This document shows, piece by piece, positions 1-24,916 of a stretch of 24,916 bases of DNA. The notes under the pieces were generated by a model. The model was not told where the DNA came from and did not search any database. It worked only from the letters and a program-made list of their open reading frames with translations. This DNA comes from Bacteroidota bacterium (GTDB lineage: Bacteria; Bacteroidota; Bacteroidia; Bacteroidales; JAHJDW01). The stretch's first letter is position 1; each line of letters starts with the position of its first letter. The position numbers and the translations under genes are program-made. The stretch spans positions 1 to 24,916 of the forward strand of contig JAHJDW010000132.1 of the NCBI GenBank assembly GCA_018812245.1. Reading direction: 5' to 3'.

Positions 1-229
1 TATTGAGGCATTAAATGAATTACATTATTACTATGGAAATATGCCAGAAGAACAATTGTCAGAGAATATAAGAAATGAACTGGACAAGATAATAGTTAAA
101 ACAAAAAACAGAATCGTTGCGACTGGCGCATTAAACCTGCAAGTAATAACAGGATTCATAAGTGAATTTGAAGCTTTATCTCGTATTGATGATTGGAAAG
201 AAAAATGCTATAATTATTATTGTCGTTAA
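1..229 (+). CDS. 3' end of a gene that starts upstream of the window; product unknown
   Basis: The frame of the 41-229 ORF stays open back to nt 2 with no stop (IEALNELHYYYGNMPEEQ...), so this is a C-terminal fragment. No recognisable motif. Confidence 0.3.
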   Translation, partial: IEALNELHYYYGNMPEEQLSENIRNELDKIIVKTKNRIVATGALNLQVITGFISEFEALSRIDDWKEKCYNYYCR

Positions 230-1554
230 TTACCCCTGTTAAACACAATGGCATCAATTTTCGACTCACTGGCATCAGCATGTATGCGAAACAAATCGGT
301 TAGTCTCTGGTAAGTTGCACTGCCAATTCCATATCTGGCTACATATTTATTGAGGCTGTCGGAATAGGCTTCCACACATTCATTCTTTAGGTCAACCAAG
401 ACCAATTTCCGTGATCTGCTACCCGGGTTTTTATCATATTCCTTCACTTTTTGCAGAAAATTAAAGAACAACTCTTGTCCAAGATGGCAAACATAGAGGG
501 AATCACTATCCGTCGTTTTTGGTGATAGAAACTGCTTCGTCCTCTTTTCGATGGTATCCAGTTGCTTTTTGCTTTCTAACATCATGGTACTGTTCAGCAT
601 CGGATGAGAAACTACATCAGTTGTTGGATTAACAAGCGACCTTCTTCCTGTAAAATGCACCGTTTTCACTTCCTCTATCCCAATTCCCTGATTCGGAGTT
701 GGGTTGTAATAGAAACGAAAAATGAAAAATAATAATATTGCAACAAATCCGGACATGAGGTAGCTCCACCGCCAACTTTTTTTTGAAAAAGCCTGACTAA
801 CAACCTCTGCTGATTGAAACCTGTCAACCGGGTCCTGAGCAGTACATTTTTCAACAAATTTCCGAAATCGAACCGGAACTTTTCGCAATTCTGAAATTTC
901 AGTTCTTCCAGTAAGTGCTTCGAGAATAATCAAACCCAGCGAATAAATATCACTCCTTGCATCGGCACGTTCAGGGTGACTGAATTGTTCCGGCGCTGCG
1001 TATCTTTTGGTGCCCGAAGAGATTGGCATGTATGAATCGGAACAGGCCAACCCGAAGTCAATGATTTTGACATTGTTCCCTTTATTGGTAATAATTATGT
1101 TCTCAGGTTTTAAGTCCAAATGAAATATTTGTTGGTTATGCAGGTAATTCAGTGCATCCGATAACTGCTGAACAATCCTCACTATGAGTTTGATATTCCT
1201 GATTCCATCCGGATTATTCCGAATAAGTTGACGTAATGTGTAACCATCAACAAATTCAGCGATAAGAAACAAACCCTCCTCGTCAACACCCCTGTTGAGA
1301 TATCTAACAATATTTGGGTGATCAAGATGAAATCCCAGATTGAATTCCTTCTCAAGAGCTGCAATGAAAAGCGGATTATCGCGATATTCAGGCGCAATTC
1401 GCTTCAACAACAACCACCTGTCATTAATCCGGATCTTAAACACCTCACTGGTTTCGCTCTGGAATGGCAGTCTTTCTACAACAGAAGAATTACTGGGATC
1501 AAGCACATTGACCTGATTATTTTCAAAGCCGGAATTTTCATCATAAACCGCCAT
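226..1554 (-). CDS. Membrane-anchored Hanks-type serine/threonine protein kinase (non-RD type)
   Basis: 442 aa. Catalytic loop HLDLKPENIII, DFG motif (IIDFGLA), activation-segment APE (RYAAPEQ), conserved K in VFKIRI/LLLKRI. One hydrophobic TM segment (LMSGFVAILLFFIFRFYY) follows the kinase domain. A C-terminal extracytoplasmic domain of ~170 aa of unknown fold comes after that. Confidence 0.8.
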   Translation of the reverse strand: MAVYDENSGFENNQVNVLDPSNSSVVERLPFQSETSEVFKIRINDRWLLLKRIAPEYRDNPLFIAALEKEFNLGFHLDHPNIVRYLNRGVDEEGLFLIAEFVDGYTLRQLIRNNPDGIRNIKLIVRIVQQLSDALNYLHNQQIFHLDLKPENIIITNKGNNVKIIDFGLACSDSYMPISSGTKRYAAPEQFSHPERADARSDIYSLGLIILEALTGRTEISELRKVPVRFRKFVEKCTAQDPVDRFQSAEVVSQAFSKKSWRWSYLMSGFVAILLFFIFRFYYNPTPNQGIGIEEVKTVHFTGRRSLVNPTTDVVSHPMLNSTMMLESKKQLDTIEKRTKQFLSPKTTDSDSLYVCHLGQELFFNFLQKVKEYDKNPGSRSRKLVLVDLKNECVEAYSDSLNKYVARYGIGSATYQRLTDLFRIHADASESKIDAIVFNRGN

Positions 1555-2108
1555 CAGCTTTCAATAATATTGATATTTGTAATGCCGCTGATTTTCCCTG
1601 CCTTAAATTGCCCAATATCTATTCCTCCTCGCTCAACTGAGCTGATTATCATCGGATATTGCTTTATAATATTCAGGATTTTCAATTTGTCGCCCTGAAT
1701 AAGTTTGCTGTTTTCGGAATCAACCACAATAAATTCATAATCGCCGCAATAGAGCATTTCAACGCGCCGATCAGGTTCGTATGTGAACTCTATTCTACAA
1801 TCTATTTTTAGTTTGTCAATGTTGATCTGCTCCAGATTGAGAAACTCTGAATTCTCGATCCGGGCAAATCGTTCAAGGTATTCATCCCAATTTTTACATC
1901 CAAGATACTGAGCAATAACATCGAGGGTAAATAATCGTGGTTCTTTGGTTCCTTTTACAAAGCCAAGTATTCTTTTCAGTGTTGAAGTACTTACCCGCTG
2001 TTTTGTTTCCATTGAAATATGACCTGCTAATGCCTCGCAGTCGGTTGGGTAACGTACTTCCTGCCCAAATTTCTTTTCGATTTCTTTACGAGTAATCTCT
2101 GATAGCAT
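1554..2108 (-). CDS. Hypothetical protein translationally coupled to the downstream kinase
   Basis: 184 aa. Its stop overlaps the kinase start by 1 nt (ATGA overlap at 1552-1556). N-terminal ~60 aa could form an HTH-like helix-turn-helix (ISMETKQRVSTSTLKRILG), which is an inference. No other recognisable motif. Confidence 0.55.
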   Translation of the reverse strand: MLSEITRKEIEKKFGQEVRYPTDCEALAGHISMETKQRVSTSTLKRILGFVKGTKEPRLFTLDVIAQYLGCKNWDEYLERFARIENSEFLNLEQINIDKLKIDCRIEFTYEPDRRVEMLYCGDYEFIVVDSENSKLIQGDKLKILNIIKQYPMIISSVERGGIDIGQFKAGKISGITNINIIES

Positions 2109-2126
2109 AGGTGCTTATTTTACACA

Positions 2127-2134
2127 CAAAGGTA
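2127..2134 (-). promoter_or_regulatory. Candidate Bacteroidota -7 promoter element (TAccTTTG) for the hypothetical-kinase operon
   Basis: Minus-strand reading gives TACCTTTG 18 nt upstream of the ATG at 2108. This matches the TAnnTTTG consensus. No clean -33 TTTG was seen. Confidence 0.3.
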
Positions 2135-2158
2135 AAAGAAATTCTAATGATTTTTGAA

Positions 2159-2191
2159 ATGAACAAAGTGAACCTAATGAACAAAATGAAC
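2159..2191 (-). promoter_or_regulatory. Four direct repeats of RTGAAC at exact 9-bp spacing (candidate regulator-binding array)
   Basis: Plus strand: ATGAAC(2159) GTGAAC(2168) ATGAAC(2177) ATGAAC(2186). They sit immediately upstream of the putative promoter of the 184-aa/kinase operon and just downstream of the XRE gene stop. Confidence 0.35.
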
Positions 2192-2198
2192 AGGCAGG

Positions 2199-2483
2199 TT
2201 AAAAAAAATTATTGGTTGTTTTGTTTATTGGTAATGAAAAATCGAACATGGTTGACAAGGGAATATCGAGGGCACGTGCAATGGCAAATACAGTGCTTAA
2301 TGTAGGATTAATCCGGGCAGTTTCAATCCGTGCAACCTGGCTGAGGGAAATTCCTGCTTCGAAAGCGAGCTGGGTTTGTGTAATACCAACGTCGTGCCTC
2401 AGCTTTTTTAATTGCTCAGCAAAGACCAGCAGGGCATCCTGGTCGAATATCAATTGTCGTTTGGGTTTGTTCTGTTGCTTCAC
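2199..2483 (-). CDS. XRE-family (Cro/CI-type) helix-turn-helix transcriptional regulator
   Basis: 94 aa. Classic HTH_3 signature LRHDVGITQTQLAFEAGISLSQVARIETARINPTLSTVFAIARALDI. Confidence 0.75.
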   Translation of the reverse strand: MKQQNKPKRQLIFDQDALLVFAEQLKKLRHDVGITQTQLAFEAGISLSQVARIETARINPTLSTVFAIARALDIPLSTMFDFSLPINKTTNNFF

Positions 2484-2515
2484 GGACGAAAATTACATGG
2501 ATTGAAAAAATTTGA

Positions 2516-2533
2516 TATAGCACTTGTGCTATA
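2516..2533. promoter_or_regulatory. Perfect 8-bp-arm palindrome TATAGCAC-TT-GTGCTATA (candidate operator for the XRE regulator)
   Basis: Seen directly in the divergent intergenic region between the XRE gene (2483) and the + strand gene at 2618. It lies just upstream of and adjacent to a TAtaTTTG -7-like element at 2540-2547. Confidence 0.4.
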
Positions 2534-2539
2534 ATTTTT

Positions 2540-2547
2540 TATATTTG
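2540..2547 (+). promoter_or_regulatory. Candidate -7 promoter element TATATTTG for the 2618 gene
   Basis: Matches the Bacteroidota TAnnTTTG consensus. Would put the TSS near 2554 and the conserved leader element inside the 5' UTR. Confidence 0.3.
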
Positions 2548-2568
2548 CAACGATTAGGATTTAAATAC

Positions 2569-2626
2569 GTGGAGTCCAGAACCCACGAGAAAAAACGGGG
2601 CTTAACCGAAAAGCCAGATGAGTAGG
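2569..2626 (+). repeat. Copy A of a conserved ~58-nt 5' leader element (GAGTCCAGA..AAAAAACGGGGC..AACCGAAAAGCCAGATGAGTAGG)
   Basis: About 80% identical, with one indel, to a second copy at ~2940-2996. This copy overlaps the annotated ATG at 2618. Confidence 0.5.
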
Positions 2627-2875
2627 GATTATTTCAATTGGAAAACTATGGCAATTATTGATTTGAGCAATTCAGAACCAAACAATCGAATTTCATTAAA
2701 CTGGAGAAGGCAAGAAACTCCTCCTTCCTGCTACCAGCTATTGATTGATGAGAATGGCAGGAAAGTAATTAGGTTTTTGTCATTTGCAACTAATGACTTT
2801 GAAATGGTAAATGGGCAGAAGCAAGACATGATTTTTAATATATCCGATCTCAAAAGCCTGCTGGATAGCCTATAA
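2618..2875 (+). CDS. Small hypothetical protein (85 aa)
   Basis: ORF divergent from the XRE regulator. No recognisable motif. The true start could be the internal Met at 2648, which would place the conserved leader fully upstream. Confidence 0.4.
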   Translation: MSRDYFNWKTMAIIDLSNSEPNNRISLNWRRQETPPSCYQLLIDENGRKVIRFLSFATNDFEMVNGQKQDMIFNISDLKSLLDSL

Positions 2876-2939
2876 TCAACTCAACGTTGCACGGGCAACA
2901 GTCACGATTTTACCGGCATGAAATAACTGAAGAATAAAA

Positions 2940-2996
2940 GTAGAGTCCAGATACTACAAAAAAAACGGGGCGGAATCGAAAAGCCAGAAGAGTAGG
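2940..2996 (+). repeat. Copy B of the conserved ~58-nt leader element, upstream of the 3012 gene
   Basis: GAGTCCAGATACTACAAAAAAAACGGGGCGGAATCGAAAAGCCAGAAGAGTAGG. Here the position matching the ATG of copy A reads AAG, and the element ends ~15 nt before the start codon. Coordinates may be off by 1. Confidence 0.5.
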
Positions 2997-3011
2997 AAAA
3001 AAAATGCTATT

Positions 3012-4901
3012 ATGAGAAAGTTTTTGCTTTTTGCTATGGGGCTCATCGCTTTTGAAATTGGAAATTCGCAAAGCCTAAAAACAATCACGGAGTATTGGAG
3101 CACCCTTAAACTTAAAGAGAAGTACACGGTAGTGACACAAGCACCTTACTACAAGCAAGGAAAATATGAGGCTTTTGATAGCGATGGGAATATTACTCAT
3201 TCACTTAACTACAACAAGGGGGTGCTTGATGGAGTTCAATATTTTTACCTTAACGATGAGGGTTCTCCTTCTTCTTACTCGTATTGTTCGCCAATTAGAA
3301 AACCAATGCACGTGTGGACATATAAAAATGGAGATAGGGTTGGAATACAGAAAGATTACACTTGCATGAACGGAAAATATTTTCTTTGGGTAGAAAAAAA
3401 CTGGGGAGAGAAAAACACTGCAACAAGGTATTTCTCGACTGGCAAGAAAATGTATGTAACCGAATGGATTGATAAAGCAGATAATGGAAGCGGTTCAGTA
3501 GAGTACTATTTTCCTAAAGGGAAATTGCGTGTGAAGTTCTCCTACAAATATGATGGCGAGACCTACAGCGGAAAATACTATGAATATTCTGAGCAAGGAG
3601 AGCTCATTATTGAAAGCAACTTTTCAGGCAAGAAGAATTGTTGGATAAATAACTTCACTGGTTATGACTTAGAGTACTTAACTGTTGGGACAAATAGAGA
3701 TGAGACAAAGTGGATTGGCGTCGATAATTGCAAAAGCTGTGAATCCTGTGAATATACGATCTTTGAGGACGGAATGAAGAATACAATGACTTACTCTTCT
3801 GGGGTTTTAATGTCATATCCAAATGGACAGAAAATGATAAGTGGAGATACGACATTTTTCGAAAATGGAAAGATAAAATCAATAGGCAAAACGCTATCTT
3901 TTTACGAGAATGGGAATAAAAAAGGGGATGGAGACACGACTTTCTACGAATCGGGTCAAGTTGAAACGATTGGGACAAAAATCAGCTATTACTTGAATGG
4001 TTCAAAAAGGCATCATAATGATACAACGTTCTACACAAATGGGAAAGTATCGACAATCGGAAAGGATATCAAGTTCTATGAGAATGGGAACCTGAAAACC
4101 GATGGCACCAACAAATTCTTCGAAAACGGGAAGCCCGAATACACTAAAGATGAATCCTATGAAAGAACATACAATGCGGATGGTCAATTAATTTCAGAAA
4201 CAAATCTGAGTACCGGTGAGTATTCCGTGAATTTCCCAAATGGAACAAGGAAAAAAATTGTAGTCTATAATAAAAAGGGCGAGATAAATGGATGGCTTCA
4301 GGAATTTGATGAAAATGGGAATTTTATTGAGTTCTCGTTTTATGTCGACGGTAAAAAACAAGATCTTACGATAAGTAATTTCTACGATGTCTTTAAGGAA
4401 GCCTTTGGGTCAATAAAAAAGAGTGAGTACATTTCTTATGGAAACAAACCATTAGAAACATACAAACCCCACAGCGAAACAAAACTCCTTTATTACAAAG
4501 GTGACATGTTGCTACAAAGCTACAAAGAGAAATATTCCACAGAAACATCAAAGCAAAAACGATTGCTATTATTAAAAGATGTCGTTTTCGCATGTAGTAA
4601 TTTGCTTGAGTTTGCAAAGAATTATACGGAATCAATGCAGCAGGAGTTGAAAAAAACGAAATCAATTGAGGATATTGAAGGATTTCTCAGTTACTACGAA
4701 AGTGTTTCAAACCAGATTGTTGAGGTAAACCAGAAGTATTCGTCTTTAATGACTGATAAGGCCAAAGCAGCCAAAATGAGTAAGGATGACTCCAAAAAAC
4801 TTGCGGGTGACATTAAACTGTATAATAAACTTTGCTCCAGCAAAAACAAATTGGATATGGGAATTGAACTCATCCAGCGAATTGAAAAACTATTAAATTG
4901 A
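3012..4901 (+). CDS. Secreted protein with MORN-variant / YwqK-like repeats and a helical C-terminal region
   Basis: 629 aa. N-terminal signal peptide MRKFLLFAMGLIAFEIGNSQS. Central repeated units FFENGKIKSIGK / FYENGNKKGDGDTTFYESGQVETIG / FYTNGKVSTIGKDIKFYENGNLKTDG, typical of the MORN-variant (YwqK-family) repeat. Lys/Glu-rich C-terminal third. Confidence 0.65.
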   Translation: MRKFLLFAMGLIAFEIGNSQSLKTITEYWSTLKLKEKYTVVTQAPYYKQGKYEAFDSDGNITHSLNYNKGVLDGVQYFYLNDEGSPSSYSYCSPIRKPMHVWTYKNGDRVGIQKDYTCMNGKYFLWVEKNWGEKNTATRYFSTGKKMYVTEWIDKADNGSGSVEYYFPKGKLRVKFSYKYDGETYSGKYYEYSEQGELIIESNFSGKKNCWINNFTGYDLEYLTVGTNRDETKWIGVDNCKSCESCEYTIFEDGMKNTMTYSSGVLMSYPNGQKMISGDTTFFENGKIKSIGKTLSFYENGNKKGDGDTTFYESGQVETIGTKISYYLNGSKRHHNDTTFYTNGKVSTIGKDIKFYENGNLKTDGTNKFFENGKPEYTKDESYERTYNADGQLISETNLSTGEYSVNFPNGTRKKIVVYNKKGEINGWLQEFDENGNFIEFSFYVDGKKQDLTISNFYDVFKEAFGSIKKSEYISYGNKPLETYKPHSETKLLYYKGDMLLQSYKEKYSTETSKQKRLLLLKDVVFACSNLLEFAKNYTESMQQELKKTKSIEDIEGFLSYYESVSNQIVEVNQKYSSLMTDKAKAAKMSKDDSKKLAGDIKLYNKLCSSKNKLDMGIELIQRIEKLLN

Positions 4902-4920
4902 AATCGAAATATTTTCAATT
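4896..4920 (+). terminator. Weak AT-rich hairpin (AATTGAAA-9nt-TTTCAATT) overlapping the stop codon, followed by a T-rich tract
   Basis: Perfect 8-bp inverted repeat seen directly. The stem is almost all A-T, so stability is low. Possible intrinsic terminator of the 3012-4901 gene. Confidence 0.2.
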
Positions 4921-5145
4921 TGAATCAAATTTGGTTGTATTTTTCAATGATGCCGAAAACGGGATTACCAGACGCGTCCATCCTATTCCGTCACACATTT
5001 CGCCTCCGCAATATTCCTGATTCGATACGGGTCACCGTATGCGACCGTGGAGGCTGTTTATTGATGAAAGTCAGCCACAGTTCACAATTCCGATTTGCAT
5101 TAATTTTCCATTGTGATTTTTGCTTGACATATTCTTTTCTTTTTC

Positions 5146-5153
5146 TACATTTG
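5146..5153 (+). promoter_or_regulatory. Candidate -7 promoter element TACATTTG for the SIR2-like cluster
   Basis: Matches TAnnTTTG. Lies 20 nt upstream of the ATG at 5174. A TTTG lies ~23 nt further upstream, slightly longer than the canonical spacing. Confidence 0.3.
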
Positions 5154-5173
5154 GACAAGCAAAAATTGACAAT

Positions 5174-6193
5174 ATGGAGATTTCCACAAAACCAGCGCCT
5201 CCCAAAATCACATATCTGCTTGGCGCGGGGGCAAGTGCGAACGCGCTGCCTATGGTTAAGGCATCTGGTTCCAACAAATCATTTCATGAATCACTCAGAA
5301 TGTTTGCGGCATCGCTTGAAAGCGAGCGCTCCACAGATGCCGACCTTTCTGAAATTCGGAACGAAATTGCAAAAGACGTCAGATGGCTTGCAGATGGGAC
5401 TGAAAAATTCAAGACTCCGGATACCTATGCCAAGTTTCTGTCATTGAAAGAAAAAAGCAATTTAGAGCGCCTCAAAGATGCACTATCATTCTTTTTTGTG
5501 TATGAGCAACTGGTAAACAAAAAGATAGATGATCGAGCTTTGGTGTTTTTGACGACAATTATGGAGTCAGCCGATTCAATTCCCGAAAACATTAAAATCC
5601 TGACGTGGAACTACGATTTCCAAATCCAACTGGCAGCTGAAGCATTTCGGAAGGAACAATTTAGCTTTAATCCATGTTCAAGCTCAATGGAGCACACAGA
5701 GCCGGTGATTGAATATCTGCCAAATCATGGGTTTCAGAATACTCAAACCGATAGAGTTTCCCTGGTTCATTTGAACGGAATAGCTGGTTTTTTTAATATG
5801 AGAAACCATGGCGTTAATAATAGCATATATAGCGTGTGTTATGAAAAGACCCATAATGAAGTACTAAAATTGGTCAACAGTTTTAATCATAGAGAACCAA
5901 ACCTACTTTCGTTTGCATGGGAGTCTGCTAATTCGGATACTGTCAAGATTGCAAAAGAAATTATTGAAGAAACCGAGATACTGGTAATTATTGGTTATTC
6001 ATTTCCGTTCTTCAACCGGGCCATAGACAAGCAAATATTTGAAACGCTCATGGCAAGTGGCAAGTTGAGGAAGATCTATTATCAAGACCCAAATAGAAAT
6101 GGGGAGTTTTTAATAAACCGATTTAATCTGGCTGGTGTTGACATAAAACACGAAAATGATACGGTCAACTATTACATTCCAATGGAACTCTGA
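5174..6193 (+). CDS. SIR2_2-family (sirtuin-like, NADase-fold) protein
   Basis: The ORF track starts at TTG 5120. The ATG at 5174 (MEISTK...) downstream of the -7 motif is the likelier start. Motifs in SIR2_2 order: ITYLLGAGASANALP (GAGxS...P nucleotide loop), ILTWNYDFQIQ (TTNYD-type catalytic N/D), SLVHLNGIAG (HLHG-type His), ILVIIGYSFPFFNRAID (GYS motif). About 340 aa, no other fused domain. Confidence 0.65.
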   Translation: MEISTKPAPPKITYLLGAGASANALPMVKASGSNKSFHESLRMFAASLESERSTDADLSEIRNEIAKDVRWLADGTEKFKTPDTYAKFLSLKEKSNLERLKDALSFFFVYEQLVNKKIDDRALVFLTTIMESADSIPENIKILTWNYDFQIQLAAEAFRKEQFSFNPCSSSMEHTEPVIEYLPNHGFQNTQTDRVSLVHLNGIAGFFNMRNHGVNNSIYSVCYEKTHNEVLKLVNSFNHREPNLLSFAWESANSDTVKIAKEIIEETEILVIIGYSFPFFNRAIDKQIFETLMASGKLRKIYYQDPNRNGEFLINRFNLAGVDIKHENDTVNYYIPMEL

Positions 6194-6214
6194 ATCACAA
6201 GCAACCATTATACT

Positions 6215-6457
6215 ATGATAACAAAGACAACGTCAATACCCCCGCATCCAGATTTCGTCGTGATATTCTCGTGTGATGTTTGTGGACAACGGTTGAATAT
6301 GGAACGAATCCCAACAGCGAATGCAGGCGCTGCATTCTCAAGCACTGTTGTCGAATGCCCCAACTGCAAAAAAGAGCAGCGGGTATATGCAGATATTGAC
6401 GGAAATGAACTGGTGATTGACTTCTCGGATATGGAAGAACTTGTCTTGGTGGTTTAA
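6215..6457 (+). CDS. Small zinc-ribbon protein (80 aa)
   Basis: Two Cys pairs, CDVC (res 21-24) and CPNC (res 48-51), typical of a Zn-ribbon. Starts 21 nt after the SIR2-like gene. Confidence 0.5.
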   Translation: MITKTTSIPPHPDFVVIFSCDVCGQRLNMERIPTANAGAAFSSTVVECPNCKKEQRVYADIDGNELVIDFSDMEELVLVV

Positions 6458-6510
6458 TCGTGGATTATGAATGAGTCGCGAATATTCACTCATAGGTATC
6501 ATAATAGATA

Positions 6511-7284
6511 ATGAAGGAATTACTAAAAAAATGTGATAGAATATACAGGGAATTGCCGTGTTGTCACAGCGATGGTCGTACCTGTAACTGCTATTCTTGT
6601 CTCTGCAATGAATACTTCAATACTGCTGACACCTATGAATGCAAAAAAAAGCTATCCTTTTATGTCTTAAAGTATGCTCCATCATTCTCCACCGAACTTT
6701 ACCATTACTTGGTCAAATCGAAGATTCTTGATAGATTCAATAACGAGGAGCTAAATATTCTGTCCATTGGATGTGGTTGTTGTCATGATTTGTACTGTAT
6801 TGCCTTCTATATCAAACAGAGGAATCTCAATATTAATCTCTCATACACAGGCATTGATAAAAGCACTCAATGGGAACAGTTATATTCCCAAGATGCTGTC
6901 TATTTGCAACAAGATGTAGTAAAAGAATGCGATCTGAAAGGATTTGATATTATCTTTATTAACAAAGTTTTCTCAACTTTATATGAAAACAAACATGACA
7001 AACCATTTCTAGACAAGCTCACTGAGGCAATCGACAGGGATATGATATTCGATGCCTACCTTGTTTTCGTTGATGTAAACAGTAAATTCAAAGGGCGTGA
7101 TAAATTCAATGGAGCTGTAGCTAAAAAATTTAATCAGGAAACCAAATACTATTTTGATGGGTATAGTGGCGGAACAGGGAGCAATTGGATTCATCTTGGT
7201 CAAAAGAATGTTCCAAAGGGTGAGTATTTTAGGAGCCTATCGGTCAAACCAATAATGGAGACAAAAAAAAACAGTTATTTTTGA
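6511..7284 (+). CDS. Class I SAM-dependent methyltransferase with a Cys-rich N-terminal extension
   Basis: 257 aa. Motif I-like LSIGCGCCHD, post-I acidic residue (YTGIDKS), motif II-like GFDIIFINKVFS. N-terminal 45 aa carry 8 Cys plus a His (CCHSDGRTCNCYSCLC...EC), suggesting a metal-binding module. Confidence 0.55.
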   Translation: MKELLKKCDRIYRELPCCHSDGRTCNCYSCLCNEYFNTADTYECKKKLSFYVLKYAPSFSTELYHYLVKSKILDRFNNEELNILSIGCGCCHDLYCIAFYIKQRNLNINLSYTGIDKSTQWEQLYSQDAVYLQQDVVKECDLKGFDIIFINKVFSTLYENKHDKPFLDKLTEAIDRDMIFDAYLVFVDVNSKFKGRDKFNGAVAKKFNQETKYYFDGYSGGTGSNWIHLGQKNVPKGEYFRSLSVKPIMETKKNSYF

Positions 7285-7300
7285 ATACAGGAAATAAGTT

Positions 7301-8233
7301 ATGATTATTAGCGCGAGCAGAAGGACGGATATTCCGGCATTTTTCAGCGATTGGTTTTACAACAACCTTGGTCGGGGGTATTTCTTGGTGAGGAATCCCA
7401 TGAATATTCACCAAATCAGTCAAATAAACATTTCGCCAAGTACGGTTGACTGTTTTGTTTTCTGGACAAAAAACCCCGAACCATTTCTCCGAAGGATTAA
7501 AGAACTAAACGGCTACAAGTACTATTTTCAATATACGGTTACCGGGTATGGAAGGTCACTTGAACCGAACGTTCCATCAATGGAAAGCACAATTCAGACA
7601 TTCATTTCATTGTCAAAATCAATTGGCCCGAAACGCGTAATCTGGAGATACGACCCAATATTGCTTTCAAATAAATTTGACATGGAATTTCATGTGTCGA
7701 ATTTTACGAATATTGCGGGTAAACTATCTGGTCATACAAAAAGGTGTGTAATCAGCTTCGTTGACTTCTACAAAAAGACAATCCGAAACCTTTCAGGGAT
7801 AGATTATGATGATATATCCCAATATCAGATTGACGCTCTTGTAAAAAACCTTAGCGAAATAGCCCGCAGTCATAACATTGAATTAGTAACCTGCGCGGAG
7901 GATATTGACCTGCGCCGCTATAATGTGAATCAAGGAAAGTGCATTGACGAAAAACTAATAGAAGAGTTTACAGGATTTTCATTGAAGATAAAAAAAGACG
8001 CCAATCAGCGCCAGGAATGCGGTTGTGCGGCGAGCATAGATATTGGCGCGTACAATACCTGCCCCCATAGTTGTTTATATTGTTATGCCAATTTTGATTT
8101 GCGACAGGTTCGCGAGAACTACGAGCAGCATGACGAACACTCAGGACTCCTTTTCGGAAGCGTTGGGTCGAAGGATACAATTCGTCAAAGGAAAATGCTT
8201 AGTTGTAAAAACATTCAACAAAAACTCCTATAG
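7301..8233 (+). CDS. DUF1848-like protein with a C-terminal cysteine cluster (putative Fe-S/metal-binding)
   Basis: 310 aa. The N-terminus MIISASRRTDIPAFF matches my recollection of the DUF1848 (PF08902) signature. C-terminal cluster ECGCAASIDIGAYNTCPHSCLYCYAN. Starts 16 nt after the methyltransferase stop. Confidence 0.55.
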   Translation: MIISASRRTDIPAFFSDWFYNNLGRGYFLVRNPMNIHQISQINISPSTVDCFVFWTKNPEPFLRRIKELNGYKYYFQYTVTGYGRSLEPNVPSMESTIQTFISLSKSIGPKRVIWRYDPILLSNKFDMEFHVSNFTNIAGKLSGHTKRCVISFVDFYKKTIRNLSGIDYDDISQYQIDALVKNLSEIARSHNIELVTCAEDIDLRRYNVNQGKCIDEKLIEEFTGFSLKIKKDANQRQECGCAASIDIGAYNTCPHSCLYCYANFDLRQVRENYEQHDEHSGLLFGSVGSKDTIRQRKMLSCKNIQQKLL

Positions 8234-8321
8234 GCTCAGCAACTAATGTCCTGTATGCTTTGGACCCGATATCCAGAATTTCCAGTTATTGTTTTTTGTA
8301 ATTCAACTATTGAAATATCCC

Positions 8322-8510
8322 CTATGGGCGAAGTTGGTCTATCCCGTCAACCATTTGCTCCATTAATGTTTTCTGCTCCTCCAGCAATGAGATAACCATG
8401 TCCAATTTTCTTGAAATATCGTCCGTATCACTAGTCGAACTAGAAGTATTGGATTCAATACTAACCAATCTTCTTTCAATTTTTTCTAACCATTCAATTT
8501 CTGTTGCCAT
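8322..8510 (-). CDS. Small acidic hypothetical protein (62 aa)
   Basis: Only ORF between the DUF1848 gene and the tRNA. Coiled-coil-like, Ser/Asp/Glu-rich. Could be spurious. Confidence 0.25.
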   Translation of the reverse strand: MATEIEWLEKIERRLVSIESNTSSSTSDTDDISRKLDMVISLLEEQKTLMEQMVDGIDQLRP

Positions 8511-8730
8511 GCTAGTATAGTATAAATTGGGAGAATAACGTCATGAATTTTGACCAAAAATTCTTCCTATGAAATAATACTGCAAAGATAATTCAAAATT
8601 CAAGTGATTATGAATGATTGATGCAAATATTAACGAGATATTGATTCGCTGAATATTGAATTATTTGGTAAGGTTTTCATCATTGTATCATTTTCAGATT
8701 CAAAAAGTACACCTACTCCATACACCTTAT

Positions 8731-8764
8731 AAACAAAAAGGGTCACACGAATTTGTGTAACCCT
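8731..8764 (-). terminator. Intrinsic terminator downstream of tRNA-Pro
   Basis: Minus-strand reading AGGGTTACAC-AAATTC-GTGTGACCCT followed by TTTTTGTTTAT. The stem is 9 of 10 bp. It lies immediately 3' of the tRNA. Confidence 0.5.
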
Positions 8765-8778
8765 TTGATTTTCAACCG

Positions 8779-8852
8779 TCGGGGTGAGAAGACTCGAACT
8801 TCCGGCCCCTTGCACCCCATGCAAGTACGCTAGCCAACTGCGCCACACCCCG
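8779..8852 (-). tRNA. tRNA-Pro (anticodon GGG)
   Basis: Reverse complement CGGGGTGTGGCGCAGTTGGCTAGCGTACTTGCATGGGGTGCAAGGGGCCGGAAGTTCGAGTCTTCTCACCCCGA. Has a 7-bp acceptor stem (CGGGGTG/CACCCCG), D-arm GCGCAGTTGGCTAGCGT, anticodon stem CTTGC/GCAAG with loop ATGGGGT (U33, G37), and T-arm GGAAGTTCGAGTCTTCT. Closely resembles E. coli tRNA-Pro. No 3' CCA is encoded. Ends are +/-2 nt. Confidence 0.85.
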
Positions 8853-9317
8853 AACTTTCAACAGTACGCTATCAGCCTTACGGCAGACACGCCCCGAATT
8901 CCTTTATACAGGGCTGCGAAATTAATACTTATTTCAATGGCGGCAAACAATTTTGCTAAATATTTTGGAAGTCAGTTGGTCTCATTCATGGCTGCGCATA
9001 AAACAAAATGAACACCTGATCAATCTGTCAACTGAGGGCGGACTCGATTGGTGGCAACTTCAATTATTAATTACGGTATGATAAATACGTCACCACTAAT
9101 TAACTTATCCATTAAATATGTTGCCTCATCAACTATGTTTCCCATTGAATCCCACTCCTTCCATGATAAATACCCATTAGTCAATGTTTTCAGGTGGTGC
9201 GCAAAAGTCGTTCAACGAATTTGTATAAATTGCAATAGTCAATTTTGTTTATAATCTGAAAAATTGTCGGGTTTTTAGCGCCAGGAGGAACTACTAACAT
9301 CAACAGTTTCCCTAAAC

Positions 9318-10853
9318 CTACAATGGAATATTACCATGTTTTTTTGGTGGGTTTGATTTTCGTTTGTTCCGGCACATTTCCAAAGCCTGTATTAACTTAG
9401 GGCGGGTTTCTTTCGGGTAAATTATCTCATCGATGTAGCCAAGTTCAGCAGCTTTATACGGATTTGCAAAAGTATTTCTGTAATTATCAACGGCTGTATT
9501 GCGTTCTTCATCGGAGATTGTGCTTTTGAAAAGAATATTTACAGCTCCGGCGGCACCCATCACTGCAATTTCAGCCGAAGGATATGCGAAATTAACATCA
9601 GCTCCAATATGTTTGCTCGACATCACATCATACGCTCCGCCATACGCTTTACGGGTGATGACAGTAATTTTCGGAACGGTTGCCTCGCAGAACGCATACA
9701 ATAGTTTTGCGCCGTGTTTGATAATGCCTCCGAATTCCTGTTCTGTCCCGGGTAAAAATCCAGGTACATCAACAAAAGTAATGATAGGAATATTGAAGCA
9801 ATCACAGAAGCGTACAAACCGGGCTGCCTTAAGAGATGAATTAATATCAAGGACACCGGCAAGCACTTCAGGCTGATTTGCAACAATCCCCACAGGAAAT
9901 CCATTCAACCGCGTAAAGCCAATCAGGATATTCTGAGCATAATAGGGCATCACTTCAAAGAAGTTGTTATTATCACCCACACTCGTGATAATGTCTTTCA
10001 TGTTGTACGGCTTGTTCGGGTCATCGGGAACAACGGTCTGCAATTTTTCATCAAGCCTGTATATATCGTCCATACATTTTTTGTATGGCGGTTCATCCAT
10101 GTTGTTTAGCGGGAGGTAACTGATCAGCTCGCGCAACATCATCATACATTGTTCATCGTTATCAGCAACAAAGTGGGCTACTCCGCTTTTGGAATTGTGC
10201 GTCATTGCGCCCCCAAGTTCTTCTTTTGTCACCTCTTCGTGGGTAACTGCTTTAATAACATCAGGACCAGTGACAAACATATTGCTGGTATTCTTAACCA
10301 TCAGAATGAAATCTGTAATTGCAGGTGAATAAACGGCTCCACCGGCACATGCACCCAGAATAGCGGATATTTGAGGTATTACACCTGATGCAATTGTATT
10401 CAGGTAAAAAATTTCAGCATAACCTGCAAGGCTTTCGATGCCTTCCTGTATTCTCGCGCCTCCTGAATCGTTTAACCCTATTACCGGGGCTCCCATTCTC
10501 ATTGCGGTTTGCATCAGTTTTACAACTTTGTCGGCATTGGCCCGGCTCATAGTGCCTCCAAATACTGTAAAATCATTTGCGAAAACAAACATTAACCGCC
10601 CATCAATTTTCCCATATCCGGTAATCATCCCATCACCTGGAATTTTATTTTTCTCCATTCCGAAATCACTGCAACGATGGGTAACAAATTTGTCTGTTTC
10701 AACAAACGATCCGGGGTCAAGCAGATCATTGATCCTTTCTCTGGCGGTTTTTTTTCCTGCCTTATGATGTTTTTCAATCCGCTCAATTCCGCCGCCCAAT
10801 TCTGACTCTTTTTTCCGGTTTTCGAAAAGTCTGTATTTTTCTTCCAAGCTCAT
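9318..10853 (-). CDS. Biotin-dependent acyl-CoA carboxylase, carboxyltransferase subunit (propionyl-CoA carboxylase beta / methylmalonyl-CoA decarboxylase alpha family)
   Basis: 511 aa. Conserved carboxyltransferase N and C domains, e.g. [72 protein letters not shown]. Confidence 0.9.
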
Positions 10854-10893
10854 AATGTTATTGGTTTTAGTCGTGGTTGTGCAGAATCAAATT

Positions 10894-11406
10894 TTACTCA
10901 ACAATAATCAGGGGTTGGTTTGCAGTAACAGTGTCTCCTTCCTTAACTTTGATTTCTTTAATTATTCTGTCTTTTTTCACTTTATACTCGCTTTGCATTT
11001 TCATTGCTTCAACAATAATTACAGTCTGACCTTCTACTACAGAATCTCCGGCATTTACCAGAATTTTGACTACTTTTCCGGGCATAGGTGTGGAGATTAC
11101 GACTCCTGATTCATTGTCGTGTCCTTTTGGCCTGTTAAGCAAATACTTTGCTTCAGCATCAATAATGTCAACTTCGTACGTATGCTGATATGTTTGTACT
11201 TCGTATTTTTTTTTGTTTTCGCCACGGAAAATCTCAACGTTATATGATTTGCTTCCTATCACAATTGAATAAACGCCTTCTGAAACCCTGACAATATCCG
11301 TTTCATAAGTGGTATCATCAACTTGAAATGTTATCAGGTTTTCATCCCTTGTCAGCATATCAACCTGGCAAGTATGATTATTGTCAATATTTAATTCTAA
11401 TTTCAT
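10894..11406 (-). CDS. Biotin carboxyl carrier protein (biotinyl domain)
   Basis: 170 aa. C-terminal biotinyl-lysine motif VIIVEAMKMQSEY in a lipoyl/biotinyl hybrid-barrel context. Lies between the carboxyltransferase and biotin carboxylase genes. Confidence 0.85.
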   Translation of the reverse strand: MKLELNIDNNHTCQVDMLTRDENLITFQVDDTTYETDIVRVSEGVYSIVIGSKSYNVEIFRGENKKKYEVQTYQHTYEVDIIDAEAKYLLNRPKGHDNESGVVISTPMPGKVVKILVNAGDSVVEGQTVIIVEAMKMQSEYKVKKDRIIKEIKVKEGDTVTANQPLIIVE

Positions 11407-11429
11407 AGATCACTGTTTTGAAATATTAT

Positions 11430-12938
11430 TTACAATCGCATCATGCCTGCTTTTCTGCCGTGAGATTTCCATTCACTAATTGCCGGATTTTTTTCTTCAG
11501 AGTTGTTGCTTTTTTCATGCTGCGACAAGTAATCATAATAAGCAACCATGGCAGCAATATCTCTCTGGAAACTGTTTTCTGTCTTTGACTCAAAAAGGAA
11601 TGCCTTGTTGTTTTCAATAAAATGTGTACTGTATTTTCCGGATACAAAATCAGTTGCTTCCATGATTCTTTGAAGGAATTTTATGGAAGTTTTTATGCCG
11701 GTGATCTTGTATTCATATAAAGCTCTTTTCATTCTTTTAATGGCTTCATCGCGGGTTTTTCCCCAAACAATCAGTTTTGCAATCAAAGGATCATAATAGA
11801 TCGGTATTTCAAAACCTTCAAATACATATCCGTCAATCCTAATCCCAAAACCATGAGGTTCGCGCACGTACTTAATAATTCCGGGGCATGGCATAAAGTT
11901 ATTGTCAGTATCTTCAGCATAAATCCGGCATTGAATAGAGTGCCCGTCCTGGAATAAATCTTCCTGAACAAATGCTAATGGAAGGCCGTTTGCAATATTA
12001 ATCTGTTCTCTTACAAGATCAACACCGACGACTCTTTCAGTAACAGTGTGTTCGACCTGAAGTCGTGTATTCATTTCAAGGAAATAGAAATTCAGATCGT
12101 CGTCAACGATAAATTCAACAGTGCCTGCTCCGTGGTAGTTCACCGCTTTTGCCGCAGCAACTGCTGTTTCCCCCATTTTTTTTCTGACTTCGGGTGTTAG
12201 AATACACGAAGGCGTTTCCTCTATTACTTTCTGGTGGCGTCTCTGAACTGAGCATTCACGCTCGAAAAGATGAACCGTATTGCCGTGTTTGTCGGCAAGT
12301 ATTTGAAACTCGATATGGTGAGGCGATGCAATATATTTTTCGATATACACTGCATCGTTGCCGAATGCAGCTTTGGCTTCTGACTGCGCAGCGCGTACTG
12401 AAGGAATCACATCCTTCATGTTTTTCACAAGGCGCATTCCTTTACCTCCACCGCCGGCTGAAGCCTTTATCATTACCGGAACACCGATTTCTTTAACTAT
12501 TTCAAGCGCTTTGTTTTCATCGGTAATGCATTCAGTTGTTCCAGGTACAACAGGAACCCCCGCTTTTATCATGGTTTGACGTGCGGTAATCTTATCGCCC
12601 ATGGTAGAAATTGCATAAGGGTCAGGTCCAATAAAAATTATCCCTTCTTTTTGGCAGCGCTCCGAAAATGCAGCATTTTCGGACAAGAAACCGTATCCCG
12701 GATGTATCGCATCTGCTCCTGTTTTTTTTGCAGCTTCAATGATTTTATCAATTACAAGGTAGCTTTCAGAAGACGGTGAGGGACCGATACAGCAAACTTC
12801 TTCTGCATACCGAACATGCATCGACGGTCTGTCAACTTCTGAAAAAACTGCAACAACCGGAATACCTATTTCACGGCATGTACGCATGATTCTGACGGCT
12901 ATTTCTCCGCGATTTGCAATAAGAATTTTCTTGATCAT
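11430..12938 (-). CDS. accC: Biotin carboxylase subunit (ATP-grasp) of an acetyl/propionyl-CoA carboxylase
   Basis: 502 aa. N-terminus MIKKILIANRGEIAVRIMRTCREIGI, ATP-grasp motifs (MIKASAGGGGKGMR, EMNTRLQVEHTVTE), C-terminal biotin carboxylase domain. Confidence 0.9.
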   Translation of the reverse strand: MIKKILIANRGEIAVRIMRTCREIGIPVVAVFSEVDRPSMHVRYAEEVCCIGPSPSSESYLVIDKIIEAAKKTGADAIHPGYGFLSENAAFSERCQKEGIIFIGPDPYAISTMGDKITARQTMIKAGVPVVPGTTECITDENKALEIVKEIGVPVMIKASAGGGGKGMRLVKNMKDVIPSVRAAQSEAKAAFGNDAVYIEKYIASPHHIEFQILADKHGNTVHLFERECSVQRRHQKVIEETPSCILTPEVRKKMGETAVAAAKAVNYHGAGTVEFIVDDDLNFYFLEMNTRLQVEHTVTERVVGVDLVREQINIANGLPLAFVQEDLFQDGHSIQCRIYAEDTDNNFMPCPGIIKYVREPHGFGIRIDGYVFEGFEIPIYYDPLIAKLIVWGKTRDEAIKRMKRALYEYKITGIKTSIKFLQRIMEATDFVSGKYSTHFIENNKAFLFESKTENSFQRDIAAMVAYYDYLSQHEKSNNSEEKNPAISEWKSHGRKAGMMRL

Positions 12939-13031
12939 CAGCAGAATTCTGTTTTATTTGAAAATAGAGAATTTGAAATTAGTACAAATCAAAGATAAAA
13001 AAAAAATTGGACGGCTCAATATTCTTGTACG

Positions 13032-13772
13032 CTATTTCAGTCTGAATTCAACCTTCATTTCGTAGCGAAGCTTCATTTTCTGGAAATTTGGTGTTGATGA
13101 GTTGGCGCTTTCATAACTCATGGCTGACTGGCTTACGAAATTACTTACGTTGCTTTCATTAGAGAAATAATAATTGTTGTAGTTGTTCTCTACCTCCTGA
13201 ATAAGTAATGCCTCGCCCAATTCCTCTCCAATGCTTTTTGCTAAATAATCGGCTTTGTTTTTACTGGCAATCAGCGCTCTGGTTTTCACATCTTTGCGCA
13301 ATTGCTCAATATCGCTGTGCGAAGTTTTGCTGATGTAGAAATTATCAATGGAATTCTCATTTAATCCCGACACTATTTTATCCAGTTTCTCGGGAGTGCT
13401 TACTTTTATAGCATACGAGATAGAACTCATGAAATCAGGCTCTTTCCGGCGACGTGTGTACCAATAATAATCCCAGCGCTCATTTCCCGTATAACTTGAA
13501 ATGCTGATGTTGCTGTCGGCTACACCTACTTCACGGCAAAGTGCAAGGAAATCATCTTTAATGCTCTCTAATTTTACTTTCTTCCTGCCGGCGTCCAGAT
13601 ATTCTTTCAGCGTGAAGGTCATGAATATTTCGTTGGGAACGAATTCCAGTTCCGCACTGCCGACTACACCAATTTTTTTAGGTGGTTCAATTTGATTGCT
13701 CCCGCCATGGCAGGAAAATAATACCGCGGAAATTCCCGCGACAAGCGACAAAATTAAGATTCTGTTTTTCAT
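13032..13772 (-). CDS. Lipoprotein, SIMPL-domain-like (DUF541 / periplasmic immunogenic protein family)
   Basis: 246 aa. Lipoprotein signal with lipobox LFSC. VVGSAELEFVPNEIFMTFTL and the C-terminal AKSIGEELGEALLIQE resemble SIMPL consensus regions. Family assignment is from memory. Confidence 0.5.
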   Translation of the reverse strand: MKNRILILSLVAGISAVLFSCHGGSNQIEPPKKIGVVGSAELEFVPNEIFMTFTLKEYLDAGRKKVKLESIKDDFLALCREVGVADSNISISSYTGNERWDYYWYTRRRKEPDFMSSISYAIKVSTPEKLDKIVSGLNENSIDNFYISKTSHSDIEQLRKDVKTRALIASKNKADYLAKSIGEELGEALLIQEVENNYNNYYFSNESNVSNFVSQSAMSYESANSSTPNFQKMKLRYEMKVEFRLK

Positions 13773-13896
13773 GGCAATTTTGGGTTTGATGTGGTTTCTA
13801 AATCAAAGATAATATTTTTCTTTTCCCGAGGGTCAAAAAAGTATTTCTGCACCCTGCTCTGGCATCTCAGATATCAATCTCTTTAATCTCATCATT

Positions 13897-14349
13897 TCAC
13901 CCAACGCCTGCCAACTGCACAAACCCTGGAATCTCTCCAATAAACTCCCATGTCTTTTCAAGAAGATTTATCCTTGCCGTAAAACACCTTTCGCCATCAG
14001 TAATCAACAGATAATCAGCTTGTAACGCAAAGTTGTAAACTGCCGCCTGGGCAAATGTCTCAGAATCAATACCAGCATCTTTCGACTTGCATTCAACCAA
14101 AAGCCGTGGGCGCCCGCAATAGTCGCTTGCCAGAATGTCGAAACGCTTTTGCAGCCTGTTGTACGTCACTCTCTTTTCAATAGATAGCAACGATAGGGGA
14201 TACGCCAATTGGTAATGAAGAAAATGAATTACATGCTGCCTGATCCACTCTTCAGGAGTAAGCTGCACGTATTTTCTACGAACAGGATCGAAAATTTCCC
14301 TGCGACCGTCCGTCTCCCTGTATTTTGCACTGATAGGTGGAAAAATCAT
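13897..14349 (-). CDS. Standalone type I restriction enzyme HsdR N-terminal-domain protein (PD-(D/E)xK nuclease fold)
   Basis: 150 aa. RFDILA...PRLLVECKSK...QAAVYNFALQADYLLITDGE matches the HSDR_N D...ECK...Q..Y...TNG pattern. Confidence 0.65.
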   Translation of the reverse strand: MIFPPISAKYRETDGRREIFDPVRRKYVQLTPEEWIRQHVIHFLHYQLAYPLSLLSIEKRVTYNRLQKRFDILASDYCGRPRLLVECKSKDAGIDSETFAQAAVYNFALQADYLLITDGERCFTARINLLEKTWEFIGEIPGFVQLAGVG

Positions 14350-14356
14350 GACGCCA

Positions 14357-15316
14357 TCAAGGTTTAAATTTAACTAATCCACTCTGCGATGCAATCCAGA
14401 TAACGCCGTTTTTTCCAACCATCAACTGGTTGTTGAAATAATCGGGTATGCACGAATTTTCCGGATCAAGCATCTTCCAGCTTCCGTTTTCAAGGTGTGC
14501 AATCCCAAAATTTGTTGCCACCCAGAGGGCGCTATCCTGCTGAAAATCAATTACATGATGCGTGTATGCGGGATAGCCGTTTTCACCATCACGGGTAATT
14601 TTCCACATCCCATTGCTGATTTTCGCAATACCTTCAAAAAACACTATCCAGATATTCCCCACTGGATCAACTGCAATCTGGTGAATCGTATTATCAGGCA
14701 ATTGCGAATTCTCCTTTGTGATGATTTCCCATTTTCCGTCTGATAGCACGGCGTATCCTCCTGTTGTCCCAACCAGTATTGCCCCATCGGTAGTGTGCGC
14801 AATGCTGGTAACCTCATTTGCAGGCAGTTCAGAAGTAATAACAGTTTGATTTTCCCTATCTGAAATCAACAAACCTTTCGGAGTGCCTACATATAAAACA
14901 TGATTCGCAAAATGCAGACAATTAATGTGATTGTCAGGTAGTTGTGAGTTTTCGCCAGATAATTCATGCCATGAATCCTTACTCTTTATTGCTACTCCAT
15001 GATGCTTGGTGCCAATCACCAGATCTCCCTTATCTCCGAAACAGAGCGCAGTAATGAACTTGTCGGGTAATGGGGAATTTGTAGTATCGAAAAATTCAAA
15101 CGTATGACCATCAAAGTGGGAGAGAACCCCGCCTGAAAAGCAATCGCCAGTGGCAAACCAAACATCATCGCCTTGTCCGGGCAACAGCAGTTTAATCACA
15201 TTATCGGGCACTTTGCTGTTGGTGGTGTCATATACCGTGCATTGCCCGAACGACCCATGTGGCACATAGAAAACGACCGTAATTGCCAGAAAAGCCAATA
15301 AACGCTTCATATCCAA
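14357..15316 (-). CDS. Secreted protein made of two-component-regulator-propeller (Reg_prop) repeats
   Basis: 319 aa with signal peptide. At least 5 repeats of SxLPDNxIxxL...G..W.GT, e.g. SQLPDNTIHQIAVDPVGNIWIV, SQLPDNHINCLHFANHVLYVGT, SKVPDNVIKLLLPGQGDDVWFAT. Confidence 0.7.
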   Translation of the reverse strand: MDMKRLLAFLAITVVFYVPHGSFGQCTVYDTTNSKVPDNVIKLLLPGQGDDVWFATGDCFSGGVLSHFDGHTFEFFDTTNSPLPDKFITALCFGDKGDLVIGTKHHGVAIKSKDSWHELSGENSQLPDNHINCLHFANHVLYVGTPKGLLISDRENQTVITSELPANEVTSIAHTTDGAILVGTTGGYAVLSDGKWEIITKENSQLPDNTIHQIAVDPVGNIWIVFFEGIAKISNGMWKITRDGENGYPAYTHHVIDFQQDSALWVATNFGIAHLENGSWKMLDPENSCIPDYFNNQLMVGKNGVIWIASQSGLVKFKP

Positions 15317-15330
15317 AACCAGCTTCCCGA

Positions 15331-16860
15331 TTACTTCGCTGGTTTGTCGTCTTTCTTAACTTCGGGAGCGTTTGTTACGTCAGTAGCAGTTGCGTCTTCA
15401 GTTGTAGTTGATTTTCCTTTCAGGTACGATGGAAGCTCCATTCCTGCCATTTTGAAAAGTTCTTCAAATGGAGGAATCGAACCGAGCATTCCACTGAGGA
15501 AATTGGCAGTAGCCGGCTTGCCGTCTTTGCCACCCATGCTGTCCCATACCGTAACTTTGTCGATCTTGATGTTCTTGATGGCTTCAACCTGATGTTTAAC
15601 AATTTCAGGAAGTTTGTCAACAATCATCATCATTACAGCATCCTTGCTGCTATTGCCAGCCGACTTCATCAACTGCTCAAAGCCTTCGGCCTGCTTGGTG
15701 AGTATTTCATAAATACCGCGGGCTTCTGCTTCTTTCCTGAAGAAAATTCCATCGGCTTCACCTTTGGCAATTCTTCTGGTTTGTTCAGCTTTGGCTTCTG
15801 CATCAATTTCAACTTTTTGCTTGTCAATTTCAGCCGGAACAATAATGTCGGCAGTTTTCGAAGCTTTCTCTCTTTCGGCACGTGCAATTTCAGCTTTCTG
15901 CTCAGCTGCATAAGCCTCTTCGTTGGCCATAGCCGTTTTTACCTTTTCAGCAGCTGTTGCCTTTCGTGAAGCTTCAGCTTCGTTTTCACGACGGTTAGAA
16001 TCTGAATTTGCAATTGTAATCTTTGCAAGGTTTTCTCCTTCAACAGCAGTAGCATTGGCTTCTGCAACTTTTATCCTTTCAAGCCGTTCGGCGTCAGCTT
16101 CCCCGATTTTGGCAATTGCATTGGCATCAGCAACCTGAACCCTCTGCTCTTTCATCGCGTTTGCTTCACCGATAGAACCGTCTCTGTTCTTCTCTGCAAC
16201 ACTCTTCTTCGCATCATTGATGGCTTTTGCGGCGGCTTCTTTACCCAATGCCTCAATATAGCCTGATTCGTCGTTGATATCTGTAACGTTCACGTTGATC
16301 AATTTCAGCCCGATTTTCTTCAACTCGGCTTCCACATTGATAGACACATTGGTAAGGAATTTATCGCGATTGCTGTTGATTTCCTCAATTTCCATCGTGG
16401 CCACAACCAACCTCAACTGCCCGAAGAGAATGTCTTTGGCCATATTTGAAATTTCCTGTTCGGTAAGCCCCAGCAAGCGCTCGGCGGCTTTGTCCATGAT
16501 GCCGGCCTCGTTGCTGATACCCACTGTAAAACGGGAGGGAACGTCAACACGAATGTTTTGCTTTGAAAGTGCACTGGTCAGGTTAACTTCAATAGAAATT
16601 GGTGTCAGGTCGAGAAAATCAAAATCCTGAATAATCGGCCAGATAAAAGCTGCGCCCCCGTGAATACATTTGGCGGAGCGACTTTCGTCACTCTTCCCTT
16701 TACCTACTTTCCCATATACCACAAGTATTCTGTCGCTGGGACATCTCTTATACCTTTTAAGCAGGCTATAAACAAGAATAAAAAAGAACAGAACCACCAC
16801 ACCAATAATGATTGCGGTATATTGTCCTGCCATGTTTTCAAGCAAAATTGACTGAATCAT
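15331..16860 (-). CDS. Flotillin-like SPFH/band-7 protein
   Basis: 509 aa. N-terminal TM helix, SPFH domain, then a long Ala/Glu/Lys-rich coiled coil (AEANATAVEGENLAKITIANSDSNRRENEAEASRKATAAEKVKTAMANEEAYAAEQKAEIARAEREKA) typical of bacterial flotillins. Confidence 0.85.
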   Translation of the reverse strand: MIQSILLENMAGQYTAIIIGVVVLFFFILVYSLLKRYKRCPSDRILVVYGKVGKGKSDESRSAKCIHGGAAFIWPIIQDFDFLDLTPISIEVNLTSALSKQNIRVDVPSRFTVGISNEAGIMDKAAERLLGLTEQEISNMAKDILFGQLRLVVATMEIEEINSNRDKFLTNVSINVEAELKKIGLKLINVNVTDINDESGYIEALGKEAAAKAINDAKKSVAEKNRDGSIGEANAMKEQRVQVADANAIAKIGEADAERLERIKVAEANATAVEGENLAKITIANSDSNRRENEAEASRKATAAEKVKTAMANEEAYAAEQKAEIARAEREKASKTADIIVPAEIDKQKVEIDAEAKAEQTRRIAKGEADGIFFRKEAEARGIYEILTKQAEGFEQLMKSAGNSSKDAVMMMIVDKLPEIVKHQVEAIKNIKIDKVTVWDSMGGKDGKPATANFLSGMLGSIPPFEELFKMAGMELPSYLKGKSTTTEDATATDVTNAPEVKKDDKPAK

Positions 16861-16871
16861 AGTATTCTGAA

Positions 16872-17480
16872 TTAATTTGGTTTACTGCGTTTTACGATTA
16901 ACAGGTCGTTTGTTGTAACATCTGTTACCACAACGACGCTGCCTGTGGGAATGTCTGTTTCTTCGTCGGTTACTGCTTCCAACTCCTGAAAAGTTCCCTG
17001 TACTTTCAAATGCACTTTCCCAAAGCCGTTCCGGGTGGCGGGAATTGGTAGATATACCTCTGCGATATTTCCGATAGAGTTGCGAATGTTCAGATTGCCA
17101 GTTTCGGCAAGCTTACTGATAAAGTAGAAAATGGCAGCCATGGCAACCATCATCGCCGTGCCGCTTACGATAGAAACGATCAGTACAACCGGGGTGGAAT
17201 ATCCGGCGCTAATGCATGCCAGTCCTGTCCATGCGAAAATTGTGAAAAATCCAACCAGATTTTTAATCGTAAAAAACTGGAATCCGGCACCATGATCTGC
17301 TGCAACATCTGAGTCGGCGCCCCCATCCATATCATGGTCGGAGTCACCACCAATAAAGGTCATTAACAGAATAATCAGGAATGCCAGAGACGAGGGAATT
17401 GCAAAACCCCAGTATATTTTCTCCAGTGCTGTAAGTGCGGACCACCAGTCGGACATAATATTCAAAATTTGCTTCCACAA
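16872..17480 (-). CDS. NfeD-family membrane protein (flotillin partner)
   Basis: 202 aa. Multiple TM helices then a C-terminal OB-fold-like segment (GKVHLKVQGTFQELEAVTDEETDIPTGSVVVVTDVTTNDLLIVKR). Immediately upstream of flotillin with an 11-nt gap. Confidence 0.7.
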   Translation of the reverse strand: MWKQILNIMSDWWSALTALEKIYWGFAIPSSLAFLIILLMTFIGGDSDHDMDGGADSDVAADHGAGFQFFTIKNLVGFFTIFAWTGLACISAGYSTPVVLIVSIVSGTAMMVAMAAIFYFISKLAETGNLNIRNSIGNIAEVYLPIPATRNGFGKVHLKVQGTFQELEAVTDEETDIPTGSVVVVTDVTTNDLLIVKRSKPN

Positions 17481-17624
17481 ACTTAAAATATAATTTGAAG
17501 AAAAGGCAGAAATATTTCTTATTTTTTATTAAACGGGTATTAACTGTTTTGTGGAAACCCTGAGAAGATTGCATCACATACATATACGATGGCGGCTATT
17601 TTATGCCTACATTTGCACCTTTCG

Positions 17625-20015
17625 ATGAAACGATTATGGAAAATATGGGTTTCTGACAAAGGGCTGATGTTGACGGCCGCCTGTCTGTTAATACTATTTG
17701 TCATGGTCTGTCCGTCGAAAAATCAACTCTTTTCAGATCCCTGCTCTACCGTTTTGTTAGACAGGGACGGAGAACTGATGGGAGCCAGTATCGCCGACGA
17801 CGGACAGTGGCGCTTTCCCCAAAGCCGTATTGTTCCTTATAAATTCATGATTGCAATCACCCAATTCGAGGACCAAAACTTTTTTCTGCATAGCGGCGTC
17901 GATTACGTTTCTGTAGTCCGTGCTGCATATCAGAATATTGCATCTATGAGCATCGTTAGCGGTGGTAGCACAATTACGATGCAGGTGGTTCGCATTGCCC
18001 GGAAAAATCAGCCCAGAAACTTTTTTCAGAAATTTATCGAAATTATCTGGTCATTTCGACTCGAACTGACTGCAAATAAACTTGAAATTCTTTCGCTTTA
18101 CGCTTCTAATGCGCCGTTTGGGGGTAACGTTGTAGGACTTGATGCTGCAGCATGGCGGTATTACGGTCGTTCGCCCGACAAGCTAAGCTGGGGCGAAGCA
18201 GCTACCCTTGCTGTGCTTCCCAATAGTCCGTCGCTCGTGCATCCGGGAAAAAACGACAAAAAACTGCTTGAGAAAAGAAATCGCTTGCTGGACAAACTTT
18301 TCAGGAAGGGTTTTATTGATGAATCAACCTGTGAGCTTGCCAAGCAGGAGCCGCTTCCGGGAGCACCGAAACCGCTGCCACGTCTGGCTCCTCATTTACT
18401 TGATCGTCTGTATGCCGACGGACACAGGGGCGAGATAGTTACAAGTTCGGTCGATAAACATATTCAGGAAAGACTCAACGAGTTGGCTGCATATCATCAT
18501 GGGAGACTTAAGGCAAACGATATTAGCAATCTGGCTGCATTGATTCTGGATACGGAGACTGGCGAAGCGCTCGGTTATGTAGGCAATATTCCTGATTTTG
18601 AAGATGATGTGCATGGCTGTCAGGTTGATATTATTACCGCTTCCCGATCAACTGGCAGCATACTCAAACCATTTCTTTATGCTGCTTTGCTGCAGGATGG
18701 AAAAATTCTGCCTACTACGCTGATTCCTGATATCCCATCGCAGATATACGGATTTAAACCCGAGAATTACAACAAAACGTATGATGGCGCAGTTCCTGCA
18801 AAAAGAGCATTGGCGCGTTCGCTGAATATTCCAGCGGTGTTTATGCTGCGCATGTATGGCGCCGATAAATTCCATTTCCTGCTTCGCAAACTTGGAATGT
18901 CAACCATTGTGTATCCTGCCAGTCATTACGGGCTTGCCATGATAATAGGTGGTGCCGAAGGAACACTTTGGGATATGACTGGAATTTTCGCCAGTATGGC
19001 ACGCACGCTGAAGCATTACCCTGAGTACAACGGAATGTACGACAGGTCAGACTTCCACTCACCGACATACATAGTTACATCCGGGAAAAGAAAGCCCGAA
19101 CTTACTGCTACTCCGTCGATATTCAGTGCAGCCGCTATTTGGACCACGTTCAATGCAATGATAGAGGTTTCGCGCCCTGATGAGGAAAGGAACTGGAAGT
19201 ATTTTAGTTCATCATCGCCTGTAGCCTGGAAAACAGGTACGAGTTTCGGAAACCGCGATGGATGGGCGATTGGATGTACTCCGCAATATACTGTCGGAGT
19301 TTGGGTTGGAAATGCCGATGGGGAGGGGCGACCATTTCTCACGGGAATAAGCGCTGCTGCTCCACTATTATTCGATATTTTCTCTGTGGTTAAGCCAAGG
19401 GGCTGGTTCTCAATTCCTTATGATGAAATGGAACGAATCCCGATTTGTCGGTATAGCGGATATAAGAATGGTCCCAATTGTGAGTCTATTGATACAATTT
19501 GGGCATTATCCCAATGTGCGAATTCCGGATTGTGTCCATATCACCAGATTGTTCATCTTGATAGTACTGAAAAATATCGTGTCAACAGTGAATGCGAACT
19601 GGTCGCAAACATGAAACACAAGCCTTGGTTTGTGCTACCTCCTGTAATGGAGTATTATTTTCGCTCAAAAAATTCATTTTACAAAATGCTTCCGCCCTTG
19701 CGTGAGGATTGCAGCCGGGGAGGGGGCGACATGTCGTCGCTGGAGATAATATACCCAAAGCCTGGTGCAAAAATTTATGTCCCCGTTGAACTTGACGGAA
19801 CGCCTGGACAGAGTATTTTCAAAGCTGCTCACAGGGCACCGGAGAAAGAAATATTCTGGCATCTCGACGATGAATTTGTGACCGTCACTACCTCACTTCA
19901 TTCTATCTCCATCAGACCGCCCCCCGGCAAACACCGCCTGACCCTTGTTGATGAGGATGGAGAAACCATTTACGTTGATTTTGAGGTGCTTGAAAAGGGG
20001 AAAAAGCAAAACTGA
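17625..20015 (+). CDS. pbpC: Penicillin-binding protein 1C (bifunctional glycosyltransferase/transpeptidase)
   Basis: GT51 motifs EDQNFFLHSGVDYVSVVRA and RIARKN, transpeptidase SxxK (STGSILKPFLY) and KTG (WKTGTSFGNRDGW), C-terminal PbpC-type domain. The track's ORF starts at ATG 17589. The Met at 17625 (MKRLWKIW..., membrane anchor) follows a TACATTTG -7 motif at 17608-17615 and is preferred. The start could also be the Met at 17667. Confidence 0.85.
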   Translation: MKRLWKIWVSDKGLMLTAACLLILFVMVCPSKNQLFSDPCSTVLLDRDGELMGASIADDGQWRFPQSRIVPYKFMIAITQFEDQNFFLHSGVDYVSVVRAAYQNIASMSIVSGGSTITMQVVRIARKNQPRNFFQKFIEIIWSFRLELTANKLEILSLYASNAPFGGNVVGLDAAAWRYYGRSPDKLSWGEAATLAVLPNSPSLVHPGKNDKKLLEKRNRLLDKLFRKGFIDESTCELAKQEPLPGAPKPLPRLAPHLLDRLYADGHRGEIVTSSVDKHIQERLNELAAYHHGRLKANDISNLAALILDTETGEALGYVGNIPDFEDDVHGCQVDIITASRSTGSILKPFLYAALLQDGKILPTTLIPDIPSQIYGFKPENYNKTYDGAVPAKRALARSLNIPAVFMLRMYGADKFHFLLRKLGMSTIVYPASHYGLAMIIGGAEGTLWDMTGIFASMARTLKHYPEYNGMYDRSDFHSPTYIVTSGKRKPELTATPSIFSAAAIWTTFNAMIEVSRPDEERNWKYFSSSSPVAWKTGTSFGNRDGWAIGCTPQYTVGVWVGNADGEGRPFLTGISAAAPLLFDIFSVVKPRGWFSIPYDEMERIPICRYSGYKNGPNCESIDTIWALSQCANSGLCPYHQIVHLDSTEKYRVNSECELVANMKHKPWFVLPPVMEYYFRSKNSFYKMLPPLREDCSRGGGDMSSLEIIYPKPGAKIYVPVELDGTPGQSIFKAAHRAPEKEIFWHLDDEFVTVTTSLHSISIRPPPGKHRLTLVDEDGETIYVDFEVLEKGKKQN

Positions 20016-20134
20016 AACTTCAATTATTACCGGTAATTGTTGATTTTACGAACTATATTACGTATATTTACATGGACAAAAATCGAAACATAATCGTGTA
20101 CAATAAGTATAAAGGGGGAACAATACCTTCATCT

Positions 20135-23100
20135 ATGCAGTCAGTGAGAATTTTTCTGTTCGTTTTTCTTTTGGGATTTGGCTTCCAGGCAGTTGTGGCC
20201 CAGGATGCTTTTAACAACGAAGGGAGAATGAAAACCGAAGCCGATCGCCTTTTTTTAGATCAGGATTATGCGGCAGCTTATCCGCTGTATTCGCAGTTAG
20301 TTAGTGTTTACCCAAAAAACCCTGAATACAATTATCGCTTTGGTGTTTGCATTTTGCATGCTGACCCGGAAACTGAGAAGGCGATTCCTTTTCTGGAATT
20401 TGCCATGGAAAATGATCCCAAAGTTGACAAAAAGGTATATTTCTATATGGGGAGGGCGTACCACCTCAATTATAATTTCGGACAGGCGATATCTTATTAC
20501 CAGCAGTATCTCCAGCAGGGAAAAAATAAAAAGGAAATCGAATCCTTTCAGGTAAACCGGAGAATTGAGATGTGTAACAACGGGAAAAGGTTACTTAGTA
20601 AGGTTAGCGACCTCTATGTACTGAATAAGAGGGATATCAATCAGAAATGGTTCTTCAGAAGTTATGAAATTGATGACGAAGCCGGGAAGATTCTTGCACT
20701 TTCCCCCGAGTTTTCTACTTCTCTTGATCAGAAAAAAGCTGATCCGAATGCTGTGATGTTTATTACTCCTGATAAAAACCAGATTTTCTTCGGTAGTTAT
20801 GGTAAATCAGGAGAAACCGGAAAGGATATTTATCGTGTGGCCAAAATGTCGGATGGGAAATGGAGTCCGCCTATCAACGTTGGTAACGTCATCAATACAC
20901 CGTATGATGAGGATTTTCCTTACCTGACTGCCGATGGGAAAACGCTATACTTCTGTTCGCGCGGTCATAACAGCATGGGTGGTTTTGATATCTTCAGAAG
21001 CAATTTTAATGAAAAGACACAACAGTGGTCAACACCTGAAAATCTTGATTTTGCAGTAAATACGCCTTACGACGATATTTTGTTCATCCCCGATGCAAAG
21101 GAAAGATTTGCATGGTTCTCGTCGAACCGCTCAAATAATACTCAAATGATATCACATTTCAGGGTTAGAATCGACAAACGCCCAGTGCCTCAGGATGCAA
21201 TTGCTCTCAATTCGGGTGACGACGAAGAAGTGGCACCTGAAGTCATTCAAAAAATCCTCCAGAAGGCAAAACTGGATGTGAATGCAGATGAAAGCCAGTT
21301 TGCGAATGAAGCTGAAATTGCCAATTCCGAAACTGATGATTACAAAACCCTTGATCTTACAGGAAATGTAACGAGCGAGGATGTGATCAAGCTTGCTTTC
21401 GACAATGCCAAAGCAATTCAGGATGATGCTGACTTGCTGAATATTAAATCTACCGAAGCAGTTGAGCTGGCAGGAACGAAATCGACACAGGCCGAAAATA
21501 AGATGAAAGCCTCACGCGATAAGTACAATATGGCTTCCAATACTTCCGACAATTCAGCTAAGGAACGAGCGATTAAGGATGCCCAGATTTTACAGTACGA
21601 TGCCGATAAGCTGAAACAGGAGTCGGCAATCACCTACAGGATTGCGAAAGAACTCAGCATAAAGGCGAAGAATGTTCAAAAGGATGCAGATCAGGCTTTT
21701 GATTACGCCCGTAAACTCGAAAATGCACTTAAAACCATGTCGCTTGAAGATGCTACGGCATGGCTTGAGGATCAAAATCTGAAAATGAAGGCATCATCCG
21801 GTAGTGATCAGATTAAGCCCGACGATTTTCAGATTTCTGAAGTCGATTACAACAAAAAGAAAGAAGAAGCCTCTGATAATAAGGTGGAAGCCAAAATCCT
21901 GACTGATGAAGCCAGAAAATGGAAAGCGGAAGCTGCCGACCTGAGAATTCAGGCAGAAGGCGAAAAAAAGGATGATAAAAAACAACCATTGCTCGCCCAG
22001 GCCAATCAGCTTGAAAAAGACGCCGCCGAGAATCTGAAAGACGCCGCCACCTACGAAAGAAAAGCGGAACACTCAAACCATCAGGCCGACAGCATTCTGA
22101 CCGAGCTTGCTGTTGTTAACGAATTCATCAAGAATATGAATACAGGAAGTACCGATATCGGTGTCTCTCAGGATAAAATTAACGCGGCCAATATTAATGC
22201 TTTGGAAAATGAATCAGGCAACCTGACCAATAAAATTAGGGCAAACGAAAGCAATATAAGCAATTTTCGCGTTAGTCCCAATGTAAGTACAACTGCAGTC
22301 AGGGCGGCGCAGCTTGAAGATGAATCCAAACTATATGCCTCTCAGGCTTCCGGAAATCTCCAGAAAGCAAAAAAAGAAACGGATGATTCCAAGCGGAAAG
22401 CGTACATGATCAAATCGAATGAGTTGTACGCAAAAGCCGTTGAGAAGCAGGATGAGGCCATTGCAACATACAAAGAAGCACAAACAGAAACGCAAGGCAG
22501 CAACGAATTGGCAAGCCTTGTCGAAGAGTTGAGCCTCGGCGTAACTGCGCAGAAACTCGCTGCTACTGATGTTAACGAGATAAAAAGCGCTGCTAAGACA
22601 AGCGAAAACAATTACAACGAACAGAAGAAAGAAGTTGATGCAGTGAGAATAGAAGATATGAGCAACAAGGAAGCCTTGCTTGCCAGTCAGTTGGAAGATG
22701 AAGCTTCAATGTATCAGGATCAGGCTGATGATTTCAAAATAAAGGCAAATGCCGAACCCAACGAACAGAAGAAAAAAGCTTACCTGACCAAAGTCGATGA
22801 GTTGCTGAAAAAAGCAACACGAGTTGAGAAGGAGGCAGTAACCCGCTATAACCGTGCAGCAGCAAGCTCAACATCTCCAACAGCCACGGCAGACAATAGC
22901 ACTTCAGGCTCAAAAACTAACCCGGTAACTGATGTGAATCCTTCTGGAACCAACCCAAGCGGAACAAATCCTGACAAAGATCCGAAGAAATATCAGGAAA
23001 AAAGCAAGGGTAGCCTTATTGTGATGACGGCCGACGAGGTTCCTGATCCAGGTGATCTGGTTCTTATTGCCGATGAAAATGCGGAGCGCATGAAGCAAAA

Positions 23101-24916
23101 AGGTCGTGAGCTAAACAAAGAGTCGGATGCTGCTTTTTACCTCGCCGACCAGAAAACAAGGCGGGCCGATGATTTGATGAAAAAGGCAAAAAATGCCGAA
23201 AATAATGGTGATGCCAAAGGTGCGGAGGAATATTCAAGTCAGGCAAAGCAAATGCTCTATGAAGCAAATGTGGCATATTCTCTGGCAAATAATCTCGAAG
23301 AACAGGCCGATGAATTGGACAACGACGCTACCTCAACGCAGAAGCTTGCAATCGAAATCAGAAACAATCTCAATGTTCAGGATGTTGATAAGGCAAAAGC
23401 AAAGTTCTCTGAACACAACGCGCTGCTTGCCAATCATTCGCAGGGATTTAAATCGGAAGTGAATTATTCAGTTACCCTTGATAAGGTTGCTTCAGAAAAG
23501 AAAAAGGAAGCTGATGCCAATGATAGGATTGCATCGGATTTGGAAAATGAAGCTGCTGATTTACAGGCCAAAGCAACCGATTTATATACTCAGGCCGAAG
23601 GCAAAAAAGGGAAGAAAAGGGATGAACTTACAGCTCAGGCAAGGAATGCCGAAAGCGAAGCTACTTCAAAGGAAGTACTGGCAAATGAATACAAGGAAAA
23701 AGCCGCACTATCAAGAGAAGAAGCCAATAGCCTGGCGAATAGCGGCATTGTTAATAATGTGAAAACAGAAATTAAAGGACTTTCTTCAAAAAGCAGTATT
23801 CCCCTTACCACTAGTACAGACACCGATGTTTCAAATCGCCTCGACGAAATGAATGCGTACTATGGTGATAAGAAAAATGAAGTTTCTCTGCCATCTGATC
23901 TTTCTGCGGCGAATTCCGGAAACCCTGTAACGCCGGTAAATACAGGCAATAACGGAAATAATACCTCTTATACTCCGGCAAATACTGTACCTGCAAAGTT
24001 TGTTGCTTCAGCAATCGACCCTAACAACGTCACTTTGGATAAGGAAGAATTGGATGAATCTGACGTTGATGATTTTGAAGTTGCTTACAACAGCAGCAGC
24101 CGGAATTTCATTGAAAACGAGAAATCGCTTGATGGTGTGAGGATTTATGACGCACAAAATAAGGATGTTGCTGTTGCATTGAAATATGAAAAACAAGCTG
24201 AGCAACTCACTGCAAAAGCTGATGAATATCGGAACCAATCAGCCAACGCCGGCGACCCTGCAAAAAAGAAAGAGTTGATGGCTAAGGCCGATAAACTGAA
24301 TGAAGAGGCCGTTGCCAGTCAGAAGGAGGCAATTGATGTTTATAAGAAAGTGCAAATGGATATTGCCATGAATAATCCAGGCGATAACCGTTTTGCCGCT
24401 GAAATTTCTGCAGCACGTCTCGAAGCTTCCGTAAATAAAGCAGAAGACAAAAAGAATAAGGCTGCACAGCTTCGCGGACAGGCAACTCAGACCGCCAGTC
24501 AGGCTGAAAAAGAAAAGCTGATGTCGGAGGCCATGAGTCTTGAATTATCGGCCAGAGATGAAGAAATTAACGCTTATGAGGAAATCGCTGCACCGAACCA
24601 GAGCGCATACAGCGGGAATAAAAATACGCTGAAGCAGGTTTACTATGATAATTCAAATGAGCAGCTTACGATTGCCCGCATGTTGTATGAAGAGTCACAG
24701 ATATACTTCAATAGAGCTCAGGAAACCCGCGCCAAAGCCGAAACTGAGGATACTTACACATCCAAAAAGGCTCTCTTGAAAGAAGCATCGGATAACGAAC
24801 TGATTGCGCTGAAAAAACAGCAGGAAGCATTGAATATTTTAAGAACAGTTCCGAATATTTCGAAGGATGATGCAGTTGCAATGAACACAAATCCGGGAAA
24901 CAATACTGTTCGGACA
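20135..24916 (+). CDS. Giant secreted protein, 3' truncated by the window: signal peptide, TPR-like region, PD40/TolB-like beta-propeller repeats, long degenerate coiled-coil repeat region
   Basis: Hand translation from ATG 20135 runs 1594 codons to the window end with no stop. It is absent from the supplied ORF track because no stop lies in the window. MQSVRIFLFVFLLGFGFQAVVAQ signal. TPR-like helices (YAAAYPLYSQLVSVYPKNPEYNYRFGVCIL...). PD40-type repeats (PYDEDFPYLTADGKTLYFCSRGHNSMGGFDIF, PYDDILFIPDAKERFAWFSSNR). Then at least 7 copies of a ~57-aa Ala/Lys/Glu-rich repeat and two Thr/Pro/Asn-rich linkers. Confidence 0.8.
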   Translation, partial: MQSVRIFLFVFLLGFGFQAVVAQDAFNNEGRMKTEADRLFLDQDYAAAYPLYSQLVSVYPKNPEYNYRFGVCILHADPETEKAIPFLEFAMENDPKVDKKVYFYMGRAYHLNYNFGQAISYYQQYLQQGKNKKEIESFQVNRRIEMCNNGKRLLSKVSDLYVLNKRDINQKWFFRSYEIDDEAGKILALSPEFSTSLDQKKADPNAVMFITPDKNQIFFGSYGKSGETGKDIYRVAKMSDGKWSPPINVGNVINTPYDEDFPYLTADGKTLYFCSRGHNSMGGFDIFRSNFNEKTQQWSTPENLDFAVNTPYDDILFIPDAKERFAWFSSNRSNNTQMISHFRVRIDKRPVPQDAIALNSGDDEEVAPEVIQKILQKAKLDVNADESQFANEAEIANSETDDYKTLDLTGNVTSEDVIKLAFDNAKAIQDDADLLNIKSTEAVELAGTKSTQAENKMKASRDKYNMASNTSDNSAKERAIKDAQILQYDADKLKQESAITYRIAKELSIKAKNVQKDADQAFDYARKLENALKTMSLEDATAWLEDQNLKMKASSGSDQIKPDDFQISEVDYNKKKEEASDNKVEAKILTDEARKWKAEAADLRIQAEGEKKDDKKQPLLAQANQLEKDAAENLKDAATYERKAEHSNHQADSILTELAVVNEFIKNMNTGSTDIGVSQDKINAANINALENESGNLTNKIRANESNISNFRVSPNVSTTAVRAAQLEDESKLYASQASGNLQKAKKETDDSKRKAYMIKSNELYAKAVEKQDEAIATYKEAQTETQGSNELASLVEELSLGVTAQKLAATDVNEIKSAAKTSENNYNEQKKEVDAVRIEDMSNKEALLASQLEDEASMYQDQADDFKIKANAEPNEQKKKAYLTKVDELLKKATRVEKEAVTRYNRAAASSTSPTATADNSTSGSKTNPVTDVNPSGTNPSGTNPDKDPKKYQEKSKGSLIVMTADEVPDPGDLVLIADENAERMKQKGRELNKESDAAFYLADQKTRRADDLMKKAKNAENNGDAKGAEEYSSQAKQMLYEANVAYSLANNLEEQADELDNDATSTQKLAIEIRNNLNVQDVDKAKAKFSEHNALLANHSQGFKSEVNYSVTLDKVASEKKKEADANDRIASDLENEAADLQAKATDLYTQAEGKKGKKRDELTAQARNAESEATSKEVLANEYKEKAALSREEANSLANSGIVNNVKTEIKGLSSKSSIPLTTSTDTDVSNRLDEMNAYYGDKKNEVSLPSDLSAANSGNPVTPVNTGNNGNNTSYTPANTVPAKFVASAIDPNNVTLDKEELDESDVDDFEVAYNSSSRNFIENEKSLDGVRIYDAQNKDVAVALKYEKQAEQLTAKADEYRNQSANAGDPAKKKELMAKADKLNEEAVASQKEAIDVYKKVQMDIAMNNPGDNRFAAEISAARLEASVNKAEDKKNKAAQLRGQATQTASQAEKEKLMSEAMSLELSARDEEINAYEEIAAPNQSAYSGNKNTLKQVYYDNSNEQLTIARMLYEESQIYFNRAQETRAKAETEDTYTSKKALLKEASDNELIALKKQQEALNILRTVPNISKDDAVAMNTNPGNNTVRT

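Follow-up and report, generated by a model that had tools for sequence, protein, structure and literature searches.

Four co-directional genes on a Bacteroidetes contig

The DNA analysed here (hereafter the window) is a 24,916-nt stretch of a Bacteroidetes MAG contig (GCA_018812245.1, JAHJDW010000132.1). Four co-directional open reading frames, g1 to g4, lie on its plus strand at 5120/5174-6193, 6215-6457, 6511-7284 and 7301-8233, and the gaps of 21, 53 and 16 nt between them confirm the close packing that an earlier note on this DNA had described. GenBank places the start of g1 at ATG 5174, and its frame is open back to TTG 5120. The candidate -7 element TACATTTG (5146..5153, plus strand) matches the Bacteroidetes consensus TAnnTTTG 21 nt 5' of the g1 ATG and may be the promoter from which all four genes are transcribed. 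The consensus occurs 25 times in the window, with 24 expected by chance, so that only the position of TACATTTG is suggestive; it was not found in the g2-g3 gap. A sigma-70-like site, TTGACA-16-TACATT, spans 5124-5151, although sigma-70 scans are uninformative for Bacteroidetes, and both the sigma-70 promoter and the terminator scans of the window performed near chance. Given the tight co-directional spacing and the one plausible promoter, 5' of g1, the four genes are probably co-expressed in this genome.

The cluster is flanked by a gene for a MORN-repeat protein, a tRNA-Pro gene and an acyl-CoA carboxylase operon (ORFs annotated to 13.9 kb). The tRNA-Pro(GGG) gene (8778..8852, minus strand) lies 545 nt downstream of g4 and marks the boundary to the housekeeping carboxylase operon. 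GC content is 0.36-0.40 within the cluster versus 0.35-0.47 elsewhere in the window. The annotated part of the window (ORFs to 13.9 kb) contains no integrase or other defence genes, and the window holds no second copy of the tRNA-Pro 3' end that could serve as an att-like repeat. A 'tRNA-flanked defence island', as the region had been called, is therefore not established: there is a single tRNA, with neither an integrase nor a repeat of its 3' end.

The SIR2-like protein g1 and the zinc-ribbon protein g2

The first gene (5174..6193, plus strand) encodes a solitary, single-domain protein of 339 aa. Its fold is of the Rossmann type that binds NAD and matches those of solved sirtuins, the closest solved relatives being the NAD-consuming SIR2 subunits of SIR2-HerA. 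Across 79 family members the GAGAS, WNYD and GYSF motifs are invariant or nearly so. The histidine of HLNG is not: this position holds H in 47 members, K in 28 and Q in 4, while the Asn and Gly that follow are invariant. In g1 itself the histidine is present (H199), and the residue just before the invariant Gly is the family's invariant Asn. The SIR2-like assignment thus stands together with three of the motifs, whereas the statement that g1 has 'all catalytic landmarks' was overstated, because the histidine varies. Nor could g1 be placed in SIR2_2 by profile search, as had been proposed; it gave no match to PF13289 at E<=1 (gathering threshold 24.5 bits). Twelve of 39 relatives match that profile weakly, the best at 21.2 bits and hence below threshold. 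Judged by sequence, g1 and its relatives (330-360 aa) form an unmodelled, mainly Bacteroidota family that is distant kin of SIR2_2.

Flank clustering and a Pfam census of 80 loci revealed no conserved neighbour of the g1 family. Genes for Eco57I, MmeI and TaqI-type restriction-modification, AbiH, TIR_2, SEFIR, HNH and integrase proteins occur in the flanks, TIR_2 in 2 of 145 flanking genes; no HerA-type family is among the top 25 Pfam families of these 145 genes. No match to g1 was found in PLSDB. The family sits alone in variable regions, some of them beside restriction-modification, AbiH or TIR genes, and g1 would probably bind NAD and work alone as an NADase or ADP-ribosyltransferase.

The second gene (6215..6457, plus strand) encodes 80 aa with a CxxC...CxxC pattern. 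Its description as a zinc ribbon was essentially right, the Pfam zinc-ribbon matches being weak and below threshold (best E 1.7e-4). A g2-like CxxC ORF was seen downstream of a g1 homologue at 1 of 76 loci, where the likeness is weak (L021), and no small CxxC ORF preceded any of 38 methyltransferase-DUF1848 pairs. One further locus (L224) has a possible g2 analogue upstream of the methyltransferase (BLASTP E 0.021), and PLSDB held no plasmid match. With at most one or two recurrences, g2 is lineage-specific, an independent neighbour whose association with g1 and with g3-g4 is not conserved.

The methyltransferase g3 and the DUF1848 protein g4

The third gene (6511..7284, plus strand) encodes a putative class I SAM methyltransferase of divergent sequence. 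Near the N-terminus its family conserves a Cys cluster, CCH...C.C..C...C, and it also conserves a motif I of the GxGxG type, LSLGCGxxxD. All its Pfam matches (CheR, Methyltransf_12, 31 and 23) are sub-threshold, and the best methyltransferase in a PDB profile search, 3mgg, was found at E 0.21 only. It does match the PADLOC model C3a159 'methyl transferase' (E 9.8e-11), as do 39/39 sampled family members (best E 4.6e-20), and the earlier description of g3 as a Cys-rich class I methyltransferase proved essentially right. The family has no Pfam model; its size rests on an exhaustive HMMER search, which found 279 representatives (clusters at 50% identity) at E<=1e-3 among 1.84 billion, while a word-indexed homologue search for g3 yielded only 2 proteins. 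Scanning viral contigs with the methyltransferase alignment gave no close relative, and PLSDB gave no match to g3. The motifs of N6A/N4C or C5 DNA methyltransferases, (D/N/S)PP(Y/F/W) or PCQ plus ENV, are absent from the g3 sequence, the family conserving NK(L/V)FST and F.D.N...GRD instead. The lack of DPPY and PCQ speaks against a DNA-modifying role for g3.

The fourth gene (7301..8233, plus strand) is a full-length DUF1848 protein, as had been noted (PF08902, 364.1 bits against a cut-off of 30.5, E 7e-109, profile positions 1-262 of 262). Near its C-terminus lies a CX3CX2C motif (C254, C258, C261), invariant in 29 relatives; with five more, it brings the invariant cysteines of the family to eight. 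The structural model predicts a radical-SAM-like partial TIM barrel that matches solved radical SAM enzymes, and shows no nuclease-like fold. Pfam Radical_SAM (PF04055) gave no match at E<=1, and the NCBIfam radical SAM matches span the Cys motif only (E 0.035-0.07). The PADLOC RT-associated DUF1848 model matched at 5e-51. PDB sequence searches with g3, g4 and the family profiles A1, A4 and A7 returned nothing useful, and an exact look-up of the g4 sequence found no record. DUF1848 is a large family (over 8000 clusters at 90% identity). Our literature search found its name in three papers, the two listed not being functional, and found no paper that assigns it a function and none that names PF08902 or IPR014998; nothing relevant emerged on permuted radical SAM enzymes.

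Methyltransferase and DUF1848 genes form a recurrent pair

Among 68 metagenome loci with enough upstream DNA, a methyltransferase gene lies directly upstream of DUF1848 on the same strand in 39 (38 by HMM count), and 29 have DUF1848 without it. The two genes are typically spaced by -4 to +5 nt. The same order was found in 17 of 59 viral contigs, 15 times within a few nt, and the genes are adjacent in the phage record MT836297. In the reverse direction, DUF1848 is immediately downstream in 9/9 DNA-bearing contigs reached through the methyltransferase, so that the g3 family is the upstream partner of DUF1848 in every case examined from that side. We are highly confident that g3-g4 is a conserved, translationally coupled two-gene module and a functional unit. 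A literature search found no description of this pair.

The surroundings of the pair are variable and frequently mobile. Integrase, relaxase and serine recombinase genes are found in the vicinity, a terminase adjoins the pair at one locus (L232), and a VapE-like element accompanies it at another (L101). Within one gut-phage clade (28 contigs), a SAM-synthetase-N-like protein comes after DUF1848 in 13 loci and a ParB_N protein in 26. The recurring partners of DUF1848, the methyltransferase and the phage SAM-synthetase-like gene, point to SAM rather than NAD chemistry. Many flanks of the pair are housekeeping genes (MetH, EF-G, EF-Tu), and the 129 flanking genes contain 157 Pfam families, none in more than four. 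A housekeeping pathway, which the earlier note had named as the alternative, is unsupported because the flanks are so variable and often mobile or phage-derived. Several DUF1848 genes that lack the methyltransferase follow Macro, ADP-ribosylglycohydrolase or NUDIX genes, and others stand beside an HhH-GPD glycosylase or AlkB. We rejected a RiPP or natural-product cluster, the pair flanks showing no conserved precursor or other biosynthetic gene, and likewise DUF1848 as a restriction endonuclease, since it has no nuclease-like fold and often occurs without a methyltransferase.

The four genes do not co-occur in other genomes

The linkage of g1 to g3 and g4 was tested by tblastn and HMM searches of the 8 kb around g1 homologues in 80 genomes. 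None of these 80 other genomes (0/80) had a g3 or g4 homologue within that distance. Conversely, a single g1-family gene was found across 139 DUF1848 loci, 6 kb from a methyltransferase-DUF1848 pair and in the same mobile region (L101). A Sir2-family gene does stand directly upstream of DUF1848 on the Roseburia plasmid NZ_CP135163; it shows no sequence match to g1 and has no homologue in the 139 DUF1848 loci. The proposal of a single four-gene NAD-linked system is thus unsupported, because the genes do not co-occur elsewhere, and by the earlier note's own test, recurrence in other genomes, it fails. On this comparison the SIR2-like g1 and the zinc-ribbon g2 appear to be independent neighbours of g3-g4.

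Discussion

It is very likely that the locus is a composite and not one system. In this Bacteroidetes genome, independent accessory genes would happen to lie together in what is probably a single transcription unit, and we consider it fairly probable that the locus as a whole combines such genes with a SAM-linked modification pair, g3-g4. Observed for g3-g4 are their pairing and their variable or mobile context, together with the fold and the Cys motifs. The two proteins may carry out a two-step SAM-dependent modification, in which the DUF1848 step would depend on an Fe-S cluster and probably be radical, presumably with SAM cleavage, and the methyltransferase would add a methyl group or cap the product with one. 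The substrate would most likely be nucleic acid and probably the DNA of whichever host, mobile element or phage bears the two genes, and the role could be self-marking or protection in phage-host conflict. That the pair modifies nucleic acid is nevertheless a tentative proposal, which we hold at somewhat less than even confidence.

Tight co-directional spacing behind one candidate promoter speaks for g1-g4 acting together, with the SIR2 protein as NAD-depleting or ADP-ribosylating effector and the zinc ribbon, methyltransferase and DUF1848 protein as its sensor or modification partners. The structural resemblance of g1 to defence SIR2 NADases, the Sir2 gene just before DUF1848 on the Roseburia plasmid, the mobile region that a g1 homologue shares with a pair (L101) and the ADP-ribose-processing genes beside some DUF1848 genes would all fit. 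Yet such an arrangement, for the effector and for the partners alike, is very improbable and largely refuted by the lack of co-occurrence: g3 or g4 lies near none of the 80 g1 homologues, one of which (L021) has a weak g2-like ORF; the zinc ribbon is missing from 38/38 pair loci; the sole g1-family gene in the 139 DUF1848 loci is 6 kb off; the Roseburia Sir2 has no homologue among those loci; and the pair is widespread without any SIR2.

If the genes are separate, they could still be two or three anti-phage systems that share a defence island, g1, alone or together with g2, being a single-gene SIR2 NADase that acts by abortive infection and g3-g4 a restriction-modification-like pair whose methyltransferase marks self while DUF1848 damages unmarked nucleic acid. 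The defence-related flanks of the g1 family (restriction-modification, AbiH, TIR_2, SEFIR, HNH and integrase genes), the variable, mobile contexts, and the match of both g3 and g4 to PADLOC models derived from defence-neighbourhood studies are consistent with this. We regard it as unlikely for either part, since phages themselves carry the pair, beside a terminase or ParB_N and SAM-synthetase-like genes; DUF1848 lacks a nuclease-like fold, and a toxic restriction component would kill its carrier in the 29/68 loci where DUF1848 occurs without a methyltransferase; the g1 family does not keep the catalytic His; and the annotated part of the window has no integrase or other defence genes. The pair might instead modify or repair rRNA, tRNA or a small molecule and have nothing to do with phage conflict, for example as a mobile Cfr-like resistance determinant or a damage-repair enzyme. 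That g3 looks like a generic class I enzyme (Methyltransf_31, 12, 23) and not a DNA methyltransferase would agree, as would the partly housekeeping flanks and the repair and ADP-ribose genes (HhH-GPD glycosylase, AlkB, Macro, NUDIX, ADP-ribosylglycohydrolase) beside methyltransferase-less DUF1848. The flanks, however, with 157 Pfam families in 129 genes, show no conserved gene order that would tie the pair to translation or repair operons, and phage genomes hold the pair together with ParB_N and SAM-synthetase-like genes; we find both this role and the examples given for it quite improbable.

The composite reading with a SAM-linked pair can be carried further, to a speculative version that we think rather doubtful in each of its parts. 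The pair would be an undescribed, self-contained system of bacteria, mobile elements and phages that installs or removes a non-canonical nucleic-acid modification in phage-host conflict, by radical-SAM-like chemistry at a C-terminally anchored cluster and then methyl transfer, and the adjacent His-variable SIR2 would add an NAD- or ADP-ribose-linked layer in this lineage. Macro, ADP-ribosylglycohydrolase, NUDIX and SirTM neighbours, scattered among other DUF1848 genes, are a hint of such a layer.

The analysis removes a false lead, as a SIR2-methyltransferase-DUF1848 'system' would rest on a single juxtaposition; the conserved unit is the methyltransferase with DUF1848 and not the four-gene run. 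Its presence in phages, one variant of which has a SAM-synthetase-like gene in place of the methyltransferase, is the main clue that the pair may hide new chemistry; the pair could plausibly yield a new conflict system or new ways of modifying nucleic acids. The g1 family also merits attention by itself. Its SIR2 fold is compact and solitary, its catalytic His is not conserved, and it would be useful for asking how partnerless small SIR2 proteins are controlled.

Comparison with known systems

The four-gene combination corresponds to no described system, in agreement with the earlier note. We rejected membership of g1 in Thoeris, SIR2-HerA, DSR and SPARSA, the partners or domains being absent. 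The SIR2 subunits of SIR2-HerA (Nezha; PDB 8w9l, 8yhx, 8j4u) share only 14-15% identity with g1, no HerA-type ATPase gene is found beside g1 or in the window, and the g1 family has neither a conserved HLNG His nor a conserved neighbour in 80 homologue loci. Unlike the SIR2_2-type NADase effectors ThsA of Thoeris, DSR1/DSR2 and the SIR2-STAND protein Avs5, g1 consists of one domain only (339 aa), without SLOG, STAND or a large sensor; the cluster has no TIR gene (ThsB), and DSR1/DSR2 are proteins of about 1000 aa in which SIR2 is fused to a large sensor, compared with 330-360 aa in the g1 family. SirTM-macrodomain operons, which encode ADP-ribosylating sirtuins, differ as well: g1 has no sequence match to the DUF1848-adjacent Sir2, which is a single occurrence, and the window has no macrodomain gene.

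For the pair, the radical SAM enzymes that target nucleic acids or use two SAMs (spore photoproduct lyase, RlmN/Cfr and the class C radical SAM methylases) carry their motif after strand 1, whereas that of DUF1848 is C-terminal; the class I methyltransferase here is a protein of its own, and g4 does not match PF04055. C3a159 is a candidate type III CRISPR-cas accessory whose definition goes back to just 3 occurrences beside type III cas genes (Shah et al. 2019, PMC6546367); the g3 family matches its model, yet no cas genes were seen near g3 (ORFs to 13.9 kb). The UG25 (class 1 UG/Abi) reverse transcriptase has an N-terminal methyltransferase fusion and an associated DUF1848 protein (Mestre et al. 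2022, PMC9226505). Neither an ORF of RT size nor a match to an RT lies in or next to the g1-g4 cluster or elsewhere in the window, and g3 is free-standing and matches no PADLOC RT model. UG25 nonetheless resembles g3-g4 in combining methyltransferase and DUF1848 activities, and g4 matches the PADLOC RT-associated DUF1848 model.

A locus best read as three unconnected parts

Four co-directional plus-strand genes lie at 5120-8233 of the window, an entire Bacteroidetes MAG contig of 24,916 bp with locus tags from KKD31_07685 on. They encode a SIR2-fold protein (g1, ORF 5120-6193, annotated ATG at 5174, 339 aa), a zinc ribbon (g2, 6215-6457), a Cys-rich methyltransferase (g3, 6511-7284) and a DUF1848 protein (g4, 7301-8233), and are separated by gaps of 21, 53 and 16 nt. 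The four genes are thus present as described in the earlier note, but its reading of them as one NAD-linked defence or modification system is not supported. Among 80 genome loci that carry g1 relatives (30-48% identity, mostly Bacteroidota, 8 kb examined on each side), homologues of g3 or g4 were found in none, either by tblastn or by family HMMs. The locus is instead a composite, with a SIR2-fold gene that stands alone, a zinc-ribbon ORF that is likewise an orphan, and a methyltransferase-DUF1848 module; this conserved, uncharacterised module is its sole real multi-gene unit.

A match to the Bacteroidetes -7 consensus, TAnnTTTG, lies 21 nt ahead of the g1 ATG (5146-5153), and a motif scan found none in the g2-g3 gap. 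Since TAnnTTTG occurs across the window at chance frequency, co-transcription of g1-g4 from this one candidate promoter is no more than a reasonable inference. The 272-nt intergenic stretch 5' of g1 (4902-5173) is relatively GC-rich in its core, at about 4950-5060, and has no Rfam match; the 175-aa ORF overlapping it (4920-5447) is probably spurious.

Upstream of the cluster, the minus-strand region 226-2483 holds a Ser/Thr kinase (Pkinase, 1.8e-35) that overlaps an unknown 184-aa ORF by one base, with a 94-aa XRE-type HTH ORF beside them; where the contig ends, these three may form a regulatory or conflict module of their own. The upstream flank also has two DUF805 RNA motifs and a MORN-repeat protein. 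Both copies of the DUF805 RNA motif (Rfam RF03081; 2564-2633 and 2935-3002, plus strand) scored above the gathering score of 51, at 72 and 80 bits. One overlaps the 5' end of an 85-aa ORF at 2618 and the other lies directly 5' of the MORN-repeat gene at 3012. Downstream, the cluster is followed by a 62-aa ORF, tRNA-Pro and a housekeeping acyl-CoA carboxylase operon. No integrase was found in the annotated part of the window, the tRNA-Pro 3' end has no second copy anywhere in it, and GC content at the cluster is slightly low, no more.

The SIR2-fold gene is solitary and its family is His-variable

Nothing in Pfam matched g1 at E<=1, and the PADLOC 'SIR2' model matched it with an E of 0.0035. 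Structure prediction from a 28-sequence alignment gave a confident AF2 model (pLDDT 88, pTM 0.89), for which Foldseek retrieved CobB, PfSir2A, Sir2Af2 and ThsA from the PDB (best E 1.9e-5). SIR2_2 was the sole Pfam family to recur among the g1 relatives, matching 12 of 39 below threshold. These structural matches, together with the sub-threshold SIR2_2 hits, identify g1 as a genuine, very divergent SIR2_2-like protein. LE1-like Leptospira phages (KF114879, KX656785, KF114880) encode distant homologues, annotated as hypothetical, that share 28% identity across 87% of the protein; these were the only phage-database matches for g1.

The motifs GAGAS, WN.D, xxNG and GYS are invariant or almost so in the g1 family. 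At the first position of 'HLNG', 47 members carry H, 28 carry K and 4 carry Q, while the Asn directly preceding the invariant Gly never varies. The catalytic His lies in 'xHG' in sirtuins and in 'K-L/I-H-G' in SIR2_2 proteins; going by these motifs, the invariant Asn may occupy its usual position. Whichever residue aligns, the family does not conserve the canonical catalytic His of sirtuins.

Clustering of neighbouring genes in the g1 loci revealed no conserved partner. A Pfam survey of 145 flanking genes found a synteny specific to Flavobacteriaceae (SDR, g1, SLFN_AlbA_2/DUF5929; L061, L066, L069, L072, L075 and L077), which probably reflects shared ancestry; no other neighbourhood recurs in the family. 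Scattered through the same flanks were Eco57I, MmeI and TaqI restriction-modification genes, AbiH, TIR_2, SEFIR, HNH and integrases. With scattered flanks and no conserved partner, the g1 family is that of a solitary gene, frequently found in variable regions.

The zinc ribbon is similarly unattached. Pfam zinc-ribbon matches to g2 were all sub-threshold, and tblastn found no g2 homologue in the 80 g1 loci. A single weak phmmer match (L021, E 0.021) is the sole small CxxC ORF 3' of g1 among 76 informative loci, and no such ORF precedes the pair in any of 38 methyltransferase-DUF1848 loci. The only hint of recurrence 5' of a methyltransferase is a 72-aa CxxC...CxxC ORF (L224, 100-318, plus strand), 155 nt upstream of P0244, which is among the closest g3 relatives; it has a g2-like architecture and marginal similarity (BLASTP E 0.021). 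We regard g2 as an orphan zinc-ribbon ORF.

The methyltransferase and DUF1848 form a conserved module

We examined 80 metagenome loci carrying close relatives of g4 (46-59% identity). Of these, 68 have 900 bp or more of upstream DNA, and in 39 of the 68 a methyltransferase lies directly 5' of DUF1848 on the same strand (38 when counted by HMM). This partner is Cys-rich, about 297 aa long and homologous to g3, and typically overlaps DUF1848 by 4 nt or lies within 5 nt of it. The outer flanks of the pair are extremely diverse (157 Pfam families in 129 genes), the commonest family, NUDIX, occurring four times. In IMG/VR, 59 viral contigs carry DUF1848, with the methyltransferase upstream in 17 and directly adjacent in 15. 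The reverse search, from methyltransferase-family members, found DUF1848 directly 3' on all nine contigs with DNA, in one case with the pair right 3' of a phage terminase gene; on two further contigs the downstream gene abuts the methyltransferase. The methyltransferase thus always implies DUF1848, while the converse does not hold, and neither the SIR2 protein nor the zinc ribbon is a member of the module.

A word-indexed search returned two homologues of g3, while in an exhaustive HMMER search 279 of 1.84 billion representatives matched at E<=1e-3. Class I methyltransferase matches to g3 were sub-threshold; motif I (LSLGCGxxxD) and the N-terminal cluster CCH...C.C..C...C are conserved, and the DNA-methyltransferase motifs DPPY and PCQ are absent. 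All 39 sampled family members matched the PADLOC methyl transferase model C3a159, a family defined by Shah et al. on three occurrences beside type III CRISPR cassettes (PMC6546367).

The g4 product matches DUF1848 over its full length (364 bits), and in 29 relatives eight Cys never vary, C254-x3-C258-x2-C261 among them. Pfam Radical_SAM did not match g4, and its fit to the radical SAM fold is modest, with generic TIM barrels close behind; a radical-SAM-like barrel with the cluster loop moved to the C-terminus describes it best. We found no functional study of DUF1848 in the literature searched.

NAD-linked neighbours are rare

On a Roseburia sp. 831b plasmid (L161, NZ_CP135163, 3322-5942), genes for a protein-ADP-ribose hydrolase, a Sir2-family protein and DUF1848 are adjacent and co-directional; the string is preceded by genes for a 4Fe-4S protein and by an ACGX radical SAM/SPASM cluster. 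This Sir2 has 'TQGDYG' in place of the sirtuin HG motif, as is typical of ADP-ribosylating SirTM sirtuins. No homologue of it was found in 139 DUF1848 loci. The same loci hold one g1 relative, a distal one: in L101, it lies 6 kb 3' of a methyltransferase-DUF1848 pair inside a VapE-type mobile element, with an HNH protein and DUF6169 in between. Directly 5' of DUF1848 genes that lack the methyltransferase we found, at single loci, Macro, ADP-ribosylglycohydrolase with DUF1643, NUDIX, HhH-GPD glycosylase, HD_4 and RloB (L144, L156, L136/L149, L148, L154, L088 and L138), and on a Planktothrix plasmid (L162) AlkB is two genes from DUF1848. These neighbours might point to repair or ADP-ribose as a theme. 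Taken together, the cases in this section are not numerous enough to demonstrate a link to NAD.

Possible function of the pair

The partners with which DUF1848 recurs are SAM enzymes: either the methyltransferase or, in phages, a SAM-synthetase-like protein. A clade of 28 gut-phage contigs in IMG/VR (L186-L213) carries a 264-aa SAM-synthetase-N-like protein 3' of DUF1848 in 13 and ParB_N in 26. The gene string there runs from an unknown 156-aa protein through a short DUF1848 (about 278 aa) to SAM-synthetase-N-like and ParB_N, and contains no methyltransferase.

The radical-SAM-like fold, Cys motifs, translational coupling, self-contained mobility and phage carriage suggest that the pair, borne on mobile DNA, would carry out a modification centred on SAM and made in two steps; CX3CX2C and the five further invariant Cys would suffice for an auxiliary cluster. 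Among possible substrates we favour a nucleic acid, DNA above all, a tentative choice that we hold at clearly less than even confidence. The pair may instead act in RNA modification, repair or resistance, or may have a role in defence. The interest of the locus rests on this methyltransferase-DUF1848 pair and on the His-variable SIR2 family.

DUF1848 is also reported to accompany the methyltransferase-fused UG25 reverse transcriptase (PMC9226505). Methyltransferase and DUF1848 activities therefore recur together in a defence-associated setting; the likeness that can be drawn between UG25 and the pair is one of activities.

Follow-up and report, generated by a model that had tools for sequence, protein, structure and literature searches.

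A tRNA-Pro(GGG) gene at the edge of a proposed mosaic accessory region in a Bacteroidota contig

The window analyzed in this work is an entire contig of 24,916 bp, and the single tRNA gene that ARAGORN detected along its whole length is a tRNA-Pro(GGG) located on the minus strand at positions 8778-8852. The DNA on one side of this gene (positions 1-8777, hereafter the left block) carries genes encoding a Ser/Thr kinase, an XRE HTH protein, a SIR2-fold protein, a methyltransferase-like protein and a DUF1848 protein, and on the other side lies an acyl-CoA carboxylase operon. The features are arranged as follows.

226-2483, minus strand: three-gene operon (Pfam, PADLOC and translations; NCBI MBU0487814.1)
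226-1554, minus strand: Ser/Thr kinase (Pfam, PADLOC)
1554-2108, minus strand: unknown 184-aa protein (translation)
2199-2483, minus strand: XRE HTH protein (Pfam, PADLOC)
2564-2633 and 2935-3002, plus strand: two DUF805 RNA motifs (Rfam RF03081, 72.4 and 79.9 bits; gathering score 51.1)
3012-4901, plus strand: 629-aa MORN-repeat protein (Pfam MORN_2; translation)
5174-6193, plus strand: SIR2-fold protein of 339 aa, KKD31_07685 (family alignment, AlphaFold2, Foldseek, PADLOC)
6215-6457, plus strand: 80-aa zinc-ribbon-like protein (weak Pfam and NCBIfam matches only)
6511-7284, plus strand: Cys-rich methyltransferase-like protein (weak methyltransferase matches in Pfam; PADLOC C3a159, 9.8e-11)
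7301-8233, plus strand: DUF1848 protein, MBU0487822.1, converging on the tRNA (Pfam PF08902, E 7e-109; PADLOC RTasDUF1848, 4.8e-51)
8234-8730, no strand: AT-rich spacer from the DUF1848 gene to the terminator (GC profile, ORF scan)
8731-8766, minus strand: intrinsic terminator of the tRNA with a 12-bp stem, a 6-nt loop and a U-run (terminator scan, fold)
8778-8852, minus strand: tRNA-Pro, anticodon GGG (ARAGORN; Rfam RF00005, 55.7 bits)
8853-9317, no strand: spacer upstream of the tRNA, 38% GC (presumed to hold its promoter)
9318-12938, minus strand: acyl-CoA carboxylase operon encoding biotin carboxylase, BCCP and carboxyltransferase (Pfam; tblastn synteny)

Beyond the carboxylase operon the contig continues with SIMPL, HSDR_N_2, Reg_prop, Band_7 and PBP1C-like genes, and then with an ORF of more than 1600 aa that leaves the contig. 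Position 1 falls inside the left block, where the edge of the contig cuts an ORF and leaves a 75-aa C-terminal fragment that gave no Pfam match. The proteins of the contig are registered at NCBI as MBU0487814-824, with locus tags of the KKD31_ series.

The Rfam tRNA model covers positions 8779-8852 of the tRNA gene, whose terminal sequence is ...CACCCCGA with CCA not being encoded. Fourteen bases 3' of the gene and on the same strand, the terminator scan found a hairpin with a 12-pair stem (8766-8737) and a 6-nt loop followed by UUUUUGUUU, and the T-run of this U-rich tail reaches position 8731. The fold has a minimum free energy of -19 kcal/mol (z = -3.2), and equal folding was obtained with only 1 of 200 shuffled sequences. 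The tRNA-Pro(GGG) gene and its own hairpin terminator are thus real, and ARAGORN, Rfam, the terminator scan and the shuffled folds agreed with the original prediction, made from the letters alone, in the coordinates, strand, anticodon and terminator of the gene. The same prediction had placed the 3' end of the tRNA toward the region containing the SIR2, XRE and kinase genes and had described a switch to acyl-CoA carboxylase genes on the right; the strand and the gene calls confirmed that the 3' end points to the left block, and Pfam matches confirmed the carboxyltransferase-BCCP-biotin carboxylase operon. The promoter of the tRNA is presumably located within the 8853-9317 spacer, from which a functional tRNA-Pro(GGG) would be transcribed leftward and stopped by its own hairpin. 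Because this hairpin is nearly symmetric, it may also stop the transcript of the converging DUF1848 gene on the plus strand.

The 545-bp DNA between the DUF1848 gene and the tRNA is AT-rich (about 33% GC over 8234-8777), and within the spacer a single ORF deserves mention, on the minus strand at 8322-8510; it encodes a coiled-coil-like product of 62 aa with a weak, sub-threshold DUF4083 match. The accession MBU0487823, which falls unassigned between those of the DUF1848 protein and the carboxyltransferase, may correspond to this ORF.

At the far end of the left block, within the three-gene operon, the kinase start overlaps with the stop codon of the 184-aa gene. The kinase contains a hydrophobic segment that, judging from the translated sequence, probably spans the membrane, and its C-terminal domain has no family match. 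Next to this operon, the two DUF805 RNA motifs, both full-length, flank a small ORF (2618-2875); the first extends into the beginning of this ORF and the second stops 10 nt ahead of the MORN-repeat gene. Tandem DUF805 RNA motifs, a candidate cis-regulator, are unusual ahead of a gene that encodes a MORN protein instead of a DUF805 protein. We take this RNA motif to be typical of Bacteroidota, in which case at least part of the left block would be of Bacteroidota origin. The N terminus of the MORN-repeat protein resembles, by eye, a signal peptide, and the protein is therefore probably secreted.

Defense islands typically carry SIR2-fold and kinase genes, and both are present in the window. In contrast with such islands, however, the PADLOC models revealed no complete described defense system in the window but only matches to single domains, i.e. 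the kinase (PD-T4-6 and MAD6, in both cases through the generic kinase domain only), the HTH protein, SIR2 (E 0.0035), the C3a159 methyltransferase and RTasDUF1848.

The protein encoded at 5174-6193 gave no Pfam SIR2 match, and the PADLOC SIR2 match is weak. Because sequence profiles alone were insufficient, the assignment was made from alignment motifs, a structural model and structure matches. The motifs GAGAS and GYSFP are invariant in an alignment of 35 family members, and the AlphaFold2 model (pLDDT 90.3) found its best PDB matches by Foldseek in CobB, FAM118B, PfSir2A, DSR2 and ThsA, with probabilities of 0.99-1.00 and TM values of 0.27-0.58. The predicted fold, together with the GAGxS NAD-binding motif, assigns the protein to the SIR2 superfamily, and the defense-type SIR2 proteins DSR2, ThsA and FAM118B are among those best matches. 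The protein belongs to a SIR2-like family of about 2,200 members, mostly from Bacteroidota, for which there is no Pfam model, and relatives with 28-34% identity are encoded in 9 IMG/VR contigs. We also considered whether the left genes form a single conserved SIR2 cluster, and this proposal was rejected because the one homologue context examined, that of the closest SIR2-like homologue located on a long contig (L175), contains none of the other left genes. This absence argues for a left block that is a mosaic.

The only unit of the left block that recurs elsewhere is the pair formed by the methyltransferase-like and DUF1848 genes (6511-8233 in the window), which was found again at 3702-5497 of the metagenome contig L170 and at 870-2560 of locus L189. 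The L170 pair, with 26-31% and 60% identity to the window proteins, lies among HTH_17, DUF3871, AAA_24 and RadC genes, surroundings that look like a mobile-element context, and L189 is a phage-labeled scaffold (MT836297.1). In a DNA search of positions 778-8777 against phage and plasmid records, the single match was a 65%-identical DUF1848 stretch in this same scaffold, and relatives of the DUF1848 protein are present in 6 plasmid and 8 phage records. A scan of viral contigs with overly strict DUF1848 peptide patterns gave no match. A published survey has associated UG25 methylase-reverse transcriptase fusions with a DUF1848 protein (PMC9226505). The window resembles the UG25 systems in that its DUF1848 gene adjoins a methyltransferase-like gene, but differs from them in having no reverse transcriptase.

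The DNA to the right of the tRNA had also been judged GC-richer, and this is so for the right side as a whole (42.8%, versus 38.0% in the left block) but not for the part that adjoins the tRNA. The carboxylase operon has 40.4% GC and GC3 values of 0.40/0.32/0.36, which are not above the 0.36-0.44 of the left genes; the GC content rises only at about 13.5-14 kb, with no step at the tRNA, and GC3 does not differ between the left (0.406) and right (0.420) genes (Mann-Whitney p = 0.24). The compositional junction at the tRNA is nevertheless real, but it resides in codon usage. The pooled left and right genes are separated by an RSCU distance of 0.219, a value reached by 0.1-0.3% of the gene-label permutations (0.143 +/- 0.019), and the contrast survives the removal of the largest genes or of the carboxylase operon. 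The best contiguous breakpoint lies between the DUF1848 and carboxyltransferase genes, i.e. at the tRNA (0.2185), and a break after the methyltransferase-like gene is nearly equal (0.2171). In a leave-one-out analysis, each of the 9 left genes and each of the 10 right genes was nearer to the pool of its own side.

The 3-gene carboxylase operon is the sole syntenic block that tblastn recovered in relatives. Relatives with a carboxyltransferase 74-88% identical to that of the window have no tRNA beside the operon and different neighbors on both sides, as is the case of the six loci L164-L169 (85-88%), which lack a tRNA after the operon. Likewise, the genome and metagenome contigs among the matches listed, whose carboxyltransferases are at most 79% identical, have no tRNA nearby and keep only the three-gene operon. 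Because synteny is lost on both sides, these relatives are unfit as an empty-site reference. Closer carboxyltransferases exist: the 90% cluster contains 11 other proteins, those directly compared being 88% and 93% identical, and the 93% relative (MBI4947457.1) is encoded on a 59.8-kb contig; a further member, MEI8203670.1, is encoded on a contig of 11.9 kb. In a database of 5.8 billion proteins, the best non-self homologues of the DUF1848 and SIR2-like proteins are 63% and 51% identical, respectively, and no closer orthologue of either was found there. The absence of close DUF1848 and SIR2-like orthologues where carboxyltransferase relatives of 88-93% identity are present suggests that those relatives probably lack both genes. 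These protein-database matches, drawn from incomplete assemblies, support a variable presence of the left genes among relatives.

Three further contigs belong to the same strain, two of them (L001 and L002) being 99.95% identical to the window and the third (L174, 1.8 kb) 100% identical. L001 and L002 end within the carboxyltransferase gene (window positions 10040 and 9894), some 1.1 kb beyond the tRNA on its right side, and L174 ends in the left block. The differing break positions of the two independent assemblies L001 and L002 are probably due to low-coverage fragmentation rather than to a structural variant.

Taken together, the most probable reading, to which we give about an even chance, is that of an accessory mosaic adjoining a tRNA, for which site-specific integration cannot be demonstrated. 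The codon-usage break, the absence of close orthologues, the phage, plasmid and mobile-element relatives, the lack of a shared cassette in L175 and the missing integrase, integrase remnant and repeat all argue for this reading, and the DUF805 RNA motifs, by suggesting that some of the block is native Bacteroidota DNA, count against it. The left 8.7 kb were most likely acquired horizontally, and probably piecemeal, in a variable region beside the tRNA. The tRNA would then happen to mark the edge of an 8.7-kb accessory mosaic, variably present among relatives and composed of several modules, namely the operon of the XRE, unknown and Ser/Thr kinase genes, the MORN gene after its DUF805 RNA motifs, the SIR2-fold gene, the zinc-ribbon gene, and the methyltransferase-like and DUF1848 pair.

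An accessory block that starts at the 3' end of a tRNA is, on the other hand, the classic signature of site-specific integration, and classical cases are the P4-like islands and, among integrative mobilizable elements, NBU1 of Bacteroides, which is inserted in tRNA-Leu. The window shares with them a tRNA 3' end that borders accessory cargo with a codon usage unlike that of the adjoining chromosome, but the integrase and the flanking direct repeat that define those islands were not found in the window. According to a second reading, the left block would be a true genomic island inserted by a tyrosine recombinase into the 3' end of tRNA-Pro(GGG), its integrase and attR lying off the contig or having decayed. 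The contig does end inside the block, and contig breaks are frequent at mobile DNA.

Viral contigs indicate that this type of tRNA is used as a target elsewhere. When IMG/VR was scanned with the 3' end of the window tRNA, four loci (L163, L176, L178 and L179) were found in which a tRNA-Pro(CGG), sharing with the window tRNA a 3' end of 19 nt (29 nt in L163), is followed, at a distance of 80-140 bp, by related tyrosine integrases and, in L163, by phage structural-type genes after the integrase. In these Bacteroidota-type prophages, as in the window, the foreign DNA begins just past the 3' end of the tRNA, but they combine a CGG anticodon with an integrase and phage genes, whereas the window combines a GGG anticodon with neither.

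Closer to the window tRNA is a 49-nt tRNA 3' fragment, with no intact tRNA, in locus L177 (IMGVR_UViG_3300027985_001029). This fragment (893-941, minus strand) is identical at 48 of its 49 positions to window positions 8778-8826 and covers the 3' part of a GGG tRNA, starting at the anticodon stem, and a divergent tyrosine integrase with Arm-DNA-bind_5, SAM_5 and catalytic domains is encoded on the plus strand at 1027-2253, after an estimated gap of 37 bp. The fragment is an att site derived from the tRNA-Pro(GGG) type, and its presence beside an integrase marks tRNA-Pro(GGG) as an integration target. After integration, the L177 layout would put the integrase at the tRNA-distal end, an arrangement that would fit the island reading. 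In contrast with the window, the integrase of L177 lies beside the fragment, and no L177 gene resembles a window gene; more generally, the window proteins gave no match in any of the compared viral loci (L163 and L176-L179), which counts against such an island.

The 20-nt anticodon arm of tRNA-Pro(GGG) occurs in 85 viral-contig stretches, 80 of which were analyzed; for each site we recorded the nearest ORF encoding 180 aa or more, up to a distance of 800 bp. Of the 48 such ORFs located 3' of a site (59 sites had enough sequence in this direction), 25 encode Phage_integrase proteins, compared with 2 of 18 located 5' of a site. Since tRNA-Pro(GGG) is a popular target in viral contigs, the prior expectation of the original prediction was reasonable, and these integrases also favor an island. 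Nevertheless, the usual place of the integrase is directly downstream of the tRNA, as seen in those 25 cases (against 2 located 5') and likewise in each of the four tRNA-Pro(CGG) prophages, and in the window this place is taken by the terminator, the 545-bp spacer and the converging DUF1848 gene. Two of the stretches (L222, 13962-13981, and L237, 361-380) come from the same 44-kb viral contig, IMGVR_UViG_3300023082_000016, which therefore carries two tRNA-Pro(GGG) anticodon arms on the same strand; neither is within an intact tRNA, and the two may represent either attL/attR repeats or a terminal repeat.

Within the window itself, the Pfam, NCBIfam and PADLOC scans found no recombinase family among the left ORFs, and a tblastn search with the integrase of a tRNA-Pro prophage revealed no integrase remnant, giving only hits with E > 4. 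Even when up to 3 mismatches were allowed, no second copy of the 19-nt tRNA 3' end was found in the window, and blastn-short of the whole tRNA against the window yielded nothing above chance 10-mers. These results are in agreement with the original prediction, which had reported neither an integrase nor a repeat of the tRNA 3' end. Its main proposal, that the tRNA is an island integration boundary, held in part: the left block is accessory-like, an RSCU break is located at the tRNA, and the tRNA type serves as an att site elsewhere; but the left 8.7 kb contain no integrase, remnant or repeat, the layout with an integrase next to the tRNA is missing, there is no GC3 step, and the unrelated modules that make up the mosaic block include no mobility genes. 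An intact or active tRNA-integrating element is therefore not what the contig shows, and the tRNA as an att boundary is plausible, although undemonstrated. Because the classic block-at-tRNA signature is combined with a tRNA that is an att site elsewhere, a decayed or partly captured island is a live alternative, and we regard a true tRNA-integrated island as possible, if somewhat doubtful.

A third reading is that of an ordinary, lineage-specific chromosome, in which the left genes would be vertically inherited and poorly conserved, the tRNA would be a mere neighbor, and the codon contrast would stem from expression or gene age. Differences in codon usage can indeed arise from expression level instead of origin, and the equal GC3 on both sides is in agreement with this reading, as are the presumably Bacteroidota-typical DUF805 RNA motifs, the probably secreted MORN protein, the mostly Bacteroidota homologues of the SIR2-like protein, and the fact that the right side is also non-syntenic in relatives past the 3-gene operon. 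Moreover, BCCP is only 62-64% identical in relatives whose carboxyltransferase is 85% identical, so that the comparable 63% of the DUF1848 protein is not aberrant by itself. However, the codon-usage partition sorts all 19 genes to their own side and peaks at the tRNA, no DUF1848 or SIR2-like orthologue exceeds the above identities despite the existence of a relative with a 93%-identical carboxyltransferase, and homologues occur in phage, plasmid and mobile-element contexts, all of which make a purely vertical origin of the left genes unlikely.

There is a small chance that the tRNA-proximal arm of an L177-type island with a distal integrase makes up the left block, carrying as cargo an undescribed defense module of SIR2-fold, zinc-ribbon, methyltransferase-like and DUF1848 proteins that would be a reverse transcriptase-free relative of the UG25 methyltransferase-reverse transcriptase/DUF1848 systems.

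Under the mosaic reading, as under the island reading, an accessory block at the edge of a tRNA is ordinary and belongs to a well-known kind. A tRNA-Pro-integrated island, if true, would add one more case of a familiar architecture, in this instance in an uncultured, groundwater-type Bacteroidota MAG, and would flag the SIR2-fold protein and the methyltransferase-like and DUF1848 pair as mobile cargo and anti-phage candidates. For annotation, the left 8.7 kb are best handled as accessory DNA, and an integration boundary should not be entered as an established feature.

At the opposite end of the contig, the large ORF (approximately 20003-24916, plus strand) is located downstream of the PBP1C-like gene and is open at the contig end. 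We had expected an alpha-2-macroglobulin partner of PBP1C at this position, and this candidate was dropped because the Pfam matches of the ORF are to PD40 and TPR only.

What the first reader, a model, noticed from the sequence alone, without database searches (positions are those of the whole stretch)
20135..24916. Giant TPR-PD40-coiled-coil protein missing from the ORF track, with a degenerate ~57-aa repeat
An open frame of at least 1594 codons starts at 20135 and runs off the window. After a TolB/OmpA-type N-terminus (signal, TPR, PD40 repeats) it carries at least 7 copies of a degenerate unit of the form L-x-D-E-A-x-x-Y-x-x-Q-A...K-K-K-A-Y-L-x-K-x-x-E-L-x-x-K-A...E-A-x-x-x-Y-x-x-A. Examples: LEDESKLYASQASGNLQKAKKETDDSKRKAYMIKSNELYAKAVEKQDEAIATY, LEDEASMYQDQADDFKIKANAEPNEQKKKAYLTKVDELLKKATRVEKEAVTRY, ALKYEKQAEQLTAKADEYRNQSANAGDPAKKKELMAKADKLNEEAVASQKEAIDVY. 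The copies are separated by Thr/Pro/Asn-rich linkers. Bacteroidota proteins with this N-terminus usually end in an OmpA domain soon after. Here a coiled-coil repeat array of over 1200 aa replaces or precedes it. The repeats are diverged at nucleotide level, so they are ancient and not an assembly artefact.
Basis: seen in the sequence. Interest (0 to 1): 0.6.

Follow-up and report, generated by a model that had tools for sequence, protein, structure and literature searches.

The report
Giant PorE-like helical-hairpin envelope protein
The end of the window encodes the first 1,594 residues of a roughly 2,000-residue exported Bacteroidota cell-envelope protein with a TPR/beta-propeller head and a long stalk of repeated helical hairpins; its relatives end in three cell-wall-binding SPOR domains, and the family is widespread but unnamed and unstudied.

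Summary
Positions 20135-24916 (+) are one open frame of 1,594 codons that runs off the contig end. That is the only reason it is missing from the ORF list.

- **N-terminus:** Sec signal peptide, TPR and PD40 repeats, homologous to the middle of PorE/CHU_0125 but far below both family cut-offs.
- **Rest of the protein:** about 75% predicted alpha-helix.
- **Repeat:** 8 robust copies of a ~58-aa module, dispersed rather than tandem. Each copy is an antiparallel helix-turn-helix hairpin. Ala recurs every 7th residue, alternating with Leu/Ile/Tyr, in both helices (Alacoil-like).
- **Linkers:** three to four disordered Ser/Thr/Asn/Pro-rich segments interrupt the helices.
- **Missing C-terminus:** neither OmpA nor a T9SS signal. 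Of 29 relatives examined, 26 end in exactly three SPOR domains.
- **Distribution:** relatives occur in at least 591 species-level Bacteroidota genomes. All names seen are generic ("hypothetical" or "PD40 domain-containing").
- **Annotation:** the hairpin module has no Pfam, NCBIfam or PDB match. It also occurs in small secreted two-hairpin proteins.

Most likely function (inferred, not shown): a periplasmic, peptidoglycan-anchored tether or scaffold, probably biased to the septum. I class it as a new variant of a known kind, of moderate interest.

The parts
20135..24916 (+). Partial CDS: the first 1,594 codons of a giant envelope protein, cut by the contig end. An alternative in-frame ATG lies at 20072.
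   Evidence: It differs from the NCBI partial protein KKA07_16445 (GCA_018822935.1) by a single residue, T336 versus P336. The upstream ATG would add 21 residues before the signal peptide and has no support from homologues.
20135..20200 (+). Sec (SPase I) signal peptide, aa 1-22, with predicted cleavage VVA|QD. There is no lipobox Cys.
   Evidence: Read from the sequence. Relatives share the ...AQ motif at the same place. No signal-peptide predictor was available.
20222..20542 (+). TPR region, aa ~30-136, containing the family-invariant Cys72; the second invariant Cys, Cys147, lies just downstream of it.
   Evidence: Consensus-TPR PDB chains match aa 41-132 at E=2.8e-17. Pfam TPR hits are weak.
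20627..21184 (+). PD40-type beta-propeller region, aa ~165-350, with at least 3 recognisable blades.
   Evidence: Pfam PD40 E=7e-8. The blades match each other internally, 209-259~263-314 and 242-294~297-349. NCBIfam PorE and CHU_0125 models match aa 208-336.
21374..22219 (+). First helical block, aa 414-695: long helices of 41-59 residues paired as hairpins, including repeat copy 1.
   Evidence: AF2 model of aa 395-1594, with pLDDT about 80-89 in this block. The block is conserved across the family.
21884..22099 (+). Hairpin repeat copy 1 (aa 584-655)
   Evidence: Homologue-only HMM, 33.1 bits. The AF2 turn at aa 610-612 coincides with the model loop.
22220..22294 (+). Disordered Asn/Ser/Thr-rich linker (aa 696-720)
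22301..22477 (+). Hairpin repeat copy 2 (aa 723-781)
   Evidence: 18.7 bits. It is 42% identical to copy 3 and they are each other's best match.
22676..22855 (+). Hairpin repeat copy 3 (aa 848-907)
   Evidence: 30.3 bits. AF2 turn at aa 874-876.
22871..23047 (+). Disordered Ser/Thr/Pro/Asn-rich linker (aa 913-971)
23210..23368 (+). Hairpin repeat copy 4 (aa 1026-1078), the weakest copy
   Evidence: 10.2 bits against a shuffle maximum of 6.3. AF2 draws this stretch as one helix, so its hairpin status is uncertain.
23525..23701 (+). Hairpin repeat copy 5 (aa 1131-1189)
   Evidence: 16.7 bits. AF2 turn at aa 1156-1159.
23792..24115 (+). Long disordered Ser/Thr/Asn/Pro-rich linker region (aa 1220-1327)
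   Evidence: pLDDT is about 27-32.
24170..24349 (+). Hairpin repeat copy 6 (aa 1346-1405)
   Evidence: 38.4 bits. Helix-turn-helix in both AF2 models.
24428..24586 (+). Hairpin repeat copy 7 (aa 1432-1484)
   Evidence: 27.5 bits. AF2 hairpin with pLDDT above 90.
24668..24844 (+). Hairpin repeat copy 8 (aa 1512-1570). This is the family's best-conserved copy and the last helical element before the linker and SPOR tail seen in relatives.
   Evidence: 57.2 bits. AF2 hairpin with pLDDT above 90. It is orthologous to the last repeat of P0003, P0044 and P0005.
24881..24916 (+). Start of the Asn/Thr-rich linker that precedes SPOR domain 1 in relatives. The contig ends here.
   Evidence: The NCBI contig ends at the same base.

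Best explanation
The window ends inside the gene for a roughly 2,000-residue exported envelope protein of a large, unnamed Bacteroidota family.

Anatomy (shown by tool results):
- A cleavable Sec signal peptide with no lipobox.
- A TPR plus PD40 beta-propeller head, homologous to the corresponding part of PorE/CHU_0125.
- An acidic stalk of about 1,200 residues, about 75% helical. It contains about ten antiparallel helix-turn-helix hairpins, with helices of 30-60 residues.
- Eight of the hairpins are recognisable copies of one ~58-aa module. Its core is Ala every 7th residue alternating with Leu/Ile/Tyr in both helices (Alacoil-like).
- Three to four disordered Ser/Thr/Asn/Pro-rich linkers break up the stalk.

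Inferred by homology: about 350-450 residues are missing, namely a linker plus three C-terminal SPOR domains.

Mechanism (inferred): the protein stays in the periplasm.
- The triple SPOR tail binds peptidoglycan glycan strands that lack stem peptides. These are enriched at the division septum, which is the known property of SPOR domains.
- The TPR/propeller head binds an outer-membrane or envelope partner, as proposed for PorE.
- The hairpin-plus-linker chain, about 65 nm if the hairpins are laid end to end, gives a long, flexible, possibly extensible connection or scaffold along the wall.

In short, it is a PorE/CHU_0125-type peptidoglycan anchor in which three SPOR domains replace the OmpA_C domain and a giant helical spacer has been inserted.
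For: - ORF and domains.
- Family and architecture of full-length relatives.
- SPOR tail: exactly three SPOR-like modules at the extreme C-terminus in 26 of 29 relatives, and in most complete loci from 80 species-level genomes.
- SPOR identity: 18 of 24 modules hit Pfam SPOR and no other family. A profile of the modules hits the CwlC SPOR structure 1x60 at E=3.9e-5.
- Repeat statistics.
- Hairpin fold: AF2 with pLDDT above 90 for copies 7 and 8. The model is 75% helix, and for six of the eight copies (1, 3, 5, 6, 7 and 8) its turn falls at the HMM loop.
- Heptad core: Ala at model positions 1/8/15/22 and 38/45/52 (61-86%), hydrophobic residues at 4/11/18 and 34-35/41/55-56, over 186 repeat instances. 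The same signature gives 22 windows in aa 395-1594, against a mean of 0.8 and a maximum of 8 in 500 shuffles.
- Exported protein: signal peptide, two invariant Cys in the head, and no Cys in the stalk.
- No T9SS C-terminal domain in four full-length relatives.
- PorE precedent for a 'head binds partner, tail binds peptidoglycan' design: PMC7192894 and the abstract of PMC12773672. CHU_0125: PMC5891637.
- Envelope-type neighbours in other loci, including a BepA/LoiP-like M48 lipoprotein protease in 26 loci.
Against: - The C-terminus of this particular protein is not in the window. Three attempts to extend it failed, so SPOR is inferred only from relatives that are 25-32% identical overall.
- No experiment exists for any family member, and nothing was found in the searchable literature.
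- The partner of the head is unknown.
- The hairpin arrangement is unresolved: pTM is 0.32 for the long model.
- About 65 nm of hairpins exceeds the width of a periplasm. A simple perpendicular OM-to-wall strut is therefore unlikely, and the geometry is guesswork.
- Conserved surface residues in the module (E7, R19, K31, E42, K48, Q49) hint that the hairpins do more than act as spacers.
- Gene neighbourhood gives no strong functional link, and here it differs from most relatives.
Confidence: 0.55

Rival explanations
1. It is a divergent PorE orthologue: a structural component of the type IX secretion system that anchors the machine to peptidoglycan, here through SPOR instead of OmpA_C.
For: - The best NCBIfam hits are PorE and CHU_0125.
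- The P0002/P0015 subgroup keeps the CRD-like domain after the propeller, as PorE does, and its match extends to PorE positions 287-519.
- T9SS cargo genes lie near relatives.
Against: - Scores are 79-96 bits against cut-offs of 600-620.
- There is no lipobox, whereas PorE is an acylated outer-membrane lipoprotein.
- The window protein has no CRD and its relatives have no OmpA_C.
- No por/gld genes lie next to it.
- The 1,200-aa insertion has no counterpart in PorE.
Confidence: 0.1
2. The hairpin array is itself the functional part: a polymerising or partner-binding periplasmic lattice or track, for example for gliding or envelope organisation. The head and SPOR tail would serve only as anchors.
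For: - The module has conserved polar surface positions.
- It exists as an independent unit in small secreted two-hairpin proteins, one of which is in the same MAG as a giant protein.
- Copy number varies from 0 to 8 between species.
- A conserved unannotated ~1,500-aa exported protein lies two genes upstream in 38 loci.
Confidence: 0.2
3. It is a secreted or cell-surface fibrous protein (adhesin or S-layer-like) rather than a periplasmic one.
For: It is very large, repetitive and acidic, with Ser/Thr/Asn-rich linkers typical of surface proteins. Neighbouring T9SS cargo genes occur in some loci.
Against: - Full-length relatives have no Por_Secre_tail or other outer-membrane export signal.
- They end in SPOR domains, which act on peptidoglycan inside the outer membrane.
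- The head is homologous to periplasmic PorE/CHU_0125.
Confidence: 0.07
4. It is an assembly artefact, a chimera or a decaying pseudogene with low-complexity filler.
For: The contig breaks inside the gene, and the source is a metagenome-assembled genome.
Against: - 1,594 codons are open.
- The protein is colinear with hundreds of relatives along its whole length.
- There are no long DNA repeats.
- The heptad core is conserved.
Confidence: 0.02

Closest known systems
PorE (PG1058), type IX secretion system, Porphyromonas gingivalis
   Same: An exported periplasmic protein with an N-terminal TPR followed by a PD40/WD40 beta-propeller. It shares the design of a protein-binding head plus a C-terminal peptidoglycan-binding domain. 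A sister subgroup of the family also has the CRD-like domain.
   Different: PorE is 668 aa, is an acylated outer-membrane lipoprotein and ends in OmpA_C. The window protein has no lipobox, no CRD and a ~1,200-aa helical insertion, and its relatives end in three SPOR domains. Its score of 79 bits is far below the family cut-off of 600.
CHU_0125 family OmpA-like outer-membrane integrity protein (Cytophaga hutchinsonii 'Pal')
   Same: TPR plus PD40 followed by a peptidoglycan-binding domain. It gives the best NCBIfam hit, 88.8 bits over aa 208-336.
   Different: It is 656 aa with an OmpA_C domain. The family cut-off of 620 bits is not reached. It has no helical array and no SPOR.
SPOR-domain proteins (E. 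coli FtsN, DamX, DedD, RlpA; B. subtilis CwlC, PDB 1x60)
   Same: Relatives carry bona fide SPOR domains. From established knowledge, SPOR domains bind denuded glycan strands and target proteins to the septum.
   Different: Known SPOR proteins have one C-terminal SPOR, occasionally more, behind a membrane anchor or an enzyme domain. None that I could find has three SPOR domains behind a TPR/propeller head and a giant hairpin stalk. SPOR is not observable in the window itself.
TolB (Tol-Pal system)
   Same: A periplasmic PD40 beta-propeller protein that links envelope layers and acts in division (general knowledge).
   Different: There is no TolB N-terminal domain. The domain order differs, and the link to peptidoglycan is covalent in one polypeptide rather than through Pal.
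Alacoil-type antiparallel coiled coils (Gernert et al. 1995, recalled from memory, not checked here)
   Same: Ala or another small residue at every 7th position in both helices of an antiparallel pair, alternating with larger hydrophobic residues. AF2 models show hairpins.
   Different: Alacoil is a structural motif, not a homologous family.
Treponema pallidum Arp (TP0433): repeat array plus SPOR domain
   Same: An acidic repeat region combined with a SPOR domain (PMC9531955, listed; only the title and abstract were read).
   Different: The Arp repeats are short, near-identical tandem units with no detected similarity to the hairpin module. Arp has no TPR/PD40 head and one SPOR.

Membership tests
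PorE family T9SS protein (NF052230) | Full-length match above the curated cut-off of 600 bits | tested here: not met
   79.3 bits, covering only aa 210-334 against model positions 286-406. Relatives score 79-96 bits.
PorE family T9SS protein (NF052230) | Outer-membrane lipoprotein (lipobox Cys after the signal peptide) | tested here: not met
   There is no Cys in aa 1-71. The cleavage motif is VVA|QD. The lipoprotein nature of PorE is from PMC7192894.
PorE family T9SS protein (NF052230) | TPR domain followed by a WD40/PD40 beta-propeller | tested here: met
PorE family T9SS protein (NF052230) | Carboxypeptidase-regulatory-like domain (CRD) after the propeller | tested here: not met
   No PF13620 or PF13715 hit in the window protein. 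A CRD-like segment is visible in the P0002 and P0015 sequences, and PorE model positions up to 519 match in P0002.
PorE family T9SS protein (NF052230) | C-terminal OmpA_C-like peptidoglycan-binding domain | tested here: not met
   Absent from the 1,594 aa and from full-length relatives, which carry SPOR instead.
CHU_0125 family OmpA-like protein (NF053607) | Full-length match above the cut-off of 620 bits, including OmpA_C | tested here: not met
   88.8 bits, aa 208-336 only.
SPOR-domain peptidoglycan-binding proteins (PF05036) | Presence of a SPOR domain | not testable with these tools
   The window ends before the C-terminus and extension failed. In relatives the feature is met: 26 of 29 have three modules, 18 of 24 modules hit PF05036, and the profile hits CwlC SPOR 1x60 at E=3.9e-5.
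SPOR-domain peptidoglycan-binding proteins (PF05036) | Binding to denuded glycan strands and septal localisation | not testable with these tools
   Needs biochemistry and microscopy.
TolB | TolB N-terminal domain plus a six-bladed PD40 propeller | tested here: not met
   There is no TolB N-terminal domain hit. Only one PD40 repeat is significant, plus two internal blade matches.
T9SS cargo | C-terminal Por_Secre_tail/CTD | tested here: not met
   No such hit in the full-length relatives P0003, P0005, P0006 and P0011. It is not testable for the truncated window protein itself.
Antiparallel (Alacoil-like) coiled-coil hairpin | Heptad a/d pattern with a small residue every 7th position in both helices | tested here: met
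   (186 instances); none of 500 shuffles reached the observed count.
Antiparallel (Alacoil-like) coiled-coil hairpin | Two helices packed antiparallel at close spacing | tested here: inconclusive
   AF2 predicts helix-turn-helix with 3-4-residue turns and pLDDT above 90 for two copies.
TPR-type helical repeat, as an alternative identity for the ~58-aa unit | 34-aa TPR consensus | tested here: not met
   There are no TPR hits beyond aa 136. The repeat profile finds no natural PDB protein; the best hit is a de novo design at E=0.003.

The most novel reading that the evidence does not exclude
The family is a missing envelope organiser of many non-model Bacteroidota. Under this reading it is a septum-targeted, multivalent SPOR-anchored tether whose hairpin-and-linker chain couples outer-membrane partners to the dividing wall, or forms a periplasmic lattice or track. 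It would take over roles played elsewhere by Tol-Pal, Lpp or FtsN-type proteins. The Ala-heptad hairpin would be a new periplasmic structural domain, also used by small secreted paralogues.
Probability: 0.15. Interest if true: 0.75.

Novelty: new variant of a known kind. Interest (0 to 1): 0.45.

Why it matters
How Bacteroidota tie their outer membrane to the cell wall, and how they coordinate envelope constriction, is poorly understood. They lack Braun's lipoprotein, and their known anchors are PorE/CHU_0125-type OmpA proteins.

This gene represents a family present in at least 591 species-level genomes. The family combines a PorE-like head, an unannotated helical-hairpin domain and a triple SPOR wall anchor, and nobody appears to have named or studied it. 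It offers several concrete things to test:
- a candidate septal or peptidoglycan tether;
- a new, easily modelled repeat domain;
- natural variation in copy number, which could be used to ask whether stalk length matters.

For genome annotation, it shows that these 'hypothetical/PD40 domain-containing' giants can be described much more precisely.

Tried and rejected
- **Whole-protein self-BLAST:** gave no off-diagonal hits because of HSP culling. I replaced it with fragment-versus-fragment BLAST.
- **Extending the gene:** all attempts failed.
  - The genome-contig scan with the single protein found nothing.
  - The only contig on record ends at the same base.
  - The metagenome-contig scan with aa 1290-1594 found no close relative.
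- **Aligning 94 long proteins:** the tool failed, so I used 30.
- **N-terminus against PDB sequences:** only designed TPR proteins matched. Only the C-terminal domain of PorE has been solved.
- **Repeat profile against PDB:** only de novo designs.
- **Single-sequence phmmer of a SPOR tail against PDB:** nothing. A profile was needed.
- **AFDB Foldseek:** the library was unavailable.
- **Simple per-window hydrophobic Fourier analysis of the single sequence:** uninformative. The heptad signal appeared only in the repeat alignment.
- **Functional link to the upstream class A PBP:** rejected. It is found next to the gene in none of 82 other loci.
- **Literature searches:** four searches combining SPOR, PD40, TPR and Bacteroidota terms found no description of this architecture.
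- **TolB, T9SS cargo and TPR-like identities:** considered and rejected (see the membership tests).
Full report
**1. The observation**

Translating 20135-24916 (+) gives 1,594 codons with no stop. The ORF lister omits ORFs that run off the source by rule, so "missing from the ORF track" has no biological meaning.

The same partial protein is in NCBI as KKA07_16445 from a Bacteroidetes MAG. Its 8,241-nt contig ends at exactly the same base. The window differs from that record by one base (21140 A versus C, T336 versus P336) and extends 16.7 kb further upstream.

An in-frame ATG at 20072 would add 21 residues in front of the signal peptide. Homologues start at the position of 20135.

**2. The head**

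- Residues 1-22 look like an SPase I signal peptide (…QAVVA|QD) with no lipobox Cys. This was read; no predictor was available.
- Residues ~40-136 are TPR. Consensus-TPR structures match at E=2.8e-17.
- Residues ~165-350 carry PD40 repeats. Pfam gives E=7e-8, and the blades also match each other.
- NCBIfam's only hits are CHU_0125_OmpA (88.8 bits, cut-off 620) and PorE (79.3 bits, cut-off 600). Both cover only aa ~208-336.

The head is therefore homologous to part of these proteins, but the protein is not a member of either family. PorE is TPR–five-bladed propeller–CRD–OmpA_C and an acylated outer-membrane lipoprotein (PMC7192894). CHU_0125 is TPR–PD40–OmpA_C (PMC5891637). Two Cys in the head (C72, C147) are invariant across 30 family members. 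That is consistent with a periplasmic disulfide, which is an inference.

**3. The repeat**

Fragment-versus-fragment BLAST gives 26 off-diagonal matches of at least 30 bits in the tail, against 0-1 in 20 shuffles.

An HMM built only from repeats of 29 homologues finds eight copies in the window protein: aa 584-655, 723-781, 848-907, 1026-1078, 1131-1189, 1346-1405, 1432-1484 and 1512-1570. They score 10-57 bits, and the shuffled maximum is 6.3. The consensus is TLAKKLENEADSYFSKAKKLRKEAENTKDKTEKKELLKEAESLEKEALEKQKEAIEIYNK.

The copies are dispersed, with starts 80-215 aa apart. A ~126-aa super-unit is duplicated (675-782 ~ 801-908), and part of it recurs at 1291-1405. No DNA repeat exceeds 28 nt.

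Six of the eight copies match repeats of other species' proteins better than their own paralogues, so they are old. Copies 2 and 3 are each other's best match, so they arose by a lineage-specific duplication.

**4. Structure of the stalk**

The AF2 model of aa 1290-1594 has mean pLDDT 70.7, with values above 90 over copies 7 and 8. It shows each copy as helix–3/4-residue turn–helix.

The AF2 model of aa 395-1594 has mean pLDDT 64 and pTM 0.32. It is 75% helical, with about 22 helices of 12-82 residues. Eight helix pairs are joined by 3-4-residue turns. For copies 1, 3, 5, 6, 7 and 8 the turn falls at the HMM loop. Disordered linkers lie at aa 696-720, 913-971, 1220-1231 and 1244-1327.

Across 186 repeat instances the pattern is as follows:

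| Element | Ala positions (61-86% Ala) | Hydrophobic positions (Leu/Ile/Tyr) |
|---|---|---|
| Helix 1 | 1, 8, 15, 22 | 4, 11, 18 |
| Helix 2 | 38, 45, 52 | 34/35, 41, 55/56 |

The loop at positions 23-30 is Asn/Thr/Asp/Ser-rich. This is a clean heptad a/d core in both helices, with the small-residue-every-seventh signature of Alacoil-type antiparallel coiled coils. The Alacoil comparison is from memory. The same signature is enriched through the whole stalk: 22 windows, against a mean of 0.8 and a maximum of 8 in 500 shuffles.

The stalk is acidic (net charge −53) and free of Cys. Laid end to end as hairpins, the helices would span roughly 65 nm. The relative arrangement of the hairpins is not determined.

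**5. The missing C-terminus**

The window ends just after the family's best-conserved hairpin, at the start of an Asn/Thr-rich linker.

In 26 of 29 aligned relatives the protein ends in exactly three ~85-aa modules. Of 24 such modules, 18 hit Pfam SPOR and nothing else. Their profile hits the solved CwlC SPOR domain 1x60 at E=3.9e-5. Whole-protein SPOR scores for P0005, P0006 and P0011 exceed the Pfam cut-off. No OmpA_C or T9SS CTD is present.

I therefore predict about 350-450 missing residues: a linker plus three SPOR domains. This is an inference. Three attempts to extend the gene failed.

**6. Distribution and annotation**

The word-index search found 920 homologues. The 80 closest are almost all titled as Bacteroidota (one contig is labelled Candidatus Dependentiae) and are mostly MAGs: Flavobacteriales including Crocinitomicaceae, Fluviicola, Vicingaceae, Cryomorphaceae and Salibacteraceae, plus Bacteroidales and Lentimicrobiaceae.

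In complete loci the ORF is 1,600-2,500 aa, with 2-3 (once 4) SPOR modules and 0-7 recognisable hairpins. The names given by sources are mostly generic. No NCBIfam model covers full-length members.

**7. Context**

Here the gene follows a class A PBP with a PbpC-type C-terminal domain, on the same strand after a 119-nt gap. That PBP lies next to the gene in none of 82 other loci.

Many other loci share the order tpiA–prmA–[~1,500-aa exported protein with no Pfam or NCBIfam hit]–plsY–giant–(clpS)–M48 BepA/LoiP-like lipoprotein protease. Individual genes of this block are found in 26-38 loci. This is mild support for an envelope role and nothing more.

**8. Mechanism**

Shown: the anatomy of the head and the stalk. 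Inferred by homology: the SPOR tail.

Inferred from established knowledge: SPOR domains bind glycan strands stripped of stem peptides, and so concentrate at the septum. TPR and propeller domains are protein-binding scaffolds, as proposed for PorE.

I therefore propose a periplasmic, multivalently wall-anchored tether or scaffold. Its head holds an unknown envelope partner, and its hairpin-and-linker chain gives reach and flexibility. Confidence is about 0.55.

The main rival (about 0.2) is that the hairpin array is itself the active part, as a lattice, track or binding platform. A divergent PorE role (0.1), a surface protein (0.07) and an artefact (0.02) are less likely.

**9. Verdict**

The protein is an ordinary member of its family. 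The family itself is an undescribed variant of the PorE/CHU_0125 type of peptidoglycan anchor, and it contains an unannotated Ala-heptad hairpin domain. Interest is moderate, at 0.45.

Noticed in passing
window 2564-2633 (+) and 2935-3002 (+): Two copies of the Rfam 'DUF805 RNA' cis-regulatory motif (RF03081; 72 and 80 bits, gathering score 51). One overlaps the start of a small ORF (2618-2875). The other lies just upstream of a 629-aa MORN-repeat protein (3012-4901).
   Followed up: no
window 8778-8852 (-): tRNA-Pro (anticodon GGG), sitting in a ~1.1-kb stretch (8234-9317) with no ORF of 80 aa or more.
   Followed up: no
window 17589-20015 (+): A class A penicillin-binding protein (transglycosylase plus transpeptidase plus PbpC-type BiPBP_C domain) lies directly upstream on the same strand. 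This adjacency is found in none of 82 other loci of the family.
   Followed up: yes
window 9318-12938 (-): Three consecutive genes for a biotin-dependent acyl-CoA carboxylase: carboxyltransferase, a biotin-carrier protein and biotin carboxylase.
   Followed up: no
window 21140: The window differs from NCBI contig JAHJIZ010000455.1 by a single base (A versus C), giving T336 instead of P336 in the giant protein. The window extends 16.7 kb further upstream than that contig, but both end at the same base.
   Followed up: partly
L003 2838-7277; L076 3746-8230; also L038, L039, L059, L060, L072, L074, L080 (~3500-8300): A conserved ~1,500-aa protein with an apparent N-terminal signal peptide and no Pfam or NCBIfam hit lies two genes upstream of the giant gene (order: this ORF, plsY, giant) in 38 loci. 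It is a possible functional partner and is absent from the window.
   Followed up: partly
P0176, P0180, P0188, P0225, P0249 and others; L084 5109-5906: A family of 205-285-aa proteins that each start with an apparent signal peptide and carry two copies of the same hairpin module. It has no Pfam match. P0225 lies in the same MAG (GCA_025360565.1) as a 2,269-aa giant (L029).
   Followed up: partly
P0035 and about 20 similar ~985-aa proteins: A paralogous family without stalk or SPOR. In P0035 the TPR-PD40 unit appears twice in one chain, with CarboxypepD_reg-like segments. It scores higher on the PorE and CHU_0125 models (150-167 bits) than the giants do.
   Followed up: no
window 226-1554 (-), 7301-8233 (+), 13897-14349 (-), 15331-16860 (-): Other genes in the window: a Ser/Thr protein kinase, a DUF1848 protein, an HSDR_N_2 (type I restriction R N-terminal-like) protein and a 509-aa SPFH/Band 7 protein.
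   Followed up: no
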